IMG/VR virus record: IMGVR_UViG_3300033183_000212
Coordinates: 1-64,000 of that record
DNA length: 64,000 nt
Source: a virus
Reading direction: 5' to 3' (one strand)
This document shows positions 1 to 64,000 of this stretch, one piece after another. Position 1 is the first letter of the stretch, and each line of letters opens with the position of its first letter. The notes beneath the pieces were generated by a model. That model was not told the origin of the DNA, did not search any database, and was given only the letters and a program-made list of their open reading frames with translations. A program made the position numbers and the translations under genes.

Positions 1-270
1 CTTCAGATACAAGTAGCAGATGGTGTTATCACTGATGCCAAGTTCAAGACCTATGGCTGTGGTAGTGCAATTGCTTCTAGCTCACTTGTGACTGAATGGA
101 TAAAAGGCAGAACATTGGATCAAGCAACAGAGATCACTAACAGAGAGATTGCTAGTGAATTGGCTTTACCACCTGTTAAAATCCATTGTTCAATACTTGC
201 AGAAGATGCAATTAAAGCGGCTGTTGCCGACTACAGAGGTAAAAATGCTGACACTAACTGCGGATGCTAG
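1..270 (+). CDS. iscU: Fe-S cluster scaffold IscU/NifU-like (5' end cut by window edge)
   Basis: Frame 1 is open from nt 1. The translation ...[20 protein letters not shown]...[18 protein letters not shown] carries the conserved IscU Cys motifs. Stop TAG at 268-270. Confidence 0.85.
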
Positions 271-556
271 TGAGAAGATTAAAGATCTTATTGCTGAGGA
301 AGGTAATCCTAATTTAAAAGTTAGATTGTTTATTGAAGGCGGTGGTTGTTCTGGATTTAATTATGGATTTACATTTGATGAACTTCAGAACGATGATGAT
401 TGGGAACTTGACGGCTTGCTTGTAGATGCAATATCGATGCAGTATTTAGAAGGTGCTACTATCAATTGGAAAAAAGAAATCATGGGTAGTAGTTTTGTAA
501 TTGACAATCCAAACGCTAAACAGACGTGTGGGTGTGGAAGTAGTTTTGCAGTGTAA
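245..556 (+). CDS. iscA: A-type Fe-S cluster carrier (IscA/ErpA family)
   Basis: First ATG with a GAGG SD; the track start at 149 would lie inside isc[17 protein letters not shown]...[14 protein letters not shown]...QTCGCGSSF matches the A-type carrier C-x(n)-CGC signature. Confidence 0.85.
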
Positions 557-1182
557 TGTTAGAGACATGTTCAGACCTCATGCGCGAGGCTTACAAGCGC
601 AATTGGATTACGGCTAGAGACGGTAACATCTCTATTCGTTGGCACGATCGTGATCACTTTTGGATCACACCTTCTGCTATTCGCAAACCTGATCTTCAAC
701 CAGCAATGTGGAAGAAGATAGCAATTGAGGAAATCAATGGATACAAAGCAACGAGAGTCTTACCGTATTCCGAGCTTAGTAGCAATCTCAAGCCGAGTGG
801 AGAACTCCCTCTACACTTTGGCCTGCAAAAAAATATACCACATGGCATCGACACTCGAGTCGTGGTGCACTTACATCCGACTTACACGATCGCAGCGATG
901 CACAAAGGATTAAGTCTAGAAAATTTATCATTTGATTTTCCAGAGCTTCGCCGATATACAAGTGTAGGTAAATCTGTACCTGATGTATTACCAATCTCAG
1001 AAGAGCTTGGAGAAAAAAGTTGTAAAAATTTAGGATTGGATGATACAGGAGCCTTAAAGTATGATATAATAGGCATTAAAGGTCACGGTGTCGTAGCAGT
1101 TGATGAAACACCGTGGAGAGCCTTTGAACACATTGAACGCCTTGAACACATCTGTAAGATTGTATTAGCAAGTGGTAAATAA
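556..1182 (+). CDS. class II aldolase/adducin-fold protein
   Basis: RDGNISIR and VVVHLHPTYTIAAMH motifs are typical of the class II aldolase/epimerase fold. The start overlaps the iscA stop (TAATG). Confidence 0.65.
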   Translation: MLETCSDLMREAYKRNWITARDGNISIRWHDRDHFWITPSAIRKPDLQPAMWKKIAIEEINGYKATRVLPYSELSSNLKPSGELPLHFGLQKNIPHGIDTRVVVHLHPTYTIAAMHKGLSLENLSFDFPELRRYTSVGKSVPDVLPISEELGEKSCKNLGLDDTGALKYDIIGIKGHGVVAVDETPWRAFEHIERLEHICKIVLASGK

Positions 1183-1354
1183 ATGTAAGAGTTTTTGGAA
1201 GACGTGGCAATACGCCATTGGTTCCTTTGATGATGAAACGACCAAACCATATGACACTAAGGTCACGGTAATCAGAACATTCTGGGTTTTGCTACACATC
1301 ACAACCTGTTTGTTCATTATAATTGGTAATGGTAGAACTTTAGGACTTTGGTAA
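1172..1354 (+). CDS. small hypothetical protein with a hydrophobic C-terminal segment
   Basis: Fills the gap between two supported genes. Its stop overlaps the next ATG (TAATG). No recognisable motif. Confidence 0.3.
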   Translation: MVNKCKSFWKTWQYAIGSFDDETTKPYDTKVTVIRTFWVLLHITTCLFIIIGNGRTLGLW

Positions 1355-1770
1355 TGATTATTGGATTTACAGCATCGGCCTTTGACTTGTTGCACTCAGG
1401 CCACATCATGATGCTACGTGAAGCAAAGCAACAGTGCGACTATCTCATCTGTGGTTTACAAACAGATCCAACACTTGATAGACCTGATAAGAATAAACCT
1501 ATTCAATCTATCGTAGAGCGACATACACAACTCGCTGCAGTTAGATATGTTGATGAGATTATTCCTTATGCCACTGAAGAGGATCTAGAGGACATCTTAG
1601 AGATGTATCCTATCAACGTACGTATCCTTGGTGAGGAATATAAAGATAAAGATTTCACTGGCCGTGACATCTGTAAGAGCCGAGAGATCAAGCTACACTT
1701 TAACGTAAGATACCATAGGTTCTCTACCAGTGAACTTCGTAAAAGAACTAAAAATAATGAAACCCTTTGA
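1354..1770 (+). CDS. cytidylyltransferase-fold nucleotidyltransferase (glycerol-3-P cytidylyltransferase / RfaE domain II-like)
   Basis: MIIGFTASAFDLLHSGHIMML carries the G-x-FD-x-x-H-x-GH signature. First ATG at 1354; the track start at 1348 is TTG. Confidence 0.75.
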   Translation: MIIGFTASAFDLLHSGHIMMLREAKQQCDYLICGLQTDPTLDRPDKNKPIQSIVERHTQLAAVRYVDEIIPYATEEDLEDILEMYPINVRILGEEYKDKDFTGRDICKSREIKLHFNVRYHRFSTSELRKRTKNNETL

Positions 1771-2137
1771 ATTTCTAAACTCAATCAACTACAGTAAACA
1801 GAACTTAATCACTGATGATATCTCAGAGAAAGCATACAATGGTTTTATGGTTAACCGATCTCTATCGTATTTTCCGGACACTGTGCTTGCCGCTAATGAG
1901 ATGAACATCAACCATCACTTGGACAACAAGCTCCAAAATGACTTTCTTCTTAATTTAATTAGAAAACGTAAACGTTTCTCTAAATGGGAAAAGAAAAAAA
2001 GTGATGCCGACATAGAGGTCATAAAAGAATTCTATAGTTATAGTAATATCAAAGCTGAGCAAGCACTATCACTTTTGGATGAATCTCAACTCGAAATCTT
2101 AAGAAAAAAGGTATTAAAGGGTGGTAGAAAAGTTTGA
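1757..2137 (+). CDS. 62: clamp-loader small subunit, T4 gp62-like
   Basis: YNGFMVNRSLSYFPDTVLAANEMN and RKRFSKWEKKK resemble my recollection of T4 gp62 ([33 protein letters not shown]). Lies immediately upstream of regA, as in T4. Confidence 0.65.
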   Translation: MKPFEFLNSINYSKQNLITDDISEKAYNGFMVNRSLSYFPDTVLAANEMNINHHLDNKLQNDFLLNLIRKRKRFSKWEKKKSDADIEVIKEFYSYSNIKAEQALSLLDESQLEILRKKVLKGGRKV

Positions 2138-2281
2138 TGAGTTGCCTATTGATATTCAACAAGAATATCTTAGTAAAGCTAAATTTTTGATTGAAAATTC
2201 TTATATTGAAGAAGATATTTTAGCACTAGCAATTAAAATTTACAATTCTCACCATATCTTATAGCCGTAAACGTTAAAATT

Positions 2282-2289
2282 TATAAATA
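2282..2289 (+). promoter_or_regulatory. T4-type late promoter box TATAAATA
   Basis: Exact octamer in the intergenic region before regA. Confidence 0.35.
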
Positions 2290-2347
2290 TGTTTAGTTAT
2301 GAATTTCATAATGTTATAACAAGAATTACATAAGAAGGTGAGTAAAG

Positions 2348-2758
2348 GTGGAAGAAAGTAACTTGATTGAATGGACACCCAACAGCATGTTGGAAGTCAC
2401 CTTAAACGAACCGGATGATTTTTTAAAGATCCGTGAAACCCTAACAAGAATCGGTGTAGCATCTCGCAAAGAGAAGAAGCTATATCAGTCATGCCATATC
2501 CTACACAAGCAAGGTCGGTACTTCATCGTACACTTTAAAGAGCTGTTCTTGCTTGACGGTAAGAAATCAAACTTAGAAGAGAACGATGTTGCTCGTCGCA
2601 ACACTATCGCTCTGTTGATGAGTGACTGGGGTTTGCTATCGATCGACAATAAGTCAGCGGCACAACCAGTAGCGCCAATGCGTCAGATTAAGATCATTCC
2701 TTTTAAAGAGAAGAATGATTGGGAATTGTGCCCGAAATATAATATCGGTAATAAGTAG
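2348..2758 (+). CDS. regA: translational repressor RegA
   Basis: MLEVTLNEPDDFLKIRETLTRIGVASRKEKKLYQSCHILHKQGRYFIVHFKELF closely parallels T4 RegA. GTG start at 2348 has a GAAGGTGA SD. An ATG at 2387 would match the T4 N-terminus exactly. Confidence 0.85.
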   Translation: MEESNLIEWTPNSMLEVTLNEPDDFLKIRETLTRIGVASRKEKKLYQSCHILHKQGRYFIVHFKELFLLDGKKSNLEENDVARRNTIALLMSDWGLLSIDNKSAAQPVAPMRQIKIIPFKEKNDWELCPKYNIGNK

Positions 2759-2787
2759 TTTACAACCACGTAAAATCGTGGTATAAT
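2759..2787 (+). promoter_or_regulatory. sigma70-type promoter TTTACA-N17-TATAAT (TGG-extended -10)
   Basis: Exact 17-nt spacer. Immediately overlapped by TATAAATA at 2787-2794. Upstream of hsp20. Confidence 0.6.
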
Positions 2788-2794
2788 ATAAATA
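2787..2794 (+). promoter_or_regulatory. T4-type late promoter box TATAAATA
   Basis: Exact octamer before hsp20. Confidence 0.4.
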
Positions 2795-2857
2795 CATTAT
2801 GGATGCTGCAGTAGCAGGTCCATTTTCTACAACCTTGCTTAAATTAGGAGGTCTATT

Positions 2858-3328
2858 ATGACAGCTTATAAATTTCCGCGTTCTGCGTTTATTGGGTTCG
2901 ATAGTATCTTTGACGAGTTGGAGCGTATGGCTTCAACGGCTCAATCAGACAACTATCCCCCACATAATATTGTAAAACTATCCGACGACAAATACCAGAT
3001 TGAAATCGCTGTAGTTGGGTTCAAAGAGAAAGATCTAGAACTCAAAGTACAGGATGGCATCTTGTACGTCAATGGTTCTAAGACCTATCCAGGTTCTGAG
3101 CCAGTGTACTTGCACAAAGGTATTTCGGGTCGCTCGTTTAGGCGTTCCTTTAGACTGTCTGAGCACGTAGAGGTAAAAGGAGCCGATCTAAGGGATGGAT
3201 TGCTCGTTATTGGATTAGAGAGAATCGTCCCGGAAGAGAAGCGTCCACGAGTTATTCAAATTGGAACTAACACAGTGGAGAACACACATGACACAGGTAA
3301 AAAACTTCTTACAGAAAGTAATGCTTAA
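2858..3328 (+). CDS. small heat-shock protein (Hsp20/IbpA alpha-crystallin family)
   Basis: YPPHNIVKLSDDKYQIEIAVVGFKEKDLELKVQDGILYVNGSK...RSFRLSEHVEVKGADLRDGLLVI is a typical IbpA-like alpha-crystallin domain. AGGAGG SD. Confidence 0.85.
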   Translation: MTAYKFPRSAFIGFDSIFDELERMASTAQSDNYPPHNIVKLSDDKYQIEIAVVGFKEKDLELKVQDGILYVNGSKTYPGSEPVYLHKGISGRSFRRSFRLSEHVEVKGADLRDGLLVIGLERIVPEEKRPRVIQIGTNTVENTHDTGKKLLTESNA

Positions 3329-3464
3329 ACTTGAAAACTGGGGCGGCGCTGTTGCCCAAGCTCAAGTCGAGCACTATTTGTCTCAATCTCAGAATCTTGT
3401 CGAACTTGAAAGACGGATGAAAGATATTGAGCAATGTAAAACTCGTTACATGCATTACATCTAG
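3288..3464 (+). CDS. small hypothetical protein
   Basis: ATG preceded by a GGAGAA SD. Overlaps the last 41 nt of hsp20. No motif. Confidence 0.3.
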   Translation: MTQVKNFLQKVMLKLENWGGAVAQAQVEHYLSQSQNLVELERRMKDIEQCKTRYMHYI

Positions 3465-3472
3465 TATAAATA
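3465..3472 (+). promoter_or_regulatory. T4-type late promoter box TATAAATA
   Basis: Exact octamer before the gene at 3529. Confidence 0.4.
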
Positions 3473-3528
3473 AAAGTTGCCGGACCTTTTCAAAACCGGC
3501 ATTTCACAAACACACACAGGAGAGTAAA

Positions 3529-3744
3529 ATGTTTTCACCTAAATTCTATATCGAGCAGTTCCAATACGCCAAGAAGTTGGTTGGCGACCAGATGTTCAAG
3601 GATCAACCTGAACTCAAAGAAGCCGCCGAGAAGTATCTCGATGCTCAAACTCAATACGCTGAAATGCTTGTCGACAACTTCATCACCATGATGAAGTACA
3701 GTGTCGACCAATTCTCGGCTTTTTCAAAAATGGTAGCTAAATAA
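3529..3744 (+). CDS. hypothetical protein (helical)
   Basis: ATG at 3529 with an AGGAGAG SD, downstream of TATAAATA at 3465. The longer track ORF from 3427 lacks an SD. Confidence 0.5.
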   Translation: MFSPKFYIEQFQYAKKLVGDQMFKDQPELKEAAEKYLDAQTQYAEMLVDNFITMMKYSVDQFSAFSKMVAK

Positions 3745-3971
3745 TGGAGACAACTATGAAGAACCCGTTTGAGATCCGCCAAGAAGTTTTAAAGATGGCC
3801 AAGGACTACATGGACCGCCAATGGGAAATGAACTACATGTTCGCTCAGCAATTGTTCGATCAGGGCAAGAAGACTGCTGAAGACATGCAAGAAGCTCTTA
3901 AGCCATATTCAACTGAAGAATTGATGAAGAAAGCTGCAGAGCTATATACGTTTGTCTCTAAGCGAGATTAA
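3744..3971 (+). CDS. hypothetical protein
   Basis: TAATG-coupled to the previous gene and followed by a GC hairpin terminator. Confidence 0.5.
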   Translation: METTMKNPFEIRQEVLKMAKDYMDRQWEMNYMFAQQLFDQGKKTAEDMQEALKPYSTEELMKKAAELYTFVSKRD

Positions 3972-3975
3972 TCAG

Positions 3976-3995
3976 AGGGGCTTCGGCCCCTATTT
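3976..3995 (+). terminator. rho-independent terminator
   Basis: aggggc-ttcg-gcccct followed by attt. Confidence 0.6.
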
Positions 3996-4021
3996 ACTTT
4001 CTGTTGATTTTATGGTATAAT
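3993..4021 (+). promoter_or_regulatory. promoter TTTACT-N17-TATAAT upstream of the DNA polymerase gene
   Basis: tttactttctgttgattttatggtataat. The -10 ends 7 nt before the ATG at 4029. Confidence 0.6.
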
Positions 4022-4028
4022 AGACTTT

Positions 4029-6536
4029 ATGTCATTCTACACATCTGTTTTTCGTTATGGTAACTCCATCATGTATCGAGGGTATGATGGAGCAGGTCAC
4101 AGATACCAACGTAAGGAACCCTTTCAACCTACATACTTCGTACCGGCACAAAAAGATACTGGCTGGCGTGGCCTCGATGGTACACCCATTGGTCCAGTTA
4201 AGATGGACAACATGCGTGAAGGTAAGGAGTGGCTAGAGAAGTATAAAGATGTCTCTGGCTTTAACATCTATGGTAACCCAAACTATATTCATCAGTACAT
4301 CACTGAAAAGTTTCCTGGTGATATTAAGTTTGAGCGTGATCAGATCAACGTAACTACGATCGATATTGAAACTGCGTATGAAGGCGGATTCCCCGATCCG
4401 GCCAAAGCAGAGAATGAGATCCTGGCTATCACAGTCAAGAACAACATCGATGGCGTCTACTATGTCTGGGGTTACGGTGACTATAACAAAGAAGAAGCAC
4501 TTATTAAACCTGTGCACTATACAAAGTGCAAGGATGAGTACAACTTGCTTAAGTTATTCCTTGAACACTGGTCCAGTGAAAAGTTCTCGCCTGATGTCGT
4601 AACTGGCTGGAACTGCCGGTTCTTTGATATTCCATACCTTGTCAATCGCACGGCAAAAATCCTGGGTGTAGATGCAATCAAGAAGTTCTCACCTTGGAGT
4701 ATGGTAAGCTATCATAAAGTAAACCGGCGTGGTAAGGAAGATGAGTCCTACACGCTTGAAGGCATTCAGATTCTCGATTATCTTGAGCTCTTTCAAAAGT
4801 TTGGCTACTCCTATGGCGCACAGGAATCTTACAAGCTCAATCACATCGCATACGTAGTACTCGGTGAACGTAAGCTCTCGTTTGAAGAGTCTGGTTCACT
4901 GAAGAACCTGTACAAAGACGACTACCAGCGTTACATTGACTATAACATGAAAGACGTGCAGCTTGTCGATCGTCTTGAGGACAAGATGGGTTTAATTACA
5001 CTTGCTATGACTATAGCGTATAAAGGTGGTGTAAACTATACAGATACGTTTGGTGTGACTGCGATATGGGAATCAATCATCTATCGTAAGCTTAAGTCAC
5101 AGAAGATCATGCCGCCGATCAAGGAGAACGATAGTCATAAGACTGCGTTTGCAGGTGGATATGTTAAGGATCCTCAGGTCGGTATGCATGAGTGGGTTGT
5201 GTCGTTTGACTTAAACTCGCTGTATCCTAACATTATTGTCCAGTACAACATGTCACCAGAAACACTTACGAATAAGTTTGTGAAGTCTGGTGTTGACTAC
5301 TACCTGGATGGTAATAAGGCTGATGTAGATAACTACGCTGCAGCGGCCAATGGCTCTACATACTATAAAGAGTATCAAGGTGTAGTGCCAAACATCATTG
5401 TAGACTACTATGATGAACGTGCAGCGACTAAGAAGTTAATGCTCGCATCACAACAGGAATATGAACGAAACAAAACATATGAACTTGAGAAAGAAATCAA
5501 CCGCTACGAGAATATTCAGATGGCGCTCAAGATTCTTCTCAATAGTCTTTATGGTGCTCTTGGTAATCAGTATTTTCGATACTTCGACCTGAGACTCGCC
5601 GAGGGTGTAACACTCACCGGCCAGCTCACCATTCAATGGGCAGAGAAGGCGATCAACGCCGAGATGAATAAGATCCTTAAGACTAAGAATAAGGATTACG
5701 TCATCGCGATTGATACCGATTCTTTATACGTTAACTTTGGTCCTATTATCGATACTATTGTATGGAAACCAAACGATGGACAGGACAAGAAAGTTGCGTT
5801 CCTGGACAAGATATGCCGCGAACACTTTGAACCTATCCTTAGTGCATCATACGATGAGCTGTTCAAAAACATGAATGCATACACCAATCGCATGGTGATG
5901 AAGCGTGAAGTAATCGCTGATCGTGGTATATGGACTGCAAAGAAACGGTACATCTTGAACGTACACAACTCAGAAGGCGTGCAGTATGCTCAACCTAAGC
6001 TCAAGATCATGGGTATTGAGGCTATCAAGTCTTCAACACCTGAGGTTGTGCGCAGCAAGTTTAAGGAAGCGTTTAAGATTATAATTGAAGGTGATGAAGA
6101 AAAGACGCGTAAGTTTATCAATGACTTTAAAGCTGAGTTCAAGTCTCTGCCACCTGAAGAGGTATCTTTTCCTCGATCTGTAACAAACATCACCGAGTGG
6201 TCAGATCGTAAGACGATCTATAAGAAGGCCACACCGATTCACGTTCGTGGTGCGCTGCTGTACAACAAGTACACAAAAGAAAACAAGCTCGATAAGAGAT
6301 ATGAACTCATAAATAATGGTGACAAGATCAAGTTTGCATATCTGAAGATGCCTAACATCATCAAAGAAAACGTTATATCTTTTCCTGACTACTTACCAAA
6401 AGAGTTAGGCCTTCACAGATACGTAGACTATGACACACAGTTTGAAAAGACTTTCCTTGAACCTCTGCAGTTCATTCTTGATGCAGTCGGCTGGTCTCTA
6501 GAAGAAAAACAAACCTTAGAGGATTTCTTTGTATGA
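4029..6536 (+). CDS. 43: family B DNA polymerase, T4 gp43-like
   Basis: 835 aa. Exo motif TIDIET, pol motifs [22 protein letters not shown] and IAIDTDS. Confidence 0.95.
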
Positions 6537-7729
6537 AAGTTCTAGTCATTGGTTCTGGCATATCAGGTGTCATGGCCGCATACTTCCTTGCAAGAGACGG
6601 CCATGAAGTGACGATCGTTGAACAAGAGAGACACGCTGCCATGAAGACAAGCTATGCCAATGGTGGTCAGTTGTCTGTGTCAAACTCCGAGACCTGGAAT
6701 ACCTGGTCTAACGTATATCGTGGCATCAAGTGGCTATTCAAGAAGGATGCACCACTGCTGATTCGCATGAAGCCAGAGTGGGCGAAGATCAAGTGGCTAG
6801 CTCACTTCATGTATCATACGATCAAAGGTAGTTACAAGCCTGCGACTATACGATCGATTGAACTTGGCCTTGAGTCTCGTAAGCTGATCCAAGAGATCAT
6901 CGAGAGAGAAGGAATTGACTTTAACTACTCTCAATGTGGATTGCTTCACTTCTATAAAGATGAGAAGTACTTTCAAAAAGCTGTAGACGCGACTGAACTT
7001 TACGAGTCAAATGGATGTGAGTGGAGACAGAAGACTGAAGCTGAGATCCTGGACATCGAGTCCTCACTGCAGTTCATGAAGGGTAAGTTGCTAGGTGGTG
7101 TGTGGACTGAGAGTGATAGTTCTGGTGACATCCACAAGTTTTGTACAGAGCTCGTCAAGGTAATGCAGAGTAAATATAACGTGTTTGTCACGTATAGTCT
7201 GACTGTCGAGTTTGATAAGTTTCCTTTTGACGAGTATGACACAGTAGTTGTATCAGCTGGCGTCGGTAGCACTAAGCTTGCAAAGTCACTCGGTGACACG
7301 ATCAATGTATATCCGGTAAAAGGATACAGTATTACTATTAACAATGTAGACGCTGAGCACTTACCTAAAGCCACGTTACTTGACGATCAAGCTAAGATCG
7401 TAACGTCGACTCTTGGAAATCTATTTCGCGTTGCGGGTACTGCTGAACTTACAGGTGAGAACTACGATATCCCACGTGATCGTATTCAACCACTCCTAAA
7501 CTGGGTTCACGATAACTTTCCACAGATCGACACGAGCGACTATAGTATGTGGACCTGTTTACGCCCCATGACTCCGAACATGTTACCCATCGTGAAACAG
7601 AGTGAGCGTAATACTAAAGTATTCTATCACACCGGGCATGGCCATCTTGGTTGGACATATAGTGCTGCCACTGCAGTCGAGTTAAAAGATTTGATTTACA
7701 GTGTACAAACCAAAAATAACTTGGTATAA
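6533..7729 (+). CDS. FAD-dependent oxidoreductase (D-amino-acid dehydrogenase / glycine oxidase-like)
   Basis: N-terminal Rossmann motif [31 protein letters not shown] and C-terminal HTGHGHLGW, typical of the DAO/DadA family. ATGA overlap with the gp43 stop. Confidence 0.8.
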
Positions 7730-7730
7730 T
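7702..7730 (+). promoter_or_regulatory. promoter TGTACA-N17-TATAAT
   Basis: TGG-extended -10. Upstream of the MazG-like gene. Confidence 0.5.
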
Positions 7731-7753
7731 ATACATTGCAGAAAGGAAATATT

Positions 7754-8167
7754 ATGAAAACATGGTTTACTGACATGAGACAGATGCACGGAAAGTACGG
7801 TGTATCTCAATGGATTCACAACGCAAGACAAGAAGATCGAGAGAAACTTCGTAAGTTCCTTGAGTTTCGCATGAACTTCCTCAAAGAAGAGTACGAAGAA
7901 ACTCAGAAGGCTTACGCAGAGAAAGATGCAGAAGAGATCATCGACGGTCTCATCGATATCTGTGTTATCGCCATCGGTACTCTCGAAGCCTTTGGCGTCG
8001 ACGGTGACAAAGCATGGCGTGAAGTTTATCGTGCAAACATGAACAAAGAAGTTGGCGTCAAACCTGAAAGACCAAACCCTCTTGGTCTGCCTGACCTGAT
8101 TAAACCTGAAGGATGGACTGCACCAAGCCACAAGGACAATCATGGTTATATCGCTGACGCGTTTTAA
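7754..8167 (+). CDS. all-alpha NTP pyrophosphohydrolase (MazG-like); candidate dCTPase/dUTPase
   Basis: EFRMNFLKEEYEETQKA...EEIIDGLIDICVIAIGTLEAFG is a MazG-type EExxE/D helix pair. AAAGGA SD before the ATG at 7754. Confidence 0.6.
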   Translation: MKTWFTDMRQMHGKYGVSQWIHNARQEDREKLRKFLEFRMNFLKEEYEETQKAYAEKDAEEIIDGLIDICVIAIGTLEAFGVDGDKAWREVYRANMNKEVGVKPERPNPLGLPDLIKPEGWTAPSHKDNHGYIADAF

Positions 8168-9071
8168 GAGTGTATTCGATAACAAGACTCATAACTCATT
8201 GCAGTTTGAGTCTTTCGAACAGTTTCAGATGGCACTTCAGGCGCTGTCTGAAAAGGAGTGTGCGTCAAAGAAAGATGCATACTTGATCTCTCCAGCAACT
8301 TACATTGAAGGTACAACACGTGCAAATAAGAACGTAATCAACTGGGGAGGCTGGGCTGCAGTTGACGTAGATGAACACGATATTGAAGGAGACCTAAAAG
8401 ATGGACTTTATAGTAGGTTTGGTCGCTGGCATTATATTTGTTATAGTACTGCTAGCAGCACAGAGTCTCGGCCGAAGTTCCGGCTTGTCTTCCCGCTTAC
8501 ACGACACGTACAACAAAATGAGATCAAGCATTTCTGGTGGGCACTTAACTCTGAGCTTGGCTCCATCGGAGATCGACAGACTAAGGATCTCAGCCGAATG
8601 TATTACATCCCTGCGAAGTATGCTGGCGCTTACAACTTTTTTCATGTTAACGCTGGTGTGCCTCTTGATGTCGATGGTCTATGCGCCAAGTGGGAGTACA
8701 GTGATCGATCTGATTCAGCAAACTTTATCGACAGACTCCCAGAAGAGTGGCAGCGACAGATCATTGAGCACAGAAAAGCCCAGCTTGAAAATACATCGTT
8801 TCAATGGTCAGGATACAGAGACTGCCCGTTCTGGCCAAAGAAGCTAGCGTCTGAGTATCAGACAATCAATAGCACCGGTTGGTATCACAAGATGTATCAG
8901 ATCATGGTGGCTACAGCAAGTAAGGCTGTAAAGAGCCAGTATCCTATCACTGCAAATGAGATCACCGCATTATGCCGTGAATTTGATATTGATACTGGTA
9001 ACTGGTACGAGAATCGTCCGATGAACAAGGAAGCTGATCGTGCTCTTGAATACGTATATAAAAATATATGA
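8142..9071 (+). CDS. hypothetical; possibly a primase-polymerase/VirE-like N domain plus a PriCT-like C domain
   Basis: LISPATY..TTRANKNV..WAAVDVDEHD, YSTASSTESRPKFRLVFPL and SRMYYIPAKY recall BT4734/VirE-N type primase domains. This is recollection only. Confidence 0.4.
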   Translation: MVISLTRFKSVFDNKTHNSLQFESFEQFQMALQALSEKECASKKDAYLISPATYIEGTTRANKNVINWGGWAAVDVDEHDIEGDLKDGLYSRFGRWHYICYSTASSTESRPKFRLVFPLTRHVQQNEIKHFWWALNSELGSIGDRQTKDLSRMYYIPAKYAGAYNFFHVNAGVPLDVDGLCAKWEYSDRSDSANFIDRLPEEWQRQIIEHRKAQLENTSFQWSGYRDCPFWPKKLASEYQTINSTGWYHKMYQIMVATASKAVKSQYPITANEITALCREFDIDTGNWYENRPMNKEADRALEYVYKNI

Positions 9072-9077
9072 GCATGA

Positions 9078-9185
9078 GGAAAAGACGGACTCATATCTGA
9101 GCAAGACCATCACTGGAACGCTAGAGGTCATGAAATTGTAGCCGATGTATTCTATGAGAGATATCTAGAGATTTGTAATACTTAA
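9078..9185 (+). pseudogene. C-terminal remnant of an SGNH/GDSL hydrolase
   Basis: A 35-codon open stretch with no start codon: GKDGLISEQDHHWNARGHEIVADVFYERYLEICNT. It resembles SGNH block V (D-x-x-H...N..G...iA). Confidence 0.35.
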
Positions 9186-9193
9186 GTACTATA

Positions 9194-9222
9194 TGTACTT
9201 TTATCTAGAAACTGATTATAAT
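9194..9222 (+). promoter_or_regulatory. promoter TGTACT-N17-TATAAT
   Basis: Lies in the 185-nt gap before the gene at 9256. Confidence 0.45.
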
Positions 9223-9255
9223 AGCACTATTCATGTGAAATGAGAGGAATATATC

Positions 9256-9936
9256 ATGAGTATTTTTGACAAATATCCACTAGTAACACGAGTAAATATT
9301 CCTAAGGATTCGATCGAAACATTAGGTCAAAGCACGTTTAACTCAGATGATGAGTATACACCATTGATCGAAGGCATACGTAAGATAATGCCTCAAGTGA
9401 AAGAAGTATATAAGAGTGAAATCTTAGCTGGTTTCAAACGATTCAAACGTAAGGATGCAGTTGAGTACTTTAACTCTCTTCCCATGTCTCAACGGTCGGT
9501 CGAGCTCAGTAAACAAATGGGAGACTCAATCAATAACTTGTTCGAAGAGTTACTCATCGAGTCTGGCATTAACTTACTCGTTGATCAGGGTGATGGATTC
9601 GACTGGGTCTACCAAAACAATCGTAAGACATACATCGAGGATAAAAATGCAATGTCACAGGATCTATCCAATCGTATGTGGGTAGGCAACTCTGGCTCCG
9701 GTCGTAAAGTAAGTATGCACCTTTTAAAAAGATTTGAATTAAATGAAAACTATGAGTTGGTTGGAGCTCACATCTCTTTAGTCAACCTAGATGATACGAC
9801 TCAGTATTGGGTCAATACAGCAGGAGCTCGTAGCACTTTATCCTTTACAAAGAAGGACATTAGTGGTATAATTACTATCTACGGCTCATGGGAAGCAAAG
9901 ACGAAAAACATTTTTCCACGTTGGGAGGCAATCTAA
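9256..9936 (+). CDS. hypothetical protein (possible PD-(D/E)XK nuclease)
   Basis: GAGAGGAA SD. GDGFDWVYQNNRKTYIEDKNA fits D-x13-E-x-K. Confidence 0.5.
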   Translation: MSIFDKYPLVTRVNIPKDSIETLGQSTFNSDDEYTPLIEGIRKIMPQVKEVYKSEILAGFKRFKRKDAVEYFNSLPMSQRSVELSKQMGDSINNLFEELLIESGINLLVDQGDGFDWVYQNNRKTYIEDKNAMSQDLSNRMWVGNSGSGRKVSMHLLKRFELNENYELVGAHISLVNLDDTTQYWVNTAGARSTLSFTKKDISGIITIYGSWEAKTKNIFPRWEAI

Positions 9937-10298
9937 TGAAGGAATCAATTAAAGTTTTACAAGAGTGTGCTGAGTTGCAAGACAAAAAGTCTCGTGATTA
10001 TCAGAACCCTAACTCAAGAATCAAGCAGGCGGATTACTATCCACGTGGTGTATCGACTATCTTAGATACAGTTAACGCAAAAGTATTACGCATGTGGTCA
10101 GTGATCGAGGCAATGGAAAATGATCCGTACTATAAGCCTAACTTCGAGTCTATCGAAGACAGCGCTAAGGACATCATTAACTACTGCTCGTTCATTGTAG
10201 CGTACTGCCGTGGTAAGGTGCCAGGCCAAGATCCAAACAAAGACTTTCTCAATCGAGAGATCAAGCAACTAAAGAAGGAAAAAAGTGATGAAGTTTAA
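9936..10298 (+). CDS. DUF1599 (nucleotide-modification-associated domain 1) protein
   Basis: LQECAELQDKKSRDYQNPNSRIKQADYYPRGVSTILDTVNAKVLRMWS matches my recollection of DUF1599. GGGAGG SD and TAATG coupling. Confidence 0.6.
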   Translation: MKESIKVLQECAELQDKKSRDYQNPNSRIKQADYYPRGVSTILDTVNAKVLRMWSVIEAMENDPYYKPNFESIEDSAKDIINYCSFIVAYCRGKVPGQDPNKDFLNREIKQLKKEKSDEV

Positions 10299-11100
10299 GA
10301 TGGCCATTGTCGGTCACGGCTTTGTGGGTAAAGCCGTAGACTATGGGTTCAGTCACCCTAATGTAGAAAAGAATGTGATCGATCCGAACTACAATACCTC
10401 GATCAAAGATATTCCTATCGATGTCCAGCTCATCTTTATCTGTGTGCCTACACCGTTTGGTAACTTCGATATCTTTCGAGGAGTAATGAAAGAGCTTGAC
10501 CAAGGAGGATTCTTTGGTAACAGCGTAGTAGTGATTAAGTCGACAGTTCCGCCCAACGTCTTGTCTGAGTTTAAAGACACCGGCGTTGTCTATAATCCTG
10601 AGTTCTTGACTGAGAAGTTTGCCAGTGAAGACTTCATCAATCCTCCTATGCACGTGTTTGGTGGTAACCTGCACAACACTGAACTTCTAGAGCGGTATTA
10701 CAACGAGTACAGCCTGTGTAGTCCTGCTCCAGTCTTTAAGGTGTCGATTGAAGAGGCATCTATCATTAAGTACACGATCAATTCATTCCTTGCTACAAAA
10801 GTCATGTTCTTTAACCAGATCTTTCAGGTCTGTCAAGAGAACGGGTTTGACTTTAACAAGGTTGCGAACGCAGTTGGCGCTGAACCACGTATCGGTAAGA
10901 GCCACACAAAGGTGCCAGGCTTTGACGGAAAGCTTGGCTTCGGCGGTGCCTGTTTTCCAAAAGATACCAAGGCATTCATTGATTACAGCGATAAGTTGAG
11001 CGTGCTGCGTGCTGTTGTAGATGCGAACAATAAAGTTCGCGCTGGTTACGACCTTGATGATCGAGAAAAAGTTCAAGGTGTGGTGTACAAGATCGCATAA
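10285..11100 (+). CDS. UDP-glucose/GDP-mannose 6-dehydrogenase family protein, lacking the usual C-terminal UDP-binding domain
   Basis: MAIVGHGFVGKAV (NAD motif), KSTVPP, NPEFLTE and GGACFPKD (catalytic Cys box). Only 271 aa. Confidence 0.75.
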   Translation: MMKFKMAIVGHGFVGKAVDYGFSHPNVEKNVIDPNYNTSIKDIPIDVQLIFICVPTPFGNFDIFRGVMKELDQGGFFGNSVVVIKSTVPPNVLSEFKDTGVVYNPEFLTEKFASEDFINPPMHVFGGNLHNTELLERYYNEYSLCSPAPVFKVSIEEASIIKYTINSFLATKVMFFNQIFQVCQENGFDFNKVANAVGAEPRIGKSHTKVPGFDGKLGFGGACFPKDTKAFIDYSDKLSVLRAVVDANNKVRAGYDLDDREKVQGVVYKIA

Positions 11101-11112
11101 ACGATATATAAT
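11084..11112 (+). promoter_or_regulatory. promoter TGTACA-N17-TATAAT upstream of the dCMP hydroxymethylase gene
   Basis: The -10 ends 3 nt and 6 nt before the two tandem ATGs at 11116 and 11119. Confidence 0.5.
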
Positions 11113-11115
11113 ATT

Positions 11116-12030
11116 ATGATGAATGTAAAACATGTCCGCGACCATTTCGTCCAAGCGCTATCTGACCAACAGTTCACGATAGATCGCACTGGTGCTAAAA
11201 CCATCGAGCTCCTAGGTGCTTCGTTCATCGCTGATGAACCTGCAATCTTTGGTACTCCTAACTATGACTACATCCAGCGTGAGCTTCGATGGTACGCTGC
11301 TCAATCGACTAATGTCAACGATATTGAAGGTGATACTCCTCAAGCTTGGAAGATGACCGCTAATAAACACGGTGAGATCAACTCTAACTACGGCCACCTC
11401 ATCTACTCTAAGCGATACTATAAGCAGTTTCAGCACGTAGTTGATGAGCTAAAAGAGAATCCTGACTCACGCCGCGCGTCTATGATCTATACTCGTCCGT
11501 CTATCTGGCATGAGTATCATGAGAATGGCAAGAACGACTTTATCTGCACTAACTCTGTAACGTATTATATTCGTAATAATAAAGTTCATTGTGTTGTTCA
11601 GATGCGTTCAAATGACGTAGTGTTTGGTTATAAGAACGACTATGCTTGGCAGCAGCACGTACTCAGCGCCGTTGCTCGGCACGTTCATCGCGATCCTGGT
11701 ACTATTACTTGGCAGGTACAAAATCTTCATGTATATGAACGTCACTTCCATCTTGTGGAAGAGCAGGGTGAAGATCACCAAGATCTTTTTAGAGATGAGA
11801 TTGCATTTATCTTCACGCCTTCTACCGTTGATGTCAATGTTAGCATCGATGATATAACTCCACAGCAGTGGAACACGGCTCATCTCCATCACCTGCAAAA
11901 GTCAATGGTGCAAAACGTACAAGAACACTCTGAACATTACTACGACACTGAAAGAAACAAGCCATCACAAGGATTTGTTGGATTTAACGGAACATCATAT
12001 GACGACTTCAAATCTAACTTGGGACTCTAG
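11116..12030 (+). CDS. 42: deoxycytidylate 5-hydroxymethyltransferase, T4 gp42-like
   Basis: FTIDRTGAKTIELLGASFIADEPAIFG, YIQRELRWY, GEINSNYG, NPDSRRASMIYTRPS, DFICTN (catalytic Cys) and MRSNDVVFGYKNDYAWQQHV parallel T4 gp42 almost block for block. Confidence 0.9.
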   Translation: MMNVKHVRDHFVQALSDQQFTIDRTGAKTIELLGASFIADEPAIFGTPNYDYIQRELRWYAAQSTNVNDIEGDTPQAWKMTANKHGEINSNYGHLIYSKRYYKQFQHVVDELKENPDSRRASMIYTRPSIWHEYHENGKNDFICTNSVTYYIRNNKVHCVVQMRSNDVVFGYKNDYAWQQHVLSAVARHVHRDPGTITWQVQNLHVYERHFHLVEEQGEDHQDLFRDEIAFIFTPSTVDVNVSIDDITPQQWNTAHLHHLQKSMVQNVQEHSEHYYDTERNKPSQGFVGFNGTSYDDFKSNLGL

Positions 12031-12457
12031 ATTTCTCAAATTAGCAAAACAAGTAGCAGAGTGGTCGAAAGATCCTTCTACAAAGATTGGAGCAGTTGCA
12101 GTTGGACCAAAGGGTAACGTATTAGCGCAAGGTTATAATGGATTTCCTCGAGGAATCTTTGATTACGAAGAGCGTTACAATAAGAGAGAAACGAAGTATA
12201 AGCTTGTAGTTCACGCTGAAATGAACGTGATCTATAATGCTACATATAATGGTGTATCTCTTGATGGTGCTTCTTTGTATGTAGCTGGTTTACCTATATG
12301 TAATGAGTGTGCCAAGGGTATCATACAAGTTGGTATCAGGCGAGTTATAATAGAAGAGGTGGTTGTACCACCGAAGTGGGAAGAGTCATGGCACTGGTCG
12401 AAACTGATGTTCAACGAAGCGGGAGTGGATGTTATGATGTTATCTTTGTCGGATTAA
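11999..12457 (+). CDS. cd: dCMP deaminase
   Basis: VHAEMNVI and PCNECAKGIIQVGIRRV zinc motifs. First ATG at 11999. Confidence 0.85.
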   Translation: MTTSNLTWDSRFLKLAKQVAEWSKDPSTKIGAVAVGPKGNVLAQGYNGFPRGIFDYEERYNKRETKYKLVVHAEMNVIYNATYNGVSLDGASLYVAGLPICNECAKGIIQVGIRRVIIEEVVVPPKWEESWHWSKLMFNEAGVDVMMLSLSD

Positions 12458-12825
12458 ATCCAGCAAAGGTAAAGAACAGTACGTCAAAAGGATCTGCCTA
12501 CGTTCGCTTCACGCAGTGGATGGACTCAATTGGAATCCATTACTATTCATTTGTAAATCTTTCTGGTGACCCAAACTGGGACTTTAGGTTTACAACGATT
12601 GATAAACAGTTTATAATAGACATCCTCAGTAAGCATGATAAGATTGTTTGCTGGGGTGATCGCGTAACAAGTTACGTTAAGCGACTAGGATTCGAATGCT
12701 TTACACTGCCACATCCATCGGGTCTAAATAGAAAAATCAATAATCATAAATACATTACACACACTTTAAACGAATGTAAGGATTTCATCAATGAAGACAA
12801 TCATTGTACTTGGACGCGGCACTGA
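12388..12825 (+). CDS. uracil-DNA-glycosylase-fold (UDG superfamily) protein
   Basis: VIFVGLNP (motif A-like) and LPHPSGLN (motif B-like, compare Mug PNPSGLS). The start is uncertain and overlaps cd by 70 nt. Confidence 0.45.
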   Translation: MALVETDVQRSGSGCYDVIFVGLNPAKVKNSTSKGSAYVRFTQWMDSIGIHYYSFVNLSGDPNWDFRFTTIDKQFIIDILSKHDKIVCWGDRVTSYVKRLGFECFTLPHPSGLNRKINNHKYITHTLNECKDFINEDNHCTWTRH

Positions 12826-14035
12826 AGGCTGTGGCGTAACTCAATGCGCCATTCAGATGCAGAAAGTAACTGGTGCAACTATTCTATCAGCCAACGATAA
12901 GAAGTGGGGTAGAGCCAAAGGCCTAGACCTACAGCAGGTTGAAATGAACATGGGTAGCCAGTGGAAAGAGATGGCAGATCTCGTTAACGAGAACGATCTC
13001 TGTGTGGTCTACTCCATTCCATCTAAGTCCCATCCACAAGATTGTCAAGACAACTTTCTCAAGTTTCTTGACGCTGTAAAGATTCGTAAAGCCTTTATTA
13101 ATGTAGACCACAAGGCTGCATCGATTGCTCGTAACGCAAACTTAAAAGAGGTGTCTGAAAAGGTTGACGTCATTATGACTCACAGCCTGCAGAACGACTT
13201 CAGCTCGTTTATGAGTAAGAACAAAGTAAAGACTCCTTTAACAAAGATGGGTCTGGGCTTTGACTACGATGGCCACCGAGCAAAGTACTGGCGTCCTATT
13301 CAAGAGCAGCAGCACAACATGGTGCGATGGATTGGTCGCACTGCAATGTGGAAAGGTCCTGCCTTGATGATTGACTTTCATGAGCAGGCACTGATGGAAC
13401 ATGGATTCATCACAGTGATGGAAGGCCTAGAGGCTTCTATTCAATATCCCTTGGTCTTGTATCGAGATAACAAGAACGAGAATCCAGTTGATCGTCGTAA
13501 GGTTGTCAACTACTTCCGTCCAGAAAAACAACACGGTGAGACTCAAAAGTTTTTGGAAGAGTTTCACGGCCAAGAAAAGACGGGCCAAGGCGCCTACTTA
13601 TATCCCCAATACATAAATGATGAGGCCATGAAACGCATGGCTCTATCTGCGTTTGGTTCAGACCTGTATCACCTCAAGGCTGAAACATACGGCAACAACA
13701 TCGAGAACTGTCATGCCGAATGCATTGCATCTGGCACAGTCCCTTTGTTTCATAAACACTTCTGCGACAACGTGATTCACGCCAAGCAGGGTAAACCGAT
13801 TAGTCAATGCCAGTATTCAGGCACCATTGGTGTTGACTATACAAACTTTCAAGAGTGCCGAGAACTAATGGTAAAGTTAAGTAACGATCCGTCTATGAGA
13901 GATGATTGGCGTGAAATGGCTTTTGAATTTTGGAAGCAACACTCTGACGCTAAACCAGTTGTTGAAGATATTATTCAGAAGGCTGTGGATACCACTTCGA
14001 CCCAACCACAAGGACTAGAGGAATTTTTTGCATGA
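12791..14035 (+). CDS. agt: DNA alpha-glucosyltransferase, T4 Agt-like
   Basis: MKTIIVLGRGTEGCGVTQ, RWIGRTAMWKGPALMIDFHEQ and VMEGLEAS parallel my recollection of T4 Agt (MRICIFMARGLEGCGVTK, RWIGRTTTWKGFYQMFDFHEK, VMEGLERS). Similar length (414 aa). Confidence 0.75.
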   Translation: MKTIIVLGRGTEGCGVTQCAIQMQKVTGATILSANDKKWGRAKGLDLQQVEMNMGSQWKEMADLVNENDLCVVYSIPSKSHPQDCQDNFLKFLDAVKIRKAFINVDHKAASIARNANLKEVSEKVDVIMTHSLQNDFSSFMSKNKVKTPLTKMGLGFDYDGHRAKYWRPIQEQQHNMVRWIGRTAMWKGPALMIDFHEQALMEHGFITVMEGLEASIQYPLVLYRDNKNENPVDRRKVVNYFRPEKQHGETQKFLEEFHGQEKTGQGAYLYPQYINDEAMKRMALSAFGSDLYHLKAETYGNNIENCHAECIASGTVPLFHKHFCDNVIHAKQGKPISQCQYSGTIGVDYTNFQECRELMVKLSNDPSMRDDWREMAFEFWKQHSDAKPVVEDIIQKAVDTTSTQPQGLEEFFA

Positions 14036-14979
14036 AGATTTTAATCACCGGCGCTGCAGGAATGATTGGCTATCACTCTGCAATGCAGTTTAAAAAAGCA
14101 GGCCACAGCGTCATCGGCGTTGATAACTTCAATGACTATTATGAAGTTCAATTGAAGAAAGATCGAGCAAAGATCTTAAAAGATGAGTATGATGTTGAAG
14201 TACAGAACGTCGATATTCGAGATGTAGTGTGGGCAGACTCTACTCGAGATGTAGATGTAGTACTCCATCTGGCCGCGTACGCGAACCCACGCCACGCGCT
14301 CGCGGAGCCTCAGCCGTACATTGATACAAACATCACTGGCACTCAGCGCTTGGTGGAAGGTTGTGAAGCAACACAGACTCCTGTTGTATACGCTTCTAGC
14401 TCATGCGTAATGCATGGTCAACCTCTCCCTTGGAACGAGCATGATAAAGGTGCTCACCAGAACAATCCCTATGGCTGGTCGAAGTATGTTAATGAGTGTC
14501 AATTCTCTCACTCTAAAGTTCCAGCATCAGTTGGTCTAAGGTTCTTTACTGTGTATGGTCCTTATGGCCGGCCAGACATGGCGCTGTTTAAGTTCACTGA
14601 TGGTATCGTGAATCAAACACCGATTGATGTGTTTAACTATGGTAACATGAAGCGAGACTTCACGTTTGTTGATGATATCGTTCAAGGCGTAGAGATCGTA
14701 GTGAACTCTCTGCTTGACGGCAAGATTGAAAAGACGCATGACATCTTCAACATCGGCTATGGCCAACAGGTTCAGCTCATGGACTTCATTCACCGCATTG
14801 AAGCCTGTGTTGGTAAGAAGGCTATCATGAACATGTTGCCGCCTCATCCCGCCGATACACCCGAGACTTGGTCTGACACGACCAAGCTTCAGAAACTGGG
14901 TTACATGCCTACTACATCGATTCATGACGGTGTGGCTAAGTTTGTTGAGTGGTACTTGGACTACTATCTTACCGCATGA
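14032..14979 (+). CDS. NAD-dependent epimerase, UDP-glucuronate 4-epimerase-like
   Basis: ITGAAGMIGYH, YGWSKY (YxxxK) and the hallmark LRFFTVYGPYGRPDMALFKFT. Confidence 0.8.
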   Translation: MKILITGAAGMIGYHSAMQFKKAGHSVIGVDNFNDYYEVQLKKDRAKILKDEYDVEVQNVDIRDVVWADSTRDVDVVLHLAAYANPRHALAEPQPYIDTNITGTQRLVEGCEATQTPVVYASSSCVMHGQPLPWNEHDKGAHQNNPYGWSKYVNECQFSHSKVPASVGLRFFTVYGPYGRPDMALFKFTDGIVNQTPIDVFNYGNMKRDFTFVDDIVQGVEIVVNSLLDGKIEKTHDIFNIGYGQQVQLMDFIHRIEACVGKKAIMNMLPPHPADTPETWSDTTKLQKLGYMPTTSIHDGVAKFVEWYLDYYLTA

Positions 14980-16166
14980 ATTACGCAAGCATCATCCCTC
15001 TGATTGGTGGAGAAACAATTGCGATGCAGCAGGTATTCGGGAAACGACCTGAGTACCTGCTCAGCTATGAAGCGTTCTCTGCTAATGATCGCCATCTCGT
15101 AGAATACTATAACAAAGAGGTGCCCTACTATGTCCTTGATAACAGATCTGATAATCGGTTTCCTAGTGTTGACGTGGTCAATACTGTTTGCCCCTGCGCT
15201 GGCCTTAGCAGTCTATCTCCTACTTCTAATAGCGATAGTCTTACTAACGACTGGATGGTTAACACTGCAGGCTATGTCCTGGAGTCTCTATCCCCTCGTG
15301 TTTTTTGGGGTGAGAACGCCCCACGACTCGCTTCGAAGATGGGCGCGCCAGTTGTAAACAGACTGAAGGATATCGCGAGTAAGAACGGATACACCTTCTC
15401 GATCTTTAAGACTAAATCTATACTTCACGGATTGAGCCAGGTTCGTGATCGTACATTTTATTTCTTTTGGAAAGGTAATACCGTACCTGTTTTCAAATAT
15501 ATAAAAAGAGAGCACGAAAAGATTGAGGAAACGATTCGTTCCGTGAAACGCGATCCAAGTGATCCAATGAGTGTCCTCGCTAACAAGCGTGTTCCATCAG
15601 AGAATCCGTACTATAAGTACGTACTAGAAGAGATCGAGGGTGGCATTACTCATCCAGAGTTTGTGCAACTTATCGATAAGACAACGAATCCAATGCACTA
15701 TATTGAGGAAAAGAAAGTCTCTTACCTCGAGGTTGCAAAGTGGATGAAGACCCACGGCTTTGAGAAAGAATCTCTTCGCTGTGAAGTTGTCCACCGCAAG
15801 TTGTCAGAAGGTGGTAATGTAATGCGTAAGCTGGTAGAGATTCCTAAAGGACACATCGGCGCGTTTGTTGGTCACTTTCCTACTCAGCTCACTCATCCCG
15901 ATGAAGATCGTTTTCTTACGATTAGAGAATGTCTGTCTATCATGAAGTTACCTACAGACTTTAACCTACAAGGTGGAGTCCGTAACATCAATCACATCTG
16001 TCAAAACGTACCAGTGTCGACTGCAAAAGACATGGCATGGAACGTACAGGAACACCTACTTGGAAATCTAGAAACAATAGAGACACCGTTCCTCATACAG
16101 GACAATAAGACACAAACCTACGAATACGACAAGCAGAGTTTACAACTTGATGATTTTATGGTATAA
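14976..16166 (+). CDS. DNA (cytosine-5)-methyltransferase
   Basis: IPLIGGE (motif I variant), CPCAGLS (PC motif IV), WGENAPRL (ENV motif VI) and TIRECLSIMKLPTDF. ATGA overlap with the upstream gene. Confidence 0.85.
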   Translation: MNYASIIPLIGGETIAMQQVFGKRPEYLLSYEAFSANDRHLVEYYNKEVPYYVLDNRSDNRFPSVDVVNTVCPCAGLSSLSPTSNSDSLTNDWMVNTAGYVLESLSPRVFWGENAPRLASKMGAPVVNRLKDIASKNGYTFSIFKTKSILHGLSQVRDRTFYFFWKGNTVPVFKYIKREHEKIEETIRSVKRDPSDPMSVLANKRVPSENPYYKYVLEEIEGGITHPEFVQLIDKTTNPMHYIEEKKVSYLEVAKWMKTHGFEKESLRCEVVHRKLSEGGNVMRKLVEIPKGHIGAFVGHFPTQLTHPDEDRFLTIRECLSIMKLPTDFNLQGGVRNINHICQNVPVSTAKDMAWNVQEHLLGNLETIETPFLIQDNKTQTYEYDKQSLQLDDFMV

Positions 16167-16167
16167 T
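16139..16167 (+). promoter_or_regulatory. promoter TTTACA-N17-TATAAT
   Basis: tttacaacttgatgattttatggtataat shares tgattttatggtataatag with the gp43 promoter. Confidence 0.6.
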
Positions 16168-16189
16168 AGCACTTCAGTTGGAGAGCATT

Positions 16190-16516
16190 ATGGCTAACTA
16201 CGCTAATCGCACTTGTTATGAATGTGGTGTTAAGTTACCCCAGCCAGAGATGGTGAGAAAAGAGATCTCATACAACTCTGGTTCGTCTAACACCGGACTC
16301 GCTAATCGAACTATATTTGGCGCTTTTCTTGGAGATAAGCGAGCCGAAAGCACTGTTGGCAAGTGGCTGTTCAGTCCTAACAAGCGAGTGTATAAGCGTA
16401 AGAGAACAGTGTGGATGTGTAAGAGCTGTGCTGGTGAAGGCGGAGTGTTATCTTCAATTGGTGCACTGATCTTCTGGATTTTTGTGATTGCTTTTGTCGT
16501 GGGGTTGTTTAAATAG
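16190..16516 (+). CDS. zinc-ribbon protein with a C-terminal transmembrane anchor
   Basis: CYECG...CKSC pairs and LSSIGALIFWIFVIAFVVGLF. GGAGAG SD. Confidence 0.55.
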   Translation: MANYANRTCYECGVKLPQPEMVRKEISYNSGSSNTGLANRTIFGAFLGDKRAESTVGKWLFSPNKRVYKRKRTVWMCKSCAGEGGVLSSIGALIFWIFVIAFVVGLFK

Positions 16517-16524
16517 GAAATAAC

Positions 16525-17562
16525 ATGGGTATAATGGATAAACTGAAGAAGAACTCTAAGGTAGCTCATACCGAGGTTCTGTCTGAATCTAAGTTCTTCA
16601 CCGAAAAAGATATGGTACCGACTGATGTACCTATGATTAACGTGGCGTTGTCTGGCCGCGTTGATGGTGGATTGGCACCAGGCCTGACCGTGTTGGCTGG
16701 TCCTTCTAAACACTTTAAGACATCCTTTGCACTGATCATGGCCAGTGCATATCTCAAGAAGTATCCTGAGTCTGTATTGCTGTTCTATGATTCGGAGTTT
16801 GGCTCGCCTCAAGATTACTTCAAGCAGTTTGGTATCGATACTTCTCGTGTACTGCACACTCCTATCACAAACGTTGAAGAACTCAAGTTTGATCTAATCG
16901 CTCAGCTTGAAGGTCTTGAGCGCGGTGATAAGGTTGTCGTGGTGATTGACTCTGTTGGTAACCTTGCTTCGAAGAAAGAACTTGAAGACGCAATCAATGA
17001 GAAGTCTGTGGCTGATATGAGTCGTGCTAAGGCTCTGAAAGGTTTGTTCCGCATGTGTACGCCTTACCTGAACATGAAGGACATTCCAATGATTGCAGTG
17101 AACCACACTTACAAAGAGATCGGCCTGTTTCCAAAGGACATTGTCTCTGGTGGCACTGGTATCTACTACTCAGCAGATAACATCTGGATCCTTGGCCGTC
17201 AGCAAGACAAGGTTGGCACTGAGATCCAAGGGTATCACTTCATCATTAACGTTGAGAAGTCTCGCTATGTAAAAGAAAAATCCAAGGTGCCGATCTCTGT
17301 ATCTTGGGAAGGCGGTGTACAGAAGTGGTCTGGCCTATTGGACATCGCTTTAGACACTGGTTATGTTGCTAAGCCTAGCAACGGTTGGTATCAGCGAGTT
17401 GATCGAGCAACTGGTGAACTCGTTGACGGTAAGGTACGTGAAAAAGATACGTTGACCAAAGAGTTCTGGCAACCAATCTTTGATAACTCTGACTTCAAGC
17501 AGGCTCTTGAAAACAAGTTTACGATTGTTAGAGAGGCTATTGTAGATGTCGAATCTGATTGA
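16525..17562 (+). CDS. uvsX: recombinase UvsX (RecA family)
   Basis: SKFFTEKDMVPTDVPMINVALSG and GPSKHFKTSF (Walker A) parallel T4 UvsX. Confidence 0.9.
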   Translation: MGIMDKLKKNSKVAHTEVLSESKFFTEKDMVPTDVPMINVALSGRVDGGLAPGLTVLAGPSKHFKTSFALIMASAYLKKYPESVLLFYDSEFGSPQDYFKQFGIDTSRVLHTPITNVEELKFDLIAQLEGLERGDKVVVVIDSVGNLASKKELEDAINEKSVADMSRAKALKGLFRMCTPYLNMKDIPMIAVNHTYKEIGLFPKDIVSGGTGIYYSADNIWILGRQQDKVGTEIQGYHFIINVEKSRYVKEKSKVPISVSWEGGVQKWSGLLDIALDTGYVAKPSNGWYQRVDRATGELVDGKVREKDTLTKEFWQPIFDNSDFKQALENKFTIVREAIVDVESD

Positions 17563-17854
17563 GAACATAGACTATCAGCTCGTACCAGTTGAGGACATGC
17601 CTGATGCTTGGGCTGTCAGGATCCTCACCGGCGAGTTTATCGAAACAGTCATAGCGTATGGTGCTGTTTCGTTTAATGAAGTAAAAGATCACTTGTCATT
17701 TAACTTTGTTGTCGTTACTTCTCCAAACGATCAAGCTGTAACTGAAAATGAAGATCTTCAATTATTGGCTGGTAACATCTTGAACAGCATCATCGCAAAT
17801 GGAATTGAAGACGGATCAGTAGAGTTTAAGGATAAGAATGCAGACGAATCTTGA
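17546..17854 (+). CDS. hypothetical acidic protein
   Basis: ORF lying between uvsX and the helicase gene. No motif. Confidence 0.5.
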   Translation: MSNLIENIDYQLVPVEDMPDAWAVRILTGEFIETVIAYGAVSFNEVKDHLSFNFVVVTSPNDQAVTENEDLQLLAGNILNSIIANGIEDGSVEFKDKNADES

Positions 17855-19211
17855 ACAAACAATCTTACGTAACATCCTCACGAATGAACAGTACATGCGG
17901 AAGGTTCTGCCTTTCGTAAAGCCTGAATACTTCGAGGGGATCTATCGTACGTTGTTCAAAGAGGCAGGTAAGTTTGTTGCTAAGTACAACAGACTACCTA
18001 CAGCTGAGTCGTTTAAGATCGAGCTTGATCAGTCTGACAAGCTATCTAATGAACAGCACAACATGGCTGTCGATATCCTGCCGCATATCTTTTCTGATGA
18101 GAAGGTTGACGAGGAGTGGTTGATCGACACTACAGAGAAGTGGTGTCAGGACCGTGCTGTATACAACGCCATCATGGAATCTATCTCTATCATCGATGGC
18201 AAGCATGAGACTTTGACTAAGAACGCTTTACCTGACATCTTACAAAAGGCACTGGGTGTGGCTTTCGATGTAAATGTCGGTCACGACTATATCGAGAACG
18301 TGGAGAAGCGCTATGAGTTCTATCATACCGAAGAGGCGAGGATCCCTTTCGACCTTGAATACTTCAACAAGATCACGAAAGGCGGACTACCAAACAAGAC
18401 ACTTAATATTGCTCTTGCTGGCACCGGTGTTGGTAAGTCTCTTTTTATGTGTCACGTTGCTGCTTCTTGCCTAACACAGAATCATAACGTCCTTTATATT
18501 ACTCTTGAAATGGCAGAGGAACGTATTGCTGAACGTATCGATGCGAATCTGCTAAATGTTGCCATTGACCAAATTGATAAGTTGTCGAAGGATATATTTA
18601 CTACCAAGGTGGCTAATATATCTCGTCAAACGACCGGTAAGTTGATCATTAAGGAATATCCTACTGGTCAAGCTCACACCGGTCACTTCCGTGGTCTCTT
18701 GAATGAACTCAAGCTCAAAAAACAATTTGTGCCTGACATTATATTCATTGACTACTTAAATATCAGTGCCTCATCGAGAATGAAAGGAATGGGCGGTGCC
18801 ATCAACTCGTACAACTACATCAAAGCGATTGCCGAAGAAATACGTGGCCTTGCTGTCGAATTTGACGTACCAATCGTATCTGCAACTCAAACAACAAGAA
18901 GCGGATACTCAAACTCAGACGTCGGACTTGAAGACACCAGCGAGTCCTTTGGCCTCCCAGCCACGGCAGACTTTATGTTCGCTCTTATCTCCACAGAAGA
19001 ACTTGAGCAGCAAGGTCAGATGATGGTCAAGCAACTGAAGAATAGATATAATGATCCAACCTATCATAAAAGGTTTGTTATAGGAGTTGACAGATCAAAA
19101 ATGAGACTTTATGATGTTGCTGAGACACAACAGACTTTGACTGACGATACGCCATTGTTTGATAGGTCTCAAGAAGCAAAGAGATCTAAGTTTGAAGGAT
19201 TTAAGTTATGA
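17838..19211 (+). CDS. 41: replicative DNA helicase, T4 gp41/DnaB-like
   Basis: LAGTGVGKS Walker A, IIFIDYL Walker B and SATQTTRSG. Confidence 0.9.
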   Translation: MQTNLEQTILRNILTNEQYMRKVLPFVKPEYFEGIYRTLFKEAGKFVAKYNRLPTAESFKIELDQSDKLSNEQHNMAVDILPHIFSDEKVDEEWLIDTTEKWCQDRAVYNAIMESISIIDGKHETLTKNALPDILQKALGVAFDVNVGHDYIENVEKRYEFYHTEEARIPFDLEYFNKITKGGLPNKTLNIALAGTGVGKSLFMCHVAASCLTQNHNVLYITLEMAEERIAERIDANLLNVAIDQIDKLSKDIFTTKVANISRQTTGKLIIKEYPTGQAHTGHFRGLLNELKLKKQFVPDIIFIDYLNISASSRMKGMGGAINSYNYIKAIAEEIRGLAVEFDVPIVSATQTTRSGYSNSDVGLEDTSESFGLPATADFMFALISTEELEQQGQMMVKQLKNRYNDPTYHKRFVIGVDRSKMRLYDVAETQQTLTDDTPLFDRSQEAKRSKFEGFKL

Positions 19212-19450
19212 TAAAACACTTTACAGTCTGGACAAAAGACAACTGTGGTTACTGTGTAAGGGCCAAGCAATTGATTCTTATGCGTGGTCACCAATATCAA
19301 GAGAAGAAGGTAGCCAATGGTTACTATCAAATTGAAGACTTAGTTGAAGCTGTTCCTAATGCGAGAACATTTCCACAGATCATACTTGAAGGTGAAGTAA
19401 TTGGTGGTTATGACGAGCTTGTAAAATACTTTGAGAAGCATCGTGACTGA
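19208..19450 (+). CDS. glutaredoxin/NrdC-like thioredoxin-fold protein
   Basis: VWTKDNCGYCVRAKQLI...TFPQIILEGEVIGGYDEL. Confidence 0.8.
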   Translation: MIKHFTVWTKDNCGYCVRAKQLILMRGHQYQEKKVANGYYQIEDLVEAVPNARTFPQIILEGEVIGGYDELVKYFEKHRD

Positions 19451-19631
19451 AGAAGAACTGTTGGCAAGAGCTGAGTGGTTTAGTAATCGACTCGATGAGG
19501 TCATTCAGCTGGCAGACGACGAGCAGGATCTGAAGATCTTATCGTTTGTCATGATGAACAAGTCGTGTCATTCACTAGATATGATTGCGGGTGAAGAAGA
19601 GAGAAAGTTTCATTTTAGAGAGTTTTCATGA
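19431..19631 (+). CDS. hypothetical protein (non-ATG start)
   Basis: ORF fills the gap to thyX. Only TTG/GTG starts are available. Confidence 0.35.
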   Translation: MRSIVTEEELLARAEWFSNRLDEVIQLADDEQDLKILSFVMMNKSCHSLDMIAGEEERKFHFREFS

Positions 19632-20314
19632 AAGCAAAATTAATTAGCGTTTCGAAACCCACAAGGGAGATGTACAGTGAAGGAATTGATAACGCGCAGG
19701 ACCTTATCGCATTCTGCGCCAGGGTCTCCAATCCCAGTAATCAGCTCAATCTCGGCACGGCAGAAAAGCTCATCAGATACCTGGCCAAACACAAGCATTG
19801 GTCACCCTTTGAAATGGTTTCAGTTTGTGTCGAAGTCGAAACAACCCGAGACATCGCGCGTCAGCTATTACGACATCGTTCCTTTTCCTTCCAAGAGTTT
19901 TCCCAACGCTACGCCGATCCAACGAAAGATCTGGAATTCGTACATCGGGATGCACGTCTTCAAGACGAGAAAAATCGACAGAACAGTATAGAACTCGACA
20001 TGACTGATGAACACCGTCGGCTATCTTACATGTGGGAGAATCTTCAGCGTGATCTGATCGAGAAAGCCAAGGATGTTTATACTTGGGCTATTAAAAATGG
20101 TATCGCTAAGGAGCAGGCAAGAGCCGTACTGCCAGAAGGCCTGACTATGTCCAGGCTGTATGTGAATGGAACCATCCGCTCGTGGATCCATTATATTGAG
20201 CTGAGGTCCGGCAATGGCACTCAGCTAGAGCATATCGAGCTGGCTCGAGCCTGTGCTTGTGCCATTCACGAGGCCTTCCCTATGATCGAGGAATACCTCC
20301 AGCCTCATGATTAA
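19628..20314 (+). CDS. thyX: flavin-dependent thymidylate synthase ThyX
   Basis: RHRSFSFQEFSQRY is the ThyX signature (RHR..S.N/Q..S.RY). Confidence 0.9.
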   Translation: MKAKLISVSKPTREMYSEGIDNAQDLIAFCARVSNPSNQLNLGTAEKLIRYLAKHKHWSPFEMVSVCVEVETTRDIARQLLRHRSFSFQEFSQRYADPTKDLEFVHRDARLQDEKNRQNSIELDMTDEHRRLSYMWENLQRDLIEKAKDVYTWAIKNGIAKEQARAVLPEGLTMSRLYVNGTIRSWIHYIELRSGNGTQLEHIELARACACAIHEAFPMIEEYLQPHD

Positions 20315-20347
20315 TACTTTTTTATTAAAAGTAATACTTTTTTATTA
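20312..20347 (+). repeat. two direct copies of TAATACTTTTTTATTA spaced 20 nt apart
   Basis: 20312-20327 and 20332-20347 are identical. Each is an inverted repeat TAATA-N6-TATTA. Confidence 0.8.
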
Positions 20348-20370
20348 TAAAAATATAAACTTTTGATATA

Positions 20371-20399
20371 TTTACTTTTCCTGAGAACTGATATAGAAT
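20371..20399 (+). promoter_or_regulatory. cassette promoter copy 1 (TTTACT-N17-TAGAAT) with upstream cttttGATATA
   Basis: Part of the repeated motif cttttgatatatttacttt. Confidence 0.6.
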
Positions 20400-20432
20400 A
20401 CACTATATCAACAGTTAAAAAGGAAGGTAAAA

Positions 20433-20534
20433 ATGATCAAGAACTTACTACTCGAGCTTTTCCCTGCGGTGCTCCTGGCTGCCCTCATCGGGATGCCTTT
20501 TGCCCTGTACTTCTTATTTGTGATGCAACCTTAA
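20433..20534 (+). CDS. 33-aa hydrophobic peptide (MIKNLLLELFPAVLLAALIGMPFALYFLFVMQP)
   Basis: Below the 60-aa cutoff of the track. Strong AAGGAAGG SD, correct distance from cassette promoter copy 1, and a single TM helix. Confidence 0.45.
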   Translation: MIKNLLLELFPAVLLAALIGMPFALYFLFVMQP

Positions 20535-20574
20535 TACTTTTGGATAAGAATGCAAAATGAATACTTTTGATATA

Positions 20575-20603
20575 TTTACTTTTGCAATTCACTAGTATAT
20601 AAT
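20575..20603 (+). promoter_or_regulatory. cassette promoter copy 2 (TTTACT-N17-TATAAT)
   Basis: aatgaatacttttgatatatttactttt is identical to copy 4 over 28 nt. Confidence 0.65.
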
Positions 20604-20635
20604 TGATCTATCGATTGTTGGAAAGGACTCTCAAA

Positions 20636-20974
20636 ATGGTTATCACTTGCCGCACTCAAATCTTCGAAAACTTCGGTTCGGTCGCTCAGCCCGACTGGAA
20701 AGCTCAAGGTATGCGTCTGTACGTGGTCCGTGACGTGTCCGAGTGGCCCGAGGACGCTGTGCTCGTCAAGACGTGGTTCGAGCATCAGGTTTGGACCGAG
20801 GAGGAAGGCTATGACGAGATCGTCATGGAGACTGGCGAGCTTGCCTCTACCGAGTACCTTGACGAGCTCGGCGGCCGCTACATTGATGTGACGAACGAGT
20901 TTCGTAACAACGAAGAGGCGTTCCGTGAAAAGTTTGCGTTTACCATCAACAGCTGGGAACTTGAGAAGATTTAA
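20636..20974 (+). CDS. hypothetical protein, GC-rich cassette cargo
   Basis: ATG at 20636 with a GGAAAGGA SD downstream of cassette promoter copy 2. About 60% GC in a 60-nt sample. Confidence 0.55.
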   Translation: MVITCRTQIFENFGSVAQPDWKAQGMRLYVVRDVSEWPEDAVLVKTWFEHQVWTEEEGYDEIVMETGELASTEYLDELGGRYIDVTNEFRNNEEAFREKFAFTINSWELEKI

Positions 20975-21014
20975 ACCGCTATAAAGATTTCTTAAACTTT
21001 CTAGGAGTTTCTCC

Positions 21015-21209
21015 ATGTCTTCAATTCAAACCCCCACCTGCCCGGCTTGCAAAGCCGAGATGAAACCCTACTATTACGTAGGGTACTACGAGGAGTTCTC
21101 GTGCTGGCGTTGCGAGTGCGAGGTCACTCCCGGCTCAGTCGTCCTGGCCGGCGGCTGGTCGAGTGGCACGGACGGAATGCCGGCTGAGGATTACCTCGCC
21201 TTAGAATAG
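21015..21209 (+). CDS. zinc-ribbon protein, GC-rich
   Basis: CPACK...CWRCEC. AGGAG SD. Followed by a terminator. Confidence 0.55.
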   Translation: MSSIQTPTCPACKAEMKPYYYVGYYEEFSCWRCECEVTPGSVVLAGGWSSGTDGMPAEDYLALE

Positions 21210-21215
21210 GCGAGG

Positions 21216-21234
21216 CCCGCTTCGGCGGGTTTTC
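21216..21234 (+). terminator. rho-independent terminator
   Basis: cccgc-ttcg-gcggg followed by tttt. Preceded by a second hairpin, cctcgcc/ggcgagg. Confidence 0.65.
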
Positions 21235-21255
21235 AATCAATAAAGGAGATAGGAT

Positions 21256-21513
21256 ATGATGTCAGCTAAGGAAAAAGCACTTGACAGCCAAAAGATTGCT
21301 GCGCAAGTAGCCTTGAATCGGCTCAGCTCGTGGGCTGCTGATTTCAAGATGGGTATTATTGATGACAAGCGTGTTGTCACTATCATGCGCGCCATTGTGG
21401 ATGGCTTCGAGGGATTCAGTGACGAAGAGCGTGAAGTCGCTCTTGAGGAAGCTCTCGAGGACTGGGGCATTAACTATCAACTCTACATGATGCAGGAGAA
21501 TGATGATGCGTGA
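21256..21513 (+). CDS. hypothetical protein
   Basis: AAAGGAG SD. No motif. Confidence 0.5.
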   Translation: MMSAKEKALDSQKIAAQVALNRLSSWAADFKMGIIDDKRVVTIMRAIVDGFEGFSDEEREVALEEALEDWGINYQLYMMQENDDA

Positions 21514-21769
21514 AGCGACGATTCAACTTTTGGACATGGATTTTTCTCAACGAGATGCATTCACTCGACATGGTGGTGCATATGATCGAGGTAGTGCTGA
21601 TGCATACTACGGTCGTGAGGCACAACCTCATCTCTTTACTGGTGATACATATAGGTCTACTCGCTTAGAAGAGTGTGACATGTCAGAGGAAGAGATCGCT
21701 GCATATTATCAAGGTTATTACGATCAGAATGAAAGAAAAGACTGGGGTACTTTAGAGTTACCATATTAA
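21500..21769 (+). CDS. hypothetical protein
   Basis: Overlap-coupled ORF. No motif. Confidence 0.45.
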   Translation: MMMREATIQLLDMDFSQRDAFTRHGGAYDRGSADAYYGREAQPHLFTGDTYRSTRLEECDMSEEEIAAYYQGYYDQNERKDWGTLELPY

Positions 21770-21772
21770 TAG

Positions 21773-21801
21773 TTTACTTTTCTCGAGATCTGTGGTATAA
21801 T
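21773..21801 (+). promoter_or_regulatory. promoter TTTACT-N17-TATAAT
   Basis: Its spacer shares ctcgaga.tct.tgg with the promoter at 50857. Followed by an about 80-nt GC-rich leader. Confidence 0.6.
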
Positions 21802-21880
21802 ATACATTCAAAACATGAGGAGGGGGTCGCCTCACTCCTTCTCGTGACGTGAACCGAGGCATTTCATTATGGAGTATTTT

Positions 21881-22126
21881 ATGTCGAAACTTGCTAAACT
21901 TGAGTCTTATTTGGTTGACGGTGGCGTTGTTACCGCTAAACAAATCAAGAGCATGTTCAAGCTTGCTAACCCTACCGCTGCCGTGAGTGAGCTGCGCCGT
22001 AAAGGTGTATGCATCTACTCGAATCCGGCCACGTTGTACACTGGTGAGCAAACTACCAAGTACCGTGTTGGTAAGCCTTCGAAGGCAATGGTTGCTGCAG
22101 CCTTTGCTGCTGGTTTCGCAGCCTAA
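21881..22126 (+). CDS. hypothetical small protein (possible winged-helix)
   Basis: ATG at 21881 with a GGAG SD about 80 nt downstream of the promoter at 21773. Followed by a hairpin terminator. Confidence 0.5.
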   Translation: MSKLAKLESYLVDGGVVTAKQIKSMFKLANPTAAVSELRRKGVCIYSNPATLYTGEQTTKYRVGKPSKAMVAAAFAAGFAA

Positions 22127-22132
22127 ATCAGT

Positions 22133-22154
22133 GAGGGGCTTAGTCCCCTCTGTT
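22133..22154 (+). terminator. hairpin terminator
   Basis: gagggg-cttagt-cccctc. Weak T tract. Confidence 0.45.
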
Positions 22155-22175
22155 CAACTCTTTAAAAGAAATTAT

Positions 22176-22475
22176 ATGATGAAATGTACTATGAAATTAA
22201 CAGAGCTTCCTCGCTTTTCGAAATATAAAGAGAGTGATAAGGCTAAGCAATTTTTAAAACAATTTGGCGATAATCGATATGTCTTACTCAAAGATGTAAC
22301 AGGTAATAAACCAACCGCGGTTGTTCCTGCATCTGGTTTTGCCACGCCTCTTGATCAACATGTATACCTTTACAAGCTTAAGCGTAGACTTGAAGCAACA
22401 AAATCTAAATACCATCATCAGAATGAATCAATTGAACTAGAATACGTTTTTTACTCGCATTACTCCTATGTTTAA
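22176..22475 (+). CDS. hypothetical protein
   Basis: First ATG after the terminator. The longer track ORF from 21987 runs through the previous gene and the terminator. Confidence 0.45.
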   Translation: MMKCTMKLTELPRFSKYKESDKAKQFLKQFGDNRYVLLKDVTGNKPTAVVPASGFATPLDQHVYLYKLKRRLEATKSKYHHQNESIELEYVFYSHYSYV

Positions 22476-22656
22476 AAGATACTATGACATCGACTGGAAC
22501 AAAGTAATGAATGAGACTATTGTGGTGTACGATAAAGTGTACCTACAGTCTTATGTTACGCCTGCGCTCATTGAGCAGATGGAATATCTAGAGAAAGAAG
22601 TATCTCAAAGCGATTTGTCTGAAGCTAAAGACGTGTTGAAGAGGATTAAAAAGTGA
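22468..22656 (+). CDS. hypothetical protein
   Basis: Overlap-coupled ORF. Confidence 0.45.
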   Translation: MFKRYYDIDWNKVMNETIVVYDKVYLQSYVTPALIEQMEYLEKEVSQSDLSEAKDVLKRIKK

Positions 22657-22985
22657 TCGATTATAAGTTCGATGAAGGTAGACACATAGGTGAGTTTAAG
22701 GATTATATCGACTCTACCTACAGCGGTCACTACTCAACCAATAAGTTTCAAGCAACTGAGTTTATTATTGACGGTGGACATGGTACAGGCTTTTGTATCG
22801 GTAACGTACTGAAGTACGCACAGCGTTATGGTAAAAAGGGCACCAGAGGTGATGCCCGTAAAGATCTAATGAAAGTGCTGCACTACGCTCTGATCCAGCT
22901 ATACATACACGATAATGAATTGGATCAACTAAAAGAGGATAGCAGCGAACAACCAAGCGGTTCCGCCAAGCGCCGCACCAAGTAA
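22653..22985 (+). CDS. DUF3310-like phage protein
   Basis: GHGTGFCIGNVLKYAQRYGKKG resembles the DUF3310 core. GTG start overlaps the upstream stop. Confidence 0.55.
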   Translation: MIDYKFDEGRHIGEFKDYIDSTYSGHYSTNKFQATEFIIDGGHGTGFCIGNVLKYAQRYGKKGTRGDARKDLMKVLHYALIQLYIHDNELDQLKEDSSEQPSGSAKRRTK

Positions 22986-23393
22986 ACCAAGCGCTACACT
23001 ATACTCTACAAAAGCCCTACGCCGGCGCATCTGTTCATAGATCATCCTTTCCCTCTGATCTTTGATGCGCCGGCGTTCCTTTATGAACTCCTCGTACGCA
23101 CCGGGTGGTCCATACCACTGGAACATCTCACGGATCTCTTTCTCCATGACTAGGATCTTGTTGCGATACGCAACTGCCTCAAGCGCAGCCTTAGTGTCAT
23201 CTTGAAACGTAAGCTTCTTGAATATAGAAGGCTTTGTTCTCTGACCAGCCCACTCTTGAACGTCGGATACATGGCCAGCCCACTTAGCAAGCTGACCAAA
23301 CACTTCTTCAATATCACGTCCATGATTTACAAGGGTTTGTACACCCTTGAAGGCTGCAGACGCAGCAGCCATTGCAGTGATAGGATCTATCAT
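22929..23393 (-). CDS. membrane-anchored hypothetical protein
   Basis: C-terminal TM segment VALGLLGAALGGTAWLFAAILF. Last gene of the minus-strand block. Confidence 0.5.
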   Translation of the reverse strand: MIDPITAMAAASAAFKGVQTLVNHGRDIEEVFGQLAKWAGHVSDVQEWAGQRTKPSIFKKLTFQDDTKAALEAVAYRNKILVMEKEIREMFQWYGPPGAYEEFIKERRRIKDQRERMIYEQMRRRRAFVEYSVALGLLGAALGGTAWLFAAILF

Positions 23394-23402
23394 AATACCT
23401 CC

Positions 23403-23987
23403 CTAGTTGGCTAGTGGATTATCCAAAGCCTCCTTGATTTTCTGGTCCATTTCTTTCTTGACTTCTTTAAGTCCTGTATCTACTTCTTTCTGTAGATCTC
23501 TCATCTCATTTCTCGCTACCTTCAAGTCAGCGTCAACTTGACGTTGCTGTTCTTTAGTTGAACGCTCTATACTTTCTACTACCTTCTCTACTCTACGAAT
23601 ATCACTCTTTAAATCATTTTTAATCTCATTTGTGTATTCTGTAGATTGTTGAACGTTGGCAGCAATGCCTTCCATCTTCTTGTCGACAGCAGTCAATCGC
23701 TCGTTGATACTACTGAGATCAGGAGCAACATATTCTTGGATCTGTTGCTTCATTTCCATATAATCTTTGTAAACTTCAAACGCACCATACAGCGAGCCAA
23801 CGCCAGCTGATATGATTGCGAACGCTGCGCTGATAGTCATCGCAGTCATCTTGATACCGAACAGACGAAACTCTTTGTTCTTGAGACCTTCTATCTCTTG
23901 TTCAAAGTTTTCAATACCTTCGCCTAGATCTTTACTTGCCATCTTCCTTCTCTTTTTGTTTTGTTTGTTCTTTGAGTTGTCTTCCAA
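23403..23987 (-). CDS. coiled-coil protein with one TM helix
   Basis: TM segment MTAMTISAAFAIISAGVGSLYGAF followed by a long heptad-like region. Confidence 0.5.
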   Translation of the reverse strand: MEDNSKNKQNKKRRKMASKDLGEGIENFEQEIEGLKNKEFRLFGIKMTAMTISAAFAIISAGVGSLYGAFEVYKDYMEMKQQIQEYVAPDLSSINERLTAVDKKMEGIAANVQQSTEYTNEIKNDLKSDIRRVEKVVESIERSTKEQQRQVDADLKVARNEMRDLQKEVDTGLKEVKKEMDQKIKEALDNPLAN

Positions 23988-24066
23988 TTGGAGTGTTCCT
24001 ATTTGGTGGATAAGGAATTCCTTCTTTCGGTTTGGGTCTGTGTTTAAACCAGCTCATTGAACCTCC

Positions 24067-25500
24067 CTAGTTGTATTGTTGCCTCACCATCTCTCGGTGT
24101 AATCTATCAGAGCCAAGTCCTCTCATAGCTCTACGATTATCAACGTTGACCTGTCCTTTATAGATCTCTTTTGGTGCATAAAAAGAAGCGTCTGCTAACT
24201 GTGTTTGATATGCACCAAACCCTGCAGGTGTCTTTGCAAAACTATCCATGCTCACACCACCCGCTGCTGCTTCGTTTGGTTGCTTCTTTGCCTGCTGCTG
24301 TGTCGTTTGTTGTGTTGTTTGAGTAGTCTCTGTTTGTGTTGTCTGTGTATTGTTATTATTATCCTGACTCATAGTAACATTTGTTACTGGTGAGTCTTGA
24401 GTTGTAGATGATTGTTCAATCGTTGTCTCTGTTAGTGCAATATCCTCAACTCCAGATGATGAACCTGCAGGAACTTGTGATTCTGTAGATTGCATAATGC
24501 TTTGATTCACCACATTCATTACGTTTGTTAAATCAGTTGCTTGTCTCACTACCAACGCAATCAAGCTATAATCAATAGTGACTTTCTTTTCCTCTTTTTT
24601 CTCTTCAGCTACTTGCTTTTGTTCTACTGTTTCCTTTGGTGCATCACCAGGTATTGTCAATTCACCAGTAGTGGATACCTCAATGCCACCAGCATCAATT
24701 GTTGGTGTAGCTGCTACTGTAGTTTCCTCAGGTACACTTGAAGTGCTGGTATTACCATATTGTGTAACTTCAGGCACTCCCGTTGTATCTTCTGTAGTCG
24801 GTGTGGCTGATGCAGTGAGTTCGGCTAGTGCTGCAGCAAAACCAGAACACGTAGGAGAATAGAGTGGATTATCTACACATGGATCTACGGAGTAGTTCAC
24901 TGATAACGTTACGTTCATGAACTCTGGACCATAATAACCAGCCCAGTTCCCGCTATCTCGACCAGTGATACTCAATCGAATCGAATCTGCCTGAGTTAAG
25001 CTGTAAGGGTTTGTATATGTTCTTGTGCCACTTGGAGTGATCCAATTTGGTATGTGATAACCATAATCATACTTGTCTGATTCAAGTATACCGCCATTTG
25101 AGCTCAATAAATCAACGTTGATATAAGCAATCGGATCATAACTACCAGGCTGATTTCCGTTGATGTTTGAGTTCTTTACGTGCCAGTGCCAGTTATATCC
25201 GTTCACTTGTAAACCGGTACCTGAGTTAGGTAACGCGTTTGAAAGTGCAAATGACTGACTCAGTGTCCCTTGTAGATAACTAAAGATGATCTGATTGCTA
25301 CCTGCATATCCTTCAGTGCTCATTGCTGGACAAGGACCGCCAGAAGTTCCACCCCAAAATGCACCAGACGCAGTCGTATAACAACCAGTCCAGTTGTTGT
25401 TCTGGATTAAGTTGCCGGTTGAACTGACCTGTGCGTTAGAATACGACACCGAGCACAGCAGCAATGCCAAGCCCAATGCCAATCTTTTGGAAAGTGTCAT
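24067..25500 (-). CDS. secreted protein with a Thr/Gln-rich linker
   Basis: Signal peptide MTLSKRLALGLALLLCSVSYSNAQ, a Cys-containing beta-rich N domain and a NNNNTQTTQTETTQTTQQTTQQQ tract. Confidence 0.6.
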   Translation of the reverse strand: MTLSKRLALGLALLLCSVSYSNAQVSSTGNLIQNNNWTGCYTTASGAFWGGTSGGPCPAMSTEGYAGSNQIIFSYLQGTLSQSFALSNALPNSGTGLQVNGYNWHWHVKNSNINGNQPGSYDPIAYINVDLLSSNGGILESDKYDYGYHIPNWITPSGTRTYTNPYSLTQADSIRLSITGRDSGNWAGYYGPEFMNVTLSVNYSVDPCVDNPLYSPTCSGFAAALAELTASATPTTEDTTGVPEVTQYGNTSTSSVPEETTVAATPTIDAGGIEVSTTGELTIPGDAPKETVEQKQVAEEKKEEKKVTIDYSLIALVVRQATDLTNVMNVVNQSIMQSTESQVPAGSSSGVEDIALTETTIEQSSTTQDSPVTNVTMSQDNNNNTQTTQTETTQTTQQTTQQQAKKQPNEAAAGGVSMDSFAKTPAGFGAYQTQLADASFYAPKEIYKGQVNVDNRRAMRGLGSDRLHREMVRQQYN

Positions 25501-26245
25501 CTTCTTTCTTTACTTCATGTTTAGGGATACGATCAGGGTGTGCTTCCCAAGCTAACTTGGCAGCGTTACCGATCATGCCTTCAAACGGACAGGGCGTACC
25601 AGCGTGCCACATTGCATCAAAGATTCTTCTGTCTTGACACATCGTCGCAACTGCTGCCACCTTCATACCCATGTCATACAATGTCTTAGCGTTCTTCAAT
25701 CTCTCACAGTTCAAGTCTCTTACAGTTGAACCACCAGAGATGCCAAGGATCTGAGTCTGAACTGCACCACTTACACCAGTCGTACACAAGTCATTACCAC
25801 CACCACTCATCATCGATGGTGCTACGGCTGTAGGAGGCGGAGACTTAACAGTTTGTTCTACCTTAGAGTCGTTGATGTTACGATTCGTCATGTCACCAGA
25901 GTTTACATTCTGATTGACATTAGTATTTGAATTCGTATTAGTACTTGTACTCGTACTTGTGTTTGTGTTGACATTCGTATTATTATTTGTATTAGTCGAC
26001 GTTGCTGTGCTTGTAGACGTCGATGTATTGGTATTATTATTTGTGTTTGTCGCAGACGAAGTACTGTTCACCGTCGTGTTGTTGGTGTTAGTATTCGTGT
26101 TTGTGTTGGTATTTGTATTGGTGCTTGTGACAGTGCTCGTAGATGTGGAACTGTTGTTCGTATCTACGAGTGTTGTGCTATCATAGGTTTGAGCACTTAC
26201 AGAAGCTGCAACACATAATATAGTCGCAGCGATGATTTTACGCAC
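25436..26245 (-). CDS. secreted Thr/Asn/Ser-repeat protein with a C-terminal TM anchor
   Basis: GTG start with a GGAGGA SD. Signal peptide RKIIAATILCVAASVSAQ, about 85 residues of TNTNTN/TSTSTS, a Cys-rich domain and the C-terminal anchor IGIGLGIAAVLGVVF. Confidence 0.6.
   Translation of the reverse strand: MRKIIAATILCVAASVSAQTYDSTTLVDTNNSSTSTSTVTSTNTNTNTNTNTNTNNTTVNSTSSATNTNNNTNTSTSTSTATSTNTNNNTNVNTNTSTSTSTNTNSNTNVNQNVNSGDMTNRNINDSKVEQTVKSPPPTAVAPSMMSGGGNDLCTTGVSGAVQTQILGISGGSTVRDLNCERLKNAKTLYDMGMKVAAVATMCQDRRIFDAMWHAGTPCPFEGMIGNAAKLAWEAHPDRIPKHEVKKEDDTFQKIGIGLGIAAVLGVVF
25903..26158 (-). repeat. imperfect (ACN-AAY)n coding micro-repeat encoding the TN/TS tract
   Basis: The plus strand reads gtatt(t/a)gt(a/g)tt(g/a)gt... 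repeatedly. It also creates the spurious VLVLV ORF at 25914-26186. Confidence 0.7.
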
Positions 26246-26321
26246 GATTTCCTCCGGTTATATTTATGAATATGATATAACATAACTGAAGGTGTTCAAG
26301 TCGCTTCCCAAGCTTCAATTC

Positions 26322-26333
26322 TATTTATAAATA
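26322..26333. promoter_or_regulatory. palindromic TATTTATAAATA: back-to-back TATAAATA boxes on both strands
   Basis: Lies in the divergent intergenic region between the minus block (start 26245) and the plus genes (26340, pstS). Confidence 0.45.
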
Positions 26334-26339
26334 ATTTAA

Positions 26340-26456
26340 ATGGATTTGCTAGCCTTCTGGAAACAATGGTACTTTGTCGGTGGATTCTCCACAGGCTTTC
26401 TTATTGCCTGTTGTCTGATAGGCATCATCTATCTACTGTTTAAGATTTACAGATGA
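26340..26456 (+). CDS. 38-aa small membrane protein (MDLLAFWKQWYFVGGFSTGFLIACCLIGIIYLLFKIYR)
   Basis: Below the track cutoff. The ATG lies 7 nt after a TATAAATA box. One TM helix. Confidence 0.35.
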   Translation: MDLLAFWKQWYFVGGFSTGFLIACCLIGIIYLLFKIYR

Positions 26457-26539
26457 GAAGAAAATATTTAATCTCTCTGTAACATAGTCTCCGATATATA
26501 CGAATGTAAGGATGTCCTTACTAATGTTTAGGAGAAAAA

Positions 26540-27403
26540 ATGAAATCAATCCTCGCAGTCCTTGCTGCTACAGTCACGATCACAGCACAGGCAGCAATCA
26601 CTGGCGCTGGTGCGTCATTCCCGGCTCCGGTCTACTTCAAGTGGGCTGAGGCATATAAACAAGCGACTGGTAAAGAAGTTAATTATCAGTCAATCGGTTC
26701 GTCCGGTGGTATCAAACAGATCGTTAAGAAGACGGTCGACTTTGGTGCTTCGGATGTTGCACGTAAACAAGCTGACCTCGATAAGGATGGTCAAGTACAA
26801 TTCCCCACAGTGATGGGTGGAGTTGTTGTCGTTGTCAATCTACCAGGCGTGGAGAAAAACCAGATCAATCTTACAACCGATCAAGTCGGTAAGTTGTTTG
26901 CAGGGAAGGTAAGCAACTGGAAAGATTTGGATTCTTCGTTGCCTGACCTACCTGTGACAGTTGCACACAGAGCTGATGGTTCTGGTACGACTGCAATCTT
27001 CACAACCTACCTTGCAGAGAACGCCAAAGACTTTCATCTGAAAGCTGGTAAGTCTGTTAAGTGGGAAGGTAACACTGTTGGTGGTAAGGGTAATGCCGGT
27101 GTTGCGGCTATGGTCTCTAAGATCAAAGGAGCAGTCGGCTATGTGGAATATGCTTTTGCTAAACAAAACAATCTTACGACAACTACTCTCAATGGAGTAG
27201 CACCAAGTGCCGATACGTTCAAGTCAGGTGACTGGGACATCACTGCACAGACATTCATTATTGTATACCCCGATGGTAAGAATACAAAAGAGGTTTACAA
27301 GTTCTTTGAATGGTGTTATAATAATGACCAGATTGCAGAAGGTCTAGATTATGTTCCTCTGTCAGAAAAGACAAAGAACGAGTCAAGAAAACTTTGGCAA
27401 TAA
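26540..27403 (+). CDS. pstS: phosphate ABC transporter substrate-binding protein PstS
   Basis: Signal peptide plus ITGAGASFPAPVYFKWAEAYKQATGKEVNYQSIGSSGGIKQI and GSGTT. AGGAGAA SD. Confidence 0.9.
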   Translation: MKSILAVLAATVTITAQAAITGAGASFPAPVYFKWAEAYKQATGKEVNYQSIGSSGGIKQIVKKTVDFGASDVARKQADLDKDGQVQFPTVMGGVVVVVNLPGVEKNQINLTTDQVGKLFAGKVSNWKDLDSSLPDLPVTVAHRADGSGTTAIFTTYLAENAKDFHLKAGKSVKWEGNTVGGKGNAGVAAMVSKIKGAVGYVEYAFAKQNNLTTTTLNGVAPSADTFKSGDWDITAQTFIIVYPDGKNTKEVYKFFEWCYNNDQIAEGLDYVPLSEKTKNESRKLWQ

Positions 27404-27479
27404 ATAAATTATGGATCTGACGAGCAGTAATGTGTCGTCTTCACCGGATGCCTAGAGCGAGCAAACCCAGCTATCGGAT

Positions 27480-27830
27480 CCTAAAACATGGCTCACCCCT
27501 CTGCCTAGTGTACGGGTGGGTTCTCTTATATTGCTGTATGAAGCAATGAGAAAGGTGTCTTGGACGGCGGTTCGATTCCGCCCACCTCCACCATAAGGGT
27601 ACTAAGATAAGCTTGGTACTCGATGCATAGGGAACGCCTCCTCTGGTATCCTTATGATGGGGGTGTACTGGTTTCGACAGGGCAATGAGTAACAGAGTGG
27701 ACAGCACGTCAGGCGATCGACGTTAATGAAGCGAAAACTATAAATGCCAATGATGAGGTATTTTTGATGGCAGCTTAGTGCTAGATGGGGATTCGCAGGT
27801 GTTCCTTATTACCCAAACACCTGCACTATC
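27480..27830 (+). ncRNA. ssrA: circularly permuted (two-piece) tmRNA gene. The acceptor piece ends at CCA 27591-27593, the coding piece starts at 27659, and the tag ORF is 27746-27778.
   Basis: ggacggcggttcgattccgcccacctccacca is a T-arm plus acceptor 3' strand plus ACCA. 65 nt downstream, gggggtgtactggtttcgacaggg is the tmRNA 5' consensus. 27659-27665 pairs with 27583-27589 and includes a G3:U wobble. Resume frame: GCC AAT GAT GAG GTA TTT TTG ATG GCA GCT TAG = ANDEVFLMAA*. The outer ends are approximate. Confidence 0.8.
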
Positions 27831-27832
27831 AT

Positions 27833-27840
27833 TATAAATA
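27833..27840 (+). promoter_or_regulatory. T4-type late promoter box TATAAATA
   Basis: Exact octamer 8 nt before the desaturase ATG. Confidence 0.35.
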
Positions 27841-27848
27841 GTTATATT

Positions 27849-28481
27849 ATGGAAACAATAATCATAGCAATTATATTAGGTCTTGTATGGAGCCAAGTGA
27901 TATCGCATTTTGGCGCTAGTATATTATTACACCGATATTATTGTCATAAACAATTTAAAGTGCCAAAATGGTTTGAATGGGTTGGTTTATCCATGTTAAT
28001 GATTGCATGTATAAGAACACCAATAGGATGGATTGCATCTCATCGAATGCATCATGCATATTCAGACGGCCCTAAAGATCCTCATTCTGTAAAATACGTA
28101 GGATTCTGGAAAGTTTTATTTACTATGTGGGATATTCCAAAAATACCTATTAAATTTGCAAAGGATTTGTACCAAAATAAGACACTGGTATTTTTCCATA
28201 ATAATTGGCTAAAAATATTGATCTTTGTTTGGATTATATCCTATCTAATCAGCCCATATTTTTTTATTTCGTTTGCTCTTACACCATTTATTTTTGCTAA
28301 AATAGGATTTGGTTTATTAAATACTGTTGGACATAAAAACGGTCCAAGTAATGTGCCGTGGTTGAATCTTTTTATTGCTGGGGAAGGCTATCATAAAAAT
28401 CACCATGATAATGGTAAAAGAATTAGATTACATAAATTTGATACCGGTGGGTGGATAGCTGAAAAGGTATTTAAACCATGA
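27849..28481 (+). CDS. membrane fatty-acid desaturase (delta-9/stearoyl-CoA desaturase family, short form)
   Basis: Three His boxes: HRYYCH, HRMHHAYSDGPKDPH and GEGYHKNHH. Multiple TM segments. Confidence 0.8.
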   Translation: METIIIAIILGLVWSQVISHFGASILLHRYYCHKQFKVPKWFEWVGLSMLMIACIRTPIGWIASHRMHHAYSDGPKDPHSVKYVGFWKVLFTMWDIPKIPIKFAKDLYQNKTLVFFHNNWLKILIFVWIISYLISPYFFISFALTPFIFAKIGFGLLNTVGHKNGPSNVPWLNLFIAGEGYHKNHHDNGKRIRLHKFDTGGWIAEKVFKP

Positions 28482-29101
28482 AAAAACATGAATTGCCTTT
28501 AGTTGCTGAATTTGATTTAAAAATTGATCTACTAAGACTTAAAGAAGCATCAGACAATATAGCTTACACATATACTAATGTAATTGATGCAAATCCGGGA
28601 TTATGTATGAATCATAAGGAACTCGTAAAAAATGTATATGATAATTTTGAACAAATTAATTTGACAACAGCATCTGAAATTTTATCATCAACAACTTCAA
28701 TCAAAGAAAGATTAAAACGTAAAGAAGAACATCTATTTAATGTTCCAACCAAAAATTATACTAATAGTATTTTTGAAGAAATAGTAACACAATTAAAAGC
28801 ACCTGCAAGTAGAGTTAGACTTACTAAATTAGCAGCTGGAAAGGAAATTCCTTTTCACGTTGATTATGATGTTAATTATGCTGTAAGATGTATTGTTCCA
28901 ATTTACACAAATACAAAAGTAATCAATCAATTTAAAATTGCTGATAAAATTGAAAGTTATAATTTAGAAGCTGGTAAAGCTTATTTTTTGAATATAGGTT
29001 ATCCACATAGAGTGCATAACAATTCAAATGAAGATAGAATTGCGTTAATGTTTAGTTTGGATGGAACAGATGATTTGGAATCATTTAGAAATAGCAGATG
29101 A
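28478..29101 (+). CDS. cupin-fold 2OG/Fe(II) hydroxylase (Asp/Asn beta-hydroxylase-like), paralog 1
   Basis: IPFHVDYDVNYAVRCIVPIYTN ... GYPHRVHNNSNEDRIALMFSL. Confidence 0.55.
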   Translation: MKKHELPLVAEFDLKIDLLRLKEASDNIAYTYTNVIDANPGLCMNHKELVKNVYDNFEQINLTTASEILSSTTSIKERLKRKEEHLFNVPTKNYTNSIFEEIVTQLKAPASRVRLTKLAAGKEIPFHVDYDVNYAVRCIVPIYTNTKVINQFKIADKIESYNLEAGKAYFLNIGYPHRVHNNSNEDRIALMFSLDGTDDLESFRNSR

Positions 29102-29858
29102 AGTTCAAAATAAAGGCTATAAAGTTTTTAATGATATAGAATTTTCTGAACAACAATATATTGATTTTATGAAAGGCTTTGGTGAGTTAGAAGCACCAGG
29201 CCTTTTTATGAATCCAAAAAAATATCCTCAGTTGTTTATTGTTACCGGAATGAAAGATAAAGAAGGTAACAAAATTGGCATGTTTGGAGATGGCGAATTA
29301 GGTTGGCATTCAAATGGTAATAGCCGACATTTAATTGATAAAATTTTAATCAGTTTATATTGTGTACAAGGTGATCCTAATACTACACTAAGTGTATGCA
29401 ATACCTCAGATCCATTTTACCATCTTTCCGAAGAAGAACAAGAATACTGGAAATCAATTACTATTCGTTTAAAATTTCAGAATGATACAATGTATCATTT
29501 GGATGAAGATGATCCTGAATTAGAATTCATGAGTAAAAATAAAGGTAGTATTCGTAAACTGGTTGATGTTCATCCCCATACCGGAAAGTATTATTTCTAT
29601 TTCCCTTATCATTTTATTGTTAAAGCATGGGAAGGTAAAAGGCAAATCAATCATGAAAAAATGATTGAAAAATTGAAACCAATTATATTTAGAAGCAAAT
29701 ATCAATATCATCATATTTTTATGAAAGGTGATATGCTTTTAATGGATCAGTTTACTACACTACATAGAAGAACACCAGTGATGGGTAACAGACTTTTATG
29801 GAGAATTGCAGGGGATTATCAAAACGTATGCAAGGCGAACAAATCAAACGAAAGTTAA
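29061..29858 (+). CDS. TauD/TfdA-family 2OG/Fe(II) dioxygenase-like protein with H-S-N in place of HxD
   Basis: LGWHSNGN, LVDVHPHTGKYYFYF and GDMLLMDQFTTLHRR align with TauD blocks WHxD, HP.tG and GD..iWDN...H. Confidence 0.55.
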   Translation: MEQMIWNHLEIADEVQNKGYKVFNDIEFSEQQYIDFMKGFGELEAPGLFMNPKKYPQLFIVTGMKDKEGNKIGMFGDGELGWHSNGNSRHLIDKILISLYCVQGDPNTTLSVCNTSDPFYHLSEEEQEYWKSITIRLKFQNDTMYHLDEDDPELEFMSKNKGSIRKLVDVHPHTGKYYFYFPYHFIVKAWEGKRQINHEKMIEKLKPIIFRSKYQYHHIFMKGDMLLMDQFTTLHRRTPVMGNRLLWRIAGDYQNVCKANKSNES

Positions 29859-30700
29859 AAGCGTATCCTTGGGTTGATATTCCATGTCATAAAGATGTTT
29901 TGTTTCTATTAAAAGAACAAGATTTATCTCAGACATATTATAAACGTGGAAGCGGTAAAGCAACTCGTGATTTAGATAAAGTTGAAAAAGCACATCGAGA
30001 ATGGGTTAATGATATTATAGACCTATCGGAGTTTCCTCATTGCTATTTTACTAATGGTATAACAGATGCAATTCATCTTTGGCGAATAATAGAAACCAGG
30101 CCTTGGCAAAAATTCGATGGCGATTATCAATATATAAATATAATAGGTTCTGAGAGTTCTATTTGTTATGACGCATCAGACATTGATTTAAATAAACCAT
30201 TATATGTCTCAATTCCATCTGCTATTGATGGTAATATATTTGATTTAGATGACATTAGTGCTCCAGTTATTCTAGATTGCACATATGTAGGATCTACACA
30301 AATTAAAAAAATTAAAGTACCAAAAAACACAGAACAAGTGTTCTTTAGTTTCTCAAAAGGGTTTGGACTGATAGGACAGAGACTAGGCTTAATATATACA
30401 AAAGAGCCACACCCAATCTTAGATAGATTAAAAAAATTCGAAAACTGGAATTATGCAGGAGTAAAGACTATTGAATTATTGATTAATAATTTTAAAGTCG
30501 ATACTATGTGGAATAGATATAGAAAAAGACAATTAAAGATTTGTAGTCAATATAATTTTGAACCATCTGATTGTTTCTTTCTAGCAACTACAAAAGATGC
30601 ATATTATGCAAAACGGAGAAGGATGAAATTCAGCGACGATGCTCGTATTTGTATAACACCTCTATTTGATGATTACTTAAGTACAGAGAATAGTAAATGA
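29828..30700 (+). CDS. PLP-dependent aminotransferase-like protein (short)
   Basis: FFSFSKGFGLIGQRLGLIY matches the SxSK..G..G.R.G PLP-lysine block. The start is uncertain (29798 or 29828). Confidence 0.45.
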   Translation: MQGEQIKRKLKAYPWVDIPCHKDVLFLLKEQDLSQTYYKRGSGKATRDLDKVEKAHREWVNDIIDLSEFPHCYFTNGITDAIHLWRIIETRPWQKFDGDYQYINIIGSESSICYDASDIDLNKPLYVSIPSAIDGNIFDLDDISAPVILDCTYVGSTQIKKIKVPKNTEQVFFSFSKGFGLIGQRLGLIYTKEPHPILDRLKKFENWNYAGVKTIELLINNFKVDTMWNRYRKRQLKICSQYNFEPSDCFFLATTKDAYYAKRRRMKFSDDARICITPLFDDYLSTENSK

Positions 30701-31302
30701 CTATACGAAGATTTAAATTACAATACGACATTAATAAATTTCGAGATGAAATAGATGCGCTATGGCCTTTAGAAAAATACGGGTTTCACGGTGAATTTCC
30801 TACTCCTAATGGAACATATTATCAAAATATAAGAGAAGGCGAAATGCCTTCACATTTAAGAAAAGCTATTGAAAATAGTATTGGTAAAGCAATAAAAGAT
30901 TATTATTTTTTATGGGACTGGAGATGCTTAACTAAAGTTTTGTTAAAACACAGAGATGGTTGGGAAGATGCAAAGGGCAATCCAGATGGGATTTCAGAAT
31001 TCGATAAACATGTATTTGAAGAAGATGCTGAAATAATAGGAGTTCCTCCTCTAACGGTTGTAGTAGCATTAGAAAACAATTTTAGAATTGATATTCAAGA
31101 TAGTAAAACCAGTGAATGGAGAAGCGTAACATATGGTCCTGGAGATATAATATTTTTTAATAATGCAAAAGATCTTCATGGTGGTGAAGTATTAAATGAT
31201 CCAGATAACATACCAAGGAGATCTCTTAATTGTTATGTTGGACATGACCAACTTGCTAATGATTTAACATTCTGGGATAACCCGGATTATGATAAACAAT
31301 AA
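30697..31302 (+). CDS. hypothetical protein (possible 2OG oxygenase fold)
   Basis: GDIIFFNNAKDLHGGEVL...RRSLNCYV is only suggestive. Confidence 0.45.
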   Translation: MTIRRFKLQYDINKFRDEIDALWPLEKYGFHGEFPTPNGTYYQNIREGEMPSHLRKAIENSIGKAIKDYYFLWDWRCLTKVLLKHRDGWEDAKGNPDGISEFDKHVFEEDAEIIGVPPLTVVVALENNFRIDIQDSKTSEWRSVTYGPGDIIFFNNAKDLHGGEVLNDPDNIPRRSLNCYVGHDQLANDLTFWDNPDYDKQ

Positions 31303-31930
31303 TATCCCTTGGCCAGATATCCATATTAATAATGGAATAGGTAGAGTACCACTCAAAGAAAATTATGCCTTTGAAGATATGTGGTATCTTGATACACCTC
31401 AAGCTTTACCTATTTTTGAAAAACAAGCTGATATTATTATCGAACATCAATCAAAGGGAATAGTTGATATTGGATGTAGGCATGGACCTATCCTTGATAT
31501 TTTATATAAAAGAGGATATACAAATTTCAAATATATGGGATTTGACACTTCTGAAGAACCTATCAGATTAGCTCAAGAAAAATGGACGAATTCTAATAAT
31601 ATAGAATTCCGTAATGAAAGTTGGGAAAATATGGAAACTTTCATTGTTGATTTTGATGTCGATCAAGTTATCTGGTCAGGAGTATTGTTATATAAGCCAG
31701 AAGATCATTTTAATTTTTTTAATAATATTACAAAAGATTTTTATAATGCACGTAATGCAATTATACAAGAACCTTGTAACGATCAAAAATATTGGGATGA
31801 AAGATTAATACTTAACACAATCTCTGAAGAATTTGAAATTTATAAAAAGGAATATAAATCATTTAAAGAGCATATAATCAATGCCGAAATATTTGCTGGA
31901 CGTAGAATGATAATTGATATTGAATTATGA
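31289..31930 (+). CDS. SAM-dependent methyltransferase
   Basis: Motif I IVDIGCRHGPILDIL. Confidence 0.65.
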   Translation: MINNNIPWPDIHINNGIGRVPLKENYAFEDMWYLDTPQALPIFEKQADIIIEHQSKGIVDIGCRHGPILDILYKRGYTNFKYMGFDTSEEPIRLAQEKWTNSNNIEFRNESWENMETFIVDFDVDQVIWSGVLLYKPEDHFNFFNNITKDFYNARNAIIQEPCNDQKYWDERLILNTISEEFEIYKKEYKSFKEHIINAEIFAGRRMIIDIEL

Positions 31931-32544
31931 AAATTTGCGGAATAGCTTTTAGTTACAGTAAAAACTCTATGGCTTTTCGTGGATTAAGTTTGATGAACAA
32001 TTATTTAAATTTTCAATGGTATTGCCAAGTAACAGATATTCCATTATGCAATAGTAATATTCCGGATGGTAATGTTCCTAAATCCGTAGAAAGATTATGG
32101 AATAATATGAATAAATGTGACGTATTTGTTTTCTCTATACCAGAAACAACCGGCCATTATTCAGCTGCATTTAAAAACGTAATGGATTGGTTTGTTGTTA
32201 AATCTCAATTTAATTCTGATCTTGGTCAGAAATATCCAATGTCAAATAAACCGGTTGTTGTAATAACATTTACGCCAGTTTATAAAAATGCTGGCGACAG
32301 ACATTTTAATATGACTAAACATATATTGCAAGAAAAGCTTGGCGCAGATGTCATAGATATGATAGTTAAAAACGATTGTTGGCAACATGTTATACCAAAT
32401 AACTTTGAATTTGTAGCTGAAGAATGTAAACAAATATTAAGTATACCCCTTGAAAATAAAATTATTGAAAAGCCAGACATGGCTAAAGAGGTAGATGATT
32501 GGCAAAAAAAATATAAGGAATGGAACAATAAATGGCAAAATTAG
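31927..32544 (+). CDS. flavodoxin-fold NAD(P)H-dependent FMN reductase-like protein
   Basis: MKICGIAFSYSKNS... and DVFVFSIPETTGHYSAAFKNVMDW resemble the PF03358 pattern (tPeYn.s....lKnaiDw). Confidence 0.55.
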   Translation: MKICGIAFSYSKNSMAFRGLSLMNNYLNFQWYCQVTDIPLCNSNIPDGNVPKSVERLWNNMNKCDVFVFSIPETTGHYSAAFKNVMDWFVVKSQFNSDLGQKYPMSNKPVVVITFTPVYKNAGDRHFNMTKHILQEKLGADVIDMIVKNDCWQHVIPNNFEFVAEECKQILSIPLENKIIEKPDMAKEVDDWQKKYKEWNNKWQN

Positions 32545-32966
32545 ATACTACTGGATTGTTAATTTATAAAGACAATGATTTTAAACCATTTGAAATTGAT
32601 GAAACCAAACGTTATGTAATGTGTGGAGTTCCTGGAGCATTTACGCCTGGATGTACAGAAAAACATCTTCCGGGATATGTACAAGCATTAAATCAATTTT
32701 ATGAAAAAGGTATAGATCATATTATTTTCATGGGGGTAAATGACCCATGCGTAATGGATGCATGGAATAAGTTTCATGGTCATAAAGACATCATTGCGGT
32801 TGCTGATGCTGAAGCTGAGTTTACAAAAAGAATGGGATTTGATCATGATTATGGTCCTGGAATGGGTATTCGTTGCCGCCGCTTTGCTATTTTAATTGAA
32901 AACGGTGAAATGAAAAAAGAGATGCATATTCCATTTGCTCAAGGTGCGTTAGGGGAAATTTATTGA
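32532..32966 (+). CDS. peroxiredoxin (Prx5/atypical 2-Cys type)
   Basis: VPGAFTPGCTEKHLPGY active-site block. Confidence 0.8.
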   Translation: MAKLDTTGLLIYKDNDFKPFEIDETKRYVMCGVPGAFTPGCTEKHLPGYVQALNQFYEKGIDHIIFMGVNDPCVMDAWNKFHGHKDIIAVADAEAEFTKRMGFDHDYGPGMGIRCRRFAILIENGEMKKEMHIPFAQGALGEIY

Positions 32967-33607
32967 TTGATGCCGTTGCCGAATATTTAGATATTGATTT
33001 AGAGATTGAAAAATATCATTTAATATTTGATCAAGTAAATCAAGGCTATAATACATTTGGTAAAACCGAATGGCATAGCTATTCATTAGAAGATAATATC
33101 ACTGGAAAGGATTTACCGTTCTTAGAACTGTTTGAACCAATCCTTATTGAAATGCGCAATGTGCATCCTCATATACAAAAAAGATCTACTGGTTTTAATT
33201 ATGCAAATTCTTTAGAAAAAGATTTGTTTATTCATACCGATGTAGATTATGATACAAAACACCCAAAACATTTTAATATGGTTATTCCCATATTTGGTAA
33301 AGCTATAATAAATTATTATGAAACCCGTGAAGAAGAGATTTGGTTACCAGAAAAAAATGCACATGGCTATGCATATTATCATGAATTTTATTTGCGTAAT
33401 AAATCTGGCTATGAAGAATTTAAAAAGAAAAGAAAGATTGGTGAAATTATAGTAGAAGATAAGCCGGTTTTAATTGATACTAATCTAATGCATGGTGTTG
33501 AAATCCTTAAATCTCCTCGTTGTGCTTGGGTCACACGCTGGAATAATATTCCAGTTCACCATGATTTTTATACATGGAAATCTAGAGTAGAAAGAATATT
33601 AAAATGA
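32963..33607 (+). CDS. cupin-fold hydroxylase-like protein, paralog 2
   Basis: LFIHTDVDYDTKHPKHFNMVIPIFG and LMHGVEIL resemble 28478-29101. TTG start overlaps the upstream stop. Confidence 0.45.
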   Translation: MIDAVAEYLDIDLEIEKYHLIFDQVNQGYNTFGKTEWHSYSLEDNITGKDLPFLELFEPILIEMRNVHPHIQKRSTGFNYANSLEKDLFIHTDVDYDTKHPKHFNMVIPIFGKAIINYYETREEEIWLPEKNAHGYAYYHEFYLRNKSGYEEFKKKRKIGEIIVEDKPVLIDTNLMHGVEILKSPRCAWVTRWNNIPVHHDFYTWKSRVERILK

Positions 33608-34158
33608 TGCGAGTTGTTCCGTATATAGAAAATGGAAAAAGACTGTATGTAAATGATGATTTATGTATGGATGCTTTTTTAAAAATGGAAATAGAAAGCC
33701 AAAAAGATAGACTATACAAAAATTATACTTTTAATAATTTAAAATTAAATGAAATGTATAATTTTAATTTTGTATTTGATAATGACAATCCTGTGTTAGC
33801 ATCAGGATGCCAAGTATTTAATGAGAATGTAATTAGAGTTTTTAGTAGATATTATGTATTTGATGAATATAGAACCGATGGTAAAAAATTATTAGATAAA
33901 TCAGATGACTTTATGGAATTAAAATATAGTCTTAATCTTATTAAAAAATTTCCATTAATAATATGGGCTAGAGATAAATCATCTGGTTTTTTTAAAAGAC
34001 TTAAAGCCGAAAGATCTGATATATTCAAAAATTGGCAAATACACCATGAAAAAATAGAATTAAAATATAAAAACAATTTTCATAATATATTTTATATTGG
34101 TGACATTAGTCATTTACACAACCTACAATATGAAGTCTATAGTCAAAAGAAGCGTTAA
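33604..34158 (+). CDS. hypothetical protein
   Basis: ATGA-coupled ORF. AT-rich. No motif. Confidence 0.45.
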   Translation: MMRVVPYIENGKRLYVNDDLCMDAFLKMEIESQKDRLYKNYTFNNLKLNEMYNFNFVFDNDNPVLASGCQVFNENVIRVFSRYYVFDEYRTDGKKLLDKSDDFMELKYSLNLIKKFPLIIWARDKSSGFFKRLKAERSDIFKNWQIHHEKIELKYKNNFHNIFYIGDISHLHNLQYEVYSQKKR

Positions 34159-34552
34159 CAAAAGTATGCATTTTTGTGGTATCTATTAAATAATAATTCC
34201 CATTGGCTGGGCATCTAATTATTTCATCATCTATTACAAAAAAACATTTATCATTTGTTATAAGCGGTATATGTATTCTTTTCGTATAGTCTTGATGATA
34301 TGAATAGCATGTTTTCGGCTTCATTTTCATAAGTCGAGTTCTATACATTTTTAATTCAGATATAATAGAATTTACATATGGTATATTGAATAAAAATTCA
34401 GTAAATTCATTTTCGCTATGATCTTTGTTTAATATACTTCCAGTTGCATAAAACGGATCTTTCATATTTTTTACTGTTTGTAAACCAATTTGATCATCGT
34501 AATCAGGTATTGAACTAAGTTCAAATAATATTTGATCTATATCTAACAACAT
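34106..34552 (-). CDS. cupin-fold hydroxylase-like protein, paralog 3
   Basis: YSYHQDYTKRIHIPLITNDKCFFVIDD...MHTFVNASFDYRLHIV. Confidence 0.5.
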   Translation of the reverse strand: MLLDIDQILFELSSIPDYDDQIGLQTVKNMKDPFYATGSILNKDHSENEFTEFLFNIPYVNSIISELKMYRTRLMKMKPKTCYSYHQDYTKRIHIPLITNDKCFFVIDDEIIRCPANGNYYLIDTTKMHTFVNASFDYRLHIVGCVND

Positions 34553-34965
34553 ATTGTTAATTCCATAACTCTATGTGGTTGTTTAATTATCCAATCAATA
34601 ACACTAACACAATAATCCATAGAAAGTTTTGGCTCATTTACGTCCATTGATCTTTCATTATCAATATAACCAAAATTTATACAAGTCGTATTTATGCCAA
34701 GAGAAAATATATAATGATTAGCTTCTCTAAGAGCTTTCTTTTCTACAGCATAACGATTTCTAAAAGTATAATCACTTGCTCGTGATCCAATGTTAATTAT
34801 TCTTTTTTTTAATTTTGCTGCTTTATATAACATTTCAACTTGTTGAAATCCATCATGTTTGCAATTAATGAATACATCACATTCCTCTAATGAATTACAA
34901 TTACCATAATATTTTTGTATTACCTTACCCAACCCCCGTCTTGTGCCTGTGATAAAAAATTTCAT
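34543..34965 (-). CDS. short-chain dehydrogenase/reductase-like protein (short, 140 aa)
   Basis: MKFFITGTRRGLGKVI is a TGxxxGxG Rossmann motif. Confidence 0.55.
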   Translation of the reverse strand: MKFFITGTRRGLGKVIQKYYGNCNSLEECDVFINCKHDGFQQVEMLYKAAKLKKRIINIGSRASDYTFRNRYAVEKKALREANHYIFSLGINTTCINFGYIDNERSMDVNEPKLSMDYCVSVIDWIIKQPHRVMELTICC

Positions 34966-34985
34966 AAATTAATACCTTTGATATA

Positions 34986-35014
34986 TTTACTTTCTCGTTT
35001 CAATAGTATATAAT
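34986..35014 (+). promoter_or_regulatory. cassette promoter copy 3 (TTTACT-N17-TATAAT)
   Basis: aatacctttgatatatttactttc, at the right edge of the AT-rich island. Confidence 0.65.
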
Positions 35015-35044
35015 ACAACTTCCACTGTTAAAAAGGAGTTTGTT

Positions 35045-36001
35045 ATGGTAGCAGCAGTTGAAACGATGGCCTTTGCTAGTGAAACCCCCTGGCATGGTCT
35101 CGGTGAGAAGGTCTCGAACGACTTGACCCCGAAACAGATGATGAAAAAAGCCGGGGTTGACTGGGAAGTTATTGAGGTCGAATCTTTCATCGAGTTCAAC
35201 GACAAGAAAATCCCTACCGGTGACAAGTCGCTAGTTCGCTCGACTGATGGTAAAGTCTTGACCAACACTGGTCCTGGCTGGAAACCAGTTCAGAACGAGC
35301 AAGCATTTGAGTTCTTCTCTGAATATGTATACGCCGGTGACATGGAAATGCATACCGCTGGTTCGTTGAAAGACGGTCGGATGGTGTGGGCTTTGGCAAA
35401 AGTCAAAGAATCCTTTGAGCTCTTCAAGGGTGATGAGGTTGAGTCGTACCTCCTGTTCTCGAATCCACATCAGTACGGCAAGTGTATCGATGTTCGATTC
35501 ACGCCGATCCGCGTAGTGTGTAACAACACGCTGACTCTTGCGCTCGAGGTTGAAGCTCAACGAGGTGTCCGCATTGGTCACCGCTCAGAGTTCGATCCTG
35601 ACATGGTCAAGCAGCAGCTTGGTCTAGCTCATGAGAAGTTTGCTAAGTATCGTGAGATGGCTGAGTTCTTGGGCAGCAAGCAGTTCAAGATGGAAACTCT
35701 CATCAACTACTACAACGACGTCTTTCCTCGTACCACGGACAAGCGTGTGCAAGGCAAAGAGCTGTCTGTTGAGACTCTGTCTCGTCCGGCTCGCATGGCC
35801 TTCGATGTCCTTGAGTCACAGCCTGGATCTGAGTTTGCCAAGGGTTCTTGGTGGCAGGCCTTCAACTCAGTGACTTATGTCACTGACCACCTGCAGGGTC
35901 GTAGCCAAGAGACTCGACTCTACTCGAGCTGGTTTGGTGGCAATCAACTCCGTAAGAGGAACGCCATCAACACGGCGGTAGAGTACGCTGAGGCAGCCTA
36001 A
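35045..36001 (+). CDS. DUF932 (phage/plasmid-like TIGR03299) protein, GC-rich cassette cargo
   Basis: ETPWHGLG...DWEV...GWKPVQNEQAFEFF...AGSLKDGRMVWALAKV...VVCNNTL is typical of DUF932. AAAGGAG SD downstream of cassette promoter copy 3. Confidence 0.75.
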   Translation: MVAAVETMAFASETPWHGLGEKVSNDLTPKQMMKKAGVDWEVIEVESFIEFNDKKIPTGDKSLVRSTDGKVLTNTGPGWKPVQNEQAFEFFSEYVYAGDMEMHTAGSLKDGRMVWALAKVKESFELFKGDEVESYLLFSNPHQYGKCIDVRFTPIRVVCNNTLTLALEVEAQRGVRIGHRSEFDPDMVKQQLGLAHEKFAKYREMAEFLGSKQFKMETLINYYNDVFPRTTDKRVQGKELSVETLSRPARMAFDVLESQPGSEFAKGSWWQAFNSVTYVTDHLQGRSQETRLYSSWFGGNQLRKRNAINTAVEYAEAA

Positions 36002-36011
36002 TCTGGCGGCT

Positions 36012-36038
36012 CACGAGAGGCCTCACGTGCCTCTCGTG
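36012..36038 (+). terminator. perfect 10-bp hairpin after the DUF932 gene
   Basis: cacgagaggc-ctcacgt-gcctctcgtg. No clear T tract. Confidence 0.4.
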
Positions 36039-36175
36039 TCTATTGGCCAATGGTATCCTATGGACTTAGGATCTCGAGGGCTCTCGTGCCCTTCTGCTGA
36101 CCATCAAAAAGTAATACTTTAGTATTACAGACTGAAAAAAGTGAAAAAAAGTTCAAAATGAATACTTTTGATATA

Positions 36176-36204
36176 TTTACTTTTCACGATAGCTGTGGTA
36201 TTAT
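36176..36204 (+). promoter_or_regulatory. cassette promoter copy 4 (TTTACT-N17-TATTAT, TGG-extended)
   Basis: aatgaatacttttgatatatttacttttc. Confidence 0.65.
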
Positions 36205-36230
36205 CTATCTAACGTTGGAAAGGAACTGAT

Positions 36231-36488
36231 ATGATTTACAACTCTCTACTAGGCCAAACCCCAGTCGAAATCCCCACCGAGGCCCTCAGCACCTACATCA
36301 CTCGTGATGCCGCTATCAAGGCTATCCTGTCTCTTGGTGGCATAAGTGCTCCTCTGACTCCAGAGGTTAATGCCCTTCGCAAGATTGTTCTCAGCTGCCG
36401 CCGCAAGATTGAGCGCAATGGTTGGTGGTGCAAACTTGTTCCAGTCAAGCGCGGTGACTGCAGTCAACCCATGAAAGAAATTTGCTAA
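36231..36488 (+). CDS. hypothetical protein, GC-rich cassette cargo
   Basis: GGAAAGGA SD downstream of cassette promoter copy 4. Confidence 0.5.
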   Translation: MIYNSLLGQTPVEIPTEALSTYITRDAAIKAILSLGGISAPLTPEVNALRKIVLSCRRKIERNGWWCKLVPVKRGDCSQPMKEIC

Positions 36489-36495
36489 GGAGATT

Positions 36496-36678
36496 ATGAT
36501 GGCTACGATTCATGAATTGGTCCTCAAGGACTATCCCATGCTGATGGAGGAGGTCATGTACCTCAACAAAGGTTTTGGTTGGTCTGGTTTTAATGATGCT
36601 CTTCGATTCATTGAAGAAAACTCAACACACTACGATCACCTCGCTCAAGAATTCAAGGAGTTTGTCTATGGAAACTAA
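36496..36678 (+). CDS. hypothetical protein
   Basis: AAGGAG SD. Confidence 0.45.
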   Translation: MMATIHELVLKDYPMLMEEVMYLNKGFGWSGFNDALRFIEENSTHYDHLAQEFKEFVYGN

Positions 36679-36973
36679 AGTTCGTAAGTCACCGTGCTAT
36701 CAGTGCACCGTCGATCTGAGCAATGAGGTCGACATGAAGTGGGTCAAAGAGGTTCGTGAGAAAACTGCTCTCGTCAACAAGTCGTTGCGTAAGATCGGTC
36801 AGACTCCTTTTCGTGTACGCTTGGCTCTTCGCGATCCTATCCGTAAAGTCACTTATTGGAACAAATGGACTAACAGGAAAAACAGCCGTGGTTACGATTT
36901 TGGTGGTAACGTCTATGGCGGTATCGCTAATGCCCGTAAAGCCGACGTCTATATCTATGAACGTCGAGTTTGA
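36668..36973 (+). CDS. hypothetical basic protein
   Basis: ATG at 36668 with an AAGGAG SD. Followed by a strong terminator. Confidence 0.5.
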   Translation: METKVRKSPCYQCTVDLSNEVDMKWVKEVREKTALVNKSLRKIGQTPFRVRLALRDPIRKVTYWNKWTNRKNSRGYDFGGNVYGGIANARKADVYIYERRV

Positions 36974-36995
36974 TTAGTCTTATTATGTACGGGCA

Positions 36996-37024
36996 GGGGC
37001 GGGCAATCCGCCCCTTTTTTATTT
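36996..37024 (+). terminator. strong rho-independent terminator
   Basis: ggggcgg-gcaat-ccgcccc followed by ttttttatttt. Confidence 0.8.
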
Positions 37025-37032
37025 TAAAAACA

Positions 37033-37040
37033 TATAAATA
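37033..37040 (+). promoter_or_regulatory. T4-type late promoter box TATAAATA
   Basis: Exact octamer just after the terminator at 36996 and before the gene at 37054. Confidence 0.45.
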
Positions 37041-37053
37041 TAGAGTGTAATCA

Positions 37054-38430
37054 ATGCCTTTCTTATTGGAGAACTATATGCCTGTTTCAATGTTCGGCTC
37101 AATGAGTCGCGCTGAATGGTTTAAATATGGTCCTAAAAGATTAGACACTCTTATTGATGTTATTAAAAGCGGTAATCCAGTGCCTAGTGTTTCAGGATTA
37201 AGTTTAGAAATTTTAGTCGACAAAAATAACATCAAAAGTGTCGAAGAGTTTAAATCTAGTGATGATAAGACTAAGACTTTTACTCTTAAATTAAAGAATG
37301 GCAATACGATTGAATCTAATATTATCGGAAAGTCTCCAATATTTGGAGGTAAAGGAGCTGGAGCTGGAGCGACGGGTGATACTTCAAAAGGTGAATCATT
37401 ACAATGTTTATATTTAGAAGCTATGTTAAACGAGGGAGTTACAAAACCATTTATGCATTTTACTCCTAAATTACTAGAAAAATATTCTAAGGAAATTGAT
37501 ACTGATGTTTCATTTAAAGATATGATGTCATCTGAAGCACCTTGGCACTTTTCTGCTTATGTTACAGCAGCGCATTTAATCTCTAACAAATTTGTAAATA
37601 AAAATCAAAAATTTCATAGAGGTTCTACAATTATGAAAGCCATATACAAAGCTAAAAAGGTAGCATTAGCAAATGAAGGATTGCCTGATTTGACAGATGA
37701 CAAATGGAATCCGGGTGACATATGGGCTGTTAAAAATGGTTTAGATCTGTCTAAAGCATTAAACACTACTTCAATAAAAAACTTAAATGCATCTTTAAAG
37801 AAAAAATTTCAGAGTAGAGAAATTGTCGGTATATCTCTTAAACAGGTAGATAGTTTAAAGAAATCAGCAAAGCATGAAATCTTGAATCTAGATGCAGTAG
37901 AACCTGATAAACATACTTTTACATCTGTAAAAATTCGTGGTACATCTTTTTGGTCAAATAAAAATGGTATGCTAATATATGATGGAACTAAAAAAGCAGA
38001 TATTAGAGCTCCTAGTTCTATGGGAGCTATGAATATTGAGGTTCAAGGTAAAGGAGCAAGAGGCGGAAGAGCTGGTTATAGTATTGTTGAATATGCAGCA
38101 AAAACTTTTTTGAAAAAGAATCTTCCTTCTAATGCCCAATTAAAAACAGAAGCAACTGAGATCCATAAAAAGAAAAATAAAAGATCTATTGATAATCTTC
38201 GAATGATGGCTCAGAGTGTTGACTCTACTATAACTAAACAAGAATTTGATAATGGATTAAAAGAAGCTGCTTTAGATAAAGTTCATGCAAAACTCGGCGT
38301 AACTTATATCGCATACGCTCTAACAAAAAGCACAAAAGCTCAAAGAAACGATTTCATTTCATATATGATAAATTATGCAGGATCTAAATTAGAAACTTCA
38401 TCGGTTTATGTTAAAGTGAGTGCTAAGTAA
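37054..38430 (+). CDS. hypothetical AT-rich 458-aa protein (possible PD-(D/E)XK nuclease)
   Basis: TATAAATA box at 37033. NPGDIWAV ... VGISLKQV could be a D...(S/E)xK nuclease core. Weak. Alternative start at 37078. Confidence 0.55.
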   Translation: MPFLLENYMPVSMFGSMSRAEWFKYGPKRLDTLIDVIKSGNPVPSVSGLSLEILVDKNNIKSVEEFKSSDDKTKTFTLKLKNGNTIESNIIGKSPIFGGKGAGAGATGDTSKGESLQCLYLEAMLNEGVTKPFMHFTPKLLEKYSKEIDTDVSFKDMMSSEAPWHFSAYVTAAHLISNKFVNKNQKFHRGSTIMKAIYKAKKVALANEGLPDLTDDKWNPGDIWAVKNGLDLSKALNTTSIKNLNASLKKKFQSREIVGISLKQVDSLKKSAKHEILNLDAVEPDKHTFTSVKIRGTSFWSNKNGMLIYDGTKKADIRAPSSMGAMNIEVQGKGARGGRAGYSIVEYAAKTFLKKNLPSNAQLKTEATEIHKKKNKRSIDNLRMMAQSVDSTITKQEFDNGLKEAALDKVHAKLGVTYIAYALTKSTKAQRNDFISYMINYAGSKLETSSVYVKVSAK

Positions 38431-38442
38431 AGGAATAATCCA

Positions 38443-38574
38443 ATGTACGGACGAAGCGCAGTAACAGAACAAAATATAAAATGGTATACTAACGGTGTAG
38501 ATAACCTATATGTTACTGAAGGAACACAACCAGATGGCTATCACCGAGGCCGCACAGTTAAGAAAAGGAGGTAA
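38443..38574 (+). CDS. 43-aa protein MYGRSAVTEQNIKWYTNGVDNLYVTEGTQPDGYHRGRTVKKRR
   Basis: Below the track cutoff. AAGGA SD. The KWYTNG...P.G...GR motif recalls short stand-alone phage ORFs and endonuclease C-terminal modules. Confidence 0.4.
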   Translation: MYGRSAVTEQNIKWYTNGVDNLYVTEGTQPDGYHRGRTVKKRR

Positions 38575-38582
38575 AGCCGATT

Positions 38583-39818
38583 ATGAATACATTTCAGCAG
38601 TTCGTAACAGAACAAAAGAATACTCATATGACGCACCTTTAGCTTGAGGACAAGGTCCTCTATGGTGGTGTGAATGGTACGCGTCAGGCAATCCTCGCAT
38701 TGCGTTCACTCAGAGACATGTTGGCAGGAGTCCACGATGGAAAAGTTTCTGTTAAGTGGGATGGTGCTCCTGCTATTTTTGCTGGCATCGATCCTCGTGA
38801 TGGTAAGTTTTTTGTGGCAAAAAAAGGAATTTTTAACAAGTCACCAAAGGTTTATAAATCAGACGCTGATATTGACGCTGATACTAGCGGTGATCTCGCT
38901 GATAAACTCAAGTCTGCTCTTAAGCATCTCCCCGCACTAGGCATCAAGGGTGTAGTGCAAGGTGACTTCTTGTTCTCTAAAGCAGATATAAGAAATGAAA
39001 AGATCAAAGGACAGCAGTATGTTACTTTTCATCCCAATACTATTGTTTATGCTGTGCCTGCGAATACACAGATGGCCAAGGACATCAAGTCAGCACAGAT
39101 AGGTATTGTCTGGCACACCACATACACTGGTAACTCGTTTGAAACAATGAAAGCATCTTATGGCGTTGATGTGACTAAGTTTAACAAATCTACGAAGGTC
39201 TGGTCTCAGGACGCCATGCTGAAAGACATGACTCGTTACACAATGTCTAAACAGGACACTGACGAAGTCAATGAACACTTATCAAACGCAGGGAAGATAT
39301 TCAACCAGATTGCATCTAGTACGCTCCGTGAGCTGGAAGCTAATCAAGTTCTTGCCGGGACTATTGAAACATTCAATAATACTTTTGTACGAAGAGGGGA
39401 AGTTGTCATTGACACGAACAAGCATGTCAATAATCTCATTCGTTACATCGCTAATAAGTATAAGGTGCAGATAGACAAGGCAAAGAGCGAGAGAGGCAAG
39501 GCTTCTCAAACTGCAAAGATGCAAGAGACGTTGAAATTCTTTTCGGCTACAAACAAAAAGAATCTCAAATTAATGTTCGATTTGCAAAAATCTTTGATTC
39601 TTGCTAAATTAAAAATTATAAATATATTACAGCGACTGTCAAGCACGGCTACTTTTCTTAAAACTAAGAATGGTTTTAAAGTAACGGGCCAGGAAGGATA
39701 TGTTGCGATAGACACACTTGGTGGTGATGCAGTGAAAATTGTGGACCGTATGGAGTTCTCATACGCAAACTTTTCACCCGATATATTAAAAGGATGGGAT
39801 AAACCAACGAGGAACTGA
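38583..39818 (+). CDS. CTS-tagged ligase-like nucleotidyltransferase (KxDG), interrupted by an in-frame TAG at 38640-38642
   Basis: Strong AAGGAGG SD before the ATG at 38583. MNTFQQFVTEQKNTHMTHL*LEDKVLYGGVNGTRQA... is in the same frame as the track ORF (GTG 38670, no SD). VSVKWDGAPAIF is nucleotidyltransferase motif I. Confidence 0.55.
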
Positions 39819-40258
39819 TGTTAGACTTTAAAGACTTTATTGTCGCCGATTATCGTCCAGGCGAACCAGACATACTTAAGTACAGAGCTCAGCGTCGCCG
39901 TCGTTTAGGCGAAGAGGTTGAGCAGACTGATGAAGCATTGACCACAACGCAACGACTTGCTCGTAAGCGTCAGATGCAAAGAACCAAAGCCAAGATCAAG
40001 TTAGGCAGAGAGCGTGCCAAGCGTCGCTTTGCCTCGAAAGAGAAGCTGGAGAAGAGAGCAATTCGTCAAGCACGCATGATGATCTTCAAGAAGCTGACAA
40101 AAGACATTCCGAAAGACGAGCTGACATACGCTCGTAGAGCAGAGATTGAGAAGCGCTTGGAGAAACCAGCGCTCAAACAAAGGATTAAGATGATTGCTCG
40201 TAAGAATCTACCCAAGGTCCGTAAACAAGAGATCGAGAGAAAGAGAAGACAAAGCTAA
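39818..40258 (+). CDS. highly basic Arg/Lys-rich protein with a CTS-like N-terminus
   Basis: MLDFKDFIVAD..., then RRRR, KRQMQRTKAKIKLGRERAKRR. Confidence 0.6.
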   Translation: MLDFKDFIVADYRPGEPDILKYRAQRRRRLGEEVEQTDEALTTTQRLARKRQMQRTKAKIKLGRERAKRRFASKEKLEKRAIRQARMMIFKKLTKDIPKDELTYARRAEIEKRLEKPALKQRIKMIARKNLPKVRKQEIERKRRQS

Positions 40259-41439
40259 TGATTAGCTCTTTTAAATCGTACCTTGTCGAGGAAGAGAAAA
40301 CTGTTTATTTTACCTTCGGTAGAATGAACCCTCCTACTATTGGTCATGAGAAACTTCTTAATTCCCTCGCCACTAAGTCTGGCAATAATCCTTACCGTGT
40401 TTTTCTTTCGCAGTCTCAAGACAAAGCTAAGAATCCTATTGGGTATAAAGACAAAGTAAAGTTTGCACGTAAGATGTTTCCTCGTCATGCTCGCTCGATT
40501 ATGATGAATCCTAAGATCAAGACGTTCCTTGACGCTGCAGTTTCTCTGTATAACGAAGGCTTTAAGAATGTGGTCATGGTCGTAGGCGAAGATCGCGTCA
40601 ATGAGTTTGATATCTTGTTGAGCAAGTATAACGGTAAAAAGATGCGGCACGGTTTCTTTAACTTTGCTCGCATTAACGTCGTATCTGCTGGCCAGCGTGA
40701 TCCTGATGCAGAGGGAACAGAAGGCGCATCTGCTACAAAGCAGCGTCAACACGCAAAAGCAAAAGATTTCACTGGCTTCAGTCAAGGCTTGCCTAAGGGT
40801 GTAAGCAACGCTGATGCCAAAGCTCTGTTCAATGCCGTAAGAGTTGGCATGGGTCTGAAAGAAACCACAGACTTCACAACTCACGTCAAACTAGACACAG
40901 TGTCTGAGACGAGAGAGCAGTACGTTCAGGGAGATTTGTTTCAGGTTGGCGATCGAGTAGTTGTCATTGCGGACGACACGATCGCCACCGTTTCTCATCT
41001 GGGTTCTAACTACGTCATCATCGAGCAAGAAGGCTTGAAATTGCGTAAATGGTTACAGGATGTTGAGCTGTTAGAAAAAACCAGATCTCCTCAGGATCCT
41101 GATATCGGCGATCGTAAAGGTACACAGCCTAAAGCCTATCACTCTGGTTTGTCAAAGGCTACTAAGATCAAGAGAGACGCTCAGTTTAAAAAGCAGTCGA
41201 AGATGGATGATAATAATCCAAGGGCATATAAGCCTGCTCCTGGTGATAAGACAGCTAAGACAAAACCGAGTAAATATACGCTGAAGTTCAAGCAGATGTA
41301 TGGTGAACAGATGTCAGCCACTGATATCGCTAAGAAAAGAATTGATCAAGAAAAGAAAGCCGATGCCAAACGTCATGATAGAATGATGGATAGAGCACGG
41401 ACTAAGGATACTCAATCAATCAATAAGGCTACGAAATGA
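40258..41439 (+). CDS. CTS-tagged HxGH nucleotidyltransferase-fold protein with a Lys-rich C-terminal tail
   Basis: MISSFKSYLVEEE..., FTFGRMNPPTIGHEKLL (HIGH motif, compare NMNAT/cytidylyltransferase), and a disordered K-rich tail. Confidence 0.65.
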   Translation: MISSFKSYLVEEEKTVYFTFGRMNPPTIGHEKLLNSLATKSGNNPYRVFLSQSQDKAKNPIGYKDKVKFARKMFPRHARSIMMNPKIKTFLDAAVSLYNEGFKNVVMVVGEDRVNEFDILLSKYNGKKMRHGFFNFARINVVSAGQRDPDAEGTEGASATKQRQHAKAKDFTGFSQGLPKGVSNADAKALFNAVRVGMGLKETTDFTTHVKLDTVSETREQYVQGDLFQVGDRVVVIADDTIATVSHLGSNYVIIEQEGLKLRKWLQDVELLEKTRSPQDPDIGDRKGTQPKAYHSGLSKATKIKRDAQFKKQSKMDDNNPRAYKPAPGDKTAKTKPSKYTLKFKQMYGEQMSATDIAKKRIDQEKKADAKRHDRMMDRARTKDTQSINKATK

Positions 41440-41663
41440 TTACTTTCAAAGCGTATCTTAAAGAAGCTGAGTCTTGGGAAGCCGGTTACAAGCGCAGAGT
41501 TGTAAAGACTACCAGTGCTGATCATAAAGAAAAAGGTTACAACTGGAGAATCAAAGGTAAGGAACGCCCCGAGATCTCTATTAAGTTGTATAAGAGTAAG
41601 CCTTCTCAATCCGAGTTTAATAAGCAGATGAGAAGAGTTGCAGGACATGAGTTTGGTGGATAA
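41436..41663 (+). CDS. small basic CTS-tagged protein
   Basis: MITFKAYLKEAE...; ATGA overlap. Confidence 0.55.
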   Translation: MITFKAYLKEAESWEAGYKRRVVKTTSADHKEKGYNWRIKGKERPEISIKLYKSKPSQSEFNKQMRRVAGHEFGG

Positions 41664-41664
41664 C

Positions 41665-41904
41665 ATGATAACATTTAAGACATTCATCAGTGAAAGCGGT
41701 ACCACAACGGCTTTGAAAAACAAAGCTGCTAAATCTGGTATTTCACTTGGTATTCTTCGCAAAGTTTACAACCGTGGTGTTGCCGCATGGCGCACCGGCC
41801 ACAGACCTGGAACTACACCTGCACAATGGGGTATGGCTAGAGTCAACTCATATATTACAAAAGGCAAGACCTATCATACGGCAGATAAGGACCTAAGGAG
41901 TTAA
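41665..41904 (+). CDS. small CTS-tagged protein
   Basis: MITFKTFISESG...GVAAWRTGHRPGTTPAQWGMARVNSYI. ATG 1 nt after the upstream stop. Confidence 0.6.
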   Translation: MITFKTFISESGTTTALKNKAAKSGISLGILRKVYNRGVAAWRTGHRPGTTPAQWGMARVNSYITKGKTYHTADKDLRS

Positions 41905-41906
41905 AA

Positions 41907-42875
41907 ATGTCACTCAAAGTATCACATGGAATCGGTGCATGGATTAAGGACTTCCAGAAATCAGATGCTCCCCAATTCAAAGGTAAATCAGATAAAGAGC
42001 GTAGAGATCAGGCCATTGCTGCTTATCTCTCTGCCAAGCGGGCCCAAAAAGAAGGTAAAGAAGAAACACCACCTTTTGATGGTCCGTATAAAAAAGTAAA
42101 GTCTGTTGTTCCTGGCAAACATGGTGAAGGTCCTTCTACCGCTAAGCATCTTGCTAAGCAAGGTATGAAACAGGCTGAGAAGAAGCCAGTAAAAGAAGGT
42201 CTTAAACCAGGTTGGATGCTCAAGAAAGATCCTGAGCTGGCAAAGAAATTAAAAGCTAAAATTGATCTTGCCAAGAAGCGCCAAGCCACCTATGGTGATA
42301 AGAGCGCTGGTAAATCCGTAGGTGAGGCTACTACTTTTGAAGTTGACATTGAAGGTTTGCCAAAGATGTACATCAAGGACAAGTCTCCTGGTGCCGTCAA
42401 AGCTAAGTTGCGTGGCATCGTCAAGCAACCTTCTATGATTCAAGGTGTTGATCGCGTGACCGATGCTGAGATGAAAAAGACATATCGTGATAAGGCACAA
42501 GGCCGTGATGAGGTTGATGAGGCTGTCAAACCTCGTCCAACAGATAGTGCTTTATACAAGACACTTGGTCCAACCAGGCATTATAATCAAGGTGTTGAGG
42601 CTTTGAAGAAGGCTCATGGTTTTACTGCTGCTCAAGCCAAAGGTCATATCAATCGTTTAATGACTCAGATCGCTAAGGCTGATAAGACACAAAAAGAATC
42701 TGTCAAAGAAGTATCTGGCGCAATGGCTCAACGCTATCACGACAAAGCCGCAAAGACACCTCTACCTGCTAATAAGAAGACTCCTGAGAAAGCACTCAAG
42801 AGATTTGCAGGTATGATGAAGGCTCAGGATAGAATCCATCGTGATGAGTTGAAGCGTATTGGAGGCCAGAAATGA
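41907..42875 (+). CDS. Lys-rich hypothetical protein
   Basis: AGGAG SD. 322 aa, basic, low complexity. Confidence 0.55.
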   Translation: MSLKVSHGIGAWIKDFQKSDAPQFKGKSDKERRDQAIAAYLSAKRAQKEGKEETPPFDGPYKKVKSVVPGKHGEGPSTAKHLAKQGMKQAEKKPVKEGLKPGWMLKKDPELAKKLKAKIDLAKKRQATYGDKSAGKSVGEATTFEVDIEGLPKMYIKDKSPGAVKAKLRGIVKQPSMIQGVDRVTDAEMKKTYRDKAQGRDEVDEAVKPRPTDSALYKTLGPTRHYNQGVEALKKAHGFTAAQAKGHINRLMTQIAKADKTQKESVKEVSGAMAQRYHDKAAKTPLPANKKTPEKALKRFAGMMKAQDRIHRDELKRIGGQK

Positions 42876-43204
42876 GAAACATCTGGCAAAAATATGTTAA
42901 TGAAGTAATGGACAAAGACTACGGTACTACCAAAGGTACCAAGTTGGCTAAATCCATGACACCCGGTCAGAATGAAGCTAAGGATGAAGATCCTGGTGAA
43001 TATGATCAAGAAGGCGATATGGCCAAGACGCAGCTACGTACTATCGCTGACGCAGCCAAAGAGCTACATGACATGCTGAGCGATGATCAGAACATGCCAG
43101 AATGGTGTCAAAACAAAATTACAAAGGCACAGGATTATATTGATTCTGTCCGCGACTATCTTAAAGCAGAAAACGACGAGGATGACGAAGATGGAAAAGA
43201 TTGA
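42872..43204 (+). CDS. acidic protein with a CTS-like N-terminus
   Basis: MRNIWQKYVNEV...; C-terminal NDEDDEDGKD. Confidence 0.5.
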   Translation: MRNIWQKYVNEVMDKDYGTTKGTKLAKSMTPGQNEAKDEDPGEYDQEGDMAKTQLRTIADAAKELHDMLSDDQNMPEWCQNKITKAQDYIDSVRDYLKAENDEDDEDGKD

Positions 43205-43553
43205 AAAGTTCAACAAGTTCCGTAGCGACATGATCGACGACATCTGCGAATGCACTAAGATGTATGAAGAGCTTGAGATTGAAGAGGCGACTTATCAAGG
43301 TAAGTCGGTAAAGCTTAACGATCCGGTAAGGTCTTCAGATGGAAAAAAGAAGTTCCATGTTTATGTCCGAAATGATAAGGGCAATATTGTCAAGGTTGGA
43401 TTCGGTGATCCCAACATGGAAATTAAACGTGATGATCCTGCTCGTCGGGCTTCATTTAGGGCTCGCCATAATTGCGATAATCCTGGCCCCAAGTGGAAAG
43501 CAAGATACTGGAGCTGCTATCAGTGGCGCGCCGGTGCAAAGGTCGACAACTGA
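43191..43553 (+). CDS. conserved phage hypothetical protein
   Basis: KKKFHVYVRNDKGNIVKVGFGDPNMEIKRDDPARRASFRARHNC is a block I recall from phage and giant-virus ORFs of unknown function. Confidence 0.5.
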   Translation: MEKIEKFNKFRSDMIDDICECTKMYEELEIEEATYQGKSVKLNDPVRSSDGKKKFHVYVRNDKGNIVKVGFGDPNMEIKRDDPARRASFRARHNCDNPGPKWKARYWSCYQWRAGAKVDN

Positions 43554-43849
43554 TGACAACGCTAGAAGAACACGCAGCGAATGAAAATTCGCGCCTAGAT
43601 AGAATTGAAAGTAAGATAGATAGATTATCTGATGCTGTAGTTGCCATTGCAAGAGCCGAAGAGAAGTTGGCAAGCTTGCAAGGCGACCACACAAAGCTAT
43701 ATGATAGGATGAACAGGTTTTCAGAGAAGCTAGATCATATCGAAGCTTCTGTGAACAAGAACGAGTCTGCAGTGAAGTTGATTAACTTCCTGTTGGGCAC
43801 AATCGTAGTTGCCGTGGCCGGCGCACTAGCCACGATGTGGCTTAACTAA
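43553..43849 (+). CDS. coiled-coil protein with a C-terminal TM helix (XhlA-like topology)
   Basis: SRLDRIESKIDRLSDAV...LINFLLGTIVVAVAGALATMWL. TGATG coupling. Confidence 0.5.
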   Translation: MTTLEEHAANENSRLDRIESKIDRLSDAVVAIARAEEKLASLQGDHTKLYDRMNRFSEKLDHIEASVNKNESAVKLINFLLGTIVVAVAGALATMWLN

Positions 43850-43858
43850 GGAGTAAAA

Positions 43859-44713
43859 ATGAAAAAACTAAGCGAATATACATCGAAAGATGGTAAGTTC
43901 GTGCACCAAGCGAAGGCCGGCAGATACGGCGGCTCTAAGCCTGATGTACAGAAACCTCTGAGAGCACCAAAGAATAAGGACCTTGACAAACTTAAGGACA
44001 ATGAGAAGAAGCCAGAATTGGCTGATGAGAGTTATGGCGCTCAATATAGAAATCCTGGCCTTGAAAAGCTAGCAGCCAAGAAAAGACAAGAAAAAGAAAT
44101 GGCAGCCAAACAGAAAAAAGAAGGTGTTGATGAGAAGTTGGTTGGTAACCAACACAAGATCGATGCTAACAAAGATGGCAAGATCACGTCGCATGATTTC
44201 AAGAAGCTTCGTAAGCAAAAAGGTGAGACCGCTATCATGGATCCTAAGTTGAATATGGAAGTCGTGAAGTCGGCTGACAAAGAGCCGGAAGCTTATACAG
44301 ATCCCAGAACCGGTAAGATTAAATACCGTATGGTCGCTAAGGATAGGGATATGATTAAACAAGAGTCTACAATTCGTCAGAAGTTGTTGTCGATCTTTGA
44401 GAAGAAAGATCCTCATACAAAAGGTGCTGTGTCAGATCCTATGGGTAGCAACATTAAGGGTGCCGGTGCACAGAAGATGGTTGATGACAATAAGGATGAT
44501 GGTAGATATAAGGACCTGGAAAAGCAATCTCACGATGATGCTTCGAAAGCTGGACGCGTAGGCCCTAACGCTAAGGCTCGTCCTAACGACAACAAGCAAG
44601 GCGACAAGAAGATCATTAATCCCGTTGATGATGTCACCAAGAAAGCTGGTGGATCTGCCGAAGTTAAAGAAGAGTCCATCATGGACAAGGTGATCGCTTA
44701 TCTAAGAAAGTAA
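43859..44713 (+). CDS. Lys-rich hypothetical protein
   Basis: AAGGAG SD. Low-complexity and basic. Confidence 0.5.
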   Translation: MKKLSEYTSKDGKFVHQAKAGRYGGSKPDVQKPLRAPKNKDLDKLKDNEKKPELADESYGAQYRNPGLEKLAAKKRQEKEMAAKQKKEGVDEKLVGNQHKIDANKDGKITSHDFKKLRKQKGETAIMDPKLNMEVVKSADKEPEAYTDPRTGKIKYRMVAKDRDMIKQESTIRQKLLSIFEKKDPHTKGAVSDPMGSNIKGAGAQKMVDDNKDDGRYKDLEKQSHDDASKAGRVGPNAKARPNDNKQGDKKIINPVDDVTKKAGGSAEVKEESIMDKVIAYLRK

Positions 44714-44716
44714 ATC

Positions 44717-44890
44717 ATGCAACAATTGAATGAAGCACCTCGTAATAACAAGAGCTTGGAGGAAATGACTAAGGCTGAACTCCAAGCTCTTGCTGAACAG
44801 TTTGGTATGAAACTCGAACCTAACTTGTCTCGTGGTCAGATGATCGCAGAAGTAGAAGAGATTCAGATTCTGAATAAGATGTACGGTTAA
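44717..44890 (+). CDS. 57-aa helix-extension-helix (Rho-N/SAP-like) protein
   Basis: Below the track cutoff. LEEMTKAELQALAEQFGMKL. Its stop overlaps the next ATG (TAATG). Confidence 0.45.
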   Translation: MQQLNEAPRNNKSLEEMTKAELQALAEQFGMKLEPNLSRGQMIAEVEEIQILNKMYG

Positions 44891-45264
44891 TGATTCATGA
44901 ATTGACTGAAGAGAACTTGTTTCTCTACGCTGCAAAGCATTATTATAATCCTAAGTTCACCGATGTTGAAGAGTTTAAAGAAGACTTAAATAGATTCAAG
45001 TATATTAAAAGACTCTTTAATAGATATCTTCAAGATGGTGACTTAGCTGATCGATTAATCATGAATCACTTGATCGTAGTATCTAACGTGTTCGGTATTG
45101 AACCGATGCTGAAGATGTTAGAGTTAAAGTTAGATGATAAGCACTGGCCTGTCATAAAGCCCTTTCTTATCTTCTTAAAGTATATCACTAACGAACAGTA
45201 CATCGATGTGCCGTTAGATAAAGTTGTTGTTGAGAGGTTAAGAGAAGTACATGGGAATCGTTAA
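44890..45264 (+). CDS. hypothetical protein
   Basis: Coupled ORF. Confidence 0.5.
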   Translation: MIHELTEENLFLYAAKHYYNPKFTDVEEFKEDLNRFKYIKRLFNRYLQDGDLADRLIMNHLIVVSNVFGIEPMLKMLELKLDDKHWPVIKPFLIFLKYITNEQYIDVPLDKVVVERLREVHGNR

Positions 45265-45838
45265 GAGAGCTGCGGATCTAGCATACACAATCAGGTTTGT
45301 TACCCTGATGGCTACTCCTTTCGAGAACATGGACGCCTACAAGCTCGGTGTCATCGATAGGGAAGGCAATCGAATTAGATCTGTTAAATTAGACAGTGAC
45401 GAAAAGAAGAGCTCCTACACACCTTTTATTCGTCTAGCAGTAAATCTCAAACGATTAGTGTCAAACATTCCCGGTGGTGGAACTCGTTTAGGAAGTCTTG
45501 CTTCAGCTCTGTTTCTCATTAAAGAGAACTATAATCTAGAAGATAAAAACATCAGTAAGATCTTAGAGAAGTTTGATATTGAACCTCTTGATTTTATCAC
45601 TGAAAGATCTGAATGGTTTGTTACAAAGGATGATATGTTGAGTCCTGGCATTTATAGACTAGGTGCTAGGAAGATGATAAACACTACGTATGATTTTGTT
45701 TGTAATCCAAAAGATATGATACGTGTTCATGAAGACTGCTATCCTTCAGGTGATGTGTTTGGAATAAATATATACAAAGCCACACACATGCCGACTAAGC
45801 AAGAAATCTTCATCACCGCAACAGAGATCTACAAATGA
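45251..45838 (+). CDS. hypothetical protein
   Basis: Coupled ORF. Confidence 0.5.
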   Translation: MGIVKRAADLAYTIRFVTLMATPFENMDAYKLGVIDREGNRIRSVKLDSDEKKSSYTPFIRLAVNLKRLVSNIPGGGTRLGSLASALFLIKENYNLEDKNISKILEKFDIEPLDFITERSEWFVTKDDMLSPGIYRLGARKMINTTYDFVCNPKDMIRVHEDCYPSGDVFGINIYKATHMPTKQEIFITATEIYK

Positions 45839-46119
45839 AAGAACAATCACAAGGTCTATGGGCAAACATCTGGGCCAAGCGCCGCAGAGGTGAACGTATG
45901 CGTAAGAAAGGCGAAAAGGGTGCACCTTCCGCTAAAGATATTAAGTCGGCTCAAGAAAGCATGATGACTGCAGCCGATGCTGGTATTCCTCATGACACCA
46001 AGACGATGGGTCCTAGATTTAAGACTACAGTCATGCATGATCGTAGGCGTAAGAAGAACGCTATGCCAGTTCTTTTGAAAAGATTTCGTAAGTACATTGA
46101 GGACAACAACATAGGATAA
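45835..46119 (+). CDS. basic hypothetical protein
   Basis: ATGA-coupled ORF. Confidence 0.45.
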   Translation: MKEQSQGLWANIWAKRRRGERMRKKGEKGAPSAKDIKSAQESMMTAADAGIPHDTKTMGPRFKTTVMHDRRRKKNAMPVLLKRFRKYIEDNNIG

Positions 46120-46123
46120 CATT

Positions 46124-46600
46124 ATGTTTGGTGCAGGACAGATCATCAAGATCGTCGCTATATTAATTATTGTTTTAGTTATAGCAGGTGGAATTTATTA
46201 CATCACCGATCTCAAAGCAGCCTTAGTCACTTCTCAGATGAATGAGCAGAAGTTAGAAGAAGGCATAGAAGCTCAGAACAGATTACTCGAGTCGATGAAG
46301 GCTGACATCGAGGCAATTCAAAAGACGAACGAAGAGCTTCGTAAAGAGAATGAACAACAAAAGAAAGATGTAGACGCATTGGCGAAGAAGTTCGACAAGC
46401 GTGACCTTGGCGTGTTTGCTATTGCTAATACAGCCAAACTACAAGAATTGATCGAACGTGGTACAAAGAACGCACTACGTTGTTTAGAAATTGCAACTGG
46501 CTCTCCCTTGACTGAGGAAGAAAAGAATGCAGCCACACCATTAGAGGCCAACCGTGAATGCCCGGCACTTATTAATCCTAACTATTCCTCTGCTAATTAG
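46124..46600 (+). CDS. i-spanin-like protein (N-terminal TM plus coiled coil)
   Basis: IIKIVAILIIVLVIAGGIYYI followed by a long charged helical region. Confidence 0.55.
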   Translation: MFGAGQIIKIVAILIIVLVIAGGIYYITDLKAALVTSQMNEQKLEEGIEAQNRLLESMKADIEAIQKTNEELRKENEQQKKDVDALAKKFDKRDLGVFAIANTAKLQELIERGTKNALRCLEIATGSPLTEEEKNAATPLEANRECPALINPNYSSAN

Positions 46601-46946
46601 TGGCTGTGGTACTCTGTGGCCAAGTGCTCCGGAGGTCAAGCAGGTACAGATACAAACCAAAGCGGTTGAGCGTACGCGTCTCAATTTAAAAGAGCCTGAG
46701 CCTCTCAAGGCTCGTGAGATCAAGTTCATCATTATTACTAAAGAGAACTTTGAAACTGTAATGAAGGACCTTGTTGATAAAAACATGGATCCTGTCGTAT
46801 TTGCACTTACCGATGACGGTTATCAACAGCTATCACTTACTATTGCTGAGATTAGAAATATACTTGCAACTCAACGATCTATCATCACTCGATACAAAGA
46901 ATATTATGAGCCAGAAGTGAAAAAAGATAGTGTACAAGATCAGTGA
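46554..46946 (+). CDS. o-spanin-like outer-membrane lipoprotein
   Basis: GTG start. MNARHLLILTIPLLISGC contains the lipobox I-S-G-C. Starts inside the 3' end of the i-spanin gene in another frame. Confidence 0.5.
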   Translation: MNARHLLILTIPLLISGCGTLWPSAPEVKQVQIQTKAVERTRLNLKEPEPLKAREIKFIIITKENFETVMKDLVDKNMDPVVFALTDDGYQQLSLTIAEIRNILATQRSIITRYKEYYEPEVKKDSVQDQ

Positions 46947-46959
46947 TTTGATATATAAT
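46931..46959 (+). promoter_or_regulatory. promoter TGTACA-N17-TATAAT upstream of nrdA
   Basis: Exact spacing. Confidence 0.5.
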
Positions 46960-47009
46960 ACTACTTCCAGATAAATTTACACGACCCCATACGGGCGTAA
47001 GGGGATACT

Positions 47010-49007
47010 ATGCCTATACACTTGTCGAGAGACAGAGATGACCTATTGACTGAATATGCAATAGGGATGCTCAAAGACTTCTATATGAATGATTATGAGA
47101 AGTCTCCCCAGGAAGCTTTCTCGAGAGCTTCACAAGCTTGGTCTAAATACAAAGGTCAGGCTGATGATGAACTAGCTCAAAGACTATATGATTATGTAAG
47201 TAAGAAGTGGTTCATGTTTGCTAGTCCGGTGTTATCAAATGCACCGAATGGATCTAAGAAAGATAAGGGTCTTCCTATCTCTTGTTTCCTCACTTATGTA
47301 CCAGACACACTCGAAGGATTGATCTCTCATTCAAGTGAACTGCGTTGGTTGTCCGTCTTTGGTGGTGGCGTCGGTGGCCACTGGTCAGACGTACGTTCTG
47401 TGACTGACAAGGCTCCTGGTCCTATTCCTTTCTTGCACACTGTCGATGCAGACATGATTGCATACAGACAAGGTAAGACACGTAAGGGATCGTACGCTGC
47501 ATACATGGACATCTCTCACCCTGACGTGGTTGAGTTCATGAACCTGCGTATTCCGACAGGTGACGTACAGCGTAAGGCATTGAACCTACACAACGCCATC
47601 AACATCACCGACGACTTCATGAAAGCTGTAGTTGCCGGTGAGATGTGGCAGTTAAAAGATCCACACGACGGCAAGGTCACTGAGGAGATCAGTGCACGTA
47701 AGTTGTGGGAACGTATCCTTGAGATTCGGTTCCGCACCGGTGAACCTTACTTGAACTTTATTGACCGTGCAAACGAGCACTTGCCACAACCTTTGAAAGA
47801 TTTAGGATTAAAGATTCATGGCTCGAACCTTTGTAATGAAATTCATCTACCTACCAGTCCTGATCGCACTGCGGTCTGTTGCCTATCTTCTCTTAACCTT
47901 GAGTTCTATGAGGATTGGAAGCATACGACCATTGTCGAAGACCTCATCACTATGCTGGACAATGTACTCGAATATTTTATCGAGAACGCTCCAGATGAAA
48001 TTTCCAGAGCGCGCTACTCAGCTCAAAGAGAGCGTTCAATTGGTCTCGGAACAATGGGATTCCATTCCCTACTACAAAGCCAGCACGTGGCTTGGGAATC
48101 AGAACTCGCAAGAGAGATCAACGAAGTAGTATTCAAGACAATCAATGAGAGAGCGGTGAAGCAGACGATGCAACTAGCTCAAGAACGCGGTGAGTATCCA
48201 GATGGTATAGGATCTGGTCGCCGCAACGCCCACCTCTTGGCTATCGCCCCCAATGCATCGTCTGCTATCATCCTTGGTGCATCACCTTCGATTGAACCTA
48301 ACAAGGCAAATGCATACACTCATCGTACACGTGCAGGTTCATTCCTTGTCAAGAACAGATACCTTGAGAGAGTACTTGATCAGCATAGAGAAAACAACGA
48401 ATCGAATTGGACAAGCATTATTACAAATAAAGGATCGGTACAGCACTTGCCGTTCCTTACAGAAGGTGAAAAGGCGATATTTAAGACTGCTGACGAACTC
48501 AACCAAGAATGGGTAGTTCAGCATCCGGCCGACAGGCAGAAGTACATCTGTCAGGGTCAGTCGGTTAACCTGTTCTTCCCGTCTGGTGCATCGCGTTCCT
48601 ATGTGAACAAGGTACACATCAAGGCGTGGAAAGAAGGACTTAAGGGTTTATATTATCTGAGAACTGAATCGAAGGCAAGGGCCGAGAACGTCTCAGAGAA
48701 GGTTGAACGCGTTGCGTTGCAAGACGACAACCGCACTATTGTATATGGTAAGATGGATTGCCCGTGGTGCGCAAGAGCCAAAGAGGAACTTGCAGTGCGT
48801 GGTATTCCTTTTGACTATATCGATCTACAAGAGATCGGCAAGACTGCGAAGGAGGTCACAGGTCGTGATGTGAAGACCGTACCGCAGATCTATGTCGAAG
48901 GTAAATACGTTGGTGGTTATGAACAACTAATGGAACATTTAAACAACACACAGACACAAGAGTTGGCAATGGCTGACGGTGATGAGTGTAAGGCATGCGA
49001 GGGATAA
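47010..49007 (+). CDS. nrdA: class I ribonucleotide reductase alpha subunit with a C-terminal glutaredoxin domain
   Basis: GSNLCNEI catalytic block and no ATP-cone. C-terminal IVYGKMDCPWCARAKEEL...VPQIYVEGKYVGGYEQL is a Grx fold, followed by the tail DECKACEG. Confidence 0.9.
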   Translation: MPIHLSRDRDDLLTEYAIGMLKDFYMNDYEKSPQEAFSRASQAWSKYKGQADDELAQRLYDYVSKKWFMFASPVLSNAPNGSKKDKGLPISCFLTYVPDTLEGLISHSSELRWLSVFGGGVGGHWSDVRSVTDKAPGPIPFLHTVDADMIAYRQGKTRKGSYAAYMDISHPDVVEFMNLRIPTGDVQRKALNLHNAINITDDFMKAVVAGEMWQLKDPHDGKVTEEISARKLWERILEIRFRTGEPYLNFIDRANEHLPQPLKDLGLKIHGSNLCNEIHLPTSPDRTAVCCLSSLNLEFYEDWKHTTIVEDLITMLDNVLEYFIENAPDEISRARYSAQRERSIGLGTMGFHSLLQSQHVAWESELAREINEVVFKTINERAVKQTMQLAQERGEYPDGIGSGRRNAHLLAIAPNASSAIILGASPSIEPNKANAYTHRTRAGSFLVKNRYLERVLDQHRENNESNWTSIITNKGSVQHLPFLTEGEKAIFKTADELNQEWVVQHPADRQKYICQGQSVNLFFPSGASRSYVNKVHIKAWKEGLKGLYYLRTESKARAENVSEKVERVALQDDNRTIVYGKMDCPWCARAKEELAVRGIPFDYIDLQEIGKTAKEVTGRDVKTVPQIYVEGKYVGGYEQLMEHLNNTQTQELAMADGDECKACEG

Positions 49008-49976
49008 ATGTCACTATTCAAACAATCAAGAACATACAAGCCGTTCATGTATCCTTGGGCGGTAGAACTAGCAAAAAAACATGAAGAGATTCACTGGGTT
49101 GAAGATGAGGCTGAACTTTCAGAAGACGTACAGGACTGGCGCACTAAGCTTTCTTCTGATGAGAAAGAATTTATCACACAGGTTCTACGTCTCTTTACTC
49201 AGTCCGATGTACAGGTTGGCGAGAACTATCATGAGTTCTTGATCCCCAAGTTCAAGAACAATGAGGTCAGAAACATGTTGTCGTCTTTCGCTGCAAGAGA
49301 GACGGTACATCAGAGAGCTTATGCCCTATTGAACGATACTCTGGGTTTGCCTGATGAGGAGTATCATAAGTTCCTCGAATACAAGGCGATGGCTGACAAG
49401 ATCGACTTCATGTCTGAAGGTAAGATCGTTACGCAGACAGACCTGGCACTAACACTAGCTCAATCGGTGTTTAACGAAGGAATGTCATTGTTCTCATCAT
49501 TTGTTATGTTGTTGAACTTCCAGCGCTTCGGTAAGATGAAGGGTATGGGTACAATCGTTGAGTGGTCGATTCGTGATGAGACGATTCACGTACAAGGCAA
49601 CGCTAAGTTGTTCCGCACTATGTGTGACGAGCATCCTCGTATCGTAAACGACGAGCTCAAGTCGAAGATCTACGAGATGGCCAAGCGTGCAGTTGAACTT
49701 GAAGACAAGTTTGTACAACTGGCATTTAATGGTTCTGACGTACAAGGTCTGACAAGAGATGAGGTAAAACTCTATATCCGTCACATCGCTGACCGTCGTC
49801 TGTTGCAACTCGGCCTGAAGCCAAAGTTCAAGGTAAAAGACAATCCACTGCCTTGGTTGGATTGGGTGCTCAACGGTGCTTCTCATGATAACTTCTTTGA
49901 GAAGCGTGTTACAGAATACTCGGTCACTGGTATGGAGGGTGACTGGGGTTGGGAAGATGAAAGGCTTGCAGCATGA
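49008..49976 (+). CDS. nrdB: ribonucleotide reductase beta subunit
   Basis: HWVEDEAELSEDVQDW, ARETVHQRAY and SIRDETIHV are di-iron ligand blocks. Confidence 0.9.
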   Translation: MSLFKQSRTYKPFMYPWAVELAKKHEEIHWVEDEAELSEDVQDWRTKLSSDEKEFITQVLRLFTQSDVQVGENYHEFLIPKFKNNEVRNMLSSFAARETVHQRAYALLNDTLGLPDEEYHKFLEYKAMADKIDFMSEGKIVTQTDLALTLAQSVFNEGMSLFSSFVMLLNFQRFGKMKGMGTIVEWSIRDETIHVQGNAKLFRTMCDEHPRIVNDELKSKIYEMAKRAVELEDKFVQLAFNGSDVQGLTRDEVKLYIRHIADRRLLQLGLKPKFKVKDNPLPWLDWVLNGASHDNFFEKRVTEYSVTGMEGDWGWEDERLAA

Positions 49977-50125
49977 CAGAATATCGTATAGAGTGCGAAG
50001 AGTGCAATAATGTATCAACCGTCCTAACACAATATACAATTGATGAACCACAGTTCTGCCCTATGTGTGGTCGTAGGGCAGAGCCAGAAGAGATAGACGA
50101 GGAAGACGATTACGATGATACTTGA
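49973..50125 (+). CDS. 50-aa zinc-ribbon protein with an acidic tail
   Basis: Below the track cutoff. ATGA overlap with nrdB. CEEC...CPMC. Confidence 0.4.
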   Translation: MTEYRIECEECNNVSTVLTQYTIDEPQFCPMCGRRAEPEEIDEEDDYDDT

Positions 50126-50447
50126 TATACTCATTCAGATTGTAGTGATTTGGCTAGCCGTTCAGACAGGAGCATACTTACAGAGATTGAAGGATGAACT
50201 AGAAGATGAAATGGATGAAGAGCCTGGCAAGGTTGACTCTATCACTGCCATCGTTGAGTATCATGACGGTACCATGTACGCTTGGGAGTCCGAACATCAT
50301 GACTTCCTAGGCCAAGGTAAAACCCTTGAACAACTAGAAGATCACATTGAAAAGAGATGCAAAGAACTCTATACACAAGATGTAAGAGTTCGCATGACAA
50401 CCGAAGATCCAACTCTCATAAAGAACTTTGCCACGCGTAATACATAA
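50115..50447 (+). CDS. hypothetical protein with an N-terminal TM helix
   Basis: ILDILIQIVVIWLAVQTGAYL. Confidence 0.45.
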   Translation: MILDILIQIVVIWLAVQTGAYLQRLKDELEDEMDEEPGKVDSITAIVEYHDGTMYAWESEHHDFLGQGKTLEQLEDHIEKRCKELYTQDVRVRMTTEDPTLIKNFATRNT

Positions 50448-50451
50448 TTAC

Positions 50452-50853
50452 ATGTGGACATATAATGGCAAAGAGTTAACCGAAACACCAGAAGAGTATC
50501 AGGGATTCGTCTACTGTATCACAGAGCTTGATACAGGAATGATGTATATCGGTAAGAAGTTCTTTTGGAAACCAAAGATCCTACCAAAGAATAAGACACG
50601 AAAGCGTAGAGTGCGTACTCGTGTCGAGTCTGACTGGAGGGATTACTACGGCTCAAACAAACTCGTCATCCAACTCGTTGAAGAGAAGGGACGGGATAAC
50701 TATAAGCGTGAGATCTTACGTATGTGTAAGACCAGAGGAGAGTGTGCCTACTATGAGGCTAAGCTCCAGTTCGAACATGATGTATTATTAAATCCAAAGT
50801 ATTACAATGAGTTTATTGGTTGTAAGATTAACGCCTCTCACCTTAAAAATTAA
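50452..50853 (+). CDS. GIY-YIG-like nuclease domain protein
   Basis: YQGFVYCITELDTGMMYIGKK resembles GIY-(x10)-YIG. Located just after nrdAB. Confidence 0.45.
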   Translation: MWTYNGKELTETPEEYQGFVYCITELDTGMMYIGKKFFWKPKILPKNKTRKRRVRTRVESDWRDYYGSNKLVIQLVEEKGRDNYKREILRMCKTRGECAYYEAKLQFEHDVLLNPKYYNEFIGCKINASHLKN

Positions 50854-50856
50854 TGG

Positions 50857-50885
50857 TTTACAAGCTCGAGAATCTATGGTATAAT
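50857..50885 (+). promoter_or_regulatory. promoter TTTACA-N17-TATAAT upstream of rnh
   Basis: tttacaagctcgagaatctatggtataat. Confidence 0.6.
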
Positions 50886-50914
50886 CTCTATACTATGGCA
50901 GGCTGGGATATACT

Positions 50915-51766
50915 ATGCTAATTTATGATTACAATGGAATTGCTCTTGGATCGATCATCGTAAATCGTGATCTAAATCAAGACTTGATTCGACACATGAT
51001 TCTCAACACGATTCGCATGTATCGTGTAAAGTTTCCAAGAAAAGAATACGGTGAAGTTGTTATTGCATGTGATGGTGCAAACAACTGGCGTCGTGGCGCG
51101 TTTCCTCAATACAAAGCGAATCGCCGTAAGAGTCGTGATAAGTCAGACTTCGATTGGAACGAAGCTTTCCGTATTCTTAATGAGGTGCGTGAAGAAATTC
51201 GCGAATCTTTTCCTTATAAGGTTGTCCATATAGAAGGTTGCGAGGCAGATGACGTCATTGGTACTCTCGTTGCAAACACTCAAGAGTTTGGCCAATACGA
51301 AAACGTAATGATCATCTCAGCCGATAGGGACTTTGCTCAGCTGCAGCGTTTTGATAACGTTCGCCAGTTCAGTCCTTTAACTAAGAAGTTTATCGATGAA
51401 AAGAATCCTAAGCTTCGACTCATAGAACATATTATCAAGGGTGATGCTGGTGATGGCGTACCTAACATTCTATCTAATGACGATGTATTTGTTGAGGGTC
51501 TTCGTCAGACTCCTGTCAGTAAGAAAAAGATGGAAGCCATAATGGCTGACCTTGAAGAAGACGAGTTGTTATATGCTGCCTCTTGGTATCGTAACTATCA
51601 ACGCAATCGTCTACTCATTGATCTGACCTATACACCTGAACATCTTAAAGAAAATATTCTCAAAGAGTTTGAGAAAGATCCTGTCGGAAAGGGTTCTCTT
51701 GTCTTACCGTATTTGATAAATAAAAAGTGTAAGATGCTAATTGAAGTTGCAGCGGAGTTTAATTGA
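50915..51766 (+). CDS. rnh: RNase H / FEN-type 5'-3' exonuclease (T4 rnh-like)
   Basis: VVIACDGANNWRRGAFPQYKANRRKSRDKSDFDW, EGCEADDVIG and ISADRDFAQL. Confidence 0.85.
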   Translation: MLIYDYNGIALGSIIVNRDLNQDLIRHMILNTIRMYRVKFPRKEYGEVVIACDGANNWRRGAFPQYKANRRKSRDKSDFDWNEAFRILNEVREEIRESFPYKVVHIEGCEADDVIGTLVANTQEFGQYENVMIISADRDFAQLQRFDNVRQFSPLTKKFIDEKNPKLRLIEHIIKGDAGDGVPNILSNDDVFVEGLRQTPVSKKKMEAIMADLEEDELLYAASWYRNYQRNRLLIDLTYTPEHLKENILKEFEKDPVGKGSLVLPYLINKKCKMLIEVAAEFN

Positions 51767-51767
51767 T

Positions 51768-52190
51768 ATGGCAAACCTACTTATTCATGAAGTAATTGAT
51801 CTTGTAAACAAAAAAAAGTCTAAAGCAGACAAAGTAAAAGTCCTAAAGGAAAATGAATCCTGGGCACTTAAGGACATCATCCGAGGTTCTATGGACTCTA
51901 CAGTCAAGTGGAACCTACCGGTTGGTACTCCTCCATACACCCCAAACAAGCCAGAAAGTACGCCAACAAACTTGTTGCGTGAAAACGTAAAGTTTAAGTA
52001 CTTTGTGCAAGGCGGTCCTGGTACTAAGATGCCGTCTTTTAAAAGAGAGCAGATGTTTATCGGCCTGATTGAAGGTATTCATCCAGAAGATGCTAAGTTA
52101 GTTATCGATATGATAGCTAAGAATCCACCAAAGGGCTTGACGCGACCACTAGTAAAGGAGGCATTTCCAGGTCTACTTCGTGATGAGTAA
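51768..52190 (+). CDS. hypothetical protein
   Basis: ATG 1 nt after the rnh stop. Confidence 0.5.
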   Translation: MANLLIHEVIDLVNKKKSKADKVKVLKENESWALKDIIRGSMDSTVKWNLPVGTPPYTPNKPESTPTNLLRENVKFKYFVQGGPGTKMPSFKREQMFIGLIEGIHPEDAKLVIDMIAKNPPKGLTRPLVKEAFPGLLRDE

Positions 52191-52217
52191 CATCAACCAT
52201 TAACAGGAGACCAATAC

Positions 52218-52376
52218 ATGGTATTGAATCAACTCGACAGACTAAAAAAAGATTACGCTGAACTCGAAATATACACAAAGCGCCTGCAGAAACGAGGCGA
52301 TATCGAAAAGATGAAGCGAATGCAGCAAAAGAAAGATTTTATTAGTCAACGAATTGAGGCAAGTCAATTACATTAA
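52218..52376 (+). CDS. 52-aa coiled-coil protein
   Basis: Below the track cutoff. CAGGAGA SD. Confidence 0.4.
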   Translation: MVLNQLDRLKKDYAELEIYTKRLQKRGDIEKMKRMQQKKDFISQRIEASQLH

Positions 52377-52392
52377 CGGTCTAAAATAGGAG

Positions 52393-52421
52393 TGTACAAT
52401 CCCCATGTTCTATGGTATAAT
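52393..52421 (+). promoter_or_regulatory. promoter TGTACA-N17-TATAAT embedded in a stem-loop
   Basis: The -10 lies in the loop of the hairpin at 52399-52439. Confidence 0.5.
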
Positions 52422-52444
52422 AATCATGTTCATGGGGATTTTTA
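52399..52444 (+). terminator. stem-loop plus T tract enclosing a promoter -10
   Basis: atccccatg ... catggggat followed by tttt. Confidence 0.4.
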
Positions 52445-52447
52445 ATT

Positions 52448-53065
52448 ATGAATATCTTTGTACTTGATACTGATCCAGTAAAAGCAGCTCAGTTGCAGTG
52501 TGATAAGCACGTCGTCAAGATGATTGTCGAGTCTGCGCAGATGCTATCGACGGCACATCGTATCCTTGACGGAGACGTGTTCCTTGGTCCGTCTAAGTCT
52601 GGCCTACGCACAGTCAAGCAGTGGCGGCATCCGGATCCTGAATTGGATCATAAACTTTACAAAGCGGTCCACGTGAAACATCCATGTACCATCTGGACCA
52701 TGGAGTCTGCCTGTAACTATGAGTGGCACTATCAACACTTCATGGCTCTCTGTGCCGAGTACTCGTATCGATATGGACGTCCTGGACCGTTAGACTACTC
52801 GCGCTATTCTCATGATGTTAAGATGCATGATACTGAGTGTAAGCTTGGCCATGTGCTCAAGCAACATCCAAAGAATATAAGTAATAGAGGTCTGACACCA
52901 TTTGCTCTTGCAATGAAGTCAAACCCCGAGTGCATGTTCGATGATCCTGTCAAATCGTATCGTGCGTTTTACAAAACTAAACTTGCCAGGTTCTCTATGA
53001 AGTGGACCTGTAGGGAGATGCCGGAGTGGTTCCATGAACACAAAGTTGAATCAGTTGTTGGTTAA
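52448..53065 (+). CDS. conserved hypothetical protein
   Basis: MNIFVLDTDPVKAAQLQCDKHVVKMIVESAQMLSTAHR is an N-terminal block I recall from widespread phage and bacterial ORFs of unclear function. Confidence 0.55.
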   Translation: MNIFVLDTDPVKAAQLQCDKHVVKMIVESAQMLSTAHRILDGDVFLGPSKSGLRTVKQWRHPDPELDHKLYKAVHVKHPCTIWTMESACNYEWHYQHFMALCAEYSYRYGRPGPLDYSRYSHDVKMHDTECKLGHVLKQHPKNISNRGLTPFALAMKSNPECMFDDPVKSYRAFYKTKLARFSMKWTCREMPEWFHEHKVESVVG

Positions 53066-53201
53066 ATTAAGTTGGATATGTAAAGAGATAGCGGCCGCTG
53101 AGAAAGATGGCTGCAGCGAAGAGACCGTTGCTTGGCTCAAAGAACGTATGAAACTAATAGAACAAGAGATTGTGGAATCAGATGCCAACCTACACGCTTA
53201 A
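53034..53201 (+). CDS. 55-aa hypothetical protein
   Basis: Below the track cutoff. Bridges two ORFs and overlaps both. Confidence 0.3.
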   Translation: MNTKLNQLLVKLSWICKEIAAAEKDGCSEETVAWLKERMKLIEQEIVESDANLHA

Positions 53202-53415
53202 AGATATCAAGAACCAAGAAGTATGGGACATCCGGTGCTCATACGACGACCTGCAAAAGATGCTTGATGAGAATCAAGATATCGTTCAAGTCATGACTGC
53301 GCCTGCACTAGTCTCAGGCGTAAGGAGCAATATTTCTCGAGCGGGCAGTGAGTGGAGAGATCTACTCGGTAAAGTGAAAAAAACATCTGGCCGAGGGAAC
53401 ACTATTAATGACTAG
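53182..53415 (+). CDS. hypothetical protein
   Basis: ATG at 53182 (MPTYTLKD...). Confidence 0.45.
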   Translation: MPTYTLKDIKNQEVWDIRCSYDDLQKMLDENQDIVQVMTAPALVSGVRSNISRAGSEWRDLLGKVKKTSGRGNTIND

Positions 53416-54085
53416 TGCGAAAGTTAGAGACACAGATCTTTACGAATTTGATGCCATCACTGTAAATCAGAAAAAAGTTTTTGATGCATGGGATGATGGC
53501 GACAATATAGTGATGGTTGGTTCTGCAGGAACCGGTAAGACCTTCATTGCGCTTTATCTAGCTCTTGAAGAGATACTAGATAAATCAACGGTGTATGATC
53601 GGATAGTCATCATCCGGTCAGTTGTACCAGTTCGTGACATGGGCTTTCTCCCGGGTACAGTCGAGGAAAAGAAGTCCCAGTACGAGACTCCGTATAAGTA
53701 CATATGTGAGGAGCTTTTCAGAGATGGCGCTGCGTATAGCAAACTCAAGAACAACAAACAGATTGATTTTGAGACAACATCCTTTATACGTGGCACTACG
53801 TTTCAACGCACCATCATTATCGTTGATGAGATGCAGAACCTAAATTTCCATGAGCTCGATTCAGTGATGACACGGGTAGGCGATCATTGCCGTATCATCT
53901 TCTGTGGAGACTATCTCCAATCAGATTTTAAACACGATGATGAACGCGACGGCGTTATGAAGTTTCTTCGTATCGTCGACCAGCTAAAGTATTTTTCAGT
54001 CGTGACGTTTGGCTGGGACGACATCGTTCGATCAGGTTTGGTCCGCGATTACATCATGACAAAGGAAATGTTAGGTGTCAAATGA
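53408..54085 (+). CDS. phoH: PhoH-like ATPase
   Basis: VMVGSAGTGKTF Walker A, IIVDEMQN Walker B, and a C-terminal block typical of PhoH. Confidence 0.9.
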   Translation: MTSAKVRDTDLYEFDAITVNQKKVFDAWDDGDNIVMVGSAGTGKTFIALYLALEEILDKSTVYDRIVIIRSVVPVRDMGFLPGTVEEKKSQYETPYKYICEELFRDGAAYSKLKNNKQIDFETTSFIRGTTFQRTIIIVDEMQNLNFHELDSVMTRVGDHCRIIFCGDYLQSDFKHDDERDGVMKFLRIVDQLKYFSVVTFGWDDIVRSGLVRDYIMTKEMLGVK

Positions 54086-54411
54086 AAATCATCATGGCCG
54101 TATTGGCCTCACTCGCCATCTTAGGTATGGCAGATTCAGCAAAAGCACAAGCTCCAGCAATTGTACCGGAGTGTATGCCCGCTGAGAAGTTCCCAAAGTT
54201 TCTCAAAAAATCTGGTGAAAAGATCGTTGCGATCGGCAAAAGCTTCAGACATTTGAGACAATCAGGTCAAGAATTTACTACCGAAATGTATATCACTGTC
54301 AATCCTAAAGATAAGCAGTGGTCGTTCTTTGAAAATCTTGAAGGTAACATGTGTGCTCTTGCTTATGGTGTAAACTTTAAATCTTTTGTTGACTTGAAAA
54401 AATATTACTAA
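54082..54411 (+). CDS. small secreted protein
   Basis: Signal peptide MKIIMAVLASLAILGMADSAKAQA. Confidence 0.55.
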   Translation: MKIIMAVLASLAILGMADSAKAQAPAIVPECMPAEKFPKFLKKSGEKIVAIGKSFRHLRQSGQEFTTEMYITVNPKDKQWSFFENLEGNMCALAYGVNFKSFVDLKKYY

Positions 54412-55082
54412 TGCCCTTTATACATGAACACATTGATCTCGGTTATGATGACCTTAAAGCTGAGACTACTGACAATGGCAGACGATACGTTGACCCAGAT
54501 GGGAATACTTACCCTTCTGTTACTACAGTACTTAGCATACTAACAGAAGACGCCATACGCGCCTGGAAGGCTCGTGTGGGCGACGAGGAGGCTAACAGAG
54601 TTGGTGGCCGTGCATCTGCGCGCGGTACTTCGGTTCACTCAATTATAGAAAGGTATCTAAAGAATGAAGATACAAGCGATTTCCTCCCTCACATCAGGCA
54701 AAGCCTGGCAAACGTTAAGCCGATACTTGACAACCGTATCGGGAAGATCTACGGCATCGAGAGTCCTCTTTACTCTCGCCATCTCGGCCTGGCTGGTCGT
54801 TGTGATTGCGTGGCTGAGTTCGACAGTGTTCCGTCTATTATAGACTTCAAGACATCTAAGCGAGTCAAAGAGAAAGACAAGATCTCTAACTACTTCGCTC
54901 AGATGTCTGCGTACGCTATCATGTGGGAGGAGCGTACTGGGATGCCAATTATAAATACAGTTGTAATCATGGACGTCGATGACCATGAGCCTCTGGTATT
55001 CAAAGAACACCGTGATAATTATACTAATCTCTTGACTGATACAATTAAAGAATACAACAGGAGGCAATTGTTTCACAAATAA
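54411..55082 (+). CDS. PD-(D/E)XK (RecB/Cas4-like) exonuclease
   Basis: YPSVTTVL, GTSVHSIIE and GRCDCVAEF...IIDFKTSKR. Confidence 0.75.
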   Translation: MPFIHEHIDLGYDDLKAETTDNGRRYVDPDGNTYPSVTTVLSILTEDAIRAWKARVGDEEANRVGGRASARGTSVHSIIERYLKNEDTSDFLPHIRQSLANVKPILDNRIGKIYGIESPLYSRHLGLAGRCDCVAEFDSVPSIIDFKTSKRVKEKDKISNYFAQMSAYAIMWEERTGMPIINTVVIMDVDDHEPLVFKEHRDNYTNLLTDTIKEYNRRQLFHK

Positions 55083-55094
55083 CAGGGAGATAGT

Positions 55095-55442
55095 ATGGCT
55101 ACAGAAAAGAAAACCGTGACGATTGACGAAGAAGCAGTCGCTGGTATGGATACGAATGGAGACGGTCACGTCTCTGCCGAAGAATATAAGATGAATCTTG
55201 AGTTTAGGCGGAAAGAATTGGAAGACAAAGATGCACAGCGTGATGCCATTCGTAAGATGGCTTGGTTCTCGCTGATTGGTTTATTGGTATATCCAATTGG
55301 TATTGCTCTTACATCTTTGCTTGGCATGGATAAGGCAGCAACGCTGATTGCAGATATTGCACCAACATACTTTGCATCTATTGCTGTTTTGGTTTCAGCC
55401 TTCTTTGGTGCTGATGCCCTTTCAAAGAAAAACGGTAAATAA
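55095..55442 (+). CDS. membrane protein with an N-terminal EF-hand loop
   Basis: DTNGDGHVSAEE fits the 12-residue EF-hand loop consensus. Two TM helices follow. Confidence 0.55.
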   Translation: MATEKKTVTIDEEAVAGMDTNGDGHVSAEEYKMNLEFRRKELEDKDAQRDAIRKMAWFSLIGLLVYPIGIALTSLLGMDKAATLIADIAPTYFASIAVLVSAFFGADALSKKNGK

Positions 55443-55564
55443 TGTTTACAGCGGGAATGCTTATTGTTCTCGCTTTCACGGTTTGGTGGTTGATTGACTA
55501 TCACTTTCGTTATGGTTTTAGGAACTTGATACATGATGTACAGCTGGGAAAAAAAGTGTTATAA
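55442..55564 (+). CDS. 40-aa small membrane protein
   Basis: Below the track cutoff. TAATG coupling. MFTAGMLIVLAFTVWWLI. Confidence 0.3.
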   Translation: MFTAGMLIVLAFTVWWLIDYHFRYGFRNLIHDVQLGKKVL

Positions 55565-55736
55565 TTATATTAAGTACTCAGGGATTTGGATTGGGATTGT
55601 GCTCAATCCATTTCACTGGAAGTTAAAGTATCAAACAAAAGCAGTTGAGTTTCCTGACTGCGACAACTTATTTGATAACTGTTTGTACGTTGGTCCAGTT
55701 TGGATTCGCGTAATCATCGATGATGGGCGTTGGTAA
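55533..55736 (+). CDS. hypothetical protein
   Basis: Track ORF. Its stop overlaps the next ATG (TAATG). Confidence 0.35.
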   Translation: MMYSWEKKCYNYIKYSGIWIGIVLNPFHWKLKYQTKAVEFPDCDNLFDNCLYVGPVWIRVIIDDGRW

Positions 55737-56530
55737 TGAAAAGAATGATATATCAGGTTTACGTCGGTAAACCAAGCAAACTATACGATCACTGCACGGC
55801 TTCTGTGGCCGCATACTGTAGTAGACACGGTATAGACTACACAATACAAAAGACTCCAATCTTAAAGATCAAACCTGACGTATTCGCTACGAATCGCAGT
55901 AAAGAGTCGTATGAGAAGCACGGTGGCTTCTTACCGATCTTTGAGAAAGAGAACGCGTTCGGATACTTCCCTGAGTATGATCAGATCGCGATTGTAGACG
56001 CTGACATCTACATTCGTTCTGATGCGCCAAACATTTTCGAAGAGCTTGAAGAAGAGACAGAGTTTGCCGGTGTTGTAGAGCGTGAGATGCCTATCACGCA
56101 TCAGTACGCTCAGAAGATCATCAATTACTCTCGCATGCAGTATCACAACCTGCACATCAACAAAGTTGCTAACTTTCAACCTAACCCACTAGGTTATGAG
56201 TTCTATAACATGGGCCTGATGGTGATGCAGTGTCATATTAAGAAGTACTTTAAGCCAGGTGAATCGCCTCACCAGTTTATTTCACGCCCAGAGTTTAAAG
56301 ACTTTGTTGATGGTCAAGGCGCTTGGAAATGGTCTACTGATCAGACCCTACTCAATACTTGGGTAAGAAAAGAGAAGATGAGACAGCATCACCTCGATTG
56401 GAAATGGAACGCGCTGTATAAAGGTGTGAGAGATGATAAGCTACCTGAAGCATACTTTGTACACTTTTTCTTAAAAGATCTTTTGCCTGAACGAGGTGAG
56501 AACGTACAACAGTTAATGAAACTGATATGA
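55736..56530 (+). CDS. glycosyltransferase (GT8-like nucleotide-diphospho-sugar transferase fold)
   Basis: QIAIVDADIYI DxD block. N-terminus MKRMIYQVYVG is related to the 58685, 59491 and 60177 paralogs. Confidence 0.6.
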   Translation: MKRMIYQVYVGKPSKLYDHCTASVAAYCSRHGIDYTIQKTPILKIKPDVFATNRSKESYEKHGGFLPIFEKENAFGYFPEYDQIAIVDADIYIRSDAPNIFEELEEETEFAGVVEREMPITHQYAQKIINYSRMQYHNLHINKVANFQPNPLGYEFYNMGLMVMQCHIKKYFKPGESPHQFISRPEFKDFVDGQGAWKWSTDQTLLNTWVRKEKMRQHHLDWKWNALYKGVRDDKLPEAYFVHFFLKDLLPERGENVQQLMKLI

Positions 56531-57544
56531 AATTTTTGATTTCATGGCCACGGCCTGAAGGTGAAGATCTGATTCAATACTTTGAAGGAGCTCAGAAGAA
56601 AAGCTCTGAGATAGCAAAGCGACCGTATCTTCATGATAAAGACCTGTACGCAGTTCCTTCTTTCTATCACACATTAGAAAAAGTGTTAGATGATATGGGT
56701 GTACCTCATGATAGGTTATATAGAAAGAGGTATAAGAGGATAGCCGCTCCAAACAAAGACGCAGTGGTGTTGTGTTATCACGCTCATTCAGACATCATAG
56801 AAAACAATGTGTGGTACGTACACACCTCTTCATTGGCTGGATACTTCACGGTTGATCGTAGAGGTTTTGCTGGATTCAGTGAACCAGCACATAACAAAAG
56901 CTTCTTTGAAGAAAGCAAAGGAGTAGACTTAGATCAAGCTAGAGAGTTCTTTGATAAGTTCTCTAAAGATTTTATTGAGTCCAGCTCAAGCAGAAACTTT
57001 CAACCTAAAGAAGATCTATCAATTGATGAACCCTATATCTTTATTGCTGGCCAACTTAGCTATGACTCTGTAGTCACTCAGCTCTGTCACATTAGACCTC
57101 CTCAAGAATACTATAACGAGATCGCAAAGGTTGCAAAGTGCAAGGTTGTGTATAAGAAACATCCAGCCGACGGCTTAAACAATAAGAAGAACGATCTAAA
57201 AAAACCAAATTATCCTAACGTTATAGAATATAATGGCTCTATACATAAAAGCTATTCAAGGAGCGCTTGGCGTATTTGTAATTAACTCCGGTGTGGGGTT
57301 TGAGGCTCTGCTACATAAGAAGAGAGTGTTTACGGCCGGTGAGTGTGACTATAAGTATATTACAGAGATCATAAATGACAACAGCCAAGTAGCTGCAAAG
57401 ATGAAGACTCTAGGTAAACCTATTGATGAAGAGTCGATCATTAAATATATGTACTACTTGATAAATGAAGTTTATGTTGATACGAGCTCTTATGACTCAA
57501 TTCGTAAAAAAGTGGAACGCATTATTAGAATGAATGGTAAATGA
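56527..57544 (+). pseudogene. capsule-polysaccharide-synthesis (KpsS/KpsC, Capsule_synth-like) gene split by a 1-nt frameshift at the A4 run 57247-57250
   Basis: ORF 56527-57285 (IFIAGQLSYDSVV, YKKHPAD) and ORF 57233-57544 (VFVINSGVGFEALLHKKRVF) read as one protein if one A is removed (...NGSIHK/AIQGALGVFVINSG...). Confidence 0.5.
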
Positions 57545-58683
57545 AAGTAATTGTACTTGGTGGTGATGGATTCTGTGGTTGGCCTACATCGTTAAAGCTA
57601 GCCAAGCGTGGTCATGATGTATTGATTCTAGATAACTTGTCGCGCAGAAGAATCGATGACGAGCTTCAGAGTAACTCGCTCACAAGAATCAGGGCCATAC
57701 ACGACAGGTGCCTTGCTGCAAACAGGATTGTAGGTAGCATAGACTGGCGCTTCTGTGATATCGCAAAGTCGTATGGCCAGTTAGTTCAGTGGGTAGAGAT
57801 GTTTGAGCCTGACGCTATCGTTCACTTCGCTGAACAACGTGCAGCTCCGTACTCAATGATCTCAAACAAAGAGAGACGGTACACCGTAGACAACAACATC
57901 ACTGCGACGAGTAACGTACTGAACGCAATCGTTGATGTAAATAAAGACATTCACTTAGTTCACCTAGGCACTATGGGTGTGTATGGATACTCGAAAGACT
58001 TTGGTGATATTCCAGAGGGATACCTAAACGTTAAGGTAAACTCGACTGAGAAAGACGTTGACATCCTGTATCCTACAAATCCTGGTAGCGTCTATCACAT
58101 GACTAAGTCAATGGACCAGTTGTTGTTTCAGTTTTACAAGAAGAACTGGAACCTTAAGATCACTGACCTACACCAAGGTATCGTATGGGGTACAGAGACG
58201 GCAGAGACTAAACTTCATCCAGATCTAGTAAACAGATTTGATTATGACGGTATCTATGGAACTGTATTGAATAGATTTATCTCACAAGCAGCAGTCGGTG
58301 TTCCATTGACTGTATACGGCACAGGCGGTCAGAAGCGCGCCTTCATTCACATTGAAGACACAACCAACTGTGTATCACTTGCGGTAGAGAATCCAGCTGA
58401 GACTGAAAAAGTTCGTATCTTCAACCAAGTGTCAGAGGTTCGTAGCGTAAAGGAACTTGCAGAGATCATACATAATCAGTATGGATCAGAGATATTCTAT
58501 CACGACAATCCAAGAAAAGAACTCGCCGAGAACGATCTCGCCGTAAGTAATGAAGGTCTGAGATCCTTAGGCTTTGATCCTATCCTGTTGAACCAGTGGC
58601 TGATCGATGACGTAAAGTTTATTGCAGCCGAGCTGAAGCAGAACTTTAACAAAGACAACATAATGACATCACCGAAGTGGTAA
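57541..58683 (+). CDS. sqdB: UDP-sulfoquinovose synthase (SQD1/SqdB-like)
   Basis: VLGGDGFCGWPTSLKL, DNLSRRRIDDEL, FAEQRAAPYSM, HLGTMGVYGY, VYHMTKS, DLHQGIVWG and GTVLNRFISQAAVGVPLTVYGTGGQKRAFIHIEDT parallel plant and cyanobacterial SQD1 blocks. Confidence 0.8.
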   Translation: MKVIVLGGDGFCGWPTSLKLAKRGHDVLILDNLSRRRIDDELQSNSLTRIRAIHDRCLAANRIVGSIDWRFCDIAKSYGQLVQWVEMFEPDAIVHFAEQRAAPYSMISNKERRYTVDNNITATSNVLNAIVDVNKDIHLVHLGTMGVYGYSKDFGDIPEGYLNVKVNSTEKDVDILYPTNPGSVYHMTKSMDQLLFQFYKKNWNLKITDLHQGIVWGTETAETKLHPDLVNRFDYDGIYGTVLNRFISQAAVGVPLTVYGTGGQKRAFIHIEDTTNCVSLAVENPAETEKVRIFNQVSEVRSVKELAEIIHNQYGSEIFYHDNPRKELAENDLAVSNEGLRSLGFDPILLNQWLIDDVKFIAAELKQNFNKDNIMTSPKW

Positions 58684-58684
58684 T

Positions 58685-59494
58685 ATGAACACCTTGATAT
58701 ATCAATGTTGGGACGGACCAGAGCGTCCTGGAAATCTCGCTGGAATCAAAGAGACTCAAGCATATGCCAAGCGAATCGGCTCTGAATACATGTATGAACA
58801 TGATGCTAAGTTTAGAACAGATCTTGGATCTTATTCTCCTAACTTTGGTAAGCTTAAACCCGTATATGATAAACAGTTTGAAAAGTATGACTATGTGATG
58901 TACACAGACTGTGACGTCATTCCAGTTAAAGACTGCAGAGAAAACATCTTTGAATGGTTTGCATCTACTGGAGCTGAAGTTGGAATCTGTGAAGAGTGGA
59001 ACGCACCACTTGCAAGAAAGAAGCACACCATCGGTGGTGGAATCAATAATGAGAACGATGAGAAGTGGGTAGGTATCGTACAGAAGAAGTGGCCTGTTGT
59101 CATGCCTAGGACTGTTGATGGCTTACCTAAAGTGTACAACACCGGTGTTCTCATGTTTTCTCGTGAAGGTTTACTCAAGGCAAGAGAAAGACTCTTTGAC
59201 TTTGCAAAGTATGTCAACCTAGCGAGAGTGTTTAATCTTCCTGCGTTCTATGGCTGCGATCAACCTTACTTTCATGCCATGTTAGAGGTGTGTAAGTTTA
59301 ACTGGATCACCATGCCTTACAAATGGAACAGCTCGGTTCACTACGATCCAGGTGTCAAGACTAAACCGAGGCCCGTGATTGACCTGAGAAAAGATGCCAA
59401 CTTTGTGCACGTTCAACTCAACGGAGCAGACCATTGGGATGAAGATAAGATCTTGAGAGTAGTGAATGAGCCAGTGAGTGAGTGGAACCTATGA
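58685..59494 (+). CDS. glycosyltransferase, paralog A
   Basis: MNTLIYQCWDG...; YVMYTDCDVIP DxD block. Confidence 0.6.
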   Translation: MNTLIYQCWDGPERPGNLAGIKETQAYAKRIGSEYMYEHDAKFRTDLGSYSPNFGKLKPVYDKQFEKYDYVMYTDCDVIPVKDCRENIFEWFASTGAEVGICEEWNAPLARKKHTIGGGINNENDEKWVGIVQKKWPVVMPRTVDGLPKVYNTGVLMFSREGLLKARERLFDFAKYVNLARVFNLPAFYGCDQPYFHAMLEVCKFNWITMPYKWNSSVHYDPGVKTKPRPVIDLRKDANFVHVQLNGADHWDEDKILRVVNEPVSEWNL

Positions 59495-60180
59495 AGAACC
59501 TGATCCTTCAGTACTGGACTGGCAACATGCCTGAGTGGGCCAGACTTGCAATGGAGTCCATTAAGTTATACTCGAGTAAGATCGGTGCTGAGTATCAGCT
59601 AGTGAGCGGATGGCCTGTTGGAGAGTACAGAGGTGTAGTGTCACAGAAGATATGTCTAGTCAATGAAGAGTATGATGAGTATGATAATGTGCTGATGCTT
59701 GACACGGACATGGTTTACTCTGGCATTGTAGATGATGTGTTTCAGTATGAAGGTGTAGGTCGACTGCACTTGAAAGCAATGGGATCTAAGGAAGCAACTA
59801 AGCAAGGAAGGTACTGGCCTAATCTCTATAAGCAGGGTGCACCTTTATTCTTTGGTAACTTCGTCAAGTTAAATCGTGAGGAGAGAATCAAGCTTCGCGA
59901 GCACATGCCTTCAGAGCAGATGATTCGTGAAAACATGAGTAATCCAAACCTGTCTAGATTTAAGACTTCTAACCCGCCAAACGATGAACAGAACATGCAC
60001 TATATGATTCATCATAGCGGTGCACTTAAGGATAAGGCTGAGCTCATGGTTCCACACGATAGGTTCTGTGATCTGCCTGAAGAAGCTCATCCAAAGGCAA
60101 CGCTACTGCACTTCTGCAATCACAGAAAGAACTTCATCATTGATTATATTCGTAAGAATCATAAGTTAAAATTACTATGA
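59491..60180 (+). CDS. glycosyltransferase, paralog B
   Basis: MKNLILQYWTG...; NVLMLDTDMVY. ATGA overlap. Confidence 0.55.
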   Translation: MKNLILQYWTGNMPEWARLAMESIKLYSSKIGAEYQLVSGWPVGEYRGVVSQKICLVNEEYDEYDNVLMLDTDMVYSGIVDDVFQYEGVGRLHLKAMGSKEATKQGRYWPNLYKQGAPLFFGNFVKLNREERIKLREHMPSEQMIRENMSNPNLSRFKTSNPPNDEQNMHYMIHHSGALKDKAELMVPHDRFCDLPEEAHPKATLLHFCNHRKNFIIDYIRKNHKLKLL

Positions 60181-60875
60181 AAAATATTATTCTTCAGCAC
60201 TTTCATCCTATGCGTCCTAAAGTTATTGAGGAGATGGAGAAGCGCAAAGGTCTTCCTTTTATCGTTGAGAAGAGCATTGAAAACATTCGTAAGTACGCCG
60301 AGAAGCTAAGCGCAGAGTATAAGCTGCTCGATGGTGAGCCGTTTCAAAAAGGACTCAGAGCTCAGTGTCAGAAGTGTGCAGCGATCAATGAAGAGTATGA
60401 TGACTATGACGTGGTGGTTGTACTAGACACTGATAAGTTTGTTACGACTACGTGCACTGAAAACGTGTTTGAGGCTAAAGGTATCGCGCCGTTTGACGAT
60501 GTACATAGAAACAGACAGCTGCCTCAGTTTATTCAAGAGTTTCCACACTTAGGCAACAAGAACTATCCACTCTGGTCTGGCGCAATCTATGTCATGCCTC
60601 GAGACTTTCGTCAGTTAATGAGAGCACAGATCAACGATTCAATGCGTAAAGTCTTTGAGCTGATCAGTCCTCGTCCATACGTTGATGAAGGCATCTTCCA
60701 TGTCTTGTGCCACAAGGCTAAGTTTAAGTTAGATAAGTACTTAGATGAGAAGTGGGATTATAGCAGCTACTTGCCTAATCCTGAGAAAGCAAACATGATT
60801 CACATTCGTCACCGACCAAAGAGTCGTGATGAGAACTATATGGATTTAGTGAAAGCAGGAATTATTGCGGAATGA
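60177..60875 (+). CDS. glycosyltransferase, paralog C
   Basis: MKNIILQHF...; VVVVLDTDKFV. ATGA overlap. Confidence 0.55.
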   Translation: MKNIILQHFHPMRPKVIEEMEKRKGLPFIVEKSIENIRKYAEKLSAEYKLLDGEPFQKGLRAQCQKCAAINEEYDDYDVVVVLDTDKFVTTTCTENVFEAKGIAPFDDVHRNRQLPQFIQEFPHLGNKNYPLWSGAIYVMPRDFRQLMRAQINDSMRKVFELISPRPYVDEGIFHVLCHKAKFKLDKYLDEKWDYSSYLPNPEKANMIHIRHRPKSRDENYMDLVKAGIIAE

Positions 60876-61561
60876 AAAACTTAGAGAGAACTTGTCCTGT
60901 TGTCGTAAATGAACTGCGGGATCACGGCCATCAGATAAACGTAGTGTATGACATCGGAGCAAACGATGGAAGATGGTACAAAGACTGGAAGCCTCTTCTA
61001 CCTAAAGCTCAGTTCATTATGTTTGAAGCAAATCCAAACAGCAAGCTGAGATACAGTATAGAGAAACATGAAAAACGTTTTCTTCAAGTGCTGTCTGATG
61101 CAGATGATAAAACAGTTCAGTTCTTTCTGGCAAACAATGGTAAAGAATCAACTGGTGATAGCTATTACAAAGAGTTGACTGCTAACTACTCTGAAGGAAA
61201 GTCAGTGTTGCTGAAGACTAAAACTCTCAACACGATGATCTCTGAAAACAACTTGCCTCTTCCAGACTTTATTAAGATGGACACTCAAGGTTCAGAGGTT
61301 GATATCATGAAGGGAGGGTCTGATGCGTTGAATCACGCTAAGGTTGCACTGATTGAAGTTTCAGTGATGCCTTATAACACCAACGCACCAATCTTTAACG
61401 ATTACATAGATACAATGTACTCTTATGGTTTCATTCCTTCTGGAGTACACAACATTGCAATGAGAAAAGGCGTAGTGAACCAGATGGACATCGTCTTTAC
61501 TAAGTCTGACATCAATAACGAGATTCATCAGCACAGAGACCGGTATAAAGGATTTGTATAA
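60872..61561 (+). CDS. FkbM-family methyltransferase
   Basis: VYDIGANDGRW and FIKMDTQGSEVDIMKG. Confidence 0.7.
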   Translation: MKNLERTCPVVVNELRDHGHQINVVYDIGANDGRWYKDWKPLLPKAQFIMFEANPNSKLRYSIEKHEKRFLQVLSDADDKTVQFFLANNGKESTGDSYYKELTANYSEGKSVLLKTKTLNTMISENNLPLPDFIKMDTQGSEVDIMKGGSDALNHAKVALIEVSVMPYNTNAPIFNDYIDTMYSYGFIPSGVHNIAMRKGVVNQMDIVFTKSDINNEIHQHRDRYKGFV

Positions 61562-62277
61562 TGCACGCATATGTAATCACAGTCGACGGCAATCTCATCT
61601 CTCAAAGTGCCGCGAACAACTGCATTGATTCTCATAAAAAATTTAAGCAAGACTTTCCTATTGAAAGATATAATGCAGTAAGGCCTGAACAAGTAGATGA
61701 AGAGTTTAAGTATCTTTCATTTGTTTGGACTTATCCTTGGGATGAACCGAGGACCGACTTTAAGAGTGGCTTAAAGCTCACTCCTTACAGGACTGCAGAC
61801 CGCAAGAAGAGGATCGCTTGTTTTTTAAGTCACTATCAACTATGGCAAAGGTGTGTACTTAAAAAGAGGCCTATCCTAGTGCTTGAACACGATGCGCTAT
61901 TTATTCGACCTTTTAACTACCAGTATACATTAGATTCAAAGTATGGTATAATTGGCATCAACAATCCGCTTGGCGCGACGCGTCGGGCTGATGTGTTTGA
62001 CAGTCAGGTACAAACTATGCGAGGAGAGAACTTAGATGCTGATGGAGTTTTACCGGTACCAACTATTGATAACTTCGATATACCTCAAGGTCTGGCAGGG
62101 AATTCTGCCTACGTCATCAAGCCACACGGCGCAGAGGAACTCTTAGACGCGGTGAACGCTCACGGTGCGTGGCCAAACGACGCAATCATGTGCAAGCAGA
62201 TCTTACCAAACGTACTAGGCGTTACAAAGAAGTACTACACAAAAGTGCAAGGCACTAGATCTACAACTACACTATGA
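61561..62277 (+). CDS. glycosyltransferase family 25-like, copy 1
   Basis: RIACFLSHYQLWQRC and ILVLEHDALF. Confidence 0.7.
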   Translation: MHAYVITVDGNLISQSAANNCIDSHKKFKQDFPIERYNAVRPEQVDEEFKYLSFVWTYPWDEPRTDFKSGLKLTPYRTADRKKRIACFLSHYQLWQRCVLKKRPILVLEHDALFIRPFNYQYTLDSKYGIIGINNPLGATRRADVFDSQVQTMRGENLDADGVLPVPTIDNFDIPQGLAGNSAYVIKPHGAEELLDAVNAHGAWPNDAIMCKQILPNVLGVTKKYYTKVQGTRSTTTL

Positions 62278-62930
62278 ACTTTAAAGCATTCGTCATTACA
62301 GTAAAAGACAACGAAAAGTCAGAGGAAGCAGCAGATAGGTGCATCAAGTCTGCTGTTCGATTTGATCTTGAAGTTGAGAAGCACTACGGATATAACGCAA
62401 AGGATGACGTTATAGCGGTTGCTAAGCAAGAAGGAATCCTGTCAATCGACCGGTTCAGGGCAAATGAGTACTCACGATTTCCAAACGTACTCGCTGCGTT
62501 TTTATCTCATAGGTCTCTGTGGAAGAAATCTCACCTTGAAGAGCAGCCAGTCATCATCTTTGAGCATGATGCGGTTGTAGTTGACGCTATTCCTTTTAAC
62601 ACGCCGTTTAAGCACCTAGTGTCTCTCGGCAAACCATCCTATGGTAAGTTCAACATTCCATCTGTCATTGGACTAGGTCCTCTAAAGTCTAAGCCGTACT
62701 TGCCTGGTGCTCATGCTTATATGCTCAAGCCTAGTGGAGCAAATATGCTTCTCAGAGCTGCGGTGCAGAAAGCTGAACCGACAGACATCTTTATCAACAT
62801 GTATAACTTCCCTTGGCTCCAAGAGTACTATCCTTGGCCAGTTGAGGTGATAGATAATTTTTCGACGATTCAATACATCTATGGAAGCTATGCAAAGCAC
62901 AGTTATGATGAGAACTATCAGATAGTATGA
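62274..62930 (+). CDS. glycosyltransferase family 25-like, copy 2
   Basis: LAAFLSHRSLWKK and VIIFEHDAVV. Tandem paralog of the previous gene. Confidence 0.65.
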   Translation: MNFKAFVITVKDNEKSEEAADRCIKSAVRFDLEVEKHYGYNAKDDVIAVAKQEGILSIDRFRANEYSRFPNVLAAFLSHRSLWKKSHLEEQPVIIFEHDAVVVDAIPFNTPFKHLVSLGKPSYGKFNIPSVIGLGPLKSKPYLPGAHAYMLKPSGANMLLRAAVQKAEPTDIFINMYNFPWLQEYYPWPVEVIDNFSTIQYIYGSYAKHSYDENYQIV

Positions 62931-63607
62931 TTTCAGTTGCATGCGTGTACTGGGGAAACAAGTTTCCTATTGAGTACGTTTATAATCTTAGATCTGCTGT
63001 AAAGAGAAACACAAGTGTTCCTCATGAATTTGTCGTGTTCTCTGACAGGCAGATACCAGACGTAAAGACAAAGATCCTTGACAAAGGACTAGAAGGTTGG
63101 TGGAACAAGCTTCAGATGTTCAACACTAAGTTTGCGTTGAACAAAGAGGTTGTTTACTTTGATCTCGATACACTCATCACCGGTAATATAGACTGGCTAA
63201 TGAAGTATGAAACAACGTTTATGGGTATTGAAGACTTAGGATCTATAAACGCTCATCAGCCGCACTTGAAAGGAAGACTGCAGAGTGGAGTGATGAAGTG
63301 GAACTATCCTCTCGGTAAGTCTATCTGGGACATCTTTGTTCAGAACCAACATGTAATGGGAATGATTCGAGGAGACGGAGAGTTCTTAAACGAATACATA
63401 CCAAAAGAGAGGAGAGAGCTGATTCAGCGAATCTTTCCGGGCAAGTTAAAGTCTTATAAGTATCAGGTCTATAAAGAAGGCGTGAAGGACACTGCAATCG
63501 TGTGCTTTCACGGGCGGCCTAGTATCATACAGGCGATGACTGAAACTGTACAGACGCCTAGAGCTAAGTTTGAGCCTAGAGAGTGGATCAAGGATTATTG
63601 GAAATGA
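62927..63607 (+). CDS. putative glycosyltransferase
   Basis: VVYFDLDTLITGNIDWL is a DxD-like block. Confidence 0.45.
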   Translation: MISVACVYWGNKFPIEYVYNLRSAVKRNTSVPHEFVVFSDRQIPDVKTKILDKGLEGWWNKLQMFNTKFALNKEVVYFDLDTLITGNIDWLMKYETTFMGIEDLGSINAHQPHLKGRLQSGVMKWNYPLGKSIWDIFVQNQHVMGMIRGDGEFLNEYIPKERRELIQRIFPGKLKSYKYQVYKEGVKDTAIVCFHGRPSIIQAMTETVQTPRAKFEPREWIKDYWK

Positions 63608-64000
63608 AGAAGGTTGTTCATATAATTGGAAACGGAGACAGCGCCGACTTGTACAACAAGAAGCAGAGAGTCGGTCTTAAACTTACATGTAACATTGCTC
63701 CTTTTCCTGTACAAGGCGCGTATGCCACATGTATCGTTGACTTTAAGATGATGAGATCTATCACCAATGGTGAGATCGATGTGCCAGGCGAATGGGTACT
63801 AGGTTATCGTCCTAAGATCTGGATGGACCAACATCCTAACTTTTATATGAAGAGAGCTAATCAGATCAAAGAGTTCTTTACAAAGAAGCCAGACTACGCC
63901 AAGAACTACACTGATTTAAACTGTGGCCACATGGCTACTTACTACGCAATTCATAAGTTTAAACCAGATGAGATCGATCTATATGGGTTTGACTCTATCT
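63604..64000 (+). CDS. partial ORF (3' end beyond the window), sialyl/Kdo-transferase or MAF-like fold
   Basis: Open frame from ATG 63604 to the window end. IIGNGDSA...GHMATYYAIHKFKPDEIDLYGFDSI. Confidence 0.4.
   Translation, partial: MKKVVHIIGNGDSADLYNKKQRVGLKLTCNIAPFPVQGAYATCIVDFKMMRSITNGEIDVPGEWVLGYRPKIWMDQHPNFYMKRANQIKEFFTKKPDYAKNYTDLNCGHMATYYAIHKFKPDEIDLYGFDSI

What the first reader, a model, noticed from the sequence alone, without database searches (positions are those of the whole stretch)
27833..34965. AT-rich 7-kb island of oxygen- and redox-dependent tailoring enzymes next to the tmRNA gene
**Seen in the sequence.**
- Composition drops sharply. Two 60-nt samples gave 33% and 27% GC, against 37-50% in gp43 samples.
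- The drop runs from just after the tmRNA to the cassette promoter at 34986.
- The last two genes of the island are inverted.

The island encodes:
- a three-His-box membrane desaturase
- three paralogous cupin hydroxylases (H.D...H cores at 28478, 32963 and 34106c)
- a TauD-like protein
- a PLP-lysine-box protein
- a SAM methyltransferase
- an FMN reductase-like flavoprotein
- a Prx5-type peroxiredoxin
- a short SDR
- two unknowns

**Established.** tRNA and tmRNA genes are frequent boundaries of horizontally acquired islands. 2OG oxygenases are common marine-phage auxiliary genes.

**Inference.** This combination looks like one coherent pathway rather than scattered auxiliary genes. It pairs a desaturase, multiple hydroxylases, an aminotransferase and a methyltransferase with their own reductant (FMN reductase) and peroxide protection (peroxiredoxin). 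The product could be a modified lipid (for example a hydroxylated or aminated acyl chain or an ornithine-type lipid) or a modified peptide. I cannot name the product.
Basis: partly seen in the sequence, partly recalled or inferred. Interest (0 to 1): 0.7.

Follow-up and report, generated by a model that had tools for sequence, protein, structure and literature searches.

The report
Mobile iron-oxygenase operon in marine phages
The AT-rich 7-kb stretch is real and is one copy of a gene cassette (a membrane desaturase, several iron-dependent hydroxylases, a PLP enzyme, a methyltransferase and redox helpers) that marine T4-like phages carry and swap as a unit; what it makes is still unknown.

Summary
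From 27,827 to 34,976 the GC content is 0.30 against 0.43 in the rest of the window. Third-codon-position GC (GC3) is 0.18 against 0.44. The stretch holds ten overlapping + strand genes and two inverted genes, directly after a permuted tmRNA.

Ten of the twelve gene assignments hold up, two of them with reservations (the TauD-like protein has an unusual metal site; the SDR call rests on weak evidence). Two genes stay unassigned.

The claim that this is one coherent unit is strongly supported. The gene set recurs in Pelagibacter phage Mosig and in 79 non-redundant uncultured viral contigs. It appears in 55 gene orders and in three genomic contexts. The core is desaturase, AAH hydroxylase, TauD-like protein, PLP enzyme and methyltransferase.

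The claim that the tmRNA marks an integration boundary is not supported. The window's closest backbone relatives carry the cassette in the same slot (gp41, thyX, c50, [cassette], DUF932) without a tmRNA.

The low GC is best explained by allele replacement. Genes w2 to w9 are 75-91% identical to a copy on an unrelated backbone (L089), but only 36-75% identical to the copies in backbone relatives.

The function is unknown. I favour tailoring of a host envelope lipid or aminolipid (probability about 0.35). The FMN reductase and peroxiredoxin would then support the iron enzymes. An amino-acid-derived metabolite and protein hydroxylation are live rivals.

The parts
27468..27849 (+). Permuted (two-piece) tmRNA gene. 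It is the left neighbour of the island and belongs to the backbone, not the cassette.
   Evidence: ARAGORN. Rfam RF01850 at 133 bits and RF04321 at 142 bits. GC is 0.47-0.50. Backbone relatives lack it at this site.
27827..34976 (.). The AT-rich cassette as a whole: 12 genes, with no intergenic space between the ten + strand genes.
   Evidence: GC and GC3. blastn homology to L089 runs 27,900-30,679 (80.0%) and 31,298-34,971 (76.3%), with nothing outside those spans.
27849..28481 (+). w1: short (210 aa) membrane di-iron desaturase of the SCD/DesC type.
   Evidence: Pfam FA_desaturase 1.2e-10. HRxxxH, HRxHH..DPH, NxxxH and GEGxHxxHH are invariant in 14 sequences down to 32% identity. It is the only island protein with hydrophobic segments.
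28478..29101 (+). w2: soluble cupin of the Asp/Asn beta-hydroxylase family, the family of LpxO, OlsC and AspH.
   Evidence: Pfam PF05118 2.2e-10. H127xD129...H177 and R187 are conserved in at least 95% of 56 homologues.
29061..29858 (+). w3: TauD/TfdA-family protein with a non-canonical His-x-Asn...His metal motif.
   Evidence: Pfam PF02668 5.3e-19. H83-S-N85, H235 and R248 are conserved in at least 95% of 92 homologues.
29828..30700 (+). w4: fold-type I PLP enzyme resembling HisC, CobD and BacF (aminotransferase or decarboxylase). The ORF opens at 29,798; the public gene call is 290 aa.
   Evidence: The SFSKGFG lysine, D, N, Y and R are invariant. Profile against PDB: 3p1t, E = 7.6e-4. AF2 pLDDT 85; Foldseek 3fkd, E = 3.6e-12, TM 0.6.
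30697..31302 (+). w5: unassigned protein with an invariant HxD...H..RR motif. It occupies the slot that holds a second TauD paralogue in most other loci.
   Evidence: Alignment. Only weak hits to the C-terminal parts of BBOX and WelO5, E = 0.25-0.7. No profile similarity to the TauD paralogue. Found in 5 of 79 loci.
31289..31930 (+). w6: class I SAM-dependent methyltransferase.
   Evidence: Pfam Methyltransf_31 and Methyltransf_25. Motif I DxGxxxG and D86 are conserved.
31927..32544 (+). w7: NAD(P)H-dependent FMN reductase-like flavoprotein.
   Evidence: Pfam FMN_red 7.5e-15. PDB 1rtt.
32532..32966 (+). w8: Prx5-type peroxiredoxin.
   Evidence: Pfam Redoxin 1.2e-22. C41 of the PGAFTPGCT motif and R117 are conserved.
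32963..33607 (+). w9: double-stranded beta-helix (JmjC/cupin-like) putative 2OG/Fe(II) oxygenase.
   Evidence: No Pfam or PDB sequence hit. H91xD93...H177 is invariant in 29 sequences. AF2 pLDDT 89. Foldseek finds TYW5, JMJD5/7, FIH and KanJ at E about 7e-5 with TM 0.35-0.46.
33604..34158 (+). w10: conserved protein of unknown fold and function, with no conserved His or Cys.
   Evidence: No Pfam, NCBIfam, PHROG or PDB hit. Present in 35 of 79 loci.
34106..34552 (-). w11: second Asp/Asn beta-hydroxylase-family cupin (inverted).
   Evidence: Pfam PF05118 2.5e-8. 30% identical to w2. H86xD88...H129 is conserved.
34543..34965 (-). w12: truncated SDR-like protein of 140 aa (inverted).
   Evidence: TGxxxGxG, S61, Y72 and K76 are conserved. 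Profile against PDB finds FabG-type reductases at E = 0.02. No Pfam hit.
34977..34993 (+). Backbone promoter-like repeat at the right edge of the island.
   Evidence: Exact 17-mer at 20,362, 20,566, 34,977 and 36,167, against 0.57 expected by chance.

Best explanation
**What it is (shown).** The segment is one allele of a conserved, horizontally mobile operon. It sits in the hypervariable slot after the replication genes of marine T4-like phages.

Its core genes are:
- a short membrane SCD/DesC-type di-iron desaturase
- an Asp/Asn-hydroxylase-family cupin
- one to five TauD-like proteins
- a HisC/CobD-like PLP enzyme
- a SAM methyltransferase

Its common accessories are:
- the block FMN reductase, Prx5 peroxiredoxin, JmjC-like cupin
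- a second AAH cupin paired with a short SDR
- the unknown protein w10

**How the window got its copy (shown by incongruent similarity and composition).** An AT-rich version of genes w2 to w9, related to L089, replaced the resident cassette by recombination. The tmRNA neighbour is incidental.

**How it works (inferred).** The operon is expressed in the infected cell.
- The soluble TauD-like/PLP pair, the AAH cupins and the methyltransferase would hydroxylate, transaminate or decarboxylate, and methylate an amine-bearing head group or precursor.
- The membrane desaturase would act on an acyl chain.
- The result would be a hydroxylated or desaturated envelope lipid, of the aminolipid or lipid A type.
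- The FMN reductase would supply electrons or keep the iron centres ferrous.
- The peroxiredoxin would remove H2O2 from uncoupled turnover.
For: **Conserved unit.**
- Eight of the twelve proteins have homologues (35-75% identity) in one Mosig cluster.
- 79 non-redundant loci hold at least 4 cassette genes. Of these, 57 hold all five core genes within 3.4-11.6 kb, in 55 arrangements.
- Seeding independently with the PLP enzyme recovers the desaturase in 41 of 49 new loci and TauD in 47 of 49.

**Mobility.**
- The cassette occurs in three backbone contexts.
- The window's w2 to w9 are 75-91% identical to L089, which shares no backbone gene. They are 36-75% identical to the copies in backbone relatives L002, L117 and L071, whose gp41 is 71-81% identical.
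- Nucleotide homology to L089 stops at the island edges.
- In other loci the cassette GC is usually 0-4 points below its flanks (once 5). Here it is 13 points below.

**Operon.** Start and stop codons overlap along all ten + strand genes.

**Lipid reading.**
- The anchor gene is an integral-membrane desaturase with every SCD-type metal ligand.
- The characterised bacterial AAH-family enzymes LpxO, OlsC and OlsD are lipid 2-hydroxylases. Ornithine lipids are also modified by a di-iron hydroxylase and a methyltransferase (PMC12971839).
- In the two probably cellular homologous clusters (Bdellovibrionales MAGs), the desaturase sits between AAH genes. One of them (L084) also holds a strong FA_hydroxylase, PF04116, at 1.8e-23.
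- Phage DesC-like desaturases with proven delta-9 activity exist (PMC5776448).

**Support role.** FMN reductase with Prx (26 loci) and Prx with w9 (33 loci) are among the commonest neighbour pairs.
Against: - No lipid-building enzyme (acyltransferase, ACP, glycosyltransferase) lies in the cassette.
- All proteins except the desaturase are soluble.
- The tightest gene pair is TauD-like with the PLP enzyme, in 69 of 79 loci. That pairing is typical of amino-acid tailoring rather than lipid chemistry.
- The AAH proteins lack the membrane anchor of LpxO and match no NCBIfam lipid-hydroxylase model.
- The desaturase is only 210 aa. It scores 35 bits against a 400-bit cut-off for DesA, so its substrate may not be a normal acyl lipid.
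- The TauD-like proteins have Asn in place of the carboxylate ligand, so they may not be ordinary hydroxylases.
- In Mosig-type genomes the cassette lies next to tail-fibre genes. In many loci it lies next to radical-SAM, SPASM and nitroreductase genes, which would suit peptide or protein modification.
- No expression or biochemical data exist.
Confidence: 0.45

Rival explanations
1. The cassette makes or transforms a soluble metabolite derived from an amino acid. A TauD-like enzyme hydroxylates an amino acid. The adjacent PLP enzyme then carries out transamination, decarboxylation or beta-replacement. Further hydroxylation and N-methylation follow. This is the logic of capreomycidine (VioC/VioD) or carnitine biosynthesis. 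The desaturase would be a loosely associated passenger.
For: - TauD-like with the PLP enzyme is the commonest neighbour pair (69 of 79 loci), followed by AAH with TauD (58) and TauD with the methyltransferase (34).
- All of these proteins are soluble.
- The best structural matches of w4 are amino-acid or phospho-amino-acid enzymes: CobD, HisC and BacF.
- TauD paralogues expand to 4-5 copies in one lineage.
- The desaturase keeps its position and orientation at the edge of the cassette while the rest inverts as a block. That hints at a separate transcription unit.
- The VioC/VioD and carnitine parallels are from my own knowledge and were not tested.
Against: - The desaturase is present in 73 of the 79 loci. 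Its neighbour is the PLP gene in 36 loci and the AAH gene w2 in 20.
- The desaturase and PLP gene stay adjacent even in the most distant copy, L081.
- No transporter, ligase or NRPS-type partner is present.
- The TauD-like proteins lack the canonical Asp ligand.
Confidence: 0.22
2. The oxygenases hydroxylate macromolecules. The targets could be phage structural proteins such as tail fibres, host or phage translation components, or a ribosomal peptide, as AspH, FIH, JMJD5/7 and TYW5 do. The cassette would then be a post-translational modification toolkit.
For: - The AAH family is named for protein Asp/Asn hydroxylation.
- The nearest folds to w9 are protein or tRNA hydroxylases: TYW5, JMJD5, JMJD7 and FIH.
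- In Mosig-type genomes the cassette abuts tail-fibre genes. In context B it abuts an Mtd_N-type fibre gene.
- Neighbouring genes in many loci are radical-SAM, B12-radical-SAM, SPASM-like and nitroreductase genes, which are typical peptide maturases.
- tRNA or tmRNA genes flank the cassette in several loci.
- The AAH family is reported as core to all pelagimyophages (PMC7029224).
Against: - A membrane fatty-acid-type desaturase and a PLP enzyme have no obvious role in protein hydroxylation.
- There is no room for a precursor-peptide gene inside the window's cassette, because the genes overlap.
- The Foldseek TM-scores for w9 are low (0.35-0.46), so the match shows the fold, not the substrate.
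- The radical-SAM genes are absent from the window.
Confidence: 0.15
3. There is no common pathway. The genes are independent oxygen, iron and redox auxiliary genes that have piled up in a recombination-prone hypervariable slot. They travel together only because they are physically adjacent.
For: - The slot is the known hypervariable region of these phages (PMC7029224).
- Accessory content varies widely between loci, and 55 arrangements are seen.
- Many different HxD...H families come and go.
- Some loci lack the desaturase altogether (L093, L094, L102, L133).
Against: - The same five families stay together across three unrelated backbone contexts and despite shuffling.
- Eight genes were exchanged as one block.
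- Genes overlap as if translationally coupled.
- The families are nearly absent from cellular genomes. The desaturase has 8 hits in 185,579 species genomes, so these are not repeated independent captures from hosts.
Confidence: 0.15
4. The island is an assembly artefact: a metagenomic chimera that joins a 43% GC phage to the cassette of a 30% GC phage.
For: - The window comes from a single metagenomic contig. An identical desaturase is found on one JGI contig of 146,617 bp.
- The compositional jump is unusually large, 13 points against at most about 5 elsewhere.
Against: - Two precise misjoins would be needed, both at gene boundaries, in sequence that shares no long identical stretch with the known relatives. 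The best is about 80% identity.
- Backbone relatives have a cassette at exactly this position.
Confidence: 0.03

Closest known systems
Gene cluster Mosig_00072 to Mosig_00081 of Pelagibacter phage Mosig EXVC030M (MT647606)
   Same: It has eight homologous genes in one block: desaturase 75%, AAH 66%, TauD 71%, PLP enzyme 36%, methyltransferase 50%, FMN reductase 50%, Prx 48% and w9 54%. Its composition is the same (Mosig GC 30%, PMC7892664). Of 50,697 GenBank phage records, Mosig is the only one that matched any of the four searches made: the island DNA and the desaturase, PLP and AAH proteins.
   Different: The gene order differs. Mosig has a GNAT-like gene and a different first AAH gene. It lacks w5, w10, w11 and w12. 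Its cassette lies beside tail-fibre and radical-SAM genes instead of beside thyX and the tmRNA. Its genes were annotated singly. No paper I found describes the cluster as a unit.
Cyanophage-encoded DesC-like delta-9 lipid desaturases, vFAD-I and vFAD-II (Roitman et al., PMC5776448)
   Same: Both are phage-borne membrane desaturases of the delta-9 (DesC/SCD) type with the three His boxes, found in marine T4-like myophages. For the cyanophage enzymes, activity on host membrane lipids was shown in yeast.
   Different: The vFADs are described as single host-like auxiliary genes close to picocyanobacterial DesC. The protein here is only 210 aa. It has almost no cellular relatives. It gave no hit to any cyanophage in GenBank at E < 1e-5. 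It is embedded in a multi-enzyme operon.
Bacterial lipid-tailoring enzymes LpxO, OlsC, OlsD, OlsE and OlsG, which hydroxylate and methylate lipid A and ornithine lipids
   Same: The mix of enzyme classes is the same: AAH-family Fe/2OG hydroxylases, a membrane di-iron enzyme and a SAM methyltransferase, all acting on one amphiphile (PMC12971839).
   Different: No model-level match to any of these enzymes was found (NCBIfam). The AAH proteins here have no membrane anchor. The di-iron enzyme is of the SCD type, not the FA_hydroxylase type. The Ols and Lpx genes are scattered in bacterial genomes, not grouped in an operon with TauD-like and PLP enzymes.
Hypervariable (hyperplastic) auxiliary-gene regions of T4-like cyanophages and pelagimyophages, rich in 2OG-Fe(II) oxygenases
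   Same: The genomic location is the same, between the replication and structural modules near thyX and ssrA. Both are enriched in 2OG oxygenases and show cassette-like exchange (PMC7029224, PMC9004378).
   Different: Here a defined set of 5-12 genes is kept together across backbones and moves as a block. That has not been reported for the scattered 2OG oxygenase genes.
tRNA- or tmRNA-targeted genomic islands and prophages of bacteria
   Same: A compositionally foreign segment starts right after a tmRNA gene.
   Different: There is no integrase and no duplicated attachment site. The tmRNA is itself phage-borne. The cassette occupies the same slot in relatives that lack the tmRNA.

Membership tests
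Membrane fatty-acid desaturase, delta-9 SCD/DesC type (w1) | Three His boxes plus the NxxxH and DPH ligands of the di-iron site | tested here: met
   HRxxxH, HRxHH..DPH, NxxxH and GEGxHxxHH are invariant in 14 sequences, 32-80% identical to w1. Pfam FA_desaturase scores 42 bits against a cut-off of 29.7.
Membrane fatty-acid desaturase, delta-9 SCD/DesC type (w1) | Integral membrane protein with hydrophobic helices | tested here: met
   Hydrophobic segments at residues 1-27 and about 120-157. No other island protein has any.
Membrane fatty-acid desaturase, delta-9 SCD/DesC type (w1) | Full-length architecture, equivalent to a named desaturase | tested here: not met
   The protein is 210 aa. The NCBIfam DesA family model scores 35 bits against a cut-off of 400 and covers only 11-214 of the 385 model positions.
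Membrane fatty-acid desaturase, delta-9 SCD/DesC type (w1) | Desaturation of an acyl chain at delta-9 | not testable with these tools
   Needs heterologous expression and fatty-acid analysis.
Asp/Asn beta-hydroxylase family PF05118, including LpxO, OlsC and AspH (w2, w11) | Family profile match above the curated cut-off | tested here: met
   w2 scores 41.1 bits and w11 scores 34.4 bits, against a cut-off of 22.6.
Asp/Asn beta-hydroxylase family PF05118, including LpxO, OlsC and AspH (w2, w11) | HxD/E...H iron triad and a 2OG-binding Arg | tested here: met
   w2 has H127, D129, H177 and R187. w11 has H86, D88 and H129. All are conserved in at least 95% of homologues.
Asp/Asn beta-hydroxylase family PF05118, including LpxO, OlsC and AspH (w2, w11) | Lipid substrate and membrane association, as in LpxO and OlsC | tested here: not met
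   No hydrophobic segment. w2 has no NCBIfam hit at E <= 0.01 (w11 was not scanned). The substrate itself cannot be tested here.
TauD/TfdA 2OG dioxygenases (w3) | Family profile match above the curated cut-off | tested here: met
   PF02668 scores 69.6 bits against a cut-off of 27 and covers 30-266 of the 267 model positions.
TauD/TfdA 2OG dioxygenases (w3) | Canonical 2-His-1-carboxylate triad (HxD...H) | tested here: not met
   The motif is H83-S-N85...H235. The Asn is conserved in at least 95% of 92 homologues, paralogues included.
Fold-type I PLP enzymes, aminotransferase class I/II (w4) | Family profile match above the curated cut-off | tested here: not met
   Aminotran_1_2 scores 15.9 bits against a cut-off of 19.7, E = 0.0075.
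Fold-type I PLP enzymes, aminotransferase class I/II (w4) | The fold, plus the Schiff-base lysine in the SxSK motif with the conserved Asn, Asp, Tyr and Arg | tested here: met
   AF2 model pLDDT 85. Foldseek matches 3fkd, 9jfb, 1uu1 and 6l1l at E down to 3.6e-12, TM about 0.6. K177, D150, Y153 and R185 are invariant, and N136 is conserved in at least 90% of sequences (numbering of the 290-aa form).
Class I SAM methyltransferases (w6) | Profile match and motif I | tested here: met
   Methyltransf_31 scores 35.6 bits against a cut-off of 27. D60xGxxxG66 and D86 are conserved.
NAD(P)H-dependent FMN reductase PF03358 (w7) | Profile match above the cut-off | tested here: met
   55.3 bits against a cut-off of 24.
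Peroxiredoxin, Prx5 subfamily (w8) | Redoxin fold match, peroxidatic Cys in PGAFTPGC and a conserved Arg | tested here: met
   Redoxin scores 80.8 bits against a cut-off of 26.6. C41 and R117 are conserved. Placing it in the Prx5 subfamily rests on the motif and my own knowledge.
2OG/Fe(II) oxygenase with double-stranded beta-helix fold (w9) | DSBH fold with an HxD...H triad | tested here: met
   AF2 pLDDT 89. Foldseek gives 88 hits at E <= 1e-3; those listed are 2OG oxygenases. H91, D93 and H177 are invariant. No sequence-level family match.
Short-chain dehydrogenase/reductase (w12) | TGxxxGxG nucleotide motif and the Ser-Tyr-Lys triad, in a Rossmann domain of about 250 aa | tested here: inconclusive
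   The motifs are conserved. Only a weak profile hit, E = 0.02, and no Pfam hit. The protein is 140 aa.
Integrase-mediated genomic island at a tRNA or tmRNA gene | An integrase, and a direct repeat of the tmRNA 3' end at the distal edge | tested here: not met
   No integrase among the island ORFs or their neighbours. No such repeat.
Mobile gene cassette in the hypervariable region of T4-like phages | The same gene set in different backbones, with similarity incongruent with the backbone and edges at regulatory repeats | tested here: met
   Three backbone contexts. w2 to w9 are closest to L089, not to the backbone relatives. The right edge lies at a promoter-like motif repeated four times.
RiPP or peptide-maturation gene cluster | A precursor-peptide gene next to the tailoring enzymes | tested here: not met
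   No intergenic space and no small ORF between the cassette genes in the window. Radical-SAM and SPASM genes occur only in other loci.

The most novel reading that the evidence does not exclude
Marine T4-like phages of streamlined heterotrophs (SAR11-type hosts and relatives) carry a virus-specific, horizontally exchanged pathway. It would re-tailor the host envelope during infection by desaturating and multiply hydroxylating, transaminating and methylating an aminolipid or lipid A-like molecule. It would bring its own electron supply and peroxide defence. This would be the first multi-step lipid-modification pathway encoded by a bacteriophage. Its TauD-like enzymes would use an unusual His-Asn-His metal site.
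Probability: 0.25. Interest if true: 0.8.

Novelty: new variant of a known kind. Interest (0 to 1): 0.6.

Why it matters
**Scale.** Phages of SAR11-type bacteria are among the most abundant viruses in the sea. A cassette that holds five or six iron-dependent oxygenases (w1, w2, w3, w9, w11, possibly w5), is kept together in dozens of phage lineages and is traded between them, is likely to matter for infection.

**New biology if it acts on the envelope.** It would show that phages do more than add one desaturase to host lipid metabolism.

**New enzymology in any case.** Whatever the product, the cassette defines several enzyme families with almost no cellular relatives:
- a 210-aa SCD-like desaturase
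- TauD-like proteins with a His-x-Asn motif
- a 290-aa PLP enzyme

**Evolution.** It gives a clear example of replacement of a whole operon between phages of very different base composition.

**Testability.** One cultured system carries the cassette: phage Mosig on Pelagibacter ubique HTCC1062. The question can therefore be tested directly.

Tried and rejected
**Donor search.** I looked for a close donor by megablast and blastn against 50,697 phage records. Only Mosig matched, at 69-77%. The best relative overall is L089, at 76-80% nucleotide identity. No recent donor was found.

**Cellular origin.** A pattern scan of 185,579 species genomes with the desaturase alignment gave 8 hits and none in Pelagibacterales. 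The best hit (L081, 60%) looks like a mis-binned phage contig.

**Unassigned proteins.**
- Curated family libraries (NCBIfam, PHROGs) gave nothing specific for w2, w4, w5, w9, w10 or w12. w11 has no PHROG match and was not scanned against NCBIfam.
- PDB sequence and profile searches gave no hit for w9, w10, w2 or the extra family cl5. They gave only generic hits for the TauD-like protein, the methyltransferase and the FMN reductase.
- Profile-profile tests were all negative: w10 against the Mosig GNAT-like protein, w5 against the second TauD paralogue, and w9 against family cl17.

**Island edges and signals.**
- Promoter-like and terminator-like scans were at chance level (54 against 48.6 expected; 7 against 4.7). 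I did not use them.
- I looked for a repeat of the tmRNA end at the far edge and found none.
- I asked whether the tmRNA travels with the cassette. It does not. The tmRNAs of the window and of L053 align poorly outside the tRNA-like part.

**Source and literature.**
- The look-up of encoding contigs could not locate the source contig from the exact desaturase sequence.
- Cluster look-up gave no sample information.
- Literature searches found no description of this cassette.

**Ideas considered and not adopted.**
- Sulfonate scavenging (TauD with an SsuE-like reductase): no SsuD is present, and the TauD-like proteins are very distant from TauD.
- DNA hypermodification: a membrane desaturase does not fit.
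- Ectoine-like or carnitine-like pathways: the enzyme families do not match closely enough.

Full report
**1. The observation**

The composition drop is real and sharp. In 1-kb bins, GC is 0.26-0.33 from 28,001 to 35,000. It is 0.42 in the two bins before and 0.50 and 0.46 in the two after. In 200-nt windows the fall lies at 27,800-27,850 and the rise at 34,950-35,050. The island averages 0.297 GC and the rest of the window 0.426.

Third-codon-position GC (GC3) separates the twelve island ORFs (0.11-0.23) from 80 backbone ORFs (0.44 +/- 0.07; Mann-Whitney p = 3.5e-8). Only one other ORF, 37,054-38,430, is similarly AT-rich.

The left neighbour is a genuine permuted tmRNA:
- ARAGORN places it at 27,501-27,869 with tag ANDEVFLMAA.
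- Rfam gives beta_tmRNA at 133 bits and tmRNA_permuted at 142 bits.
- Its terminal hairpin ends at 27,826, 22 nt before the first island ATG.

Ten genes follow on the + strand with overlapping stops and starts. Two more lie on the - strand. The right edge meets the exact 17-mer TTTGATATATTTACTTT. This motif occurs four times in the window (20,362; 20,566; 34,977; 36,167) against 0.57 expected by chance. It is followed by TATAAT-like boxes, so it is a backbone promoter-like cassette.

**2. The genes**

Assignments that pass Pfam's curated thresholds:

| Gene | Coordinates | Family | E-value |
|---|---|---|---|
| w1 | 27,849 | FA_desaturase | 1.2e-10 |
| w2 | 28,478 | Asp_Arg_Hydrox | 2.2e-10 |
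| w3 | 29,061 | TauD | 5.3e-19 |
| w6 | 31,289 | Methyltransf_31 / Methyltransf_25 | 9.3e-09 / 3.1e-07 |
| w7 | 31,927 | FMN_red | 7.5e-15 |
| w8 | 32,532 | Redoxin | 1.2e-22 |
| w11 | 34,106, - strand | Asp_Arg_Hydrox | 2.5e-8 |

- **w1, the desaturase.** It carries every metal ligand of the SCD/DesC type. HRxxxH, HRxHH..DPH, NxxxH and GEGxHxxHH are invariant down to 32% identity. It is the only protein with hydrophobic segments. It is only 210 aa and far below the NCBIfam DesA cut-off.
- **w4, the 'PLP-lysine-box protein'.** It fails Pfam's threshold. It has an invariant SFSKGFG lysine and the usual Asn, Asp, Tyr and Arg. A confident AF2 model (pLDDT 85) matches L-threonine-O-3-phosphate decarboxylase, HisC and BacF at E down to 3.6e-12.
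- **w9, the third 'cupin'.** It has no sequence-level family. Its model (pLDDT 89) is a double-stranded beta-helix. The best matches are JmjC-type hydroxylases, with low TM-scores. H91xD93...H177 is invariant.
- **w12, the 'short SDR'.** It has conserved TGxxxGxG, Ser, Tyr and Lys, but only a weak profile hit.
- **w5.** It has an invariant HxD...H..RR motif and nothing more.
- **w10.** It is unknown.

One unexpected detail concerns the TauD-like proteins. They carry His-x-Asn, not His-x-Asp, in at least 95% of 92 homologues.

**3. Is it a unit?**

Yes. Of the searches I ran against 50,697 GenBank phage records (island DNA and the desaturase, AAH and PLP proteins), each matched only Pelagibacter phage Mosig. 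In Mosig, eight homologues lie in one block.

- Seeding IMG/VR with the desaturase gave 79 loci.
- Seeding independently with the PLP enzyme gave 49 further loci. Of these, 47 carry TauD, 42 AAH, 41 the desaturase and 40 the methyltransferase. Most of the exceptions are contigs cut short.
- After removing duplicates, 79 loci hold at least four cassette genes.
- Of those, 57 hold all five core genes within 3.4-11.6 kb, in 55 arrangements.
- The commonest neighbour pairs are TauD with PLP (69), AAH with TauD (58), desaturase with PLP (36), TauD with methyltransferase (34), Prx with w9 (33), FMN reductase with Prx (26) and AAH11 with SDR (21).

Other loci add more proteins of the HxD...H type:
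- a 2OG-FeII_Oxy_3 family and a further AAH family
- two unknown families with the same motif
- a weak GNAT-like protein

The cassette occurs in three backbone contexts:
- after gp41, thyX and c50
- after an Mtd_N-type fibre gene
- between radical-SAM genes and tail-fibre genes, as in Mosig

The desaturase family is almost absent from cellular genomes. It has 8 hits in 185,579 species genomes. In the two probably cellular clusters (Bdellovibrionales MAGs) it sits with AAH and radical-SAM genes; L084 adds a strong FA_hydroxylase and a B12-radical-SAM gene.

**4. Why is the window's copy so AT-rich?**

In other loci the cassette's GC is usually 0-4 points below its flanks (once 5), over a range of 0.29 to 0.45. 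Low GC is therefore not intrinsic to the cassette. The window's 13-point gap is unique.

The window's backbone is a T4-like myophage:
- gp41 helicase at 17,838
- ThyX at 19,628
- DUF932 at 35,045
- DUF6267 at 38,670

Its gp41 is 68% identical to Phage C48C1 and about 62% identical to cyanophages and Melnitz.

Its closest relatives among the fetched contigs are L002, L114/L117, L071 and L065, with gp41 65-81% identical. They have the cassette in the same slot: gp41, thyX, c50, [cassette], DUF932, DUF6267. They lack the pstS gene, the tmRNA and the - strand block that the window has between c50 and the cassette.

The window's w2 to w9 tell a different story:

| Protein | Identity to L089 | Identity to backbone relatives |
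|---|---|---|
| w2 to w9 overall | 75-91% | 36-75% |
| FMN reductase | 80% | 36-40% |
| Prx | 88% | 48-50% |
| w9 | 87% | 48-51% |

L089 shares none of the backbone genes. Nucleotide homology to L089 (76-80%) stops at the island edges and skips w5.

The simplest reading is this: a resident cassette was replaced, at least in its central 5-6 kb, by an allele from an AT-rich phage lineage. The tmRNA is a separate backbone acquisition. Two-piece tmRNAs near thyX are already known in this phage group (PMC9004378). There is no integrase and no attachment-site repeat. Only one other locus (L053) has a tmRNA next to the cassette. It lies on the opposite side and is not closely related.

**5. How it may work**

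Shown: an operon that encodes one membrane di-iron enzyme, four to five cupin-type iron enzymes, a PLP enzyme, a methyltransferase, a flavin reductase, a peroxiredoxin and an SDR-like protein. It is co-inherited and co-transferred.

Inferred: the enzymes act in one pathway. I favour a lipid or aminolipid target (about 0.35 for the substrate; 0.45 for the explanation as a whole), for four reasons:
- The near-constant anchor gene (73 of 79 loci) is a membrane desaturase.
- The characterised bacterial AAH enzymes LpxO, OlsC and OlsD hydroxylate lipid acyl chains. Ornithine lipids are further modified by a di-iron hydroxylase and a methyltransferase (PMC12971839).
- The probably cellular homologous clusters pair the desaturase with AAH genes, and one adds an FA_hydroxylase.
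- Phage delta-9 desaturases acting on host lipids are known (PMC5776448).

The FMN reductase could feed the desaturase or re-reduce iron. The peroxiredoxin would deal with H2O2 from uncoupled turnover. Both roles are inference.

Against the lipid reading:
- All other enzymes are soluble.
- No acyltransferase is present.
- The tightest pair, TauD with PLP, suggests amino-acid chemistry.
- The AAH and JmjC-like folds, together with the tail-fibre and radical-SAM neighbours, would also suit protein or peptide modification.

**6. Comparison with what is known, and novelty**

The pieces are familiar: auxiliary genes in the hypervariable region of T4-like phages, 2OG oxygenases, phage desaturases and phage tmRNAs. 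I found no description of this cassette as a unit. Its genes in Mosig are annotated one by one.

I rate it a new variant of a known kind. It is an uncharacterised, widespread, mobile multi-oxygenase operon. One cultured model system exists.

**7. Verdict**

The coherent unit holds. The tmRNA-bounded island does not. The product is unknown.
- Interest: 0.6.

Noticed in passing
window 27468-27869: The phage-borne two-piece (permuted) tmRNA scores best with Rfam's betaproteobacterial model (133 bits) and has the tag ANDEVFLMAA. No glutamine riboswitch of the kind reported upstream of the Melnitz tmRNA reached Rfam's gathering threshold anywhere in the window. The type may hint at a Burkholderiales or OM43-like host.
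   Followed up: partly
window 29061-29858 and its 92 homologues in the fetched loci: The TauD-like proteins of the cassette have His-Ser-Asn where the family has His-x-Asp. The Asn is conserved in at least 95% of sequences, including the paralogues. A neutral Asn in the iron triad is unusual and unexplained.
   Followed up: partly
window 37054-38430: A second, single-gene AT-rich islet. It is a 458-aa ORF with GC 0.32 and GC3 0.20. It has no Pfam match and matches only PHROG 1462 of unknown function. Among the fetched loci it has one weak tblastn match (26% identity, L061).
   Followed up: partly
window 20362, 20566, 34977, 36167: An exact 17-mer, TTTGATATATTTACTTT, sits inside a longer AATACTTTTGATATATTTACTTT element. 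It is followed by TATAAT-like boxes and strong ribosome-binding sites. It looks like a repeated early-promoter cassette of the backbone and a possible recombination site.
   Followed up: partly
window 22929-27403: Between the conserved c50 gene and the cassette, the window has a block absent from its backbone relatives. The block consists of four - strand ORFs (22,929-26,245) and a PstS-type phosphate-binding protein (26,540-27,403; PBP_like_2, 3e-38). Three of the - strand ORFs have no assigned function; the fourth has only sub-threshold Pfam matches. GC skew and AT skew turn negative over 23-26 kb.
   Followed up: partly
L001 1-4177, L033, L057, L059, L007 (flanks of the cassette): In Mosig-type and other loci the cassette is flanked by several radical-SAM proteins, a SPASM-like protein, a nitroreductase-family protein, a PP-loop/QueC-like ATPase and a B12-binding radical-SAM protein. 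This may be a second tailoring system or a 7-deazaguanine-type system next to the cassette.
   Followed up: no
L081 (JAFMBV010000002.1, labelled as a Bacteriovoracaceae MAG): This 118-kb, 35% GC contig carries two desaturase paralogues, the PLP enzyme (43% identity), a TauD-like gene, and radical-SAM families shared with the phage loci. It is probably a T4-like phage contig binned into a bacterial MAG.
   Followed up: partly
L084 5496-14586 and L088 6698-11105 (Bdellovibrionales MAGs): These are probably cellular clusters. L084 reads AAH, FA_hydroxylase..., AAH, short SCD-like desaturase (about 30% identity), radical-SAM..., B12-radical-SAM; L088 has the AAH, desaturase and radical-SAM genes followed by two more AAH genes. 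They are the only non-phage setting found for this desaturase family and a possible route to its substrate.
   Followed up: partly
L120-L132, L139: A divergent cassette lineage (desaturase about 50% identical) carries four to five TauD-like paralogues in a row.
   Followed up: no

Follow-up and report, generated by a model that had tools for sequence, protein, structure and literature searches.

An operon at about 37.05–43.55 kb of the 64,000-nt DNA stretch analysed here (hereafter the window), which belongs to a marine T4-like myovirus of Kyanoviridae type from a metagenome, probably encodes a T4-type capsid-targeting system with enzyme cargo that would be packaged in the head and injected at infection. 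Such an extension of T4 capsid targeting to Kyanoviridae-like phages is apparently undescribed in the literature searched. Most operon products carry an N-terminal leader that would be the functional equivalent of the T4 capsid-targeting sequence MKTYQEFIAE, and this label marks enzymes previously found, unexplained, inside related cyanophage particles. The presumed cargo includes a HIGH-motif nucleotidyltransferase, a DUF6267 protein whose gene is stop-interrupted in the assembly and several small, mostly very basic proteins.

A common N-terminal leader in the window

The N-termini quoted in a first-pass annotation for the genes at 38583, 39818, 40258, 41436, 41665 and 42872 were all recovered with identical readings. 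Five of these six genes have (I/L/V)-x-E at residues 8–11, the exception being 39818 (I-V-A-D), and the gene at 41907 lacks the motif, both as annotated. The general form of the leader is M followed by 1–3 residues and F-x-x-(F/Y)-(I/L/V)-x-E. A loose core, F/Y/W-x-x-F/Y-(I/L/V/M)-x-E/D, gave 26 matches in the six-frame translation (127,996 positions); five of them fell at gene N-termini within the 4.3 kb between 38.6 and 42.9 kb, versus about 0.07 expected for some 100 genes. The strict core [STD][FY][KQ]x[FY][ILVM]x[ED] matched only four times in six frames of the whole 64 kb, at the starts of 38583, 40258, 41436 and 41665 (4/4), and nowhere else. As an N-terminal feature the motif is genuine and lies far above chance, and the suspected enrichment at this locus is borne out.

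Compared with T4 MKTYQEFIAE, the window leaders keep aromatic-4, aromatic-7, aliphatic-8 and Glu-10. T4 genetics assigns residues 4 and 7 to targeting and residues 8 and 10 to processing (PMC9026906). The earlier statement that IPI, IPII and IPIII all begin with this sequence has to be relaxed, the IPI propeptide being similar but not identical to those of IPII and IPIII (PMC9026906). Two leaders are off-canon, 39818 with Asp one residue late and 42872 with Trp and looser spacing; among the other operon genes, 41907 has none and those of 37054 and ~43191 are degenerate.

Operon structure and flanking genes

All features described below lie on the + strand. An intrinsic-terminator-like hairpin (36995..37025; 9 pairs, 7 of them G-C, then TTTTTATTTT) closes the upstream unit and is the best terminator-like site within 36–46.5 kb. 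The T4-type late-promoter core TATAAATA lies at 37033..37040, 14 nt upstream of the ATG at 37054, and is the probable operon promoter. Given this succession of terminator, TATAAATA and overlapping start and stop codons, the genes of ~37.05–43.55 kb make up a single compact operon, which is probably transcribed late. Among relatives, TATAAATA was present at most 100 nt upstream of 34/181 leader genes versus 53/1091 other genes, nearly always ahead of the cluster's first leader gene.

The first gene (37054..38430, 458 aa, phrog_1462, PHROG E 1.4e-36) starts with a degenerate leader, MPFLLEN, in which F-L-L-E is kept and the first aromatic is lost; a longer leader is not possible, since a stop codon lies two codons upstream. 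Its relatives begin MLRFKAFLLEK...MSRAEWFKYG, and over 245 aa it shares 26.5% identity (E 6e-9) with the virion-detected S-SCSM1 ORF90. At the other end, a ~120-aa protein of phrog_7595 (43191..43553, E 3e-13; start at 43182 or 43191) has the degenerate leader MEKIEKFNKFRSD, and its homologues in C48C1 and L067 start with MKKFKQYIDE and MKFKSYMEEE. Since both families carry the leader in relatives and a degenerate form here, the genes at either end are part of the same module.

Products of the run

The leader MNTFQQFVTE and nine codons of the DUF6267 gene (38583..38642) are ended by an in-frame TAG (38640–38642), which separates them from the DUF6267 body in the same frame (38643..39818; PF19782, E 1.7e-99; invariant K-x-D-G). 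The TAG is codon 20 (MNTFQQFVTEQKNTHMTHL, stop, LEDK), and the "411-codon" gene of the first-pass annotation is not an intact ORF. The stop accompanies 6 extra nucleotides compared with relatives, which read THIED without a stop. A database protein (P0001) from a 146,617-bp JGI contig is 100% identical to the window product and has only 382 aa, the length that results when the gene is called with GTG 38670 as its start; the TAG is therefore probably also present in the source assembly. The AlphaFold model of the protein (pLDDT 85) had no significant PDB match by fold, nor did the protein by sequence, and its earlier description as ligase-like is not confirmed, as neither sequence nor structure searches gave a significant ligase match. 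In 108/119 of the closest DUF6267 homologues the leader F-x-[ED]-[FY]-I-x-E stands at the start.

DUF6267 is the conserved partner of the HIGH-motif nucleotidyltransferase (40258..41439; leader MISSFKSYLVE; PHROG cytidyltransferase, E 1e-74). Modelling places a NadD/NMNAT/PPAT-like fold first in this protein, then a small beta-barrel and, behind it, a helical tail rich in Lys, and a Foldseek search with the model (NadD/NMNAT/PPAT, E 3e-4, probability 1.0) bears out the NadD/NMNAT-type fold. Hence only one of the two nucleotidyltransferase-fold enzymes announced earlier is confirmed. The leader F-x-x-[FY]-L-[VI]-E is found in 105/119 homologues of the nucleotidyltransferase. It is an add-on to the protein, since the S-PM2 and P-HM2 orthologues are without it and begin directly at the conserved domain, and since residues 1–11 are disordered in the predicted structure.

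Both genes are conserved core genes of the phage family and not hypervariable arms-race genes, and the anti-restriction role once proposed for the cargo is unsupported. A "glucosyl-hmC pathway" had also been assigned to the window: an alpha-glucosyltransferase-like gene, sugar-nucleotide enzymes, a ThyA-family enzyme and ThyX are there, but they do not by themselves establish hmC.

The gene at 39818..40258 encodes a very basic 146-aa protein (pI 11.1, 33% K+R) that begins with MLDFKDFIVAD, a variant of the leader; the leader claimed for it is present, though shifted and with Asp instead of Glu. Among relatives the N-terminus of this family reads F-K-D-hydrophobic-hydrophobic-x-V-(D/E)-Y-R-P-G-E, and the C48C1 orthologue has a canonical leader, MLSFKQFVSE. 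A basic 75-aa protein (41436..41663) carries MITFKAYLKE, with its sole [ILV]xE site at residue 10, and had no homologue among the related loci examined. It is followed by a 79-aa protein that corresponds to DUF5824's C-terminal half and has a leader to itself, MITFKTFISE (41665..41904; PF19141, E 2.6e-20), then by a leaderless, Lys-rich basic protein of 322 aa (41907..42875; pI 10.0), whose start and stop codons overlap those of its operon neighbours and which had no family match in Pfam or PHROG. Last comes an acidic 110-aa protein (42872..43204; pI 4.4) with a weaker leader, MRNIWQKYVNE, a singleton among related loci.

Conservation and portability of the leader

Throughout the DUF6267 and nucleotidyltransferase families the leader is near-invariant (>200 homologues). 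At the DNA level it exists in 169 distinct versions that differ in their synonymous codons, and selection thus acts on the peptide. Across 84 related loci (832 kb), motif matches at ORF starts on the cluster strand amounted to 197/199, and the leader-bearing proteins form ~21 clusters unrelated in sequence. DUF5824 illustrates the same behaviour: in other phages it is fused to the nucleotidyltransferase C-terminus through a junction, ISRKDYLKQ, that contains no canonical leader, and the separate piece has its own. As judged by these sequence comparisons, the leader is portable across ~20 unrelated families. Six of the seven N-terminal matches in the complete C48C1 genome lie inside one 11-kb block. 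The loose motif also occurs on non-virion N-termini, those of a UvsW helicase (C48C1) and a 2OG oxygenase (S-SCSM1).

Prohead protease and virion proteomes of relatives

C48C1 and S-CREM2 each encode a major capsid protein, a scaffold protein and a gp21-type protease, and their T4-like capsid sites GGFLTE↓T and GLLTE↓A compare with GSFLTE↓A in T4 gp23. The commonest variants at the cleavage position of the major capsid proteins in 58 clade loci are G-F-[LM]-x-E or G-x-L-x-E. The C-terminal half of the leader equals the site at which capsid proteins of this clade are matured. As head genes are absent from the 64-kb window, we infer the protease of the window phage from these relatives.

By analogy with T4, the two leader aromatics would bind the protein to the scaffolding core during prohead assembly; once the shell is assembled, the gp21-type prohead protease would cut behind the Glu of (I/L/V)-x-E, and the mature protein would remain in the head with the DNA and enter the cell at infection.

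Published virion proteomes of two related phages bear on this scheme. Four of five annotated S-CREM2 CDSs starting with the leader were detected in virions (gp6 SAM hydrolase, gp13, gp14 kinase and gp154 cytidylyltransferase), gp12 has the motif at residues 17–25, and 0/12 non-virion neighbours have it (hypergeometric P 0.012, or 0.003 counting gp12). In S-SCSM1, the virion-detected ORF91 (NMNAT) starts with MKSFLQFLKE, and the syntenic block consists mostly of genes for virion proteins (ORFs 89–93, 95, 97), some of them with partial motifs only. Mass spectrometry of both virions thus detected orthologues of the 40258 protein, which is 39% identical to ORF91 and 34% to gp154. One canonical leader protein in each phage tested, S-CREM2 gp175 and S-SCSM1 ORF30, was not among the proteins detected. 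The leaderless family T4-GC190 is reported from S-SM1 virions, and, leaderless orthologues existing in classical cyanophages as well, the leader is not the sole route into virions or co-purification with them. The proteome papers caution that non-structural proteins, where abundant, may purify along with virions; they propose no mechanism of packaging and do not settle the matter of co-purification. No mention of the leader was found in the sections consulted or in the literature searched.

The first-pass proposal of head-packaged, injected cargo accordingly gains strong though indirect support from the T4 residue match, the conservation and portability of the peptide, the protease and cleavage site of relatives and the virion detection in S-CREM2 and S-SCSM1; the TAG that cuts 38583 from its leader counts against it.

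Other readings of the leader

The leader might target proteins to the prohead core with the small basic proteins serving as scaffold or DNA-condensing components, degraded or passive and not injected effectors, by likeness to T4 gp67/gp68 or to a bulk role of the internal proteins. The products of 39818, 41436, 41665 and 41907 fit this, being small and very basic (pI 10–11.1, 18–33% K+R) with no enzymatic domain, and in T4 the core proteins likewise undergo cleavage at (L/I)xE and are for the most part expelled (PMC9026906). We nevertheless consider it unlikely: an enzymatic or enzyme-like character and conservation across the family mark the two largest cargo proteins, an orthologous enzyme is present in mature virions, and the 41436, 41665 and 42872 proteins contain just one [ILV]xE site, where the leader ends, as expected for cargo that is cut once and kept.

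Much less probable still is a shared N-terminus that marks the boundary of a recombination or duplication cassette, or a translation-initiation optimum, with no targeting. The position ahead of DUF6267 is indeed variable and is occupied by genes from many unrelated families with a common promoter and leader, which resembles the modular shuffling at the T-even internal-protein locus. However, the leader is conserved as an amino-acid sequence while its synonymous codons vary freely, and so is neither an RNA element nor a site of DNA recombination; the positions that never vary coincide with the four important in T4, and the leader correlates with virion detection. We give equally little credence to a leader read by another system (an anchor to a membrane or assembly site, a tag for a different virion compartment or a degron timing the removal of proteins), for although the motif is a short amphipathic peptide and some virion proteins of the S-SCSM1 syntenic block have partial motifs only, a Sec or TAT signal would have to be longer and less polar, the second half of the motif equals the clade's capsid maturation site, and no C48C1 or S-CREM2 tail or baseplate protein has it.

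Relation to known injected proteins

Capsid targeting by the leader would have partial parallels elsewhere. Giant phages (SPN3US, phiKZ-like) are reported to carry many head-internal ejection proteins, some of them enzymes, whose propeptides are removed by a T4-gp21-related protease; their cleavage motif and lineage differ from those of the window phage. We know of no common short portable N-terminal label of the leader's form among these ejection proteins.

IPI, IPII and IPIII, the internal proteins of T4, and their capsid-targeting sequence were reportedly described by Mullaney and Black in 1996 and are reviewed in PMC9026906. As in these proteins, a ~10-residue N-terminal leader with aromatics at 4 and 7 and aliphatic-x-Glu at 8–10 is common to several adjacent genes, the mature parts are mostly basic and mutually unrelated, and the setting is a T4-type genome with late promoters and, in the relatives of the window phage, a gp21-type protease. 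The window phage is Kyanoviridae-like whereas T4 belongs to the Straboviridae, and its mature proteins have no similarity to the T4 ones, with no Pfam or PHROG match named as an internal protein. Unlike T4 internal proteins, the putative window cargo includes large conserved enzymes, and the spacing between Met and the first aromatic is variable (2–4 residues, longer in some families).

T4 Alt, an injected ADP-ribosyltransferase, resembles the proposed cargo in being a head-carried enzyme with an (I/L)xE site near its N-terminus (MELITE↓L) that the prohead protease cuts, but its propeptide is not of the internal-protein targeting type, and the window enzymes are of unrelated families (HIGH-motif nucleotidyltransferase, DUF6267). 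Further counterparts are the virion-associated NMNAT-like proteins or cytidylyltransferases of T4-like cyanophages (S-SM1 T4-GC190, S-SCSM1 ORF91, S-CREM2 gp154, S-CBWM1), orthologues of the 40258 protein with 34–43% identity. Some cyanophage orthologues (P-HM2, S-PM2), unlike 40258, have no leader. The virion-associated orthologues share with 40258 the same syntenic block after gp43-uvsX-gp41 and were repeatedly detected in purified virions.

A T4-type leader at the N-termini of the cluster proteins

All six N-termini quoted in the first-pass annotation for the cluster genes, named here by their start positions, were found in the sequence. The aromatic pairs at the targeting positions are F/F in 38583, 39818 and 41665, F/Y in 40258 and 41436, and W/Y in 42872. 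The terminal (I/L/V)-x-E claimed for five of the six was likewise present (V-T-E, L-V-E, L-K-E, I-S-E and V-N-E); the exception, 39818, carries a shifted variant, MLDFKDFIVAD, with I-V-A-D in place of aliphatic-x-Glu, and 41907 has no leader, as stated there. The strict core [STD][FY][KQ]x[FY][ILVM]x[ED] was matched four times when the whole window was translated in six frames, every time 2-4 residues past the Met of a cluster gene. The loose core [FYW]xx[FYW][ILVM]x[ED] gave 26 matches in 127,996 positions, and five of these are the N-termini of 38583, 40258, 41436, 41665 and 42872, against about 0.07 expected for about 100 genes. The leader is thus enriched at this locus. Residues 1-11 of the 40258 product are disordered in the structure model.

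The capsid-targeting sequence of T4 is MKTYQEFIAE. Amber-suppressor genetics has attributed its targeting function to residues 4 and 7 and its processing to residues 8 and 10, and Asp at position 10 blocks cleavage while targeting is kept. Like the T4 signal, the window leaders keep an aromatic residue at positions 4 and 7, an aliphatic one at 8 and Glu at 10, the other positions being variable. Judged by name, none of the Pfam or PHROG matches of the cluster proteins is an internal protein such as T4 IPI, IPII or IPIII. The finding is real, and we consider it quite probable that a T4-type capsid-targeting system is present here in a different phage family, with enzymes as cargo. For the phage of the window itself, packaging, cleavage, injection and any role after entry are what we infer.

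Conservation and portability of the leader in relatives

Of the complete genomes, that of Phage C48C1 (Kyanoviridae) comes closest, its DUF6267 protein being 64.6% identical to that of the window (gene 38583); next come Stenotrophomonas phage DLP6, the Methylophilales Melnitz phages, pelagiphage HTVC008M and several hundred records of cyanomyoviruses. The leader reads F-x-[ED]-[FY]-I-x-E in 108 of the 119 closest DUF6267 homologues and F-x-x-[FY]-L-[VI]-E in 105 of 119 nucleotidyltransferase homologues. An RNA or DNA element as its cause was ruled out: the core DNA occurs in 169 distinct versions across the related loci (TTT/TTC, TAT/TAC, at least six Ile/Leu codons, GAA/GAG), and because synonymous codons vary so freely the constraint must bear on the peptide. 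Among 84 related loci (832 kb), the Met-prefixed motif was matched 199 times, 197 of them on the cluster strand and nearly all at ORF starts. Once their first 14 residues were removed, the leader proteins sorted into about 21 clusters among which no similarity could be detected.

In C48C1, six of seven N-terminal matches of the complete genome lie inside one 11-kb block, and the seventh, in the UvsW helicase, is probably due to chance. For the cytidyltransferase of C48C1 (at about 7622-9031 of related locus L001 and about 63448 of OQ984149), GenBank probably places the start (MNPPTIGH...) too far downstream; read from a GTG upstream, the protein begins (M)IKNFSQYLLEEE, in agreement with the leader of all relatives. 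The orthologues of the classical cyanophages S-PM2 and P-HM2 start at the conserved domain itself (MATQNKHLEHLED... and MKKVYVTFGRLNPP...), hence the leader is an add-on placed before the domain. In many phages DUF5824 is fused to the C-terminus of the enzyme, with the junction ISRKDYLKQ and no canonical leader. In the window it stands alone as a gene of 79 aa and has a complete leader, as expected if every polypeptide that is translated by itself has to carry a label. Polyprotein-like internal leaders at fusion junctions were rejected, the sole recurrent internal match (at about residue 262) being inside a folded beta-barrel.

The position directly upstream of the DUF6267 gene, called here the first slot, is hypervariable in loci L004-L084 and holds many of the about 20 unrelated leader families. 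First-slot genes each carry a leader and usually have the T4-type late-promoter core, TATAAATA, 30-45 nt upstream. In its variability the slot resembles the internal-protein locus of the T-even phages.

Leader-bearing proteins in published virion proteomes

For S-CREM2 (OR473000), 52 of 219 proteins have been found in CsCl-purified virions. In our genome-wide scan, five annotated CDSs begin with the leader: the SAM hydrolase gp6 (MKDFDSFLEE), gp13 (MKDLHSFLTE), the kinase gp14 ((V)KRFDAFLTE) and the cytidylyltransferase gp154 (MKNFSSFLTE), all four virion-detected, and the 55-aa gp175, which is not among the detected proteins. The virion-detected nuclease gp12 carries LRFASFMAE at residues 17-25, and the motif was found in 0 of 12 non-virion neighbours. 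The association of leader and virion detection gave a hypergeometric P of 0.012, or 0.003 when gp12 was counted. In the sections of the S-CREM2 paper that were consulted, we found no mention of the leader on these virion proteins. The related locus L089 (S-CREM2 3837-13331) brings together the leader on the SAM hydrolase, the kinase, gp13 and the Cas9-like nuclease, all virion-detected.

In S-SCSM1 (MK867354), ORFs 89-93, 95 and 97, which make up most of the syntenic block, are annotated as virion proteins. The virion-detected NMNAT ORF91 begins MKSFLQFLKE; the window 40258 product is 39% identical to ORF91 and 34% to gp154, and that of 37054 matches the virion protein ORF90. A scan of 140 of the 229 kb of this genome returned a protein with a canonical leader that is not virion-detected (ORF30, MKTFKQFMSE) and a loose match on a 2OG oxygenase, so that the leader rule is good but not perfect. 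ORF30 (L180, S-SCSM1 44215-44535) sits between structural genes and is a candidate cargo protein.

Several virion proteomes have reported enzymes in purified particles, namely NMNAT-like proteins, kinases, one SAM hydrolase and one nuclease. Earlier, Sullivan et al. had listed T4-GC190, the cytidylyltransferase family, among the core genes of cyanophages, with its product present in S-SM1 virions. The S-SCSM1 and S-CREM2 papers mention 'frequent detection' of such enzymes and leave open whether they are cargo or contaminants. Leaderless orthologues have also been reported in virions, and the leader is therefore not the sole route into particles or virion preparations. In a literature search that left most subscription journals outside, we found no work linking these proteins to a capsid-targeting sequence.

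A capsid cleavage site of the same kind

The head genes fall outside the 64-kb window, and the protease and capsid were compared in relatives. C48C1 and S-CREM2 both have a protease of the type of gp21, the T4 prohead protease, in the gene order portal-protease-scaffold-capsid, as in T4. With the C48C1 protease as query, a metagenome scan matched 80 contigs, the source contig of the window not being among them. T4 gp23 contains GSFLTE/AEIGG, its maturation cleavage site (slash). The corresponding place reads GGFLTE/TG in C48C1 and GLLTE/AP in S-CREM2; MCPs were found in 58 loci of the clade, with G-F-[LM]-x-E or G-x-L-x-E as the commonest variants at that place. In its C-terminal half, the leader thus has a site of the type that the protease of the clade is expected to cut.

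The two enzymes and the other cluster products

In the 40258 product, G21, R22, N24, P25, P26, T27, G29 and H30 together with S158, K161 and R163 are invariant in 67 sequences, forming the motifs G-R-x-N-P-P-T-x-G-H and S-x-x-K-x-R. Foldseek matched its model to NadD, NMNAT and PPAT (E 3e-4 to 1e-3, probability 1.0, target TM 0.52-0.68), with only 9-18% identity to the solved enzymes. The invariant motifs and these matches bear out the HxGH nucleotidyltransferase fold originally assigned to it. The PHROG cytidyltransferase profile was hit at E 1e-74 and homologues carry PF01467; in the model, the nucleotidyltransferase domain is followed by a small beta-barrel, then by a Lys-rich helical tail. 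The remaining cluster products are small. The description of very basic proteins holds for most of them (pI 10-11.1) but not for the 42872 protein, which is acidic.

Gene 38583 encodes a DUF6267 protein (PF19782, E 1.7e-99; model pLDDT 85), presented in the first-pass annotation as a 411-codon, ligase-like gene. Its leader is present, but the ORF is not intact: an in-frame TAG at 38640-38642 (HL-stop-LED), accompanied by 6 extra nt compared with relatives, which read THIED, parts the leader from the body of this otherwise highly conserved gene. P0001, a database protein 100% identical to the window product, has 382 aa, as expected from the GTG at 38670, and the nearest listed DUF6267 homologues are intact and mostly 408 aa long. 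Proteins with 100% identity to window products are present in the databases and come from a JGI metagenome contig of 146,617 bp. Stop-codon reassignment or a suppressor tRNA was rejected, because long ORFs are intact under the standard code, TAG is rare (TAA 15, TGA 13, TAG 1 among 29 sampled genes of the window) and no tRNA, hence no suppressor, was found within the window. The TAG is therefore a lesion, a minority or population variant or an assembly error. No near-identical DNA was found among GenBank phages, and a 50-nt probe matched only a related IMG/VR contig, without the stop codon.

K38, D40 and G41 (motif I, K-x-D-G) are invariant in 71 DUF6267 sequences, and a later block, E-G-x-V...K-x-V-D-R, could be read off the alignment. 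The ligase assignment was not upheld by sequence, profile or fold searches, which gave no significant match to a ligase or capping enzyme. With E values up to 10 allowed, Pfam showed no ligase family for the 71 members; in PDB, the profile search found nothing and the sequence search no significant ligase match; hhalign against T4 Rnl2 and T4 DNA ligase (gp30) remained below 1% probability, and Foldseek of the model against PDB and BFVD gave no significant ligase match and no PDB match with E<0.001. Weak fold matches recur to DNA ligase IV (E 0.3-1.3) and archaeal RNA ligase (E 0.7), in a search dominated by a 130-residue helical insertion. Many cyanophages encode DUF6267 and the PF01467 nucleotidyltransferase as one leaderless protein of about 590 aa (homologues P0121-P0240; S-PM2, L094 5992-7767). 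This fusion speaks for joint action of the two enzymes of the window.

The anti-restriction role first proposed for the cluster found no support here, both enzymes being conserved core genes and not arms-race genes; the variable first slot could hold functions of this type. A glucosyl-hmC pathway had also been assigned to the window. The genes present are a ThyA-family enzyme, ThyX, an alpha-glucosyltransferase-like gene, UDP-glucose dehydrogenase and nucleotide-sugar epimerases (10285-16166, 19628-20314 and 57541-58683); they make sugar hypermodification of the phage DNA plausible but do not establish hydroxymethyl-cytosine itself. The window also encodes a T4-type replication module, with a gp43-like DNA polymerase, UvsX, a DnaB/gp41-like helicase and a class I ribonucleotide reductase.

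A candidate injected proteome

In the sea, T4-like cyanophages and related phages infecting SAR11, OM43 and other hosts rank with the most abundant viruses. A leader-based system in them would be a known mechanism in a new setting, with practical predictive value: the T4-type leader supplies both a mechanism and a simple sequence rule predicting which proteins get injected, so that delivery in the first seconds of infection becomes a testable list of proteins. Tentatively, and with clearly less confidence, the leader might act as a portable address label, legible from sequence, that marks out the injected proteome across a large clade of abundant marine and freshwater T4-like phages, with a conserved two-enzyme unit and a counter-defence cassette. 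If so, DUF6267 and the NMNAT-like nucleotidyltransferase would be delivered with the DNA and might rebuild or modify a nucleotide cofactor (e.g. NAD+) or a nucleic-acid end ahead of phage gene expression. Injected counter-defence proteins would then occupy the first slot of the operon as a hypervariable cassette, and the SAM hydrolase, kinase and nuclease seen in S-CREM2 are candidates for them. Loading of foreign proteins into capsids via the leader has already been done with T4, and the leader could serve likewise in capsids of non-coliphages.

Operon, promoter and neighbouring features

A strong terminator-like hairpin (36995-37025) precedes TATAAATA at 37033, 14 nt ahead of the ATG at 37054; from there to at least 43.5 kb, each gene abuts the next or shares 1-4 nt with it. 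This arrangement would fit T4-type late transcription. Among relatives, 19% of leader genes have TATAAATA in the 100 nt ahead of them, against 5% of other genes; it almost always stands 30-45 nt ahead of the first leader gene. Inside the DUF6267 gene, the minus strand at 39615-39642 carries the sole perfect sigma-70 consensus of the window (TTGACA-16-TATAAT, 0.04 expected), which overlaps a TATAAATA on the plus strand. As an antisense promoter it was rejected, not being conserved in relatives.

A tmRNA gene was identified at 27468-27849 on the plus strand (Rfam beta_tmRNA, 133 bits for a threshold of 84; tmRNA_permuted, 142 bits for a threshold of 47), with ANDEVFLMAA as tag peptide according to ARAGORN. 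Its betaproteobacterial type hints at the host lineage and agrees with the presence of Methylophilales phage Melnitz among the relatives. Adjoining it are three ORFs whose N-termini are signal-peptide-like, at 24067-25500 (-), 25436-26245 (-) and 26540-27403 (+). A low-GC island at 28000-34000 (0.30 versus about 0.43 elsewhere), in which about 10 ORFs of 200-300 aa share one orientation, seems to be a block gained by horizontal transfer.
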